Shown one piece after another: positions 1 to 64,000 of a DNA stretch of 64,000 bases. Position 1 is the stretch's first letter; each line of letters begins with the position of its first letter. Made by a program: the position numbers and the translations under genes. This stretch comes from Antedon mediterranea (taxonomy: Eukaryota > Animalia > Echinodermata): the NCBI RefSeq assembly GCF_964355755.1, contig NC_092672.1, positions 21,465,237 through 21,529,236 of the forward strand, in the 5' to 3' direction. The notes beneath the pieces are model-generated. The model did not search any database. It had not been told where the DNA came from and was given only the letters and a program-made list of their open reading frames with translations.

Positions 1-12
1 TTTTCTTATCGA

Positions 13-1470
13 AATGTTTACATTTATAATGTAAGTAAATATTTATTCATTTTTTTACATTTTTTAAAACAAAAAAGTGCACTTTTCTGTTGTTTTTTGT
101 TTAATTAATTTTAATTAAAAATTATTACAACAAACCTATCTAACCTTTCTATTATTGTCACTGATAATATGTTTTGAGTCAGATTGTTTTCAATAAAAAA
201 AGTTAAAACAATTCATTTGACTTTCAATGTACTATGTTGGTTCAGGAAGTGTGTGTGCACATTTAAGACCTAAATCAGATGTTGAATCTGAAGAAAAGAA
301 GTATAAGCGGATACTCTTTCAAAGAACTCCAAGAAGATTCACACAAAAATATTTACTTTCCAATAAAATAGTATATTACTGTAGTATACAATACAGTATG
401 TTGAATAAACTCGAGCGGAATAATAACGTACATAAAAAACATAATCATTTTCTTATCGAAAAGTGCCCTCTCTAGTTTTCTATTGATTTATTAATTATTT
501 ATAATTAATTAATGGGTAAGGTTAACATGTTTTTAACATTTAATGTAGGAAGTTGGATCTACTCCTAACAAAATTTCATATCTCCAAATTTCAACAACGT
601 TGTCTAATTACTTCAATAAATATCATATTTAACATCACAAATTAGGGTTATTGAAGGAATTTTTGCCTAAAAACATATATAAAAAACGTCGATAAAAAAT
701 ACTTTTCGTATTTAAAAACAGTTGAAACTCGTTTTATATGTTCAATATAGGTTGCTCTATTCACAGAAACAAAATTGCTTTCATAACCCTTTTCTGTTGG
801 TTTTTTTTTTTAAATCGTTATTAGGTTGAAAAAATGAGTTGGAATTGTATGGTCGTTCATAAGTGTAAATTTTGTAAAAACGTAAATCACAACAATCAGT
901 GAATTATGGTTTGATATTTATTTTTCTTTAGCAATATGGATAGAGCAACTTATATTGAATATTCACACCAAGTATCAAATGTTTTTAAATACAAAAAGTA
1001 TTTTTTATCGAAAATTATTAGCAAAAATTCAATCCATAATCCTAATTTGTGATGTTAAATGTGATATTTATTGAAGTGCTTTGTCTACCTTGTTGAAATT
1101 TGGAGATATGAAACTTTGTTAGGAGTAGAACCAACTTCTAACATTAAAAGTTAAAAATATTTTAATATTACCCATTAATTAATTATTAATAATTATTAAA
1201 TCAATAGAAAACTAGAGAGGGCACTTTTCGACAAGAAAATGAATGTTTTTTTATGTGCGTTAATATTCCGCTCGAGTTTATTCAATGCTCTGTAATGTAT
1301 ACCATTATACAATTTTATTAGGAAGTAATTGTTTTTGTGTGAATCTAGGTTAGATAGGAATTGTTGTCATAATTTTAATTAAAATTAATTAAACAAAAAC
1401 AACAGAAAAAGTGCACCGATTTGTTTTAAAAAAATGAATAAATGTTTACATACATTATAAATGAAACATA
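13..1470. mobile_element. Degenerate foldback (long inverted repeat) element
   Basis: Segments ~13-146 and ~336-775 are imperfect reverse complements of ~925-1470 (e.g. AAGTGCCCTCTCTAGTTTTCTATTGA at ~461 vs TCAATAGAAAACTAGAGAGGGCACTT at 1201). Segment ~147-335 has no partner in the right arm. May extend left of the window. Confidence 0.7.
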
Positions 1471-2787
1471 ATATAACTATTTTAGTAATGCATACACAAG
1501 TACAGAATATTATATCAGAAATCAATGATACATGTGTCTAAAAGTGTCTTTAATTTGCTTTGAGACAAATTTGATGCCATTGGCCTATACACAAAATCAA
1601 GGCAATTAGACAAAATATTTACTTAAACAATATTAATACTATTAATAGGCATAAAATAATAGGGTATATCAACTTTCCTTAAAGAATAACAGTATAGGGC
1701 CTTACAAATTTATTTAACAAGACAAATAATATATAACATATGAACTATATTAATACTTTGTTCAACAATTTATACACTGCTTACATAATAATGTATTATT
1801 TTAATTTTATGTCTTGCGCATTATTTCTTTCTTTATCCACATTTTTGTATCTCATCATTTTTTGTTTTACGTTCGGTAATTTAGAACATAACATAACATA
1901 AGTTTATAAGCCCAAATAGTTCATTAACATTCATGTACAATTTTTATTTTTACATAAATTAAATTTGAAGCCTCTGTAGAATTTAGTTACTTTGGAGTAT
2001 ATAATATAATACACACATATATCTTACTACGAATTAAACTTAACCTATGCCTACTTTTTAGTTTTTATAATATCAGCGAACATTACAGATCATGAACGTT
2101 ATAACATCGTTTTCTGAGACCGTTTATTGTTTGACCATTTGTCAATTCGTTATTAGCTTCTCTTAAAAAATGGAGGTGTATTCCCAATATCTATCTTGAC
2201 AAATGTTTTTAAATAAATTTAATGTTAGGCTGTTGAAATGAAAATGCAATTAAACGTATTATCAGTGGAATGAACTTAATCGTTTTTCTTTATTTTGCAT
2301 TTATGATGTATGGTGGTATGGTTGCATTTTTCCGTTTAGAAAAATAGCCAAGTACATATTTCAATATTTATCTTTTAATACCAATAATTGGTTCCTTGTA
2401 AATTGTAGATTTTGTATTTTCATTAATTTTATAAGATCTTTGATTACATTCAGTTTCTTGAATGGGGGCGCCATTTATTTTAAATGGAACCATAATTAGG
2501 ATGACCATCATTAAATCAATCATTCCATTTCAATAGCTGCATTCAAACGATAAGTGTACAGACATTCTCTTAATATATAAAGTTAGATGTCCTAATTAAT
2601 GTTCAAAAATATTTAGAAACAATCTAAAGAAGAATATAGGCCTACTTTTCTTTAATATCCATATCAAAACATAATATTGCATTTTGTTTGAATCAACTTT
2701 TCTATGTGGGGTATTGTATTATTTAGTAAGTTGTCAATCAGTTACTCTATCAAGTTTGGAATAAACACGATATGTTTGTAATATTTA

Positions 2788-5115
2788 AGCGTTGGTACGA
2801 CGTTTAAAATCCGACTTAACCAGTAATACAATTGTTACTATAAAGTCAATGTGAAACAAGTCAATGTAATGTCGTTGACAATTGCTGACGTTGGCTTAAC
2901 AAACTTTTATTTGACGTTAAACTGACGCTAGAATAGTGACCATAAATGATTGTATTTTGCATCAATTTCAAGCGTTGGCACGACGTTTGATATCAGACTT
3001 AACGTATACAACTATAAGCCAACGTCTGCATGACGTGGAACAAGTCAATGTAATGTTGTTGACAATTGCTGACGTTGGCTTAACAACTTTTATTTGACGT
3101 TAAACTGACGCTAGAATAGTGACCATAAATGATTGTATTTTGCGTCAATTTCAAGCGTTGGTATGACGTTTGATATCAGACTTAACGTATACAACTATTA
3201 GCCAACGTCTGCATGACGTGGAACAAGTCAATGTAATATTTTTGACAATTGCTGACGTTGGCTTAACAACTTTCATTTGACGTTAAACTGACGCTAGAAT
3301 AGTGACCATAAATGCTAGTATTTTGCGTCAATTTCAAGCGTTGGCACGACGTTTGATATCAGACTTAACGTATACAACTATTAGCCAACGTCTGCATGAC
3401 GTGGAACAAGTCAATGTAATGTTGTTGACAATTGCTGACGTTGGCTTAACAACTTTTATTTGACGTTAAACTGACGCTAGAATAGTGACCATAAATGATT
3501 GTATTTTGCGTCAATTTCAAGCGTTGGCACGACGTTTGATATCAGACTTAACGTATACAACTATTAGCCAACGTCTGTATGACGTGGAACAAGTCAATGT
3601 AATGTTGTTGACAATTGCTGACGTTGGCTTAACAACTTTTATTTGACGTTAAACTGACGCTAGAATAGTGACCATAAATGATTGTATTTTGCGTCAATTT
3701 CAAGCGTTGGTATGACGTTTGATATCAGACTTAACGTATACAACTATTAGCCATCGTCTGCATGACGTGGAACAAGTCAATGTAATATTTTTGACAATTG
3801 CTGACGTTGGCTTAACAACTTTTATTTGACGTTAAACTGACGCTAGAATAGTGACCATAAATGCTAGTATTTTGCGTCAATTTCAAGCGTTGGCACGACG
3901 TTTGATATCAGACTTAACGTATACAACTATTAGCCAACGTCTGCATGACGTGGAACAAGTCAATGTAATGTTGTTGACAATTGCTGACGTTGGCTTAACA
4001 ACTTTTATTTGACGTTAAACTGACGCTAGAATAGTGACCATAAATGATTGTATTTTGCGTCAATTTCAAGCGTTGGCACGACGTTTGATATCAGACTTAA
4101 CGTATACAACTATTAGCCAACGTCTGTATGACGTGGAACAAGTCAATGTAATGTTGTTGACAATTGCTGACGTTGGCTTAACAACTTTTATTTGACGTTA
4201 AACTGACGCTAGAATAGTGACCATAAATGCTAGTATTTTGCGTCAATTTCAAGCGTTGGCACGACGTTTGATATCAGACTTAACGTATACAACTTTTAGC
4301 CAACGTCTGCATGACGTGGAACAAGTCAATGTAATGTTGTTGACAATTGCTGACGTTGGCTTAACAACTTTTATTTGACGTTAAACTGACGCTAGAATAG
4401 TGACCATAAATGATTGTATTTTGCGTCAATTTCAAGCGTTGGCACGACGTTTGATATCAGACTTAACGTATACAACTATTAGCCAACGTCTGTATGACGT
4501 GGAACAAGTCAATGTAATGTTGTTGACAATTGCTGACGTTGGCTTAACAACTTTTATTTGACGTTAAACTGACGCTAGAATAGTGACCATAAATGCTAGT
4601 ATTTTGCGTCAATTTCAAGCGTTGGCACGACGTTTGATATCAGACTTAACGTATACAACGTTTAGCCAACGTCTGCATGACGTGGAACAAGTCAATGTAA
4701 TGTTGTTGACAATTGCTGACGTTGGCTTAACAACTTTTATTTGACGTTAAACTGACGCTAGAATAGTGACCATAAATGATTGTATTTTGCGTCAATTTCA
4801 AGCGTTGGTATGACGTTTGATATCAGACTTAACGTATACAACTATAAGCCAACGTCTGTATGACGTGGAACAAGTCAATGTAATATTTTTGACAATTGCT
4901 GACGTTGGCTTAACAACTTTTATTTGACGTTAAACTGACGCTAGAATAGTGACCATAAATGATAGTATTTTGCGTCAATTTCAAGCGTTGGCACGACGTT
5001 TGATATCCGACTTAACGTATACAACTATAAGCCAACGTCTGTATGACGTGGAACAAGTCAATGTAATGTTGTTGACAATTGCTGACGTTGGCTTAACAAC
5101 TTTTATTTGACGTTG
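2788..5115. repeat. 183-bp tandem array, ~13 units
   Basis: AGCGTTGG recurs at 2788, 2971, 3154, 3337 ... 4801, 4984 with an exact 183-bp period. Units are nearly identical and rich in ACGT cores. Confidence 0.97.
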
Positions 5116-5693
5116 AATCGACATAAATGAACAACCCAAATGCTTAAAGTCTTGTATCCAATTTCAAACGTTGGGTAGACGTTAAAATGCCTACATAAAT
5201 TTTACAACCATTAGCCGATGTCGGTGCAACGTGAGGAAAATGACTTTAGTGTGTCGACATTCGCTAACGGTGAACCAACGACTAATGGCGACGTTAAACC
5301 AACAATAATTTGCCGACTTGATAAGTTGTCATATATTGGCAAATTGTCAACGTTGTGACGACGTTTGATTGTTGACAACTCTTTACAACGTTTTGCCAAC
5401 GTTGATGCGACGTGTCAAAATTACTTTAATATGTTGACGTTTGCAGACGTTGTGCCAACCAATGATAACGACGTCAAACTGACGTTGGATTTATGTAATC
5501 GCAAGGCACATTTTTTTGTCAATTTTTCAACGTAAATACGACGTCGGCAGGACGTTAGGTTAACAACCATTAAATTCACGACTTATAGTACACGTTGTAA
5601 TAACGTTGTAATAACGTCGGCAATTTGCCCGCGACTTTGTCAACGTCTGCCGACGCTTGCCGACGTCGGGCCAATGTCAAATTGCTAGCTGGG
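2788..5693. mobile_element. Right end of a CMC/EnSpm-like non-autonomous DNA transposon carrying the 183-bp array
   Basis: The array decays into dense (G/A)ACGTT subterminal motifs (5115-5680) and ends in TTGCTAGCTGGG (CCCAGCTAGCAA on minus), a terminus type seen in animal EnSpm-like elements. No left terminus found. Confidence 0.55.
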
Positions 5694-7907
5694 ATGTGTC
5701 ACAGTTAACAATGGTTGGGTTTCAAACAATTTTAAAATGGAAAGAGGTATTAGATAAGGTTGTCCTCTATCTGCTCTGTTATTCATTTTAGTGGTTGAAG
5801 TAATGGCATCTAGAATAAGAAACAAAGATGACTATAAGGGTATTAAACTTCCAAATAATGAAAATAACATAGAAGCTAGAATAAGCCAATTAGCCGATGA
5901 TACTGTTTTGTATGTTGGTAATGACAAAAGTATTAAGTCAGCAGTCAGTGTAATTGAACGTTTTTGTGAAGTATCTGGAATGACACTAAATAAAAAAAAA
6001 CCCAATGCTTTTTGGATTGGTAAATGGAAGAACAGAATAGATAGACCTTTAGAATTAAATTGGGTAAAACACCCGATCAAAATTTTAGGCATATATGTAG
6101 GGTAAAATACAGAAGAATGTACCAGAAAAAACTGGGATGTTAAATTAATAGAGCTAGAAAAGACTTTAAAACAATGGAATGCTAGAAATCTCTCAATTTT
6201 TGGTAGAATAATAATACTGAAAAGTCTTGCACTATCTAAATTAACATATGCTGCAAATATCACTGATGTTCCAAAATATGTATATACACAAGTTACAAAT
6301 GTAATATATAATTTTATTTGGAACAATAAAAGGGAAAAGATAAAAAGAAAAAATCTAATTGGTGATGTTGAGATGGGAGGCATTAAAATGCCTGATTTTA
6401 CTCTTCATGTTAACGCACTCATGTGTGGCTGGTTAAAAAGAATTATGAATGATGATGGTGCTAAATGGGAAAATATTCCAATGTATTATATTAAAAAAAT
6501 ATGTGATGTTAATGTTTTACTTAATATGTCATGTTATAACATTATTGATGTTAATTCTGATAAAATTCCACTGTTTTACAAAAATATGATACAAGCCTAC
6601 ATAAATTATAACAGAATCTCTAAAAAAAACCTGAAACTTATAACGATATAATGAATGAGCAACTGTGGGGAAACCACTACGTTAAACTAAAAAAAAAATC
6701 GCTTTTCTACAAGCATTGGATGGACAGTGGCATTATCAGTATTAAAGACATTGTTAATAAGAACACTTTTTTAACATCAAACGAAATACTGGTGAAACTA
6801 CAATGTAAAACAAACTGGTTAAATGAGTATTTGTGCATTATTAAGGCAATACCAATTCAATGGAAACGTATTATTAAGGAGGTAGATATTTTCAATTGTG
6901 ATGATAATGATGAATTAGTTGGGACCAAGTATGAGATTAATACTACCAAACTAATATACTCATGGTTTGTGAAAGAATATTTCATTATTCCAATGTCACA
7001 ACTAAAATGGGAAGAGTACTTCAATGATAACAACATTGATTGGAAAACTTCTTGGTTACGGAAAGTATGTAAAATGAAAGATAAGAAACTAGCACAATTC
7101 AATTATAAGATGTTACATAGAATACTGCCTACCAACAAACGGCTGTATCAGTGGAAAGTTAAGGAAACACAAACGTGTAACAAATGTGGAGAAATTGAAA
7201 ATGAAAATCATTTGTTTTTTAGTTGTAGATTTATTCAGAAATATTGGAGGAAAATGCTTAGTATCTTTGTAAGTTTAAATCACAATAATATATCATTTAA
7301 ACAATTAATACTAGGAACGGGAGATAAGCTAATAGATTATATTTACACTTTTGCAGCATTTACTATTTATAGAATAAAAATGTTATCTGCACTAAATAAG
7401 CCAGTGGGTAAATCGTTATGGAATTCATTTAAAAGCAATATGTTATATAACATTGAATGTGAAACATATAACAATAAAGAAACAAGTATAGAAAAATGGG
7501 TAGCTTTAAGAAATACGATTATGATAATATAATTTCTAATTTGATACGATTAACAGAAAAAGAATTACAGTGATACGGGTTACTGGTGGTACTGAGCAAT
7601 TATTGTTTTTTTTTTATCATGTATATAAATATATTGTATAATCCGGGTTGTAAAATGAAAACAAACAAATAAAAATGTGTGAACTATTTTAAAACGGGAT
7701 AGATGACAATGATGATCCTGTCAAGTGTATAACAAAATATAAGAAAATTAATGAAAAAAGGAGTAATACAGAATTCATATGTAAAAATGTTACTTATGAA
7801 CTGTAACGACATTTACAAGTTAAATAATACGATTTTATGTAATATGAGATAATATGAATGTGAATAAAAGTGGTGTTTGCGCCACAAAAGAGAAGAAAAA
7901 AAACAAA
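5694..7907 (+). mobile_element. L1/Tx1-clade LINE, 3' half (RT C-terminal part, zf-RVT, 3' UTR, A-tail)
   Basis: Reads NNGWVSNNFKMERGIR*GCPLSALLF, QLADDT, IKILGI, QWNARNLSIFGRIIILKSLALSKLTY and CNKC...HLFFSC. AATAAA at 7863 is followed by an A-rich tail at 7886-7907. Confidence 0.92.
5695..7532 (+). pseudogene. Disrupted L1/Tx1 ORF2 (reverse transcriptase)
   Basis: In-frame stops at 5755-5757 (in the RQGCP motif) and 6103-6105, and a frameshift near 6625-6650. ORF-track pieces 5791-6105, 6373-6651 and 6651-7532 are collinear. Confidence 0.9.
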
Positions 7908-8700
7908 CCTCAACAACAGTCACTGATCGTTTTATATTTTAGTACATATAGATATAGATATGACATACCAGTCCATAAATCAAATTTAGTCCAAAATATC
8001 ATAACCAGCAACTACAATTGAAAAACATTCTTGTAAACAAGAAAAGCAATTTACAAATATAAACTGAACTTGTCATGTCACACAACAAATCGGCAAGTAC
8101 GCCACCACTATTTTGGAACGTAAGTGATAACAATTATCAGACATTCAAACACTCTCCGTTTATTTAAGTGTTGATATACTATTTGTTAGCAACGTGTATT
8201 TAGAAGTGATAGTGAGTTGAAAATTACAGTAGGCCTGTAAAGATGGCCTATGATTGTGTAAATGCTATTTTAGGAAACAAATGCAAACTTTATGTCTGTT
8301 CTGTTATACTAGTAGGCCTACTTTAACTAAAATCATTGGTAATGTTTGTCTTGCTAGTACTTAAAGATGTATTGTCTCACAAAAACATGAAAAATAAAGA
8401 TTAATTAAATCAGACTTTGAATAGATGATTTTGTAGTTTTAATTAAGTTAATCACTTCTAGCCGAAGAAAAAAATAATAATTTTACTTTTAAAATAACAT
8501 AATAGAATAAAGCCATTGGCTGGCAGTCAATTTGATCATTTTTGCTTAAATACTTTTTGATATCAAATTTATCGAAAAAAAAGTTAAAAATTATTTTTTA
8601 GGGGGACAATACATCTTTAAACGAAATGTCCTAGATTTAATTAATTTTGTATGCCTATAACTAACTATATGGCCGTCCAATAAAGTGTAATTTTATTGTG
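7906..8700 (+). repeat. ~0.8-kb direct duplication, copy 1 (copy 2 at ~10889-11770)
   Basis: AACCTCAACAACAGTCACTGATCGTTTTATATTTTAGTACATATAG and the following ~800 bp recur at 10889 with scattered substitutions and indels. Confidence 0.92.
8365..8616. mobile_element. Kolobok-like MITE
   Basis: TTAA|AGATGTATTGTC ... GACAATACATCT|TTAA: 12-bp TIRs with a TTAA target duplication (8361-8364 and 8617-8620). A decayed copy lies in the second duplicate (~11394-11700). Confidence 0.75.
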
Positions 8701-9802
8701 TGAGTGATGGACTGATTTCGCGAGAGCGTAAAACTCATCCTCTAAAAAGTTGGTACAATTCAGATGGAATCAATAGTTGCAATCGTCGCATTGAATACCG
8801 CGTTGATTCGATCTGACACACTTAGTACAAGAACCGAATGGATCCTTAGTGGCCTGGGGTTATATGCTATATCACCACTCAGTACGAGAATCAAAAGCGA
8901 AACAAATGCAAGATCAGTATATGCTAGTATGGTTTATTTTAAACTTCGGAGTGACACACGAATAAAGAATCTATGTATAGGCTTGCAAGTCTTGGAAAAC
9001 GTGTCATTATTTGTGTTGAATCCACGGTATCAGTTGACTTTATTGATGAGTATTCTGCCTTCCCCCTTTTACAAATTATAGATATTAATAGAACTACTAC
9101 GGCAGTCCTTTGATGTCCCATGTTCGCTGTATGTGACCTATACAATACAGACAAATAAATAAATATAAACGGTACAGCTTGAAACAAAACAAAGAGATAA
9201 AACTCAACTGTAATTTAAAATACAATGGAGATCATGGTTAAATTAAACAACTGTACAGTTCTACGCTTATAACTACACATTACCGATCTCTTGACAATAA
9301 TTGTAATGAGGTGGTTCACTTACAAACTATAGTGTATATTGTCTTAAAACGAACTCAAAGAACCTGAACGTGAACCTGATTCAAGTTGTCATATTTTACT
9401 ACAATATGCATTCTATAGGAACAATGTTAAAATATGCAAATTAATCACTTGCGAACTTGATTAAGCTTGGTAATTGGTGTAGACATAATTACATTTAAGG
9501 AGCTTCTCTATTTTGCTTCGGAAAATTTACTTTTTAAACTCTTACAATGCCTGTAGGCCTAATTGTTAGTGTTATTTCTTTTGTCGAGAGAAACTACTAG
9601 GCCTACATTTGGAAAATCACAAGAAGGGCATGGCAGGGCGTAGGATTGTAATATATGTCTATACTTGAATTTAAACAGGATGCATGTGTTCTCTTGGTAA
9701 AACGCAATCTGTAAAATATCTGCTTCACAAAGAAGATAGCGTTATTCCATCCATACTAATCCGTACAGGTTACCTACATCTTTAATAAGTCGTTAGGTAT
9801 AC

Positions 9803-10135
9803 ACAGTTCATTGTTGCTATATTATTATTCATACAGAGCACTCCCGGATCACTTTATTATTTCTTATAATATATTTTGAAACAGTTTTAAATAATACAAT
9901 GTTTAACCAGGTTTTATATTTGTTTCTATAAATTTGGTATTAATGAAAAGAATGTATTTGTTCTGTATATTGGAAAAAATATATAAAAAGAAATATGATT
10001 TACAATATGATTTAAATTATTTGTATATAATTTGACACACGCACATACAAAGACGCAGACTGGGATGGGTAAACTTTTACTTTGATTAGAAGAATTAAAT
10101 ATTGGATTTGATATATAATAATTCTAATTTTTGTT
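9803..10135 (+). repeat. ~330-bp diverged direct duplication (partner ~10412-10720)
   Basis: Shared blocks CAGAGCAC...CCGGA, CGCACATACAAAGAC, TACTTTGATTAGAAG and ATAATAATTCTAAT occur in the same order in both copies. Confidence 0.7.
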
Positions 10136-10742
10136 AATTATAATCACAGACAAAATGAGATTTTAGGCTATAGTAATCATTCATAATACCGTAAGCATTA
10201 ACAAGCACAATTGTCATAAATGTAGGCCATACAACATTGGAATGTCGGTCCTTGCCTCGCTACGGATTACCGTAGGTTAGAGCCTGTTTACACGTATGGA
10301 CGTAAGCCATGGCGTACGCATTGCGTAGCCTACGCCTTGCGTGTGAAGGCGGCACTTACTACGCCACGTTTGTGGCGTTAGATAACGAGCCTAACGCTGT
10401 GTCGTTTGTTCCACAGTCCATTGTTTCTTGATAATTTATTCATTCAGAGCACACCGGAACACATTTTTTAAATAGTATATTTCTAAACATTTTTATATAA
10501 TACAATTTTTAATAACCATATATACTTTTTAATATTTTGTAATGACCAATTGATGATATATTTAATATGTATGTTTGACAAAATAAAAAAGAAATATATT
10601 TGACATATTATTTGATATAATTTAACGTACGCACATACAAAGACAAAGACAACTAAACTTTACTTTGATTAGAAGTAATAAATGTTTATTTGATTTGATA
10701 TAATAATTCTAATATTTGCTACGTCTTCTCTAAGACCCGTAA

Positions 10743-10843
10743 GGTCCGTATTAATGACTGGACTATCTCTGGATTTAGTCTGGACAATCTTTAGTCCTGG
10801 ACCCAGTATCAAAATCGGCAAAAGATTCTCATGAATACGGGCC
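10743..10843. mobile_element. ~100-bp MITE remnant
   Basis: GGTCCGTATTAATGA ... TCATGAATACGGGCC form 15-bp imperfect TIRs. Confidence 0.45.
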
Positions 10844-10888
10844 AATGTGATTGTGGCCTACACTATGCAGTCATTCACAGTACGCATT

Positions 10889-11770
10889 AACCTCAACAAC
10901 AGTCACTGATCGTTTTATATTTTAGTACATATAGATATAGATATCACATACCAGTCCATAAATCACATTTAGTTCAAAATATTATAACCAGCAACTACAA
11001 TTGAAAAACATTCATGTAAACAAGAAAAGCAACTTACAAATATATTAATAAACATTATTTTAAGCCCTTAATTTCAAAACTGAACTTGTCATGGCACACA
11101 ACAAAGCGGCAAGTACGCCACCATTATTTTGGAACGTAAGTGATAACAGTTATCAGACATTCAAACACTCTCCGTTTATTTAAGTGTTGATATACTATTT
11201 GTTAGCAAAGTGTATTTAGAAGTGATAGTGAGTTTACAGTAGGCCTGTAAAGATGGCCTATGATTGTGTAAATGCTATTTTAGGAAACAAATGCAAACTT
11301 TATGTCTGTTCTGTTATACTAGTAGGCCTACTTTAACTAAAATCATTGATAATGTTTGTCTTGCTAAAAGATGTTGCTAGTAGTTGTACTCAAAGATGTA
11401 TTGTCCCACAAAAACATGAAAAATGAAGATTAATTAAATCAGACTTTGAATATGTTATTTTGTAGTTTTAATCAAGTTAATAAATTCCGTAGAAAAAAAA
11501 AATGTTTTCACTTATAAAATAACATAATAAATGATTAAATTCAACCAAAAATCCATTGGCTGGCAGCCAATTTGACCATTTTTGCTTAAATACATTTTTT
11601 TAGATCCAATTTATCCAAAAGTGGATAACTATCATGTGACATTAAATGGCATATTGAACAAGTTAAAGTTAAAAATTATTTTTCAGGGGGGACAACTTTA
11701 AACGAAATTTCCTAGGTTTAATCAATTTAGTAGGCCTAGTAACTATATGGTCGCAATAAAGTGTATTTTG
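10889..11770 (+). repeat. ~0.8-kb direct duplication, copy 2
   Basis: Collinear with 7906-8700, including the Kolobok-like MITE. Confidence 0.92.
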
Positions 11771-12349
11771 ATTGTATGAGCATTAAGCGATTGATTATTC
11801 AAACTTTCGCTTGTCATTTAATTTAATTTAATTGTCATTTAATATTTAATTTTAATTGGTTAAAACAACGAAAGGATTGTGCTCACCCCCACAACTAACG
11901 TATGCACTATTTTCTATAAATCAATAACAGGCCTATCAGAAGTAAAATAGGCATACAACTTATTTTTCTAAGCATGCAATTTGGGTAAAAATACACACAA
12001 TTTTTCAATAAAAATAGGTAGTCTGTGTAAAAAATAATATAAAAATATATTAGTTGTTAAGGTTTTTTTCTTAATTGTTGTAATATTGTTTATGGGGCCC
12101 TCAAAACGACAACAAAACATAATAATGGCATAAAAATGGCAAGAGGCATTAATAAAAAGATTAAAATGTAGGGCTACAATAAAACAATGTTAAAAATTGG
12201 ATTAATTAATATAAGTCATAATTGCAGTCATTTCCCAGGTACGTACTTCTCAAGATCCAGGTCATAGAATGTAGAGTCTCCCACCCTTCTTCAGCAGTAG
12301 CACACGTGTGTGATGGCATGATGGCTCATCAAAATGTATTTATATGGGG

Positions 12350-12800
12350 TGAACATGTTGTTACGTTTGTTACCGGTAATATTTTATGGTAATTAATAAT
12401 TTATAGAACAGTGAATGTTAGGAAAAAATGGCGAAATAAATGTAAGGGTACACTCTCTCAGCTACTAAACTATAATTAGGCCTATTAGGCCTAGCTAGGC
12501 CTAGGCCTAGGCTAAATACTACGTACTAGCTAGGCCTAGCTAGGCCTAAGTGTCTGTAGGCCTACTTATGTAGGGTGATGTAGGCCTAAGGCTATACTAC
12601 TAACTACTTTGCCTAGGCCTAAATACTACTAACTAGGCCTAGTGTCTGTCACGTCTATAGGCCTACTTATGTAAGTTGATGTAGGCCTAAGGCTATATAC
12701 TAGACAAAAAGGGTGCTAGAGTAATAGATAGGAGGAGGAACAGGTAAGGCTGGACCAGGCCTAGTACAAGTTAGGCTTATAGCTAGCTAGATACTGTTTA
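12350..12800 (+). promoter_or_regulatory. Putative promoter and non-coding first exon, followed by a TAGGCCTA-rich intron start
   Basis: X-box-like TGTTACCGGTAAT (~12368), YY1-type AAAATGGCG (~12425), candidate donor T|GTAAGG at 12441/12442, then a dense TAGGCCTA/TAGCTA cluster at 12476-12800. The link to the ankyrin gene is inference. Confidence 0.4.
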
Positions 12801-13340
12801 GGCATAGCCTACTAGGATCATCATAATAGCAGTTTTCATACTGGAATTACGGAAAAAGGTTAAAGGTTTCAAGATGGTTTTAGGCCTGGGGTTAAACCAT
12901 ATAATATTTATATTATAAATAAAGGAAGTAAATTCATTGGTTAGTGTTCATTAAATATCTTTGTATCAAAATTGATTAAATTCACAGCATTAATGAATGG
13001 TGGTACAGAATAGTTAGCTTTGTTAAGAAAGCTAATTGTAATACTTTACTCTCTGTCCAAATTAGCTATTAAATCAAATCAACATCACAGGCAGAATGGC
13101 AAAGCATACCAGGTACACACACACTCACATTTCTATTTTTCTAAGGACACAATTACAACTCCTCCACTCCCAAATACTTGTAATAAGACTTTGTTTATGT
13201 AGAGCATCTTGTGTATATGTTTGTCTTGTGAACCTAGCTCTGAGGGTCCCTAATGATCAGCAATTGCTGGATGGATCACCCTCATTAAATATGGTTTAAA
13301 AAAAATATTAAAAACTGTAAATCAAGAAAAACAACATAAA

Positions 13341-15092
13341 CTAGATTTGAACTCGTCACTTCGGACGAGTTAGGTTATCCGCAGCGCAAAGGCCACGTGC
13401 ACGTCATACGTTAGAATATTGCGCGCAGAAAAACGATTATGCCATTGAAAAAATGTTAGTGCGCTCTCTATTTTGTGTCACGTCAAAGTATATACGGTAT
13501 ACATTATATTCTGTATACGTACTACATACAGTGTAGAATAGGTGAAAATAAGGGACCCAAGTTATTGACGCTTTTGGACATGATGACGTCATCACAATTT
13601 AAAAAATTGTAGATTATGCGAAAGATAATTGATTGGCCTAGACAATATAACAAAATGGGGGGAAATGGAATACGGATAAGTGGAGATGCGCTCTATTAAA
13701 TGTGATGAGCTATGCGAAAGAGACAAAAATCCTATATTTTATATTCGAGTGGCCATACGATGACGTCGCAATGTCCGGTTAGCCATATCGATGCATGATT
13801 TGATATCTACAACTCATCTACTTCCAGAATCTGAAATTTTAAAAATGTTCACCACGGAGTTTAGAATCTATGACTTTTTAAAGAAAGGCATAATTTTCAC
13901 GAATTTTTGAACTTTTTCATCAAAAACGCGCGCAAATTGTTCAATTCGATTTGCTTGTATGACGTAATTTAAAGTCGAAATTGATTGAAAATTGGTAAAT
14001 TTACTAAAAAAGGCCGAAAAAACAAAAATCAAGCAAAAAAAAGATGTTTTTGCGCTACGTGCGCACGCGCGCGTAAAAAAAATGATCACGTGTGGGAATT
14101 TTTGAAATGCTCAAAATGACATGAAACGCGTAGAAAGTTGATTAGAAATTGATTTTTGGCATTTTGAAATTTTAAACGCGCGTGCGCGCGTAACTTTTTT
14201 TTAAACATGCCATTTTTAATCCATAGAAAGTTTGAGCATGATATGACTTAAATTTTCACCAAGTTTCAATACAAAATGACTTTTAGTTTTTATTCTATGA
14301 TCAATCATTGAAATTCACAAAATCGCGCGTAACTTACGCTGCGCAACTCCGAAATTGTCCAAAAGCTTGGCTGCACATCAAATTGGGGGTAACGGTTGAT
14401 CCTAAGGAGCTATAATAGATTCAAAGTAGGCATAATTTTGACAATATTTTGTCACTTTTGCAACTAAAACGCAGGCAAATTGTCTAAATCAACGTGTTCG
14501 TATGACGTCATTTTAATTTGAAATGATGTCAATCTTTTTTAAAATGACTAGCAAAGGCTGGAAAATTACAATTCAAGAGAAAAAAACATGATTTTCGTAC
14601 TCCGTGCGCACCATACGCGTCAATTTTTTCGCGCGCGCGGGAATTTTTGGCATGCTTAAAATGTCATGATCAGCGTAGAAAGTTGATTAGAAATTAATTT
14701 TGCGCATTTTTAAATTTTAAATGCGTGTGCGCGCGTAACTTCTTGTAAAACATGCCATTTTTAATCCATAGAAAGTTTGCCCAAGATATGACTTAAATTT
14801 TCACCAAGTGTCAATACAAAATAACTTTTGGTTTATAATCTATGATCAATCATTGAAATTCATAAAATCGCGCGTAACTTACGCTGTGCGACTCTAACGT
14901 CATATAACGAAGTTTCTTGCACATCTACACATACAGGTCAATCTTTTGACAAAGTTATACAATCTTATGTTCACAAGTAATAGAGATATGCTGGTCACAA
15001 AAATCCGGGAAAGAAAGAAGAATAACAAAGAAGATGAAAAAGATATTTACAATCACAAGGGTTATCCGCAACTTTACAAGTTGCGGATAACC
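13341..15092 (-). mobile_element. Helentron-type non-autonomous element (HINE/DINE-1-like), copy 1
   Basis: On minus: 5' palindromic subTIR GGTTATCCGCAACTT..AAGTTGCGGATAACC, internal ~540-bp tandem modules, then 3' subTIR GCGGATAACC, stem-loop AACTCGTC-6nt-GACGAGTT and CTAG. Both flanks are T-runs. Confidence 0.75.
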
Positions 15093-15098
15093 AAAAAA

Positions 15099-17773
15099 CT
15101 AGATTTGAACTCGTCACTTTGACGAGTTCGGGTTATCCGCGCATTCGCAACATGCACATACTTTAAACTATATGAACCTCGACAATTATTATGCCATCCT
15201 TTGACATGAAATAAATATTTTTACAGTGCTGAATTGTACCTATTTTGTAGCATACATCATATTACAGTATTTACAGAATACACTGTATATGTTATATACA
15301 GTGTAGCATAGACGGAATTACAAGACCCATCTTTTAAATCCAATTATTAACACGATGACGTCATCAAATCGACATATAAAGATAACAATTTTAGAAGATA
15401 ATTATCTAAATAATTACATTAATACAAATTTTAAGAAATTTGAATACGTAAAATATAGATGCGCGCTCTTTTAAATGTGATGAACTATGATGCAAAATAT
15501 GAAAATACGACTTTTTGTATTCAACTGGTCATATGATGACGTCACAACATCTGATTGGCAAAATATTCACATGAATTTGTATCTACAATCCAATAGCTTC
15601 CAGAAAACGTTTTAATCATGATGATCACTTTTTATTCTGACGAGCTATAACAGATTGAAATTTACTGTAAAGATGGAAATAGGTGACCCACGTTATTTAC
15701 ATTTTTAGACATGATGATGTCATAAAAAATAAAATATTTTTAAATCATGCGAAAGATAGTTGATTGACCTAGACAGTATTAAAATATCTGAGGAAATGGA
15801 ATACGTATAAGCGAGATGCGCTCTATTTAATGTGATGAGCAATAACGAAATAGACAAAAATCCTATTTTTTACATTCGTGTGGCCATACGATGACGTCAT
15901 AACATCCGAGAGGTAAAAATTCTGCATAAGTTCATATCTACAATTTATCTTCTTGCATAATAAGTTAAAAAAATTGGGGGTTACCTTCGATCCTGAAGAG
16001 CTATAATAGATTCAAAATAGGCATTATTTTGACAATATTTTATAACTTTTTCAACAGAAACGCGCGCAAATTGTATAAATCAACGTGTTCGTATGACATC
16101 ATTTTAATTTGAAATGATGTCAATCTTTTTTAAAATGACTAGGAAAGGCTGTAAAATCATATTCAAGAGAAAAACACATGATTTTCATGCTCCGTGCGCA
16201 CCTTACGCGTAAAATTTTTCGCGCGCGTGGGAATTTTTGACATGTTCAAAATGTCATGATCAGTGTAGAAAGTTGATTAGAAATTATTTTTGCGCATTTT
16301 GAAATTTTAAATGCGCGTGCGCGCGTAACTTCTTGTGAAACATGCCATTTTTAATCGGGTGTCACGAAAGCTCAGACCACGAAAGCTCAGACCCCCTAAG
16401 ACCTAAGATCACGAAAGCTAAGACCCAACACCTAAGATTACAAATACTAAGATATACTACAGCTTAAAAACAATACTTGTTTATCCATACATAATTTTAA
16501 ACACAGTAGGTTTCATTTATTACCATAAATATAATTTAATACTACCGCAAAACATAGATAAACTCACATTATTTTCGCCCGTTGAGTAAATGTATATTTT
16601 TTCTTTACAACAAACAAACTTGACGGGTTGTTTGTTGGTTTATATTTACTCCATTGTGTTGCTTCAGAGGATGTTTTTCTTACGCACCTGCCTTTCTTGT
16701 ATTTTGACTCCAAATTTGTTGACTAACTTTATCCTGAACACCACACTTTAAAATTAGGACTTATAAGTACTTTCAGAAGGAGAAACACATAATAACAAAT
16801 AAATAAATCCTTTAAATTGATGATTTTACAGATGTGTTTCTTTGTATACTGTAATATGTAACTCCTCGAGCTCCCCATGCTCAATGTTTTTGTTTCTATG
16901 GAGCGCCAAAAGAGCAACAATAATAGTACAAGTATAAAAACAGAAAGAAAACGAAACAAAAAAACTTATCATGATTTTTAAATTAAAATTTATTTGCCAG
17001 TATTTATTTCTTCGTACTTGCATGATTATACTATTATCATTACAATTTTAATTTTACATTGTTCCATCCACACTGTAGATGGACTCCACAGAGTTTTCAG
17101 CCTTCTATATAATTTTTGCTCTTTTGACGTTCCATAGAAACAAAAACATTGAACATGGCCCATGAGGTAGGCCTACTGTACTGTAGGCTAGTCATTTTGT
17201 GTGCGAGAAAAACGTCTGTAAAATCATAAATTTAAAAATGTATTTGTTACTTTTTATGTGATTCTTTTTCATGAAAGTGCCAATTCTAAGGTGTGGTATT
17301 CAGAATAAATGTTGGGAGTTAAAATACAAGGCAGGTGCGAACAATAAATATTTGTAATCTTAGGTGTTGGGTCTTAGCTTTCGTGATCTTAGGTCTTAGG
17401 GGGTCTGAGCTTTCGTGGTCTGAGCTTTCGTGACACCCATTTTTAATCCATAGAAAGTTTGAACTTGATATGACTTAAATTTTTACCAAGTGTCAATACA
17501 AAATGACTTTTGGTTTATAATCTATGACCAATCATTGAAATTCATAAAATTGCGCGTAACTTACGCTGCGCGACTCTAACGTCATTAAAAATATGGAGGT
17601 GCACAACTTCAGGTAAATGTCCATATAATGACAAAGTTATACAAAAGATATATTCACAGGCAATAGGGGATATGCTGTACACAAAATTCCGGGAAAGAAA
17701 GAAGAATAACAAAGAAGATGAAAAAGATATTTACAATCACAAGGGTTATCCTGCAACTAAGTTGCGGATAACC
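15099..17773 (-). mobile_element. HINE copy 2, head-to-tail with copy 1 and interrupted by a MULE-like MITE
   Basis: Same termini (CTAGATTTGAACTCGTCA at 15099; GTTGCGGATAACC ending 17773) and the same internal modules. An extra isolated 5' terminus lies at 17808-17837. Confidence 0.75.
16357..17438. mobile_element. Mutator/MULE-like foldback MITE
   Basis: ~90-bp perfect TIRs start GGGTGTCACGAAAGCTCAGACC. The 10-bp TSD ATTTTTAATC (16347-16356 and 17439-17448) is confirmed by empty sites in the neighbouring HINE modules. Confidence 0.88.
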
Positions 17774-18149
17774 AAAAAAAAAAAAAAAAAAAAGATCCTG
17801 ACAATAACAAGGGGTTATCCGCCAAGTGCGGATAACCAACCATGACACTTTTAACTTTTAAATCCCTAAAAATAAGGTTACATTATTATAAACACTCATA
17901 TATAGAATTTGTCAAATTTTATATATATTTATTAACATAGTAAATAAGTCAATACAGTATATTGTGTCATATTTGTTGTGATGGTTTGTTATCCAAACAT
18001 TATCATTATTTGTATACATTACCTTTTTTTCTTATTCATCATTAATGATAATAAAAGTTTAAATTTGTAACTTATCATCTAGATTTTGACTTCTTCACTG
18101 TAAATGAAATGATAAAATACACTTTGTCAAGTGAAACAAAATTCACTTA

Positions 18150-18720
18150 ATGAAATAAATTAAATCAATAAATTTAAACTCAGATTACAAATACTGCCAC
18201 CAGTGTCCCAACATTTGAGATCACTTCTTTCTTATAAAAACTGCCACCAATGTAAGCTTATTTGTTATCTTTGCTGTTCTATATTTGTAATCAATACAAA
18301 GGTTAAAGTGTAAATATTACCTTTTTATGGATTCTCTCTCTACAGTGTTGAGCCTAATCTAATACTGTTTTACTTAAATTGTACAAAGGGTTCTTAAAGC
18401 TTATCCACATGTCTAAATTAGATGGAAGTTTTTCAATTCAATTGTTATTTACAGTTTTGCTGAAAGAAATTGATAGGTTGCAAATTTAAATTGATTTAAC
18501 AAAGTTACGAATGTGAATTGAGAGATTGTTCCAAATGGCTGGAATGACATTTAAAAAGAATATTTAAGAGAGTTACAATGGAAAAAAAGGATACAGAAAG
18601 TGGGGAAATCTTTTCTTTGATTAATAAAGTATTACAGACCAAAATGTTTCATTATTTTGTGTTTTAGCCTAGAGGGCGTTGTTAAGAATTGTGTTGTTAA
18701 TTGGTCAAACATTTTAAAAG
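18150..18720 (-). mobile_element. Decayed L2/CR1 LINE 3' fragment
   Basis: Minus strand reads approximately KYSF-NVIPAIWNNLSIHIR (~18510-18565), resembling the CR1/L2 ORF2 C-terminal motif. Boundaries approximate. Confidence 0.4.
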
Positions 18721-19316
18721 ATTACTTTGTACGGTTCATATTTATTTTACAGGGTGTGAGTGAGTGTAGCTACTGTATGACACAAAGTACAATGTTATTG
18801 AACTTCCTTCAATATAGGTAGCTTGTACTATTGACTATTATGTAATTTGCACATTTTGAGCTTTGCTGTCATGTGACTATACAATCACTCAATCAATTTT
18901 CAATAAAAATCATTAAATTCATTTTTAAACATTTTATTTGAATAATTTATTCACCATGTGACATGATCAAAAAGAAAAATCAATATGCATCTGTAGTATA
19001 AGATGCTTTTATTAAAATGTCATTATAGCACAAGGCAGAATTGGAAGTAAAGTTTCACAATATATAATAAAAAATAGTTGAAATGGTAAATCATACAAAA
19101 TGAAAAATCTATACAAAATTAACAAGAAACAAACATGATACAAATAAGATAACAATTTATTTGACATTGACATTATCTTATATTATGATCTTTGGATTTT
19201 CTATTTATTTTACCTTGTTTTTAACCAATATTACATTTGAAATTGTAGGGCAATGATAAAATGAAAGCAAACATTAAATCATGCGACTTTGAATACTTGA
19301 TTGACGCAGACAATAT

Positions 19317-20015
19317 AACAATTCTTGTCCAGTATTGATCTTCATTATTTCAAATCTTTAAAAGTAAAATGTTTACTGTAGAGTTTTGTGTTGTAGCTGT
19401 TTAACAATTCTTGTCCAGTCAGGGGAAAATTTCATTTTAAAATTTTGTTTAGCAATTATTGCTAATCAAACTGTTTTTTTAGTCGAGAACCATAGTTTTG
19501 TATTGTATTTTTTGCTACACAATTTTAGAAATGTGTAGCAATAAGGTTGTTTTGTATAACTTTTTGCTATGCTACACTGGCGAAATTATTCCCTGCCAGT
19601 ATTGGTCTTCATTTCATATCTTTAAAAGTAAAATGTTCATTATAGAGTATTTGTGATGTAGCTGTTTAACAATTCTTGTCCGGTATTGGTCTTCATTATT
19701 GCATATCTTTAAAAGTAAAATGTTCATTATAGAGTATTTGTGTTGTAGCTGTTTAACAATTCTTGTCCGGTATTGGTCTTCATTATTACATATCTTTAAA
19801 AGTAAAATGTTCATTATAGAGTATTTGTGATGTAGTTGTTTAACAATTCTTGTCCGGTATTGGTCTTCATTATTTCATATCTTTAAAAGTAAAATGTTCA
19901 TTATAGAGTATTTGTGTTGTAGCTGTTTAACAATTCTTGTCTAGTATTGGTCTTCATTATTGCATATCTTTTAAAGTAAAATGTTCATTATAGAGTATTT
20001 GTGTTGTAGGTGTTT
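19317..20015. repeat. 87-bp tandem array, ~6 units
   Basis: AACAATTCTTGTC starts at ~19317, 19403, 19668, 19755, 19842 and 19929. Unit 2 is split by an insertion. Confidence 0.93.
19420..19595. mobile_element. 176-bp MITE with CAGGG termini and 5-bp TSD
   Basis: CAGGGGAAAATTTC ... GAAATTATTCCCTG (12/14 TIR match). CCAGT is duplicated at 19415-19419 and 19596-19600. Confidence 0.8.
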
Positions 20016-20578
20016 GTCATGTTGGTTTTACCTGCTTGTCTTTACATTCTATTAGTATGTTAAACATTTTGTACAGTAAAGAGTTAAGTTGTACATTTTT
20101 ACCCTGTTGTTTCTTGTGTATGGGCAAAGTGTAATAAATAATTATCTTTATTGAAAATGATACCTTAATATTTTCATCTGTTGCAACTGATATTACAATT
20201 TCTTGAGTTGTAGATTGTATACCTTTGAAATCTCCTGTCTGATTCAGCAGCAGCCGGTTATCTAATGTATACATTTTAGTTTTCTTATAGTTGTTTAACT
20301 TCATAGGTAGAATAATCATGTTGTCATGCTGTATGTCATTTATTTGAATGGGTTCATACAGCACAACTTAGTTTGTTTGTATTAATAGTTTATTTACACA
20401 CTACATCTAGAAGCGATGCGAGTAAGACGTGTCGAATAATCGCTCCTGGAAATCAAACATTTCACGTGTCACACCAGCTGAATGCATTGTTACACATAGT
20501 CGCAACCTACGTTTACTATTGTTCATTTACCTCAAGGAATTTTGTTTACTCGATTTCAGTGTTTTATTTGCCCGCAAC

Positions 20579-21403
20579 ATGGGCGGTGGTAAGCCAAAAG
20601 GAGGACAGAGGGACGATTCGCCTGCAGCCAGGCCACATCGTAACCAAAAAGAGGCTGAAGGAAAAGGCATCCCTTGCCTTGAAGATAAGTTAGATAAGTC
20701 CAATTGCGACATAGACTCTAAGGAAATCGCTGGCATTATCCAATCTGAATTGAAACTCTTATTTGATGGCAAATCGGACATATTGGATAACTTAGCGAAA
20801 CAAATAACATCGATGATCAAGGACCAACTGGCTGAGCATATTATGCAAATTGTTAGTAAAGCCACTATGGATGCTCTTAGATTTGAACTTGATGAGCCGA
20901 ATGATCGCATGAAGCAAATGGAACAGGAAATCGAGGACATTAGGGAATCACTGGATGAAAGTGAACAATATTCCAGGAGGAACTGTTTGGTGATACACGC
21001 ACTGGAGGAGAAAGTAGGTGAGAATACCGATAATATTGTTACACAATTATTTAGTTCTAAGATGAACCTTACGGTGAATCATAATGACATTGATAGGAGT
21101 CACAGACTAGGCCCCAAGAAACCAAGTAACGGCAAGCCCCGGGGAGTTATTGTGAAGTTCGCTCAATACAATAAAAGAAATGAAGTTTATAAAGCAAAAA
21201 GAAAACTGAAAGGTACCGATACCTTTATACACGAGAACCTAACAATGAAAAGGATGAAATTGTTAAGAACCATCAAAACCCAGCATAATTCCGCCTTGAC
21301 CGCAGTCTGGACCCAAGATGGACGCATACATGTACTAACTAAGAATAATAAGAAGATTGTCGTAACAAAATTTTCCGATCTCAACAAACTGCATTCCACC
21401 TAA
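20579..21403 (+). CDS. LINE ORF1 protein (coiled coil + RRM, L1 transposase-22-like)
   Basis: Open from the ATG at 20579, with motifs EQYSRRNCLVIHALEE, IDRSHRLG, PRGVIVKF, FIHENLT and VWTQDGRI typical of CR1/L2 ORF1. Confidence 0.88.
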   Translation: MGGGKPKGGQRDDSPAARPHRNQKEAEGKGIPCLEDKLDKSNCDIDSKEIAGIIQSELKLLFDGKSDILDNLAKQITSMIKDQLAEHIMQIVSKATMDALRFELDEPNDRMKQMEQEIEDIRESLDESEQYSRRNCLVIHALEEKVGENTDNIVTQLFSSKMNLTVNHNDIDRSHRLGPKKPSNGKPRGVIVKFAQYNKRNEVYKAKRKLKGTDTFIHENLTMKRMKLLRTIKTQHNSALTAVWTQDGRIHVLTKNNKKIVVTKFSDLNKLHST

Positions 21404-21652
21404 TTTACCGTGTGGTAGTACATTAAATGTGAAATTGTGAGATTTCTTGTTTTTGCCCTGAAACCAGAATTTTAACTATTGTATACATTATAGACTGCAA
21501 TAACTGTTTGGTGTGTGTGCTTTATTGTGATTATTTTTATTGTAAATTGTGTTTTTTTTAATTATTGTATTGCTAACCTGCCGGTTTTTAGTCATTTATT
21601 TGAACGCCATTTTTGAATTGATTGTATTTTGTTCTTTTTCCAATACTACTTT

Positions 21653-24600
21653 ATGAGCACGACTCAATATGAAAATAAATCGAGTCCTACACATTCCATA
21701 GATTGCTTTGAAAGTGAAGAGGCTGGTTTATGCAAATATTTCACTCCAACACAACTAAATGAGCTACAGGCGCAAATTGATAACAATGGTATCTTTACAA
21801 CGTTACACATGAATGCACGTAGTCTTCCAAAACACTTCGACGAAATTAGCATTATGTTAGATACCATAGGTCGTGCGTTTGATGTACTTGGTTTCTCGGA
21901 AACCTGGATAAATAAGAACACGCCAATTGACTTATTAAATATCAATGGATACAATATGTACACTTGTAATAGAGAAGGTAGAGTCGGTGGTGGAGTTTGT
22001 CTATATTTAAAAGAACAAATCAACACCGTAACACGTGATGATTTTGTATTTAATGATAACTCCATTGATTCACTTTTTCTAGAAATAATAAACACAAACG
22101 GCAAAAATACTATTGTAGGTATGTTGTATCGACCACCAAATTCAAACGTCAACTCATTTAACTCTGATCTGGAAGAAATCTTACATAAACTTAATCGCGA
22201 AAACAAAAACTGCTATATCTTAGGAGATTTTAATCAAGACTTATTAAAATATGACATTCAAAAAACAACACAGGAATTCACAAACATTATTTATTCAACA
22301 TCTTTTAATCCATTAATCAACTTACCCAACAGAATAACATCGTCTTCTGCTACAATTTTAGATAATATTATTACAAATGATGATAACATTTCGCATTGTG
22401 GAGTAATAGTCACTGACATTACCTATCATCTACCCATTTTCATGACAACACACTTGTCATTAAATACTAACACAAAAGCTCCAATTACAAAACAAAAAAT
22501 AATTAATGATACAACATTAAATAACTTGCTTATTGCTATTTCTAATGAGGATTGGGGTGAACTATATTTATGCACAGATACCAATACATCATATAGCCTA
22601 TTTATTAAAAAACTATCCAATCTCATAGATAATAACATACCTACAAAAAGTAATAAGCCAAATGGTAATACAAAGAAAAAACCATGGATCACAACAGGAA
22701 TTTTGATTTCAATAAAAAAGAAAAATAAACTTTATAAAAAATACCTTAAAAACCCAACACAATTATTAAAAAATATATATAAAAAGTACAAAAATAAATT
22801 AACTCATTTAATTAGAATTCGGAAAAAACAATATTATTCCAAAAAACTGGATGCAGCTCGACACGATTCAAAGCAAACATGGAAAGTTTTAAATGAAGTT
22901 CTAAATAGAAAAAAATCGAGTGTTAAGCCAAATGAGGTAATTAACCATAGTAATAAAACTTTGGTATGTGATCCAAAAGGTATGTCTGACGCTTTTAATG
23001 ACTTCTTCTCCAACATTGGAAATGAATTAGCAAACAAAATACCAAATGTAAACAATTCTGACTTTAAACAATATGAAAGAGAGTCAATCCCAATCCATAT
23101 TTTTCAATCCTACGAATGAAGAAGAGGTCATTGAAATAGTTAGTCAAATCAAAAATTCAAATTCAGAAGGTGTTGATAACTTAAGTAATCGCATTCTAAA
23201 ACATATTATTGCTGCTGTGGCATCTCCTCTTGTACATATCTTTAACCTCTCTCTTGAGACAGGCATGGTCCCTGATAGTATGAAAGTAGCTAGAGTAGTT
23301 CCAATTTTTAAATCTGGCAATAAAAGTGACGTCAGTAATTATAGGCCGATCTCTATTCTGCCTACCGCTTCAAAAATTCTTGAAAAAATTGTACAAATTA
23401 GAGTAAATAATTATAATATAATTTATATCATATAAATTATGATATAATTTATATCACAAAGTTTACCATCCTTAATAATGCACAATATGGTTTCAGAAAA
23501 AACAGTTCTACTTTTAAGGCCGTTATAGATCTGGTTGAACGAATAACCGATGCGCTTGATAAGAAAAAATATACCATCGGAATATTTATTGATTTGTCAA
23601 AAGCGTTTGACACCATCAACCATGATATACTTCTTACAAAATTGGAACACTATGGCATAAGAGGCACGGCCCTTAAATGGTTTAGAAACTATATTAGTGG
23701 CAGGAAACAATTTACGTCTATTGATAACACAAGTTCGTGTTTGATGGATATAAATTGCGGTGTACCACAGGGTACAATTCTGGGGCCTCTACTTTTTATT
23801 CTGTACATTAACGATGTATTTAATTGCTCAAACTCGTTATCTTTTGTTTTATTTGCTGATGACACAAACATATCTGCATCTCACAAAAACTTGGATACGC
23901 TCATAGAACTAGTTAATGGTGAACTAAAAAATGTTTCGGATTGGTTCATGTGCAATAAACTATCAATCAACGTTAAAAAAACTAATTACATAATTTTCCG
24001 CAATCAGCGAAATCCAAGTAATTTAGAGAATGTAAATATTTATGTCAACAATAAAAGAATAGATAGAGTTAAATCGACTAAATTCCTTGGAGTACATATT
24101 GATGAATTTCTCACATATAAGAACCACATCAATGTTACAGCTAGGAAAATATCTCGATATGTAGGCATACTATATAAAGTAAGACATTTTTTACCAACCT
24201 ATGCTCTCTGGACAATATACAAATCACTCATTGAATATTAAATTATTGCAACATAATATGGTGTAGCACATTTCCAAGTTATCTAGATGAGTTATTTAAA
24301 CTCCAGAAAAGGGCATTACGAGCTATAAAATGGTCAAAGTTTAATGATTCAATGACTGAATGTTTCTATAAATTTAAACTTCTTAAAATTGCGGATATCA
24401 ATAAGTACCAAATTGGGCTTTTCATGTATAATGTTACTACTAATCAGGACGTGCGTTTTTCATCGCTCTTTATTAAAAATGGTTCTTACCATAATTATAA
24501 TACAAGATCTAAAGACAAAATGAGACTCAGAAAACGTAATCGTACTTCTACTAGTTTTACTGTGTCATGTGTGGGACCCAAATTGTGGAATGACTTGAAT

Positions 24601-24678
24601 TACGAACTACAAAGTACCAAATCAATATATATATTTAAATCATTGTTTAAAGAATATTTATTATCATTTTACAAATAA
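21653..24678 (+). pseudogene. LINE ORF2 (endonuclease-reverse transcriptase), frameshifted
   Basis: HMNARSL, FSETW, GGGVCLY, YRPPN, GDFN, NYRPISILP, DLSKAFDT, GVPQGTILGPLLF, LFADDT and KFLGV are in order. The frame is broken near 23075, 23410-23455 and 24235. Confidence 0.93.
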
Positions 24679-25515
24679 TTTTAAAAATAATACTTGTTGC
24701 AGGATTTAGCTTTTTTATTATTTTTGTTTTAGTTTTTTAGGCTAGTTAGGGACATAGGGGGACACAACTAATCAAGCTCTTTTGAGTTTTTATGTGTTTC
24801 CTTTTCATCTTTTTTATGTTCTCATATATTGTTGTTGTATATTTTCATGATTGAGGATGAATAAAGAATATTTGAATTGAATTTGATCATTTTCTTTGGT
24901 TTTTTGCCTGTAAACATTCAATTGGTTAGATTTTGTCTTGTCTCTCATTAAGTAGGCCTACTAAAATTGTTTAATAAAGAATATATTTAACACCAAATAT
25001 TTAACCAGGCTTTGTTGCACTATTGTACTTGTAGCATTAAATATAGTAGGTTTATTTATATACTTTTTTAAACACTCTAAAGTAAAATTCACAATAAACT
25101 TTTTACAGTTTGTCTTCTGTCTTTATACAATTTTGTTTCAATATTACTATCAACCAAATTACAAAAAATAGTGTATAATTTACTTTATTAATATTTAAAA
25201 CCAAAGTTGTTTTTTTAAATCTTTAAATTCAACGATCAAAGTCTTTTATCAGATTGTTTGTTGACTGATTAGCAATTGTGCTCTGTATTTTATTTACTAG
25301 ACATTTATAAAAATTGACGAGTTATATTATCATTCAAGCAAGTTTTTTATTTTTTATAAACAATAAACGTGTGTCTTTGAAGAATTTCATTTCGCTTCTA
25401 AGTTTATCAAAGAAAGAGTAAACGGAGAGTACTTTCCTCCATGCTCAAACGTTTAAATCTCTATATGAAATCTTTATCAACTCACGTCATGACATCAGTT
25501 GTTGATGATGTTGTA

Positions 25516-25716
25516 TTGAAGGTCATGCGGTCCCTGGCCAGGTGAGAATGCAATTAGGTAATTGTACAGATTGTTCATTGTTTATCTATCTTCCTTCTAA
25601 TGTTTGACTCTCTAATTGACTCTGTCTATCTTTCCATTTTGTTTCCTTAGATAGGATGTTTTCCTCCCATTTTGGTACATGATTTTCACCTGGCCAGGTA
25701 CCGTACAACCTCCAAT
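25516..25716. mobile_element. Small degenerate inverted-repeat element
   Basis: ATTGAAGGTCATGCGGTCCCTGGCCAGGTGAGAAT is an imperfect reverse complement of ATTTTCACCTGGCCAGGTACCGTACAACCTCCAAT. Confidence 0.5.
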
Positions 25717-26926
25717 CTAAAACCGGAAGAGGCGTACGACGTCAGCATCCTTTAATAATTCACCTTTGACACAGAATGTGATAGAGTTAAGTTATGAATC
25801 ATTGTTATGTAGGTCAAAGATCTAGAGCCAAAAAATATCTATTCTATTATTGGAATAGCATTCAGTAGGACCAACACAATTTCAGTAGGTATTTGATTTT
25901 CACATTAATTTTCATTTTTTCTTAACTTTAATTTTCTTATCGTGTGCTTCAGTTTGTATCATTTATACTCATTTTTATTACAACAGAAAATTTATTTAAA
26001 TAAAAATGTAACATTGAATGCAAAACTTTCTTTTGTTTTGTTGATTGACAGCTTTATTTGAATCCATAATGAAAAAAAAAACAAAAAAACTCTGGCATAT
26101 AGTAATGTAGGAAATATAAATAAGTGAATATTTACAATTAAAACAAATTTATAAATTTACAAACTACCCATTAACAATGCTAAAGTATCCAAAGTCCAAA
26201 TACAGTGTATTTTGTAAGGACCTTTTGTTATCACTATTAGTGGTTGCAGGTTACTTGGGCACCTGATTTACAAACACCTATACATTTATGTTGATATTGT
26301 TTTTGTTATCCTAACTCCAGGGAAGTGACTTGAGTTTCTGGCAGTGGCACTCTTTGTTGTAATGTTCATTTGAATAATGTCTTGTATGAACCTCATCTCA
26401 TTTAGTGATTGTATTATAGTATTTTGTCTAATTTCAAGTACAATTATATAATTGTATTTTTACAAGACCTTAATCAGTCATTATTAGAGTTTACCTGAGG
26501 TACCTTGATACACCTTGTTTGCTTTACCTAAAATAGTAATTCACGTTGGTTTGTAGTTGTAATCAACTAAATGATAAGAACAAAGCAAACACTAAGTCAC
26601 GCTATGTTGTAATTTGTATAGAATCCATTGAATTGCACTGGTTATCACTATATAAATAATGATATAAAAGTGTTTGGTCTTCTGTACAACAACCACTTGC
26701 ATTGAACTTTTGAAGAGGTAAGGTTGCATATTTTGGATTTATTTTATTTTAGCATTGCTCCACTGTAAGTGTTGTAGGTCTAGAAATATTATAATATTAT
26801 TTGATAGAGGAGGCATTGGTTGAGGAGATTGTTGATAGAAGAGACAATGATTGTATTATACATTTACTCTATTTCAACATCATGTTCAGTACTTTTAGTC
26901 CTAGTACTGTATTAATATTGATTATT

Positions 26927-27129
26927 GTCAAAATTAGAGGAAGGGATAGTATTTAGGTTGAGTTTAAAGCCACAATCTACAGATGATCCCAATGATTGCT
27001 TCATTCTTTGCCATTGTGATGAGCTGTCAAAATTAGAGGGAGGGGGTGGTATTTAGGTTGAGTTTAAAGCCACAATCTACAGATGATCCCAATGATTGCT
27101 TCATTTTTTGCCATTGTGATGAGTTGTCA
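26927..27129. repeat. ~100-bp tandem duplication
   Basis: GTCAAAATTAGAGG...GCCATTGTGATGAG occurs twice in succession. Confidence 0.9.
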
Positions 27130-27342
27130 CACAAGTTTCTTTTTATCATCAAGTATCTACCTCTAGTATTCAAATAACTCACAATATTATCATCATGTTT
27201 TAATGTCTGTGAAAAGAAGCTGTGTATTTATTAATGCAGTTTACTTTAATATAAAATTATTTGAATTGAAAAATTGTTTTTTTTTATAATACAGTATAAC
27301 ATTATACATTGTTTTTGCGTTTTCTTTCAGTTTAGCAATACA

Positions 27343-27393
27343 ATGGCTCTCCATGGATGGCTGGGTAAACTTTGTAAAGAAAATGATCTTGAG
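27343..27393 (+). CDS. Ankyrin-repeat gene, first coding exon (MALHGWLGKLCKENDLE)
   Basis: Acceptor TTTTCTTTCAG at 27330, ATG at 27343 in context ACAATGG, donor GAG|GTAGGC; phase 0. Confidence 0.7.
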
Positions 27394-28021
27394 GTAGGCA
27401 AGTTTACACTGTTTTAGGATAATAGCATTTAACCAGCAACAATTTAAGCAACACTATCACAACTATCAACAACTTAATAAATTGTTCTATTAGCTTATGA
27501 TCTGGAATCAAAAGAGAACTAAAACAAGTAACTAAATAAAATAAATAGTGACAACAAATTTAACTTACAGTATTACAATGGATCAAAATAATCACTGTAG
27601 TGCTTATATGCTGTTCGCTCATTTGATGTGATTGTTTTGCTTTAATTATTTGACCAGCATATCAACACATTAACATACAATACAACATAGAGATGAAAAA
27701 TGCTGGGCAGGGGTAGCTTAAGTAAAATACATTACTGTAAATCAAATGAGCCAGCTACCCCTCATACAAAAAAAAATTAAAAAAAAAAATTAAATACAAA
27801 TTTCATTAAAATTAATGTAAATACAAAATTTAAGACCAGAAGAAAAAAAACTTATTTATTTGGGCAATTTAATATTATTATTATAATGATAATATTATAA
27901 TATAATGGCTGTAATTTAATACAACATGAAATGTATGTTGTTGTCTATGTTTACTATAGTATATGTATTTTAATGAAAAATGTAACTGAATGCATATTGA
28001 TCTATATGTTTTATTTCATAG

Positions 28022-28096
28022 ATGGCAAGAGAAAAAACTGCTGAAGAAATTTGCCATTTCATTGTCCGCAACAATGCTGTCAACATCAAGAACCAG
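28022..28096 (+). CDS. Ankyrin-repeat gene, coding exon 2 (MAREKTAEEICHFIVRNNAVNIKNQ)
   Basis: TTTCATAG acceptor, 75 nt open, CAG|GTAGGC donor. Ends in an ankyrin linker-like VNIKN. Confidence 0.78.
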
Positions 28097-28184
28097 GTAG
28101 GCCTATACATCAATTTGTGTTCCTTTGTAATGAATTTGATAATACAAACCTTAAATTACTTGACACTAATTAAAGTGCATCAAT

Positions 28185-28572
28185 ACTAATTTGTTTTTAA
28201 GATCTTTTATAAGTGCCTTACGCCTGCTCCTTAATAAACCTAGGTCATGCAGTGCCAGCACCATGTTTGTAGAAAACCACACCTGCTCGTTCTACGAACT
28301 ACTACGTAAGGTGGTGTTTGGCATGTTGTGCAGGTTAGGGAGGTCAGACAATATTGTCATAAAATGTATTCATGAATTTGCTTTTCCTTCATCCAATCTA
28401 CATAGTAGATGGATGAATCTATTGTTCTAACCGTGACTATGTAGCATAGGTTTTTTTATATATCTACATATATATGTATTTGTTATATTTGCAATAATGT
28501 ACACTAATTTGTTACCATACTGAACTATGGAGAATTTTTTTTTTCCGAAATAAAAGATGAATGAATGAATAA
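28185..28572 (+). mobile_element. LINE (L2/Daphne-like) 3' terminal fragment
   Basis: ORF 28191-28430 (LRLLLNKPRSCSASTMFVEN..FYELLRK..RLGRSDN) resembles an ORF2 C-terminus. It is followed by AATAAA and a (TGAA)n tail. Confidence 0.6.
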
Positions 28573-28667
28573 GTGTTCTCTGGTTGCATATTTGCAGTTA
28601 ACATTCACACTGATTGTTAAAAGCATCATATTTGTTTCACTTCTTGAGCATTTTTTAGTGTTAAAAA

Positions 28668-29327
28668 GTATATTGTGTGTTTATATCTTATCTTAGCTGT
28701 CTGTTAGATGGTTTGTATATTGTGTGTTTATATCTTATCTTAGCTGTATGTTAGATGGTTTGTATATTGTGTGTTTATATCTTATCTTAGCTGTATGTTA
28801 GATGGTTTGTATATTGTGTGTTTATATCTTATCTTAGCTGTATGTTAGATGGTTTGTATATTGTGTGTTTATATCTTATCTTAGCTGTATGTTAGATGGT
28901 TTGTATATTGTGTGTTTATATCTTATCTTAGCTGTATGTTAGATGGTTTGTATATTGTGTGTTTATATCTTATCTTAGCTGTATGTTAGATGGTTTGTAT
29001 ATTGTGTGTTTATATCTTATCTTAGCTGTATGTTAGATGGTTTGTATATTGTGTGTTTATATCTTATCTTAGCTGTATGTTAGATGGTTTGTATATTGTG
29101 TGTTTATATCTTATCTTAGCTGTATGTTAGATGGTTTGTATATTGTGTGTTTATATCTTATCTTAGCTGTGTGTTAGATGGTTTGTATATTGTGTGTTTA
29201 TATCTTATCTTAGCTGTATGTTAGATGGTTTGTATATTGTGTGTTTATATCTTATCTTAGCTGTATGTTAGATGGTTTGTATATTGTGTGTTTATATCTT
29301 ATCTTAGCTGTCTGTTAGATGGTTTGT
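28668..29327. repeat. 47-bp minisatellite, 14 units
   Basis: GTATATTGTGTGTTTATATCTTATCTTAGCTGTATGTTAGATGGTTT repeated almost perfectly. Confidence 0.97.
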
Positions 29328-29499
29328 CAATATAATTTAGTACATTAGTCTTTCAGTACAATTTGCTTAGACAATTTCATTGGCTAATACCCGATTTGAA
29401 TAATGGCTTGGTAACCCAATCCCCTGTAATTGTAATTAATTTCAGAATCTGAACAATGATATAATTATTCATCTGTTGAACAAATAACTAAACAAACTT

Positions 29500-30200
29500 C
29501 ATATTAAAGAAATATATACATCACTGAAAAAAAAATACAAGGCACAAGGCAGTGAAAAAAGGATGAACAGGTGGCAAACACTATCCACATTGGACCCCTT
29601 GTACAAATAAAAAAACATAAAAACACAAACATTTAAGATATAAAAATAGCTGAAATGATTCTATTTTAAGTTTCATATATAAAGCATGCAACATGCCATC
29701 ATTTACAACCTGGATTTCACACCTTTTGAAACAAACAATTCAATTTTCCATTTATAAAATGTACCATAACATTAACAAAGTGACAAAACCTAACCATTAA
29801 AAAAAAAAACCTAAAACATGGTAGAACACTGGAGGCCTTTTGTTTCCCCTTCCACCACCAGTTCCTGTGGCTGATTGTTCAAACTTTATATGATCATTTA
29901 TATGATCATCCCAACATAGGTCTGATGCTATTTTGACATCGAGATTAGTTTGTGTTTTCTCAAAGATAAAACCATTCTTCTGATAAAAATATGTGATGAG
30001 ATGTTTATCATGTGATATAGAAATAATTGGAAAAAATTAATTTCCCATGTTACTCCATTGAATAAGAACATCAATGTCCATCTGCGGCAAATGACAGTCA
30101 TCAATGTTAATGATTGACTTGTAACATTTTCCCTATTTAAAATATACGTCATGAACCAATCATGCACATTAATTTAGATGTTGGTGCACTACCCACTGCT
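29500..30200 (-). mobile_element. Highly decayed CR1/L2 RT fragment
   Basis: Minus-strand HDWFMTYILNR, GVTWE..FQLFLYHMIN and SDLCWDDHIN resemble the WF.SYL.NR, GVPQG..PLLFLIYIND and L.W..HI motifs in the expected order. Confidence 0.45.
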
Positions 30201-30557
30201 TCTTGAGGCTGAAATCAAACCCTATCAGCTCAAGCTCTGTGTTGTATACAGATTTAACCACCAGACTAGTGACTGTTTTATTACTACAGTATTACTATTT
30301 TATTATTGTATTCAATTATTCAAGACCCAACAGTGTATCAAAACACCAATACAGGATCAAAATAAAAGTACAATATAACATATTTACATGATAAAAATAT
30401 TAACATAACTAAAAACTTATTCATTAAACATTAACAATTCAACAGATTTAGTTATTCAAGTTATTTAAAATGACATTAAATGCTGTATAAGTATTAATGT
30501 GTAAGTATTACAACTAAAAATATCAATGTTAGGAAAAATTTAACTAGATAATTATAA

Positions 30558-30725
30558 AGCTCTGTTTACACTATTAAACTTTATGTGACAAAAAAAATGT
30601 GATTTGCCCATATATGGACAAAATGATGCCATATCACCACCATATTTGGGAAAATCACCACCACATATTTGTGCACATCACACATTTTTTTGTAAATCTA
30701 GTCTAGTGATAGTGTAGACATAGCT
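30558..30725. mobile_element. PIF/Harbinger-like MITE
   Basis: AGCTCTGTTTACACTAT ... ATAGTGTAGACATAGCT imperfect TIRs with an internally palindromic body; TAA on the left flank. Confidence 0.6.
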
Positions 30726-32298
30726 GAAATTGAGCAACATGACAGAAAGAACTGTTTTTACTATAAAACATGCACATGAATATGAGTTTTAAACCGCCTG
30801 ATTATATACTGACATTTAATTAATTAATTTGAAACAATAAAGATGAGGAAACATAAGAATATTTAAATTACAAATAAATTGACATTTAGTCCTTATGAAA
30901 CTCAAATCTTAAAACATTAATCCTCTCAATATTTTAAAAATTCTATAAGAATAATATTTAATATAATGTTGTTTTACTCTACTATCACTTTGTTCTATAT
31001 TTATTTTACTGCATGTTTGTGTCTTTGTCTTTCTGATTCTGAAATATTTAAAGTTATTGGTGAACTCTACACAGTAGGCACATTGTAAATAAACTATAGA
31101 AATTGATACCAAGAACTATGTTTATCCTCTTTCTTTTAGAGAATCAAGAGGGATTTTGTGGATGGATGTCCTCAATAATCCTCATTATGGGATTATTTTA
31201 AAAATGTGTTACTTTAGCAATGTGAAAATAAACAAACCATGTTCACAAGAAGAAAATGTTGTGAATGAAATCATTAAGATTAGATTTGGGTTATGGCTGG
31301 TAGATGGTATACATTACAAAAATAATAAATAGTAAACTGAATCAACAAATTAAACTTGTATAAATGATGACAAATACTCACAATAAAAGCTTAAAAATTG
31401 TTTGCTCATTTGACTGACACATACTTAGTATGTTATGTTCAGGCCTAATTTATCTAATTTTCTTTAGTACCATACTTGACTACAGTCGGTATAACATAGT
31501 ATAATAGCAATAATTCATGTTATTCTTTCAATGATTGTGAACATACTGTCTGTTATTATTTCATACTGTAGATCCTAAATGTATATCAAAGCAATGCTGA
31601 AAATTAGTATTATACCGTATTGTTTTTGTTATACATATATTAAGTTTTAATTGATTCATTTTATTAGATATATTTTTGACACAGCAAAATAATATGATTG
31701 TAAAAAGGTGATGTTATAATTACACTGTCAATTGTGTATAAAATAGAAATGCCTACACACAAACACACACTAATCAGTAGGCCTAAATGATTATCAACAG
31801 GTACGGCTATTACAAGTTGGAGTGGTGTAATTGAATAGTGAAAACCTGTTAACAGCTACAACACAATTTGAAATTTAAAATAAATTTTCCAGATTTATAA
31901 TTGCACTGTAAAATAATACTATAAAATTGTTCAAAATATGTAGGATGAAGGTTTAATTTAAAATAGCTTTTAAATTCTGCCCAACTATTTCAAAATAAAA
32001 TTGATTATACTAGATTATATAGTTAGTATTATCTGTTTTATATTTCAGAATTCAAGTATACCTTGATCATGAGCATAAGAATAGTTTACACAAACAATAT
32101 ATTTTACAATGCTTAGAAATAATCATTTAAAGTTGATTGTTAGTTATTAGAAAAATATCTTTCAACATTGAAAACAAATAAACTGTTATCAATTAAGGAT
32201 ATTTATTTACAAGATTATTAGTCATTTTTTTGTTTAGATATTAAGGAATAAGATGTACATGTTTTGTAACTTTGTTTATTATTTAATATTTTCAATAG

Positions 32299-32397
32299 GA
32301 GGGCACTACAGCGTTGATGTATGCTGCTTTTGTAGGTAATGCAGCCATCTGCCATCAACTTATTGATGGTGGAGCTGATATTAACCTACAAGATAAG
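32299..32397 (+). CDS. Ankyrin-repeat gene, coding exon 3 (one 33-aa ankyrin repeat)
   Basis: AG|99 nt|GTAAGT encoding EGTTALMYAAFVGNAAICHQLIDGGADINLQDK, which matches the ankyrin consensus. Confidence 0.95.
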
Positions 32398-33632
32398 GTA
32401 AGTAATACACACATTTTTAAAATAAAATTATTGAACCTTCAGTGAAAAAAATCAATGAATTGAAACTATTGTTTTAGAATTTATATGCTACCACCACTAT
32501 AACTTTAGGAAAATCATATACTGTATTATCTCTTAGTGTACGTGAATTCTGTAATCCGAATGGTCAATATATGAGATATAATTCCGTATTACGCCCATTT
32601 ACTCAGTCAAGCGGATCAGAAGGGTAATATATCCCGTATTACCTGTTTGATGTTTCTACGCGCGCGGTATGTATTGTATTTTTGTCGTTGAGCGAATGCG
32701 TAGTTGTGATTTCAACCATCGAATATGAACCAGTCAATACGGGTGTGTGTACTGTATATAGGTCAATATAGAAATGATGTAATAACTTATTTTCTTCTCA
32801 CATAAAACGTTTACAAATTCTCAAAATATTCTTTTTAAACTTGCAATCAAATTTTTGTATTAAGAAAATGTATACTTCAAGTTACTTGTTTACAACATTA
32901 ATATGTGTATTCAATAATATACACATTTATTTTCCACAATTCGTTGCCGAATGCTGCTTTAGAAATAAAGTGTGAAATGAATTTTACAGCACAGTTTTTA
33001 AATATTTTTGCTATTGATTATTATAATTTAACTACTGTACTGTAAAATAAAAAATGCTGATAGCATACACCTAATCATCAAAGTTTGTACAGTTAAATGG
33101 TATAGTCAGTATGTTTTTATAAATTGATAACATTCAATAGAATGCTCATAACACAAACTTTATTCTTTTGAATATTTAACTGTATTTTAGTATTAGGCAG
33201 GTTAGATAACAGGAATAACATTTGTTAATATAAGTTTTAAAAATAAATTTACATTTTAAAAAAAGGTTGTGAATATGAATCATGTCTATCATCAACCTCC
33301 ACCTTGATTCCTTTGCTCTTTATATTTTAAGGATATTTCTAGATTAAAATGATATTAGGCTGAAATGAAAGGTTGTGAAGATTACTTTTGGTAGAAGGGC
33401 TCTTCTTACCTAAAATTAGAGCAAATACATAAGCCCATAACACCATAATAATATTATGACAAAAATTACATATACACACATATATATATTATGCAAAATT
33501 TCATATTTTTGGTGGTATATTGTTCTGTATAATTTTGAAGATTCTAAGTTGTTTAAATTTAACCAATGGCAGCATATCATATTTAAAATTGAGTTGCTCC
33601 TACAGCCTTGTGTTAAATGTTAGTTGGAACCA

Positions 33633-34640
33633 TCTATATATAAATTTACGTAAGGGCAAAATTCGGTAAATCGCGCGTTATTTCTAGAATGTTTACTCGA
33701 TGGTATATAAAGTTGGTTCGTACTTTCGGTACTGATTTTAACCACCTGATGTAACCCTGTTTACTAATTAAATTTAGTTCGATAATTAGTTATTGACGAT
33801 TAAAACGAATTTAGGTTCAACGATTTGCCCCAAATAGGGGTGTTTTTCGATCGTAGTATACACTGTCTAATGGATGTCCATCTTGAAAAATACCCGCAGA
33901 CGATAATACGAGGATGCTTCGCATTTTCCTATCTCCTCTTACGATAATTGTTTTTAATGGCTGAAAACCGGTTGAACAGCTCGAGTACAGCATCATAATG
34001 TTGAAGACAGGCCGATTTTCTTTAAAAAATACTATTTTGATAGATTTAATATACGTTTATACAAATGTATTGATTTGCGATGAATGGAACATTCCAATCT
34101 CTGTTCCACAAGTGTCTATTCCCTCAGGTGTCGTAAAGGCAAGTCCTGTATACTCATAACAGAAATTCGATCCATTTTTTTTTTCAATCTGTGCTGCAGA
34201 GGTTGGATATAAATTTTTTTTAAACGGATAATGAGCTAACGTTTTCACTCGCCATATATTATGTACAAATCGTTATTATTGCAGTTAAACCACCCACATC
34301 ATCACCCTTCCCTCACTGGCATGAGTAGCGTTGTAAAACCAGTAGAGGATAGGCCTAAGGTACATCACATGGCCTAAACGCAGAACAACGTTGGTGGGTA
34401 GGGTAGGAACCCCGTTAGGAACCAACTTAAGTATGAATTGGCTCTAAGAAACAATTGAAAACCATTAGGCCTACTAATTAAGTTGAGTTGGATAATTTAA
34501 TATTTATTGACGATTAAATCGAATTTATGATTTTCCCCGAATAGAGGTGGTTTTCACAAATTGTTTTACATTATATAAACATATACACGTCGTAGATGTA
34601 TCGTTACATGTACTGTACTACTGTGCTAATTTCGAAATCT
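33633..34640 (+). mobile_element. Non-autonomous Helitron, copy 1 (3'-truncated)
   Basis: Starts A|TCTATATATAAATTT. About 900 bp are the reverse complement of 36895-37798 and of 63080-64000. Confidence 0.85.
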
Positions 34641-35539
34641 ACAGTATTCTAGCTAATCTTGGTTTATTTAAAACAAAAAATTGTAAATTGCTAAAAGATC
34701 ACATAACCAAAAAAAACTTGTAATTTTTATTTTTTGGTGTTAAACAGTTTATGAGAAAAAATTGCCTTGAAGCGTAACAGTATTGTGGTTATAATCAAGA
34801 AATTGCAAATTTCAAGGAAATTAAATTAGTTTACACTGAAAAGGTACACACAAGTGTAACCAACAATTCTTGAGTAAGCTACATTTTAATTTCTACATAA
34901 TGCATTGCTCTATAGTTCTAAATTTACGACTGAACCTCGCTCTTCAATATTAGTTTGAATTATACTAAATTGTTTGGTCTATCTAATTTCTTATATAGTA
35001 GTTTTCATTAATTCATTTATTTTTAATCCCATGAATTATTAAACAAATAATTACATACATCTATTATGTATTTTTGTTTATGTGCATAGTAGGATAGATA
35101 ATAAGCAGCACTTAGCACAATCAATTGATTGTCTACAAGATTACAATTCAGTCGGAGAGAGAGAGCCGCGTTGGGAAATATGACCGTTATCGCGAAATTT
35201 TCGACTTTGCATGACGTCATTAATTTTAGAAGCCCTCTCTCGGCACAGAGGCATCAACGTTTCACGCGAAAACATTAGCATAAAGTATACGTCATTTTAT
35301 AGCTGTTTAATAAACATTAATAGGCGAAAAATTAACCATATATGGTAAGATCAGTTCCTTATATGTTTAAGATGTCGCAGGTCACCTAATTTTCTGAATA
35401 ATTTGTTGGATTTGTTGTCAGTGACAGTTTCTTTCCAAAGTTCGTGTGCAGCCGTCAAAGCTGAAGTTTTCTAACTTGTGTTTGTTTACAAATTTTCCAT
35501 TAGTGGGATATGCATCCCATACAGTGAATTACCAAAAAA

Positions 35540-35985
35540 TCGGCGAGTAAGTATCAATAGGGCTTATAAATGATAATGTGTGTTGGGCATAGATCTTCAC
35601 CTTAATTTTTCCAGTTCAGTGTGCATTTTCAATCAAAATATTATTTAAGCCAAGATCAGTTTTCAATATGTCCTTTACAAGTTGCATTTGATCTTTTCCT
35701 TGATGTCACCAAATCTTAGGTTGTTAGAGTGCCTTTCAACTCGTAGCAATTCAGCTTCCATGTACAGTAGCTGAAGTATCCTGTTTAGATTTGATGCTTC
35801 ACACATTCATAGTCAAACTATCCGTTGTAGCTTTAAATTTATCCTTAAGTTTTACTTTAAAGTTCCATAACATTTCTGTCCAGCAATGCTTGTTAGCCTT
35901 GCTTTAGTGATGCTCTTTCCTTGTCAATCCTACTGTTTATGTCAGCTGCTAAGCTACCCATTTCACCACTAAATGCATTCATTCA
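35540..35985 (-). pseudogene. Decayed LINE ORF1 remnant
   Basis: Minus strand gives MEAELLRVERHS-NNLRFGDIKE..QLVKDILKTDLGLNNILIENAH*TG, matching the ORF1 pattern E..SRRNNL.F.GI.E...IERAHR.G. Confidence 0.6.
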
Positions 35986-35989
35986 TCGG

Positions 35990-36248
35990 CAGGGGTTCGA
36001 GGCTCACTCACTCCATGGTTCTGGTGGTAGAACGAGTCTTCTCGGATAAGGACTATAAACCATAGGTCCAGTGTACACATCTAGCTCGTGTGCACTTTAA
36101 AGAACCTAGTACATCTTTCGAGACGAATAGGGGGTTACCCCGGTGTATTAGTACATCACAGCCACTGATCACTAACTGGGCCCTCTGGGAGACCAGTCTT
36201 TGACTGAAGAGGTTACCCAGTATAGATATAAATTTCAATTCAATTCAA
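35990..36248 (+). mobile_element. tRNA-derived SINE with Deu/Nin-like core, 5'-truncated
   Basis: B-box GGTTCGAGG at 35994. The core GTCTTCTCGGATAAGGACTATAAACC...GCACTTTAAAGAACC...TTCGAGACGAATAGGGGGTTACCCCGGTG resembles the DeuSINE domain. (TTCAA)n tail. Confidence 0.7.
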
Positions 36249-36439
36249 CATTTTTTATTCATAGCATGTTCAGTAGGCTTAGTTTTTTACCTATTCTATG
36301 AATTTGAGTTTTCCTTGTATTCATAGTTCAAGATAAAGCACTTATAATTAATTGGTTATGAATACTCCTAGGCATATTCTTAGTAAAATGTAATGGTTTT
36401 AGACTTGCAAAATGATCAACTGTTGGGAATTAAATATTA

Positions 36440-37798
36440 CTAGATGGTACGCGAGCGAAGCGAGCGTACCATCTAGGTCGTGCCCACAGATGGTTCTCGA
36501 ATACATAATAATTTCAGCGTTAAAAAACTGGCGATTTCAAATGTACGTACCGCAGGACAAATACAGGAACGAATAAATAGACAATGTGATTTATGTACTC
36601 AACTAAAAATAGCACCCTGGGAATTACTTCCGAAAGAGAAACTTGTCAAAAAATGAGACCAATTGTTTAAGTCAAATTTAAACAAACTTAATTTGTGTTT
36701 TGTATGTAACATTAGGGTTGAGGGATGGGGAAGAGGATGGGTGGAAAGAAAGAGGAACAATTTTTAAATATATTCTTTATCTATTTAGTAACGAAATATT
36801 AATTGTTTTCATGTTTTACAAATAATATACCACTACACACAGTAAAACATTGCGATGTAATACTTTGTTGAAACTATAACCGTCTAAGTCGATTGAAATA
36901 GTACAGTACATGTAATGATGTAACATCACTACGACGTGTATATGTTTATATAATGTAAAACAATTAGTGAAAACCACCTCTATTCGGGGAAAATCATAAA
37001 TTCGATTTGATCGTCAATAAATATTAAATTATCTAACTCAACTTAATAAGTAGGCCTAATGGTTTTCAATTGTTTCTTAGAGCCAATTCATACTTAAGTT
37101 GGTTCCTACCCTACCCACCAAAGTTGTTCTGCGTTTAGGGCATGTGATGTACCGTAGGCCTATCCTCTACTGGTTTTACAACGCTACTCATGCCAGTGAG
37201 GGAAGGGTGATGATGTGGGTGGTTTAATTGCAATAATAAAGATTTGTACATAATATACGGCGAGTGAAAACGCTAGCTCATTATCCGTTTAAAAAAAATG
37301 TATATCCAACGACTGCAGCACAGATTGAAAAAAAATGGATCGAATTTCTGTTATGAGTATACAGTACTTGCCTTTACGACGCCTGAGGGAATAGACACTT
37401 GTGGAACAGAGATTGGAATGTTCCATTCATCGCAAATCAATACATTTGTATAAACGTATATTAAATCTATCAAATTAGTATTTTTTTAAGAAAATCGGCC
37501 TGTCTTCAGCATTATGATGCTGTAATCGAGCTGTTCAACCGCTTTTCAGCCATTAAAAACAATTATCGTAGGAGGAGATAGGAAAATGCGAAGCATCCTC
37601 GTATTATTGTCTGCGGGTATTTTTCAAAACGGACATCCATTAGACAGTGTATACCACGATCGAAAAACACCCCTATTTGGGGCAAATCGTTGAACCTAAA
37701 TTCGTTTTAATCGTCAATAACTAATTATCGAACTCAATTTAATTAGTAAACAGGGTTACATCAGGCGGTTAAAATCAGTACCGAAATTTATGTATAGA
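36440..37798 (-). mobile_element. Non-autonomous Helitron, copy 2 (both termini intact)
   Basis: Minus strand: A|TC at 37798 and a 3' hairpin CTAGATGGTACGC-TCGCTTCGCTC-GCGTACCATCTAG|T at 36476-36440. Inserted between A and T with no TSD. Confidence 0.88.
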
Positions 37799-39039
37799 TG
37801 CAGAGCAAGTACAGTATGTCTATATATATACCTTTACCTTATAAATACCTTTACCTTACCTTTATGTCTTCACTCAGAGATGTCCATAGCACTTTAATTT
37901 TACTGTAAATAAGAATTTGAGTTCTCTACACTAAAGGTTATTCACATGACAGTATGTAATAGTGATATGTAAAAGGAATTTAATAATTAATCATAATCAT
38001 CAGAAATAGAACAATGTATGTAATTAATACAAATTGTTCAATACAATTTAAAATATTTAATATTCCTGGAGTACAGTAGGAGGGTTTGTTTATAATTTTA
38101 TAATTGTATTATTCGATGGATAGGCAGCCAAACAAAAAAATTTTTTTTTACTCCATCTTTGGTATTGCATTCTTTGAAAATTACCTTTTTTTTCAATGAG
38201 CTTGCCTGAATCTTCTCCTTCCTTTGGATATATATCGTATTTTGTATTTGTATCATCTTCTTCACATTTTTTTTTTCTGGGAGCCTAGGCGTAAAGTTTT
38301 TAAACTTATATAGGTTTCCTTCCACATACTATGTTTTTTATTGTTTATTATCAAGTGTTTATATAATTATTATTTTATGTATTTTTGATATATGTGTGGA
38401 GAACATTTATTGAATATTTATTGAATAAACAAATCAAATCAAATAAAAAAATAATATAATAATTTTGTGTATGTATGCTAAAAATGTAAACATGTGAACT
38501 CACATGTTGTATACAAATATCATTGGGCTAGGTTCAAATTTTGGTTTATATCTAGTAGGACCAATACAATTAATGTTCATTACTAGAGTAAGCTAAGCTG
38601 TTTTGAAATTAAAATGACCATTTTGATTAACTGACAAATATAAATGAAAGTGAAACTATTGTTTAATAGTGAGTATACGTGTAATTCTTTAAATGTTATG
38701 ATTTTATAAAAACCAAATGATGGTTACCTCACCAATAGAAGTTAGCCTAGGCTTATAATAGAATTAAGACAATATTTTTGTGAATAGAATAAAAAAAATA
38801 CTTTTTGTCTTTTTCTAATTGTACATTAGTGAATTAATCATAAATATATTTATAGTTGTGACTACATTAGGTGTGATTTAATTTTTTTTCTGTTACATTT
38901 TTTCATTCATACTTCAAATTATGTCACTGTAGTAAAAGAATTGTCAGGAAATCATGTCATGCAACATGGAAATATTTCTGTTTTAGGATACGACATTATA
39001 CCTCATATTTTTATGGCAACACAACAAAGACTCTCCTAA

Positions 39040-39604
39040 TACCCCTTTCACACCAAAACTCCGGAGTGTCTCCGGAGACACCCCGGGGTTTATGACCATT
39101 CAAAACGTCGAGAAACTCCGGAGATACCCCTTTCACACCAACCTAGCAACTCCGGGGTTTATAAAATAAAATTGTAAATGTCGCCCTCTATTTTGTTTGT
39201 TTACATAGCGACGATCATTAGAATCATTTTAATTAATAATATGTTTAATTTAATAATTACTTTCAAAAGTCTCAGAAGTAATATAATGTTTTATTGATAC
39301 TATTTATTATTTTTGAACCCGCTATATATGTTGTACAAATATTTAAAGTATTTTGAAATAAAACTAAAGCAATGAGTGATCGTGTGAGGATGACCTTTTG
39401 ACCCGAAACACTCCGGAGTTTGATGTTGGTACCTTTCACACCAAAACACCGGGGTGTCCCCGGAGTTCGCTCTCCGGAGAATGTTCAGCTGTTCAACCCC
39501 GCAGTTTTAAACTCCGGAGTTGCTTGATTTTACCTTTCACACCAAACAGCGGGGCGTCAACTCCGGGGTGTCTCCAGAGTTTTGCTTTTGGTGTGAAAGG
39601 GGTA
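39040..39604. mobile_element. PIF/Harbinger-like MITE
   Basis: TACCCCTTTCACACCAAAA ... TTTTGGTGTGAAAGGGGTA TIRs, with internal CCTTTCACACCAA and CTCCGGAG repeats. Confidence 0.78.
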
Positions 39605-39649
39605 TATAATATTAACCATGATTTGTATGCTTTCCTAATATCTGACATA

Positions 39650-40490
39650 CTGTACTAATGTTGTTGCACCATCTGGTAAACAAGCATAATCTCTATACTC
39701 AAATGTTTCTTTAAAATTTTTTGAGCTGGGTCTTTCAGCTTTTACGGTTTTTAATATTCTATCCATGTTTTTTATTTTAACCCTAAACTTGTAACTGTTC
39801 ATGATTTTAATCAACTCCAACAGTGTATTTTCGTTTTTGAACCAAAAAACTCCCTTCTCATTTTTCTTATCCAAATTTCTTAAATTTTCTTAACAAACTC
39901 AGAAATCCACTCTTACAATACTAGGGCCTCATATGCCCTTCATCTTCCTTTAACTAAACTTACTTTAATTCAACACAATGTCCGATAAGTGGCACTAAAT
40001 TATTTAATGCACTTCCTTAAGAAATTGTTTTTCTGTAAAAGTAAAAATCTACCTTTTATCAAATTACTAGTATATTTTAAATGATTATTGTCGACCGTTT
40101 TTCGTCTCCTCTGCCCCATGGCTACTAAATTACAATAATTCATTTATATCGTTCATTGTTTTTATGCTTCCTGTTTTTTTTTTTTTTTTTGTGTCTTTTG
40201 TTCTGTCTTTTTGTTTTTACATTTATTGTACCTGACTTTCCCGCCACAAGTGTCAATTGGAGTAATCCAATTGATGTATAACTTGTAGTGCTTTAGCCTC
40301 TTCTTTTTAGCATTTTTTACATTTATTGTACCTGGCTTGCCCGCCACAAGTGTCAATTGGAGTAATCCAATTGATGTATAACTGATATGTTTATTTTTTT
40401 AAGCAGAAGTATATTTATTATTTATTTTTGTCAAATGTTAACGTTTTATTTGAAAGAAGAAGTATAAATGTTACTTGAAATGAAATGAAT
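39650..40490 (+). mobile_element. Decayed L2-type LINE 3' fragment with a duplicated 3' UTR hairpin
   Basis: HSYNTR..HLPLTKL..GTKLFNALP near 39908-40016. A 69-bp block containing TCAATTGGAGTAATCCAATTGA is repeated at 40215 and 40315. TGAAA-type tail at ~40476. Confidence 0.55.
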
Positions 40491-43123
40491 TTATAAATTA
40501 CTATTAACTATTAAGGAAGAAAACAAATCAAATAGTTTATTTATATCAATGATATTGCAAAATTATTTATAGAGGAGTATGAAAAAAATTATTTATGTGT
40601 TATTATTAACTTCTTTAAATTGTATTAATCTATTAATCAATTTTTCCTGTTGTAATCTTTTGTGGTCATTTTTAGATTTTATTTTGCATATGTTTTATGC
40701 ACACATTATGTTTGTGAACAAGCTCCATTACAAAAATGATTTTATTATTATTATTATATCATAACTTATATTATCAAGGTTCTTTTATTTTTGAATGAAT
40801 CCCAAAAGTTTGAGATCTGTCAGTCTGTAATAGTGTAAAGCTGGGGTTAAGACAGAACTAAAATCATCTGGATAGGAAATAGGGTAGTATAAACTCTTGA
40901 GATGGTGACAAATGTTTTGTAGAGCAAAGTTTTTAATGGAATTTTTATTTTATGACCCCCCCCCCACCCCCAACTATAAAAGTTTTAGATTACATCGTTC
41001 CTCTTGAGTTTATTTTGTAGTATAAATGAAGCATGGCCTCCTGAGCTCAATTTGATTCTTTCAAAGTTAAAATGATATATATACTAAAAGGAAAATAATG
41101 TGTTACTAAAGTCACGTATCCATGGTGATTGTGATGACAGGCCCAGCCTCTATACTATACCTGATATTACGATACTATCTGAATTAAATATTCAGCCAGT
41201 GTGCAAAAACTTCTGGATACTATAGTTGATTATCAATGACTTAAACAATTTAGCATTCCTATAATGCTAACGCCTTTTTCATGTTTATATTATATAATGC
41301 TTTTTTTTATAATTATAACTGTTTTTAATGTTTTATATACACATTATTATATGAATAAAAGGGTTAAATAATAAACGAAAAAGGAAAGAAAAAGGGCGAA
41401 TTACATTGGATAATAACAATTTAAACAAATTATAAAGATGTAATATTTAGAACAACAACAAATATTGCAGATTGAATTGTGTCTTGTTGTGAATGAATGA
41501 TTTTTGGTCTTTATTTTGAATATTATATTGATAAAGATATACAACAATGACAAAAAAAGCAGGATTTTATTTGACAACAATGATCAAATAGATTATGAAG
41601 ATTGTAGATTTATGACAACTACTGTATTATATTATACTGATTAACTTGTATTAATCATGTCATTGACAGTGCTAGAACCCTGGTGCATTTAACATCGTGT
41701 ATAAGTATAAAAGCATGAAAGAGTATAAGAGCATGATGTCAATACAGAGAAGAGCTTAGTGGCTTTCTGTAGTTTGCAACGCCCTTTTAATTAATTAGGT
41801 ACGCTGTGTGTTAATAGAGCATTGTCACACTTTGATACAAAAACCAGTCATGATATTATTTTATGCTTACAAAACTGAATTTAGAAAAACATCAAACATA
41901 TATTTATAAATAAAATTGAAAAAAAAAATGAATTAGTAGTTTCTATAATTATAAATTGCTTTCAAAAATTATTTGGGATTTACACTACCCATCTGAATAT
42001 CATACACCTTAATCTGAATACCATATCAACATGAATCAGATCATTTTTATACTGTCCTTTATTAATAATTATAATATTGACAACCATTCTGATGTTTGTT
42101 CATGGTTGTGCAGAGCCATGATAAATACAATTGTCACAGCTTGAATAAGGTGACAGGGAGAAAATTAAATGAAAACTTTCACAATAATATTTCTCTGCTC
42201 AAATGCTGGATTGTAATGAGTTTTTAATAGTAAATGTGTCCATATAATTTAATGTTTGTTAAGTAGCTGGTCTTTTACCACACTGATGTTTAATGTGAAA
42301 TCGTTAAATGTATTCAGAGTGAGATCTGACAATGTAAATTATCTTAATTAAAATCATTTACATTAAAAACTTTCAATTGTATTTATATTATATTTTATTA
42401 ATTTTAAGTGCTGTTTTTAAAATACAATTGCAGTCTACCAAATCATGGAGCTATAAAGCTCAATGAGACTAAACACCATTTACTTGCGATGTACACAGCC
42501 TATTTAATACTTATTTGAAATGCCATTATTAGACATTTTTAATCATTGATTTATTTAGAGAAATTAATAAAACTTCACCAGAAGTTTTAGAATGGTCATA
42601 TCAGTTGTATTTTGATTATTTGTACTACTATAACAATATATGTTCACATTTTGTAGTAATACAATACCAACATGTATAGATAGTATTTACAATACCCATC
42701 TGAATAATTATACTACACCTTAATCTGAATACCTTATCCAATCTGAATACAGTGTTTAAACAGCGAATACTGTTTTGTAATTAATTCATTCCATAAGACC
42801 ATAATTTAACATCAAATAAATAGTCATAAAATTAAATCTTCTTTATTTTAATATATTCCTCTTTTTGTTTTCTTTTGAAAAAAGTTTTAATACACCAAAA
42901 AAAAAACCACACAAATATAAACATCTACCCTGTATACACATGGGGTCAGATCAATTTTTTATTTGACCTATTCGCTTCCCTTCAATATCTACATCCGTCG
43001 CTAGGACAGAATAATCTGGATTTTTTTGTTTTACATTAATCCAAGTTAATCAACTACCACACTTTATTTCAAATAATAACATTTTTTAGCATAATTATTT
43101 TTTTTGTTAAATGGCTGCATAAT

Positions 43124-43430
43124 TAGTTATCCACACCTTGGCGGATAACTCCTTGTGATTGTATAAAATCATCATCAACTTTTTTTTATCTGTATTATTC
43201 TTCTTTTATTCCATATTTCATAACTTTGTAAAGTTTTGTGCACCTCCTACTTTTTAAAAACGCCAGAGTTGCGCAACATGACTTTTGCACGTTTTTATGA
43301 ATTTAAATGATTGATCATAGATTAAAAACCAAACGTCATTTTGTATTGACACTTTTTAAATTTAAGTCATATCAAGAGTAACTTTCTGTGGATTGAAAAT
43401 GCCATGCTTCACACAAAGTTACGCGCACAA
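43124..43430 (+). mobile_element. HINE 5' fragment, same family as 13341-17773, opposite orientation
   Basis: GTTATCCACACCTTGGCGGATAACTCCTTGTGATTGT followed by TGATTGATCATAGATT..GTCATTTTGTATTGACAC, the reverse complement of the upstream copies. Confidence 0.75.
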
Positions 43431-43989
43431 GATTTTTTCTTACAACCAACACCTGCAATTGCTGTAACTAATAATGCGTATTTTCATTAAAAGCCTTAAA
43501 AGAATTGAAAAGTCAATTAAACCATATCAAATTTTATTTTAATGATTTTAGTGATTTTGATTTTAAACGTATTATGGCTACCCTTACAGTACATGATGGC
43601 ATTGTTAACCCTATTTCACATTGACCATTCTTATTATTTTAAATGCATAATTATGGCTACTCATACATGCTGATTGCATTCTTAACCCTATTTCACATTG
43701 ACTATTCTTTTTATTGTTCAAGTTACTAAATGTTTTAGTTTACTTAATTCACTTCCCACAACCTTAATCAATAATCACCTTGACAAATTTCAATATAATT
43801 TACCTCCTGGTTCATCCTGTTTTTCATCACTGTTTTCCTCCTTGTACTCTATTTGCACAAACATACTTTGCCTATTATATTATTCTTAATAGTTGTTGTT
43901 TACAATAGTGATGTAAGCATTAATTTTGAAAATTTCTGTAATTTCGCGTGGAAGTAATCATATTTATCTTAATTTATGTCATGTTCATC

Positions 43990-44995
43990 CCACCAAAATC
44001 TGATGATGAAAACAGTTACCATGAAATTAGTACTTATGTAGAAACAAGGCTATATAAAAAAAAGGATAGATTCAGGGTTTAACAAAATATATGACATAAT
44101 CAATTCTAACCGGCTGAAAACATCTATTGAAATCCTCCATACATTATGTAGAAGAGCTGACTATTGCAATATGCTTTATTAGTTGATGCCATTCCAAAAG
44201 ATTGTATAAGTATAATTAAGAATCATAACAACAATATGTCTGTACATATTAAGGATGAATGTATTATAACAATTAAATAACACATAACACATAACAGCAA
44301 AATGTATACTCATGCTTTAAATCAAAAGCTATTACTTCTCGTGTTTTAAACAAATGGAATGTTGCTCTCAACGCCCAAAACATAAATCCGATAAAGAAGG
44401 TGAAAAATGAAAAAATATACTAAATTATAAACCATTACATAAAATTGTTCCAACTAACTTACAGCTGTATCTGGAAATTGAAAAAAATGAATGTTATATA
44501 TGTGTTATTGAAAATTAAAAGCATATGTTCTTATATTGTATACATAACAAATTATGCAAAAATATTGATAACATTTTTATAGACAATAGGAGAAGTTCAT
44601 TTAAAGTAGGGCCTACCTCTTTATATTCTTTTAACAATCATAAATCATACAGGTTTGATAATGCATTTTTTCTCATATTTGTATAATTTTCTAACAATTT
44701 GAATAAAATAGGTGTTTATCAAGTCAATACTGTATTCAAATTTAGGAACAGCTTAATCACAAAATAATGGGATCTTTGTGCACTTTGTAATATTAATAAT
44801 TCATTATAATGATGTATTGATACTTTAACACTTCTTTATTGTATCTTGAACTTTGTTGTTATCATTGATACAATAATACATGAATCAGGTGTCAAGTGTC
44901 AACAATTATAGAGCATTCATATTAACAGTTAATGTTGACTGATATGATTTTACTGTACCTTTCATCTCATCTTGAAAATAAAAAAAGTAAATAAA
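43990..44995 (+). mobile_element. Highly decayed L1/Tx1 ORF2 3' fragment
   Basis: IDSGFNKIYDII, LVDAIPKDCISIIK, NYKPLHKIVPTNLQLY and CYIC..KHMFLYC are collinear with the 6651-7532 peptide. Confidence 0.6.
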
Positions 44996-45271
44996 AATTA
45001 ATCAAATATTAAAAATAATACAAATATAAATAAGGCTGATATTGATGATATTGATTGCAATTTGCCTAATGAGGTTTGATGATTAAAATGAGAATTCAGC
45101 AGGGTGAATTTTCAATACAAGATGTAGGCCTACTGTAAGTAATAATAACCTGTCATTCTTTTAAAATACCAAAATAAATTTGCAAATTGATGGTAAATGC
45201 CACTTAAAAGAGTTTATATGAAAGTATTTCTATGACAAAATTGAATTATCATATGCATTTATTATTTTTAG

Positions 45272-45370
45272 AGTGGAAACACACCTCTGATTAAAGCTGC
45301 ATTTAAAGGTTTTCATGAAGTCTGCTTGGTCCTTCTCAATAAGGGAGCTGATGTAAATCACCAAAACAAG
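45272..45370 (+). CDS. Ankyrin-repeat gene, coding exon 4 (one 33-aa ankyrin repeat)
   Basis: TTTTTAG|99 nt|GTACTT encoding SGNTPLIKAAFKGFHEVCLVLLNKGADVNHQNK; phase 0. Confidence 0.95.
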
Positions 45371-45975
45371 GTACTTTCACACATTGTATTTCAAACATTT
45401 TTAAATATAGGTGGCCAGTACAATTAAATTAATAATTTATGTTTTGTCATTGATACTGTGATTGTATTAGGATAATTCAAAGTTAGTACTAGTTCAAAAT
45501 CTAGACTATTAGTATATTTAAATTTGTTTGAAAATGTATACCGCAAATATTTTTTAACATGTGCACAACAAATAGTTTGTTTATTTTGCTTTGTTATCCT
45601 ATCAAATTTTTATTTTCTTTTAAGTTCTGTTATTTATTTGTTAATTTTGTAGCTTAAGTTAGTTAAGATAAAAGGTACCAAGCTTGATTAGCTTCGGCTA
45701 TACCTTGGCTACCTTTTGTATTAAATTGTTTTTTGTTTGATACAATAAAGAAGAAAGAGATTTATTTTGTAAAGAAATTAATCAGAGCCTTATCATTAAG
45801 AGTTTACATTATTTATATATGCAGTATGTTTATTTTCACCAGTCAAAATTGCTAAATTATAGCAGGTATCCTGCTATACTTTATTTGCACAAGTAATTAG
45901 CATTGTTTACATAATAGATTAATCAACGGATAACATGTGTACTACAAGTTTTTTCAGCATATCCTAACTTCATTT

Positions 45976-46090
45976 CCTATTCTCCCAATGTAAAGTTTAG
46001 CAGGCTAAACTCTCACGTAACTCTGGAGAGTTTGCGGACGTAAAGCTCCATCCCTATTCTTCCAATGTAAAGTTTAGCAGGCTAACTCTC
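45976..46090. repeat. ~77-bp tandem duplication
   Basis: CCTATTCT(C/T)CCAATGTAAAGTTTAGCAGGCTAA at ~45976 and ~46053. Confidence 0.7.
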
Positions 46091-49000
46091 CTGACTGAGA
46101 GTTTACAGACGCAGCGCAAAGCTCATTTCATAAAGTTTAGTTTGGCAGGGCAACATGTTACATGATACTGTATTTTAATAATAATTCATTAGAAAATAAT
46201 TAATAGGAAACTTATATTTTAAAGATTTGACCTATACCAATTCAAAATTACAATAATTACTATGTTTTGTTTTAAAGTTAAAATGTGTTTATCGTGGACG
46301 ACGTGTGAATATGTTTTTGACCCGGGCTTCCTTGTCCTTTGTCACTAATAATAGAGGCATATTTGCATAGTTTAAAATAAATACGCAATAAAATTCATAT
46401 AAATAAAAATTATATTATATAATATATATTTTATATTATTATATATTAAAATGTATTTTATCTATTATTAAAATATTTCAAAAATAAGCTCAGATGCCGG
46501 TGGTGAGCAAAATATGCGCACTAAAAATAACTTTGGAAAACACCCACCCTAGTTTCAAAACATGATCGCATGTCACGAGGTTAAAATAAACGCTGTGGTT
46601 AGGATTCCGACACCGGAACTCAACTGTCTACCGTTAGGGAATCCGACACGCTATTGCGCATGCCCAGAGCTCTGGGAAGTGAATTATACCTTGTGCCACA
46701 CACCACACTACCACTGCTGCATGCTGAGAGTCGGAGTGTTAGGATTTACTGTAGCCTAATTAGTCGTTGCGCGAGCAAGAGAGCGATGGATGAAACTTGA
46801 CGTAAGCCATACATGAATTAATAATTAAAATACGACTACGTCACGCCTTAAAATAATTATTATGATATTATAATAAGAATCAGTATCTATCTACCGTGGG
46901 AATCGTAATGCTGTAGTAGCGTTGCGACCCCGACTTCCCGAACAGTTTTTTCACATCCACGCGGTGGCTGCCGTCAACAAATTAACTTGTGATTGCATGT
47001 TATCAAAGATAGTGTAGTAGGAAGATGTTACACTTCCTATTCGTTCAATGCAAATAAAAGCGAGACAACATGGAGCTAAATTTAAAGGGCGCCTCGCACG
47101 TCGAGTAGGGATACGGAAGGTTATTGTGGAAATAGGCTATTATAACAGAAGAATAATATGACTGTAAAATTAAGATTTAATACGAATTAACATATACAAT
47201 GTACTGTTATCTTTATAGAAAGTGCAAATGAATAATATTTTTATGTTTTGGAATACAAATTTGTGTTTCAATTACCTGGAATTGTTTAGGTACCTGGAAT
47301 TTCTACCATATTTTATTTCTTTTATTTTAATGTTTTTATTTGCAAATCAACTGAACTTTTTAAAAATTATTATTTACATTTAATTGTTTATCATTGGACA
47401 GAGATTGAGAATTTAATACCTAGCTTTAGAAACACTTCTTCATCAGAGTGAATAAATATATTAGGGGGCCTACTAGTGGTAATAATAATAGGCCTACAAT
47501 GTGTATGCCTATATAATAATCGATTACGTATGGTTTATTTCTAAATCGGTAATACAAGAGAATAGTAGTATGGCTTGTAATCAATCAATCAATCTTTATT
47601 GTAATAAATAATATTATACAAATAGTCGTCTATAAAAGGGGAAACATATACAATGAATACGGTACCAGCAGGTCGCAACATTCAATAATAAGAATTTAGG
47701 ACTACGGGTAATAAGTATTGTTAATTATCTATTAATTTTAATAATTTAATAATAACTAATAATTATTATATTATGCTTGTAACACTCCGAACTTTCGTGC
47801 ATTCATCGTAATTTGCCATGATTATGTAATGCCTAACATTATCGATAATATTAATTATAAGCCGATGAGTTCATTAATATTGGTAAGGTATATCAAAGAA
47901 AAAAATATCCGTGGGGAGGCCTACTTTACCCCCTTATACTACCCTTACAAAAAATGTTCTATAGAATCTATATATAGAAGTTTTAGAATTCTATATAATT
48001 CTATAGAAACAGATAATTTCTACCTACCCCTAGAGTTTTTAGAAATTGCTGTATAGAAAAGAATTGCTATCATTTATTCATAAATCATATATTGTTTGCC
48101 AAACAATACTTATACTGTAAAATTTGCATTATGACTTCAGACTTGACTGGGGTTTACCAAGATGAGGAAGAGTTTTTATGGGTACGGGTTGGTTTGGGTA
48201 CGAGATGACCAGCATCCATTCATGATTGCGTCTACAGGCGCGCGTGAGCCTCCTCCTGATCCTAGCTCAGTGTTTACAGTCATGTCATTCCAAAACTCAC
48301 TCCAAATAAATGTATTAACAATTAAAAAGATCCAAAAACAGTATGAAAACATCATATTAATTTTTAACTTTGTATAATAAAGAAAAAAAAAGAAGTTTGA
48401 TGTTTTTTGTGGTTTATTTTTACAATTTATTGCCGAAAACACCATTTTCGTTGGGGATTTGCGCTCCTCATCTTTCAGATTCGTCTATCCCTACTCGTCG
48501 TGAGAGGCGCCCTATCTCGAGCGGTTCTCTAATTTTTGAGCGAATTGATTATTTTGCGGTTAGGTCTAGGGATGGCCTAAGCCTCTCCCAATTTTATTCA
48601 TGGGCCTGGCTGTCCATAGTCAGTCCTGATTGTTTTTAAAAACATGGTAACAGACCTACCTACTGGCCTAGATTTAGCAAATCAAAAGACATGTCTTTTT
48701 GTTTTACCCTTTCTTTACACCACCAGTACATTTACACCACCAGTACATTTACACATAAATTTACTGATAATGATATCATCTATTATATCCTGTATAATGG
48801 TTTTCACCCATATGCCTATTCTTTTCAAAGGAGTCTAAAATTAACAATAGGTCTGTAGTTCATTTCCTTTAATGTTTATTGGATTCTGTTCTTTGTTCAT
48901 TATATTGTCTATCTTCAAAATTAGCAGGCACAGAATAATAAAAACACATTCAAGTGAAAATTGTAATTATATCAGGTGCTTAATTAATATTTTGATTAAT

Positions 49001-49144
49001 TTTCAACATTTGTCCAATTGTCCAATTGAAATGCGTTGTTTTGTCAAATAAGTTGACTCCAGTATGTTTCCTTGTACTAATAGGCCTATTATTAAATAAT
49101 ATTTATTTATTTTACTTACTCTGGAAGCACCTTCATTCAAGAAG

Positions 49145-50559
49145 TACGAAAGCCCATTAATGCCATTTTAAGTATATGTTTTTCGAACGTAATCCGTTAT
49201 AACGAATTAGTAATTCGTTTGAACGGATTAATAATTCGTTAGAACGGATTAATAATCTGTTAATTACTAATTTGTTTAAACGGATTACTAATTTGTTCAA
49301 ACGGATTACTAATCCGTTCAAACGAATTACTAATTTGTTTAAACGGATTACTAATTCGTTCAAACGAATTACTAATTTGTTTAAACGGATTACTAATTCG
49401 TTCAAACGAATTACTAATTTGTTTAAACGGATTAGTAATCCGTTCAAACGAATTACTAATTCATTCAAACGAATTAGTAATCCGTTTAAACGAATTAATA
49501 ATTTGTTTAAACAAATTAATAATTTGTTTAAACGGATTATTAATCTGTTTGAACAAATTAGTAATTCGTTTGAACGAATTAGTAATCCGTTTAAACAAAT
49601 TATTAATTTGTTTAAACAAATTAATAATTTGTTCAAACGGATTACTAATTCGTTAGAACGAATTAGTAATTCGTTTGAACAAATTAGTAATCCGTTTAAA
49701 CAAATTACTAATCCGTTTGAACGGATTCCTAATTCGTTTTAACAGATTATTAATCTGTTTAAACAAATTAGTAATTCGTTTGAACAGATTAGTAATCCGT
49801 TCAAACGAATTACAACATATTCTTTAAATGGCACTTGTTGTATATGTTGCAATTGGTTTGAACGGATTACTAATTCGTTTGAACAGATTACTAATCCGTT
49901 CAAACGAATTACTAATTTGTTTAAACAGATTAATAATCTGTTCAAACGAATTAGGAATCCGTCCAAACGGATTAGTAATTTGTTTAAACGGATTACTAAT
50001 CTGTTTAAACGAATTACTAATTCGTTTAAACGAATTAGTAATCCGTTTAAACAAATTATTAATTTGTTTAAACAAATTACTAATTTGTTTAAACGGATTA
50101 CTAATTCGTTCAAACGAATTACTAATTCGTTCAAACAGATTAGTAATCCGTTTAAACAAATTATTAATTTGTTTAAACAAATTATTAATTTGTTTAAACG
50201 GATTACTAATTCGTTTGAACGAATTAGTAATCCGTTTAAACAAATTATTAATTCGTTTAAACAAATTAGTAATCCGTTTAAACAAATTAGTAATTCGTTT
50301 GAACGAATTAGTAATTCGTTTGAACAAATTAGTAATCCGTTTAAACAAATTAGTAATTCGTTTGAACGGATTAGTAATCCGTTTAAACGAATTACAACAT
50401 ATACTTTAAATGGCACTTGTTGTATATGTTGCAATTCGTTTGAACGGATTACTAATTCGTTTGAACAGATTATTAATCCGTTCAAACGAATTACTAATTC
50501 GTTAGAACGGATTACATTCGAAAAACATATACTTAAAATGGCATTAATGGGCTTTCGTA
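49145..50559. mobile_element. IS3EU-like non-autonomous DNA transposon filled with a 21-bp palindromic repeat
   Basis: TIRs of more than 40 bp start TACGAAAGCCCATTAATGCCATTTTAAGTATATG. The 6-bp TSD AAGAAG lies at 49139-49144 and 50560-50565. TAY..RTA termini with a 6-bp TSD fit the IS3EU superfamily. Confidence 0.8.
49188..50515. repeat. 21-bp palindromic tandem repeat (TAATTCGTTTAAACGAATTA-N)
   Basis: Dozens of variant units, each a 20-bp near-palindrome plus one spacer base. Confidence 0.95.
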
Positions 50560-52412
50560 AAGAAGTGTGCCACTGTTTCTAAAGTGTAGCTTCCAAATAA
50601 ATTATTATATTATATGTAAAAAAAGTGGAGTAAAGTTACTTTAGGTAACTAATTATAAAAGGCATTCATTTTAAATGTGTTATAATTATAGCTAATTCTT
50701 TATCTTGTTATTTACTTTATTAATATTAAAAATAAACTTCCAACAGCAAGGAGTTATTTAATTACTTATGTGTACACATTCAGAATACCATAGATATATT
50801 ATAGTGAAAATATCTCTATGAGAATCTCTACCAACTTCATACTAGCCAGCAAGTTTGGAATAGCCAACATGCATTTGAGAAGTGGGGTGTGTGTAATAAT
50901 TAGAATAGCCACAAGGATATCTCAGAAAAATTAGATATTTTATCATAACTTTTTAACTACTGGACAGATTTTTTTGAAAAAAAATCTATAATAATTCTTA
51001 AAATAATGCAAGACTATAGCAATCATGCTTAATAACGAAAAAGTTATTGTGAATATTACTGAAATTGTGTTCAGACAGAATGAGTTTATATCACACTTCC
51101 TGTTCACCAAGATAAATTAAACAGATAAGATTGTAATCCTTTTTTTTCCACTTTGACTGGTGACTCTACTTGTAATGATTGTTTATTCTTACTATAGGCG
51201 CGCCTATGCCTGAACCTATTACGGTTATGGTATGCACTAAATATGTCCATCATTATGGGATTAAATATTATCCTTATTTAGGCTATTTATTAAATAATAA
51301 TATATTACGAACTGAGGCCTACTATATAGTAGGCCTATGTGTAGCCACAAATTGTTAAACGATATATAATTTAGTCCTACAATTTCACTGAACTCTAAGT
51401 ATGTGATCGTAAAAATCATATATTTTATGATATTAATATCATAAATAATTTAATTATACAAAATCAGACAAAAATAGAAGAATTTTAGTTTTGCTAAACG
51501 GTCATAATATAGACTGAAACATAAATTGAATGTCATATACAGTAATAAAAATAAGAAATTGTGTCGTTGGAATTCTAATATACGTATATTTTTGAATATT
51601 CATGAGAACAAATTATATAATTTTTTTCATGCGCGCACTAAAATATGATTTTAAAATAAGTTGGAGTCTTTAATATGCTACAAAATGCACTAGGGTTATT
51701 AAATTATAAAGTTGCTTAAACGGTAAAATTTCGATTTACCAAATGATACGTCTATGGCTTGATAAAAAATATGATTAATTTGTTAGCTGGTATAAAAACT
51801 GCGATATCTCCGTGAAAATTTACTCGATTTTTAAACGGTTTTTTCGAGAAAAAAGCTCAAAGAACAATGAACAACTGCACAAAGGTCATGCTTCACTATG
51901 ATGTATTAGAAACTACTGCGCAGCCTCTGTTTACTTTTACTGAAAAAATGGTTTACAAATTGATAACTGTATTTCAAATGAAGACTATGTTATTGTTACA
52001 TGCAAAAAAGCACTGAATTCAAGACTGACATTTTTGTACAGGCAGACTAACTTCTTAGACATACAAAGTAGACACTTTTATGCTCTGCAATAATTCAATG
52101 TGTTTTCGACTACTGTATGCTACATCAGTCTGGTATTCTGGTATAACTTCACTCCTCAAAATAAACTGTAACCCTAAATAAAATTGTACAGTTTTTTCTT
52201 ATCACCCACTAACAATCAACCACTAATGAAACAATTTCATTAACCACTAACGTAATAACAGTAGAAAATGTGGGTTATTATGGAAATATTCTGGAATTTT
52301 TGTCGAGAAAACATTTTCGAATTTGTTGAACTTCAGTTTTAATCCTATGTGTGTTCTCTATGTTTTTCTTCTCCAAGACAAATATGTTACTTCATTTTTC
52401 ACATGTACAGTA

Positions 52413-52479
52413 TGTCTAGTGGTATGATTCTCGCTTGGGGTGCGAGAGGTCCCGGGTTCAATTCCCGGACGAGCCCCCA
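52413..52479 (+). pseudogene. Reverse-transcribed copy of mature tRNA-Pro (positions 9 to CCA), an extended PBS
   Basis: Matches eukaryotic tRNA-Pro from the D-stem to GAGCCC, followed by CCA (52477-52479). The 5' acceptor strand is absent. Anticodon GGG at 52437-52439. Confidence 0.9.
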
Positions 52480-52483
52480 TAAA

Positions 52484-53842
52484 TGTCACACAGCCGCAAT
52501 TACGGCTCTTTCGGACATGTAATATCTGGTAACAAACGGTAAACAACGGTAAATAGCCACAACTGTACACATATAAATGCAAAAAGTAAATTTAATAATA
52601 ATCTTTGACAAACAATTCTTTCTTTTATAATCTAAACCCCCAAAAAAAAAACCACAAAAAAAACCCACAAAAAAAACCCAACCAATTCTCAAACAATGAT
52701 ACAGTATCCATATTCCCCACACAATTTATACACTTTCCCAAATTCCCAATCCTTCCAGACAAAAAACCAACAATCTTCTTATTGTCAAATAAATCCCAGC
52801 AACCCCCCTTTCAAATACAATAATATCACAAGATGAATGATTAAACAATAATAAATGTCCACAATATCGTTCCTTCTTGCCTTTCCTCCTACGCTGACAC
52901 AAAAACAAATTAGAAAGATAAAAGTTACAACGATTCTGCAACTAAACAACTCCCACGCCTCTGCTCCCGTTCTGCTTGTATTCCCAATTATAATTCTTCT
53001 CAAACTGCAACTATTTTCTGACATTATAAATAAATGAAATATAAAGTTAAGATGTTCCTTGATGTCTTTCTGTACTGCCTTATAGTATTACTTCCAACTC
53101 ACAATGTATTAATTTCATGTATATCGCTTTATTTCCTTTCTGCTTCAGCTCTACATCACCATAATTATTTCCAACTCACAATTTATTAACTTCATGTATA
53201 TCACTATATTTCCTTTCTGCTTCAGCTCTATATCACCATAATTATTTCCAACTCACAATTTATTAACTTCATGTATATCACTTTATTTCCTTTCTGCTTC
53301 AGCTCTATATCACCATAATTATTTCCAACTCACAATTTATTGACTTCATGTATATCACTGTATTTCCTTTCTGCTTCAGCTCTATATCACCATACCTATT
53401 TCCAACGCACAATTTATTAACTTCATGTATATCACTTTATTTCCTCTCTGCTTCAGCTCTATATCACCATAACTCAATTACTTCTTCTCCTGTACGTCTT
53501 AATTTCTCCTATCCATATTCACCTATCCCTTTCTGGCTTATCATAACATAGCCCTCCTTCTCTGTCTCCTCTCAATTTCCATCTCCCTCAAAATTCCCTC
53601 AATTATACACATACCACCACCTTATCCTTCTCAACCAATCCGCAACTCACACACCAACTCAACTCTTACACCTCTCCTCCAATCAGCAACCTCCACACAC
53701 TCCTTCTCTGCACACACACACTCTGCTCCACTGGCTTCAAACAATAGTTCCCTAAAACAAAAGAAAGGTTCAAATAATGAAAACAAAAGGAAAAGTAAGA
53801 ATGACTTGCAAAATAAATACAAAACTCATGTCACTTGTGACA
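52484..53842 (-). mobile_element. Solo LTR of a tRNA-Pro-primed (probably Gypsy-type) retrotransposon
   Basis: TGTCACA...TGTGACA inverted termini. On minus, the LTR end is followed by TTTA and TGGGGGCTCGTCCGGGA (tRNA-Pro PBS). CAGTA lies at 53843-53847 and 52408-52412. Confidence 0.85.
53092..53472. repeat. 77-bp tandem repeat x5 inside the LTR
   Basis: TTCCAAC(T/G)CACAAT starts at 53092, 53169, 53246, 53323 and 53400. Confidence 0.93.
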
Positions 53843-54545
53843 CAGTACGCTCATGAACTTTTGTCTGTCCCACTTACTAAAGTTGAATTGTCGAGTTTGT
53901 TGAATTTAGCCTGGTTAGTGTCTGTCCGTTCATTCGTTAATTTAATATTTTAACTGTAGGACATGTGTACAGTATAGGGTCTTTACTTTTTATAGGGTCT
54001 ATTGAACCTAGTTTGACTGTCTGTCCATCCTTCTGTTCTCCTATTTGACTTCGGCCTATTAGAACAAAGCAAAAACCAAATTACCCTATCTAATTATAAT
54101 TTGAGTAGAATATAAAAAATGATAATGAAATATAATGAAACACCTAACTTTTTCTTCAAATATGTTTGATACAGAGATGCTGTACTGACACTTTTTTTGT
54201 GCAATTGTTGTGTATTAAAATTGATTGGGAAAAAAGAAATCACAAAACATTTTAATCTTTTGTAGTTTATTGTAAAGAACATTGTTTTTATTTCATTTTC
54301 ATAAATAGTAGTATACACTTACATATAAATATGATTCAGTACTGTACTGTAATACTTAAAAACATAGGGCTACAATGTCTTATGCAGTTAAGGTACAGTA
54401 AGGGGAATCATTGGACAGTATTAAACAGTTAACATTTAGAAAAAACATTTATTACACAGGAGGTACGTGGAGGATGGGTAGGGTTGAAATAAGCACAATA
54501 GTAGTACTTACCTGACTGAATGTTGAATACTGATTGTTGAATGTG

Positions 54546-54700
54546 TTCGTTCGTTCGTTCGTTCGTTTTTATTTCACAATGCATCAAACTTAATATTTTT
54601 ACATAATAAGTATTAAATAAAAAAATGCAAAGCCTGGAAAAGACCAAATAAGCTCAATATAGAGCTTTAAGCCTGGTTTCACCAGTACAAAATACACTAA
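54546..54700 (-). mobile_element. L2/CR1-type LINE 3' end
   Basis: Minus strand has a stem-loop AAGCTC-TATATT-GAGCTT inside GAAACCAGGC..CTTTTCC, then AATAAA and a (GAAC)n tail. Confidence 0.5.
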
Positions 54701-56079
54701 TAATTGTATCAATTACAATAGACAATAATTAAATATTAATTAAAGTAGTAGAAATAATATTATATATATATATATATTTTTTAAATATTTTTTTTTATAC
54801 ACAATTACGCTACAGGACAATACAAACACAACAAGAGTGTCTCTCCTGGCGGAGGGAAACAACAATTTACAAAAGAATGCCATAACATGTGGAGTAGCGT
54901 GATTGTTGTTCACCTAGTTGTGTGTGTATGTTATTATAAAATTTATTTTATCAAAATATTAAAACCACTTTAAAAATGAAATAAAAAATGTTTACATGGA
55001 ACTACACGTAATACACAAAACAGTGATATTTATTAGGTCGTCATCCTTTCACCCACTAACAAGTTTTACAATAACAAACTTTTTTTCTCATACTTTCTCT
55101 CTCTCTCTCTCTCTTTGGAAATGTGACTTATCTCCAACTTTCCATACGGAAAGTCTTACGATTAAAAAATTGATGGCCGGATGGGAACGGACTGATAATT
55201 TTAAAAATGAAAATTTGTTTTAATTAGATTAAAATTTACATTTCCATCTGATAATTAAGACACTTTCTAAAGGTTAATACATTGAAGTATAGATAAGTAA
55301 ACAAAGATTTTGGTTAAGTTTAATTTAGTAGTCAAACCATTATTTATCCAACGAGAGTTGGCGGACAAACAAACATAACTCGAATCCTAGATTTCCAACT
55401 TTCAAAGCATAACTAGTGGTTAAAATGTTGTTATGTTAGTGGTAATGTATTACATTATTGTTAATGCTATATTAGTGGTTAATTTTTGTTATAAATGTGT
55501 CATTTTAACAGAACAAATACCCAGAGATACATTATAGCATTTATGTTTAAGAGTTCAGTTAATAGTCCTATTTTGATATTTGTGTCTTTTTTGGTTTTCA
55601 TTAATTCTAAAAGCAAGTAATATAATTTAAAATACAAATTGCAGAGTTGTAAAATAAATGTTTCAAACATGCAGTTGCAAATAAAAAAAAGGCAAATTAC
55701 TAAAAGTAATGACAATGCTGTGGGTGGCTGGATCTCAATGGAAATAAAAAAACAAAAAGCTAAATCAAAACGATAAAGTAAAAGTTAAAACAGCCAGACA
55801 TTTTAATATAGATATCTTCTTTATTGTTTGTGTATAAATGGACATTTATTTATGTTTTGTTAATATTTTTTAATTATATGTCAGTCACATATTTTCCATC
55901 CTCATGTTTGGTGTAAGACATTAAAACTGCATTTATTGTCATGTTTTCTGAGCTTTCAAAGTCTGTTCTTTAATATCAGGTGAAACTGGAGAACAACCTG
56001 GTTGAATATTCTAGCACTCTAATATCGTTCTATGTTTAATAATGTCTTGATATGTGGTGAAAGGAATGTTTGATAGTTG

Positions 56080-56650
56080 GTCTTAACAATGGCAGATCCA
56101 GAGGTAGAAAGTAAAGTACTTTGAATTCATTAATTAAAACACATTGTTTCAGCGCCGTGCTAATTTAGTCTTTATTAGAGGTTGCCATTGCTGTTGCTGT
56201 CGTCACACAAAATTATTGTTATGGGTATTTTGCTAAGTGGTATGACACATGTTCTTCTGCTGCCTAGCTAGATAATTCTGAAGAATATTATCAGCCTAGA
56301 CATAGAGCGCACATGACAAATATTTGAATACTCATTTACCCAAGCGATTCCTATACTGTAATTTGAAAACAGTCCTGATAGTCTCTCCAAAACATTGGAG
56401 AGTTTGTGTGTTTGAAAACTACTGAAAAGATGTTCAATTGCATTTTTTGATGACTATAAACCCTGCAACCAGTGCATCAGCAGAGCGAGAAAATTTAGCT
56501 CTGGAGACTGTAAAAAATTATCTTTGAGATACCATAATGGAAGATCGACTAAATGCATTGTTATTGATGTTTGTTCATCAGGACATTAACCTTAATTATG
56601 ATGTCATTATTCTTAAGTATGTGAATATGTATCCCCGCTGGATGAAGTAT
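56080..56650 (+). pseudogene. hAT (Tip100/PRKRIR-ZMYM1-like) transposase remnant, C-terminal dimerisation domain
   Basis: From 56462: PATSASAERENLALETVKNYL*DTIMEDRLNALLLMFVHQDINLNYDVIILKYVNMYPRWM, matching the hATC consensus P.TSASAERSFS.L..IK.YLR.TM..DRLN.L. Upstream fragment NSEEYY. Confidence 0.82.
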
Positions 56651-56920
56651 GTAGGCCTATTTTTATTTATTAAATTTACAGCATTAATTGTTATTACATG
56701 TTATTGTTAAGATAATCAAATTAATAAGCAGTATAGAGATTCAGCCACTGATTACCACAGCATTGTCATTTTTTAGTAATTTTCCTTTTGACCTTTATTT
56801 TATTAAAATATAGACCTATAAGCCTAAAGCCCTAAAACACGCTCTTTCACTATGTATTATTTAACATAACTAGGGTAACATGATAAATTTGAAGTCGCAT
56901 CATTTTTTTAAAGTAGTTAA

Positions 56921-57330
56921 TAATAGGCAGCTTTCGAAACACACGACACGCCGATTATCGAGATGCAAAAGACTGTGAAATCCTACTGCGCATGCGAGAG
57001 CAAAGCCAGTTTGTTCGGCCTGCTCATCACGAGACGAGATTCGGCTTATTTGGAAGACACGACTTGTACTACTGATTGTATTTTATTTAGAAAAATATTT
57101 AAGAACTGTTGTGTGATGACAATGTGTTATTAAATTAGACCCTAGTAGGGAAATGCGATCATCATCATGAATCATGGTGATGGCAGGTACTTTGGTATTA
57201 GTGATCATGTGACAATGACCTGATCATAAAATTGAAACAGTTTATAATTCGTGACGCAAAAGGCATACAACGGTATCCATGGTTGACTGACTTTCGCGTC
57301 TCGCGTCGCCACTTCGAAAGCTCACTATTA
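56921..57330. mobile_element. MITE with TAATAG..CTATTA ends (superfamily uncertain)
   Basis: TAATAGGCAGCTTTCGAA ... TTCGAAAGCTCACTATTA (16/18 inverted match). Confidence 0.5.
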
Positions 57331-60300
57331 CCATACCGGAAGTACCTTTATCAGGGAATTCCCCCTGATGGTCACATTGAACGTGTGTTTACCAGCGGAA
57401 AAAGTAGACTATGATCTTTTTACCAATTGTTAACACGCTATGGGAGTGTCATTTCCGGCCAACTATAGGTGCCATTTATTATAAATTTTACGTGCGAGAA
57501 TACAATTTCATTTAACAAAATTTGCTTCACCACAGGTCCCACCTGTGCCTCATGTACTTGGTGACTGGTTGCGTCCCCTCCCCCCTCCCCGCTTTACTAC
57601 AAGGCTGGATCCGCCCTTGTTTATGATGAGCAACAATGCCTGTTTTCTGTGTGGTAGAAGTAAATATGATTGCAACTTCATTTTCCTTGTACCTCCTTGT
57701 ACACACCTTGAAATTAAATTGCATAAATGAATAATTAAATATCAAAATGAATAATATTAAACATAATGTTAGTCCATCATGTACTTCATATTTCATATCA
57801 TAAAATGCTACCAGGCACTAATAATAGAATTAGAAGTCAGGCATATACAGTAGGCACATTGGTGGGCTGGTTTGTACTGTCACATCTGGACCGAATCGTC
57901 CTGAATTCAACTAGTTATAGTAGCCTATATGCCTTGTAAGTAACGTAATGCTAAACCTAACCTAGTGTTAATTACATGCATTTGGTGTTTCAAGCTTATT
58001 TTTGGATGAACCAACCATACTTACCATCCTTTCGAAAAGTTTGAAATGTGCGCCGAGCACATGCTATCTCTCAATATTTGCTAGCGATGACCTCTAAGTG
58101 ATCTGATTGTGACGCAAGATTTGTCGAATGCAGCATTTGGCAACTTGCAAATAAATTAGTCTGAAAACACATTTTTTGTAAAGTGTGCCGTTCTAACATC
58201 GCTTAATAAATAAAAGGAACTAAAAGGTGTCCCAGCTCAAACGGCGCTAGCGGTTTTATTATATTAGGAGAAGATGGAGTAAATAGGCTTAATTGGTTAT
58301 TGATTAGGCCACATAAAACCTCCTTTTTAAAAAACTTTTTTTTATAAAGTTGCCAAAGAAACACCACTGAAAAGGTCATTTTTTACTTTTATAAATTTCT
58401 AAATTGTGTGTGCGGCCAAATATTATTTGAAAGGTATTAAAACCCATTTCTAGACTGGTATTTTGTTTGGATATCGTGCATGAAACTACCCCTACAGCAT
58501 CGCAAAGAAGAATATTAATAGTTCTGAAGATTTTTTTTGTAATTATGATTTTATATAATTAGTATGTCACGGCAACATTGCCAGTGGGTTTGGTGTGTTG
58601 TGGATGGTGGACTCAAGACAAGAATAATATACATATAAAACACTATAATATTATATGTCCAGATTATCTACAGGTGAATTATCTTCATGAGTCCATTTCC
58701 AATTTTACGTCGAAATACAGTACTCTTTGTTCATGTCACTCCCATATTTCCACTCCATCTTATCCATAATTTCTTCGATGATTTCTCTGATGTTTTCTAA
58801 GCTTAATCTTCTTAATCTTGGCACTTCTCTATTCTCAAGTGGCACTGTAACACAGACAAATATTACCGTAGTATACAGTTCATTTACGGTACCCTATAAC
58901 ATTCATTAGACCAACAATCTATTTTATAAATATAACTATTTACTTACAATGCAGCCTCGTACGCAAATCCCAATTTCATTGTCGTATGGTGACAATGCTC
59001 ACTCGCTCCCCGTTGTCTACAAAAAGACTGTATGCGCTACTCCGCAGTCTACACAAAACATCGTTATTCAAATAATTTGCTCATTACCATAATTATAGTG
59101 ATCACCTGTTGGATTATTATTATTTTGTGACAAAGTAGTCAAATTTTGAAAAGCATATTTCACAGTTTAAACTTTTTAATCAAAAATACTATGTAGAAAT
59201 GTTGTCATCAGTGACTTAACTATCAATACTGTGCAACTCCTTTTCATAACTTTCTCAGTTGGGTTCACTTCCAGGATTCAACATTTTTTTAAATTACTAC
59301 TTTTCTGAAATATGGTGAGGGACCTAAATGATGTATCTCTACAAAACATTAAAGACCCCCACCCTGCATTGAGTAACTCTTTTAGAACAATTCTGTCCTT
59401 AACATTTTATAGCATGCAAATACAGGTTCCTGGCAAAGCAGCATAAAAGTGGACGTAGTTGTGCAAACATTAAGGAGGTTTCGCAACACGGTTATGTCAC
59501 ACAAAATTATTCGTTTTCATAAGCTAGTACAAATCTGTTTCGCATGGCAACAAAATATTGAGGACGCCATCCAAAATATGACTGCTGTAAATTTGAATGA
59601 AATGCAGGTACATGTTTCAATGGTTGCCTATAGGCCTAGTGTAGCGAGAGAGGACTTTAAAAACTGCTATTTATCAAAATTGACTTGGCATTTTTACTAA
59701 ATTACTTTCAATAAATTATCTATAATTATATTATAATCATGAATCATTTTTTATTCAATGCAAAGCGTGCAAAATAGATAAAAAACTATGACTGATGATT
59801 TTAAGCTATACTCGTTTTTTAGTTACGAATATGACTGGTGATATTCGTCAACACAAATACGCTTTACGAATATCAGCTCAAAAGTTTAACAAATGTATGA
59901 CCTATCCGTTTTCGTTATCGTATTCGTAAGGTTGCGAAACCTCCATATTATTGGTGCCATCATATATCAACATCTTTATAGGCTATGTAGAATCTGTAGC
60001 AAATCTAGCATCGATATGGCTTTTAATCCAATACTATAAAATGAAAATAGAGAATATTTAATATTCTTAATGAATCACAGGATCAAGTGTAAAATTGTAT
60101 TCAGAGATTTATGGAAAATTATGGTTTCAATTAATGTTTACCCAATTTGTAATAATAACGCTATTAAACAAAATAGGGTGAAGTTTGAACAACTTAGTGT
60201 ATAAGTCCTTTTTATACTGTATTCTAATTGATACTATTGTACCACGTCACAATGTTAGCAAACTCCCTGCTTTGTAGCCATACTACAATTTTTTCATGAA

Positions 60301-62799
60301 CATTTTCTGATGTTTGTAATACCAATATAAACATGGTCAATTTATTTCATCTAATAGAGATCAATGAAAAAATTAAAATAGAGATCTAAAACAACAGATG
60401 ATCACATTTGTTGATTTTAAATTGTCTGCTTTGCGGCATATTTAACTGTCTACTGACTGCATATTTAAACATTGATGATTGTTAGAATTCAAATTGTTCT
60501 GCACTCAGATCTTTAAATCACTGGTGCTTAACTTGTACATATACTTTACAGTGGAAACAGGATGCTAATTTGTCAACTTATATTATCTCTAAAATACTTT
60601 GATAACAAGTAGTATATCAACACTGAAATATTATGAAGAGGGAAGCTTGAATCATTCCAAAATAGGGATAGGCTGCTGTGTAGTGTTCATATGACATGTT
60701 CAGTTTTGAAATTCACTAGTAAATAATAAAACCTTACTTTCTGTCTATAATAGCATTACTCGTAATCATCATTAGCAAGTAAGGAGAAAAGAGGGACTTA
60801 CACCTTCATTTTAAAATTAGTTTGTCATATATCTATATATATACAGCCATGAAAAATAGGAATACCAATACCCAAAAATACAAAAAGATGGGATTTGTAA
60901 TTTAATGAATAGAGCACGCAAACAGACAGAAAACATTTTTTGTTTTTGGTTATGCATTTTGTTTAATACAATTCAATACCCACATTCTGGATTTCTGTAG
61001 TACATTTATCTTTTCAGTTCATATTTTATGCATACAAAATTGAGAACCACCAATTCATCACCATTTCCACTTACATTAAAGCAATAATTAGTATTATAGT
61101 ATTTTGTTATGATGAACTATTATAATTTTATTTAAAGCAATTTCAGATAAAAGCTATGCATAGAAATCTTTTGAATTGCAATAAATAAACACATGAGCTT
61201 TTTCTACGACAATTAAAAAAAGCATTATAGTGAACAAAAACTATGATTGTATTGTTTTTCTTGAAAAATCAGTAGATCAGAAATATTTAAAAAACAATGA
61301 TTAAAATGAAGTTGCAACAATTTGAATATCATTTATTAGTAGGAATGTACAAAAGCCCTAAACTCATACTTACAGTGAGAGCTCACACATTTCATTTTAC
61401 ATACACATGCACTTGAAAATGAAAGTTACACAATGATGACACATTATCATCAAAACAAATGTAAATGTACTTTACATTAATTGTTTCTCCACTTAACTGT
61501 TTTCACATATTATCATTTATCATTTATATGGGACTGTTTTGTACTACAATTCTTTATGCTGTTATCAAAAGGACTTTATACTATATACTGCAATATTTAC
61601 ATTGATCTTCTGTTCTGGTAAAGTAGACCCTATCATAGAGGCTTACACTATGTATATCAAGGTCTACTCGCCCTAATTTGGCCAACATTTTCGGCAGTTA
61701 GAAATGTATTGGCCACGAAATATTAATTACATTACTCAAAATTTGCGACACCTCAATTCTGTAGTATTTGTCCATAGTATTTCAAGAACGAATTCTGCTC
61801 ATTATAATATTTTTAATTCATTTCCACGTCTGTTCATAACTTGCCTCCAAATGTTAAAGATAGTCTAGTTTTTTCCCTTTCTTCATTTATATATTCACTT
61901 AAGAAAATCTTGCCTCAAATACCTGTCTGAACTCAATGAAATGTGAAATGTTATTTTAAACTGTTTTTCTGTATTTAAGTTTATTTAATTTTTACACTTT
62001 AGGGGGTCAGATAGTCACTTGATAGTGTTTTTTTTCACTTTTTGACGATCCCGTCTACCCCCTAAAGTGCTCTGTACCTTGTGATTTTTATTATTTATAA
62101 AAGACGAAATAAATCAAATGCATAGATTATAAATAATTACAATATTGTTTATCATGTGGATGGACGATTGTGTTTATAACCCTTTGATTAACCCCACACC
62201 TCATAGGATACATACAGCATAAAACAATTACGGCCTAGACTCTGCTTCTACAGATCATTTATTGAGACTATTCAGGCCACTGGTTCCTTCTAAGCATGCA
62301 CAATACAATTGTGTCATCATCTCCAATGAATCCTTTGCTTACAAGTAATCAAAGTGGTGGTGAAGCAGGTTGATTTGACAGGTTTCCATGTTATTTCATT
62401 GCCCCTTGTTTAGTCTCGGTTATATTTATTATAGTACGTTAACACAACTTCTGTAACACAAGGCAAACTAGTGCTGGTCTATTGATACTAACATTAAGAA
62501 ATCTTCTGACAGACTTATAGCTGGTTTATATCCATTGTTAATCTAATTTGTTTTAATTCTGAATTGTTTGACTTGGCATAACCATCTGGTATGCAAATAA
62601 CCATCTGGTATGCAAACACAACAATCAAAGGCAGTGTCCTCATTATCACATTACCTGTACAAATTGTTGTACTTTATTATTAGGAATTTAAAAGAGAAAT
62701 AAATGTTACCTTTGAGTTTGATTTTTAAATTACAGTATAACAAAGTTTTCTGAGAATAAGAACATGATATTTGGTATGATAATTATCTATAGATATATA

Positions 62800-64000
62800 T
62801 CTCGAATACATAATAATTTCAGCGTTAAAAAACTGGCAATTTCAAATGTACGTACAATAATACATGCCGTTTACACTTACAGGAACGAATAAATAGACAC
62901 TGATTTATGTACTCAACTAAAATTAGCACCCTGAGAATTACAATTTTTAAATATATTAAATATATTCTTTATCCATTTAGTAACGAAATATTAATTGTTT
63001 ACATGTTTTACAAATAATATATCACTAAACACAGTAAAACATTGCTATGTAATACTTTGTTGAAACTATCACCGTCCTAGTAGATTGAAATAGTACAGTA
63101 CATGTAACGATACATCACTGCGACGTGTATGTTTATATAATATGTAAAACAATTTGTGAAAACCACCTCTATTCGGGGAAAATCATAAAATCGATTTAAT
63201 CGTCAAATAAAAATTAAATTATCTAACTCAACTTTATTAGTAGGCCTAATGGTTTTCAATTGTTTCTTAGAGCCAATTCATACTTTGGTTCCTACCCTAC
63301 CCACCAAAGTTGTTCTGCGTTTAGGGGATGTGATGCACCGTAGGCCTATCCTCTACTGGCTTTACAACGGTACTCATGCCAGTGAAGGAAGGGTGATGAT
63401 GTGGGTGGTTTAAATGCAATAATAAAGATTTGTACATAATATACGGCGACTGAAAACGCTAGCTCATTATCCGTAAAAAAAAAATTATATCTAACCTCTG
63501 CAGCACAGATTGAAAAAAAAATGGATCGAATTTCTGTTATGAGTATACAGTACTTGCCTTTACGACGCCTGATGGAATAGACACTTGTGGAACAGAGATT
63601 GGAATGTTCTATTCATCGCAAATCAATACATTTGTATAAACGTATATTAAATCTATCAAAATAGTATTTTTTAAAGAAAAGCGGCCTGTCTTCAACATTA
63701 TGATGCTGTACTCGAGCTGTTTAACCGGTTTTCAGCCATTAAAAACAATTATCGTAAGAGGAGATAGGAAAATGCGAAGCATCCTCGTATTATCGTCTGC
63801 GGGTATTTTTCAAGACGGACACCATTAGTCAGTGTATACCACGATCGAAAAACACGCCTATTTGGGGCAAATCGTTGAACCTAAATTCGTTTTAATCGTC
63901 AATAACTAATTATCTAACTAAATTTAATTAGTAAACAGGGTTACATCAGGTGGTTAAAATCAGTACCGAAAGTACGAACTAACTTTATATACCATCGAGT
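62800..64000 (-). mobile_element. Non-autonomous Helitron, copy 3 (runs off the window, 3' hairpin missing)
   Basis: Direct repeat of 36496-37787, and it retains the 33696-33722 segment that copy 2 lacks. Confidence 0.88.

What the first reader, a model, noticed from the sequence alone, without database searches (positions are those of the whole stretch)
52408..53847. Solo LTR integrated through a copy of its own tRNA primer, with one TSD enclosing LTR plus 67 nt of tRNA-Pro
Seen: CAGTA | TG-tRNA-Pro(9-76)-CCA-TAAA-TGTCACA...1359-bp LTR...TGTGACA | CAGTA. The 5-bp duplication does not flank the LTR's own U5 end; it lies 71 bp further out, at the end of the tRNA copy, which on minus ends ...CTAGACA and mimics the true att end ...TGTGACA. 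Established: LTR reverse transcription copies only ~18 nt of the primer (stop at m1A58), RNase H removes the tRNA, and integrase joins at a terminal CA to give a 4-6 bp TSD. Inference: RT read through nearly the entire primer, integrase accepted a cryptic CA inside the tRNA copy, and LTR-LTR recombination left a solo LTR with a tRNA tail. This would be an integrase-dependent route to tRNA retrocopies, distinct from LINE TPRT. If many copies share this end, it is a tRNA-capped LTR element family.
Basis: partly seen in the sequence, partly recalled or inferred. Interest (0 to 1): 0.88.

Follow-up and report, generated by a model that had tools for sequence, protein, structure and literature searches.

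The report
Retrotransposon end carrying its primer tRNA
A single retrotransposon end-repeat sits in this animal genome fused to a near-complete copy of a proline tRNA inside one 5-base duplication, most likely a one-off copying accident in which the element's enzyme copied its own mature tRNA primer and the product was probably pasted in by integrase, leaving what look like traces of tRNA chemical modifications in DNA.

Summary
Observation confirmed, with one correction. A 1359-bp LTR (minus sense) is followed by a 4-nt spacer and the reverse copy of tRNA-Pro positions 76 to 10, and CAGTA flanks the whole. A relative's contig carries a polypurine tract exactly at 53842, fixing the U3 end; one 151-nt record joins the two flanks with neither tRNA nor LTR. 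New here: three marks of a mature tRNA template. These are CCA; a GGG anticodon, which eukaryotes lack but inosine-34 gives on reverse transcription; and an end at G10 plus one base, the known stop at m1G9 of tRNA-Pro-AGG. The terminal CA is therefore not templated: RT likely made it. Best reading: primer read-through, integrase-type joining, then LTR-LTR recombination (0.5). Main rival: direct insertion of an LTR-sized strong-stop cDNA (0.27). A 'tRNA-capped family' is unlikely, since the tail lies outside the transcript. Not tested: what follows U5 in other copies, the host's tRNA genes, the family's TSD length. Laboratory precedents keep 2-15 nt of primer site. This scan noted a similar LTR plus 51-nt tRNA-Pro copy, without TSD, in another genome (unchecked).

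The parts
52408..52412 (.). Left copy of the 5-bp duplication CAGTA (or 4-bp CAGT plus one inserted base)
52413..52413 (-). [quoted passage not shown]
   Evidence: human position 9 from PMC7293042 oligo
52414..52479 (+). Copy of tRNA-Pro positions 10-76 with CCA; anticodon GGG at 52437-52439; anticodon stem 5 of 5 and T stem 5 of 5 pairs intact, D stem 3 of 4; 5' acceptor strand absent
52462..52479 (-). The 18 nt that form a standard primer-binding site (complement of tRNA 59-76)
   Evidence: position numbering; 18-nt rule from PMC8599865
52480..52483 (-). Unprocessed 4-nt U5-PBS spacer; mirror image of the 4 nt between polypurine tract and U3 in a relative
52484..53842 (-). Single LTR, 1359 bp, TGTCACA...TGTGACA, U3 end at 53842, U5 end at 52484; strong G-rich skew on its sense strand (GC skew -0.58 on +)
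53087..53472 (.). Five tandem 77-bp units inside the LTR (94% matches)
53843..53847 (.). Right copy of the duplication, directly after the processed U3 end

Best explanation
This is one LTR joined at its U5 end to a copy of tRNA-Pro positions 10-76 inside a 5-bp duplication, likely made when the element's reverse transcriptase copied almost its whole mature tRNA primer, probably joined to the chromosome by integrase at both CA ends, and probably reduced to a solo LTR by later LTR-LTR recombination. Steps: (1, inferred) mature tRNA-Pro(IGG) primed minus-strand synthesis and stayed attached at the downstream U5 end. (2, inferred from sequence marks) plus-strand synthesis ran through the spacer and CCA, past m1A58, read inosine-34 as G, stalled at m1G9 after G10 and added one A, giving a ready-made ...GACA-3' end that shares 4 nt with the true att end. 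(3, inferred) integrase processed U3 normally, used that CA as the second end and made a 5-bp staggered joint; host repair replaced the RNA. (4, inferred) recombination between the two LTRs removed the internal region. It is a one-off fossil: the tail lies beyond R in the downstream LTR, so it would not be transcribed into progeny. The core (steps 1-3) I put at about 0.8, step 4 given the core at about 0.6.
For: U3 end and orientation: an X1 contig (3465 nt, depth 51.5) matches 53494-53842 with 24 other letters and 2 gaps, then runs on with a purine tract and about 3.1 kb more. Depth steps down at 53842 in 4 of 4 runs (LTR/flank ratios 460, 6.1, 2.0, 8.8). The 4 nt between that purine tract and U3 mirror the spacer at 52480-52483 (p about 0.014 by composition), so spacer plus CCA is likely the family's native PBS junction. 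Unit of insertion: one X1 record matches 52380-52408 at 26 of 29 letters (counted by eye) and passes straight to 53848 with no tRNA or LTR. Mature template: I34 is encoded A and reads G in cDNA, eukaryotes lack tRNA-Pro-GGG, and human tRNA-Pro-AGG showed no misincorporation at G37 (PMC8062790). tRNA-Pro-AGG is fully m1G9-modified in yeast and human and RT stops at G10 (PMC3708533; PMC7293042). Position 26 is T, so no dimethyl-G block. Precedent for primer-site remnants at the 3' junction with a normal 5' junction in HIV and MLV (PMC2797772) and on about half of Tf1 cDNAs (PMC11042837). Ty1 integrase inserts foreign DNA ending in TG...CA with 5-bp duplications (PMC2939329).
Against: Over-extended strong-stop DNA is described as blocking plus-strand completion and integration (PMC8599865), so a second strong-stop DNA or an intermolecular transfer must be assumed. 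RNase H should nick the tRNA behind the polymerase and leave a single-stranded end, a poor integrase substrate (own knowledge). The flank-to-flank record is one record of depth 2.6 from another organism, and it has one G where a single CAGTA predicts four letters, so the pre-insertion 5-mer is not shown. The flank is probably itself a repeat, so that record may be a paralog. A 4-bp duplication plus two added bases fits equally well; PMC10886601 links animal Helenus (4-bp TSDs) to Gypsy partners, and this family's TSD length is unknown. Two letters inside the left duplication also fit tRNA positions 6-7. Host tRNA genes and the U5 ends of other copies were not read. Nothing here shows that an internal region ever existed at this site.
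Confidence: 0.5

Rival explanations
1. Born solo. An over-extended plus-strand strong-stop DNA (U3-R-U5-spacer-tRNA copy) was displaced, re-primed by a tRNA annealing to its 66-nt perfect complement, copied into a 1.4-kb double-stranded single-LTR cDNA, and inserted directly by integrase. No full-length element and no recombination were involved.
For: The insert equals such a molecule end to end. Dead-end strong-stop DNAs ending in tRNA-complementary sequence accumulate in Ty1 and Ty3 particles (PMC5371799; PMC2939329). Read-through products cannot complete strand transfer (PMC8599865). Integrase accepts short foreign DNA with TG...CA ends. An unchecked note from this scan describes another single LTR with a 51-nt tRNA-Pro copy (e1-7808317); that is a lead only.
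Against: Re-priming of a displaced strong-stop DNA and its integration were not found in any passage read. Solo LTRs by recombination are common, so being solo needs no special route (own knowledge).
Confidence: 0.27
2. One-ended integration. Integrase joined only the U3 end; the tRNA-tailed end was joined by host repair, and the duplication is 4 bp plus added bases, or 5 bp by chance.
For: Abnormal HIV/MLV 3' junctions with primer-site remnants often show micro-homology and aberrant short repeats (PMC2797772). The 4-bp reading fits, and two letters in the left duplication match tRNA positions 6-7.
Against: The end falls exactly on CA, with no loss of flank in the window, and a 5-bp duplication is the commonest integrase signature; repair joints would be expected to vary in length (own knowledge).
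Confidence: 0.12
3. The tRNA copy was there first (a tRNA pseudogene or LINE-made retrocopy), and the LTR cDNA joined it by annealing its primer-site overhang, as in integrase-independent Tf1 insertion.
For: Integrase-independent Tf1 and HIV insertions favour sites with PBS homology (PMC11042837). The window holds LINEs with RT and endonuclease domains.
Against: The flank-to-flank record has no tRNA. The duplication encloses both parts. The U3 end is precise. The copy ends at an RT-stop position with no poly(A) tail or long duplication.
Confidence: 0.06
4. A heritable structure: a family whose internal region starts with a 67-nt tRNA complement or whose LTRs are tRNA-capped (Helenus-like), with this copy truncated or solo.
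For: tRNA-containing LTRs exist (Helenus, PMC10886601), and extended tRNA homology at the PBS is reported in Candida (PMC4139406). The U5 ends of other copies were not read here.
Against: The tRNA lies outside the LTR's inverted repeat, behind a PBS spacer and in primer orientation. It keeps intact stems and CCA, unlike the degenerate Helenus tRNAs. A truncation would have to land on G10+T beside a matching 5-mer (p 0.001-0.011). A tail beyond R is not copied into progeny (established mechanism).
Confidence: 0.05

Closest known systems
Abnormal HIV-1/MLV proviral 3' junctions retaining the unprocessed dinucleotide and part of the PBS (PMC2797772; passages read)
   Same: Normal U3 junction; U5 end keeps its unprocessed spacer plus primer-derived sequence.
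   Different: 2-15 nt in repair-deficient cultured cells, often with micro-homology. Here 66 nt, far past m1A58, in an assembled animal genome, ending in CA with a 5-bp duplication.
Over-extended or dead-end plus-strand strong-stop DNA of Ty1, Ty3 and HIV-1, and PBS-tailed Tf1 cDNA (PMC5371799, PMC2939329, PMC8599865, PMC11042837; passages read)
   Same: LTR followed by a reverse copy of the primer, ending at a modified base.
   Different: Those stop at 12-18 nt or near positions 54-58 and are described as dead ends or as substrates for integrase-independent insertion. This one reaches position 10 and is integrated.
Ty1 integrase insertion of non-Ty DNA ending in TG...CA (PMC2939329; passages read)
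   Same: A non-att end with a terminal CA gives a 5-bp duplication.
   Different: Transformed PCR fragments with overexpressed integrase, not a natural primer copy.
Helenus / TRIMp3 (PMC10886601; parts 1-4 of 6 read, supplements not seen)
   Same: tRNA-derived sequence attached to an LTR element in an animal.
   Different: Helenus has a degenerate tRNA promoter inside each short LTR of a multi-copy two-LTR element. Here the tRNA is outside a 1359-bp LTR, in primer position, with CCA and marks of a mature RNA template.
LINE-made tRNA retrocopies / tailless retropseudogenes (features recalled; search listing only)
   Same: Genomic copy of a tRNA made by reverse transcription.
   Different: Those are target-primed, with longer duplications and no LTR. 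Here the 3' end is fused to an LTR through the PBS spacer.

Membership tests
Solo LTR of an LTR retrotransposon | TG...CA ends with a terminal inverted repeat | tested here: met
   7-bp perfect inverted repeat
Solo LTR of an LTR retrotransposon | Polypurine tract directly upstream of U3 in copies with an internal region | tested here: met
   one X1 contig, loose end behind 53842
Solo LTR of an LTR retrotransposon | Other copies share the LTR boundaries | tested here: inconclusive
   U3 boundary met in 4 of 4 runs by depth step; U5 boundary not read in other copies
Solo LTR of an LTR retrotransposon | 4-6 bp duplication directly flanking both LTR ends | tested here: not met
   the duplication flanks LTR plus 71 bp, not the U5 end; so it is an aberrant, not an ordinary, solo LTR
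Ty3/Gypsy versus BEL or Copia superfamily | pol domain order and RT phylogeny of the internal region | not testable with these tools
   no internal region in the window, no genome held, no related locus found; a Gypsy assignment rests on recalled end motifs and on a tRNA-Pro-primed bivalve Gypsy named in PMC10886601
Reverse copy of a mature tRNA | 3' CCA | tested here: met
   not independent of an ordinary PBS
Reverse copy of a mature tRNA | Modification read-out (G for I34; end at m1G9) | tested here: met
   G34 and end at G10 against PMC8062790, PMC3708533, PMC7293042
Reverse copy of a mature tRNA | Host genes carry A34 and G9 | not tested
   host tRNA genes not read; only human and yeast oligos printed in papers were compared
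Functional tRNA gene | Complete cloverleaf with acceptor stem | tested here: not met
   ARAGORN 0 genes; acceptor pairs 2-5 absent
Helenus / TRIMp3 | tRNA-like promoter inside the LTR of a short two-LTR element | tested here: not met
   tRNA outside the inverted repeat; one LTR of 1359 bp, against at most 323 bp in PMC10886601
LINE-made tRNA retrocopy | Long duplication and/or A-tail around the tRNA alone (recalled) | tested here: not met
   no tail; the CCA runs into the spacer and LTR
Integrase-made insertion | Duplication length equal to the family's own | not tested
   no flanks of other solo or 5' LTRs were among the 24 of 151 loose ends shown

The most novel reading that the evidence does not exclude
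tRNA-Pro-primed LTR elements recurrently make LTR-sized cDNAs from over-extended strong-stop DNA, whose RT stop at m1G9 creates an att-like GACA end. Integrase inserts them directly, so some 'solo LTRs' are born solo, and genomes hold an integrase-made class of tRNA retrocopies that record the germline tRNA modification map (I34, m1G9, incomplete m1A58).
Probability: 0.2. Interest if true: 0.75.

Novelty: new variant of a known kind. Interest (0 to 1): 0.46.

Why it matters
It is a natural fossil of a reverse-transcription intermediate usually described as a dead end. If the reading holds, it shows that a retrotransposon RT can pass m1A58 in vivo and run to m1G9, and that an integrase can use a non-att CA end. 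It would give a route to CCA-bearing, G34 tRNA pseudogenes that needs no LINE, and such copies could mislead tRNA annotation (a 'Pro-GGG' gene in a eukaryote). A census of such tails would also test whether all solo LTRs come from recombination. As a single aberrant insertion with no sign of function, its weight is moderate.

Tried and rejected
No whole genome is held, so no copy census was possible. Self-BLAST of the window found no second copy of the LTR or of the junction flanks. A metagenome scan with a 20-nt U3-end pattern gave 6 loci; all 6 match only 22 of 23 nt, share one unrelated context and hold no LTR or tRNA, so they were rejected as chance. Viral contigs gave 0 hits for two patterns and prokaryote genomes 0 for one. 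The CrcZ hit at 53783-53854 (14.4 bits against 95, E 0.7) was rejected. The two ORFs inside the LTR have no Pfam match (2 of 2). Scan look-ups by sequence, genome and relatives gave nothing; two word look-ups were blank. Reads were obtained for the right part only (53480-55200); the left junction has no read data, which leaves the U5 ends of other copies and the host tRNA letters open. X1 holds only 0.08 of the sampled words and X2-X4 are one sample, so this is two samples, neither shown to be the window's species; contig depth is not a copy number. Four older papers (Mules 1998, Lauermann and Boeke 1997, and two recalled: Oh 2006, Goodwin and Poulter 2000) are not held. PMC7197481, PMC11251516 and PMC4691826 (passages) added only background. 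A Pol III promoter role was considered and dropped: box B is intact, but positions 8-9 of box A are replaced, and there is no expression evidence.
Full report
Observation. The window reads CAGTA (52408-52412), T (52413), a tRNA-Pro copy ending in CCA (52414-52479), TAAA (52480-52483), a 1359-bp segment bounded by TGTCACA and TGTGACA (52484-53842), and CAGTA (53843-53847). Rfam scores the tRNA at 35.6 bits over model positions 10-63, the only gathering-level hit in 64 kb. ARAGORN calls no gene. Counting back from A76, homology covers positions 10-76; the anticodon and T stems pair 5 of 5 each, the D stem 3 of 4, and acceptor pairs 2-5 are missing. Among left boundaries 52300-52499 only 52413 has an upstream 5-mer equal to the one after 53842; the chance is 0.001 for one boundary and 0.011 for ten. 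The same junction can be written as a 4-bp duplication with an insert starting AT. The host is an AT-rich (31% GC) animal genome, judged from the animal-type tRNA-Pro and the LINE content (the taxon reading is my inference).

Is it an LTR? No genome is held, so I used public runs. Five were listed and four were laid on 53480-55200: X1 (organism A, 0.08 of words) and X2-X4 (organism B, one sample, 0.46-0.51). In X1 a 3465-nt contig of depth 51.5 matches 53494-53842 (24 other letters, 2 gaps) and continues for about 3.1 kb. Its first letters, read on the minus strand, are a purine tract AGAGGGGAG followed by TAAA and then the LTR's first base. That fixes the U3 end at 53842 and the sense as minus. 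Mean depth over five LTR bins against nine flank bins is 460, 6.1, 2.0 and 8.8 times higher in X1-X4; depth is not a copy number, but the step sits at the boundary. The 4 nt before U3 in the relative are the mirror image of the spacer at 52480-52483 (p about 0.014). The unintegrated cDNA of this family would thus carry 4 extra bases at both ends; in the window they are removed at U3 and kept at U5. The U5 boundary rests on this symmetry and the 7-bp inverted repeat, not on other copies.

Did tRNA and LTR arrive together? One 151-nt X1 record (depth 2.6) matches 53848-53908 with 3 other letters. Its loose end matches 52380-52408 at 26 of 29 letters (by eye against one search's print-out; chance about 1e-11). 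It holds neither tRNA nor LTR. It has one G where a single CAGTA predicts four letters, so it does not show the pre-insertion 5-mer. In organism B the right flank is covered by contigs far deeper than the shallowest ones (for example 425 against 12-28 in X4), so the flank is probably a repeat and the record may be a paralog. Only 24 of 151 loose ends were shown.

What was the template? Three marks point to a mature, modified tRNA-Pro(IGG). First, CCA, which any PBS would have. Second, G at position 34: PMC8062790 (passages) states that I34 is encoded as A and yields G in cDNA, that eukaryotes lack tRNA-Pro-GGG, and that human tRNA-Pro-AGG shows no misincorporation at G37. Third, the copy ends at G10 plus one base: tRNA-Pro-AGG is quantitatively m1G9-modified in yeast, with the RT stop at G10 (PMC3708533, passages), and virtually fully so in human cells (PMC7293042, passages). 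Against the human oligos printed there (positions 1-19 and 32-60, compared by eye) the copy differs at 9, 16, 34 and 59; 16 and 59 may be host differences, untested. A templated copy through positions 10-9-8 would end GACCA on the element strand, but the window has GACA. So the CA was made by RT, by adding or misincorporating A at m1G9 (non-templated addition is noted for Tf1 RT and for TGIRT) or by skipping G9. The modification status in this host is extrapolated from yeast and human.

How was it integrated? Plus-strand synthesis normally stops before m1A58, and read-through is said to prevent completion and integration (PMC8599865, passages; PMC11251516, passages). Yet primer-site remnants of 2-15 nt occur at HIV and MLV 3' junctions with normal 5' junctions (PMC2797772, passages), about half of Tf1 cDNAs keep a PBS overhang (PMC11042837, passages), and Ty1 integrase inserts foreign DNA ending in TG...CA with 5-bp duplications (PMC2939329, passages). 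A precise U3 end, a CA at the other end sharing GACA with the att site, and a 5-bp duplication make integrase joining the simplest reading (core about 0.8). Two routes lead to a single LTR. A full-length cDNA with a tailed downstream LTR followed by LTR-LTR recombination uses only steps with precedent (0.5 overall). Direct insertion of a re-primed strong-stop DNA fits the insert end to end, and such dead-end DNAs accumulate in Ty3 particles (PMC5371799, passages), but the re-priming step was not found in what I read (0.27). One-ended integration with repair (0.12), annealing to an older tRNA copy (0.06) and a heritable capped family (0.05) fit less well; their evidence is listed under the rivals.

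Comparison and novelty. It works like the primer-retaining junctions and over-extended strong-stop DNAs known from laboratory systems. It is not an ordinary solo LTR (the duplication does not flank U5), not Helenus (PMC10886601, parts 1-4 of 6 read, supplements not seen; its Figure S2C on bivalve PBS use may bear on the family), and not a tRNA gene. Seven paper searches aimed at prior reports (two returned nothing) listed no genomic LTR with a near-full primer copy inside a TSD. For most hits I saw only titles and abstract starts, and older subscription-era papers are not searchable, so this is weak evidence of absence. This scan holds an unchecked note of an LTR with 51 nt of tRNA-Pro and no TSD in another genome, which suggests recurrence but is not support.

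Verdict. Real; a new variant of a known kind of reverse-transcription accident; interest 0.46. Left open: the U5 ends and TSD length of other copies, the host tRNA genes, the true empty allele, and the superfamily.

Noticed in passing
window 52480-52483 and X1 loose end behind 53842: The spacer before the PBS and the 4 nt after the polypurine tract are mirror images, extending the family's inverted repeat to 11 bp outside the integrated ends; this implies a 4-nt terminal extension, longer than the usual 2 nt (recalled).
   Followed up: partly
window 53848-55100: The flank is covered by deep, divergent contigs in organism B, so the insertion probably sits inside an older unclassified repeat.
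   Followed up: partly
window 53087-53472: Five 77-bp tandem units inside the LTR; the inner three differ from each other by 1-2 nt, the outer two by 4-9 from the rest.
   Followed up: no
window 49190-50520: A 21-bp tandem array whose two halves are inverted, with open frames of 130-279 codons on both strands.
   Followed up: no
window 33695-37786 and 62956-64000: About 900-bp inverted repeats (95%) enclosing 2.3 kb, with a further 94% copy at the window's end; looks like a non-autonomous DNA element with long terminal repeats.
   Followed up: no
window 16357-17438: Perfect 90-bp inverted repeats bounding about 1.1 kb inserted in another repeat; probably a young MITE.
   Followed up: no
window 20426-24678: Near-complete LINE: ORF1-like frame without Pfam match, endonuclease (PF03372, PF14529) and RT (PF00078) in separate frames.
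   Followed up: partly
window 5758-7532: 3' part of another LINE with RT (PF00078) and zf-RVT (PF13966), broken into three frames.
   Followed up: partly
window 2851-5114 and 28668-29327: Tandem arrays of 183 bp x 12.4 (96% matches) and 47 bp x 14 (99%).
   Followed up: no
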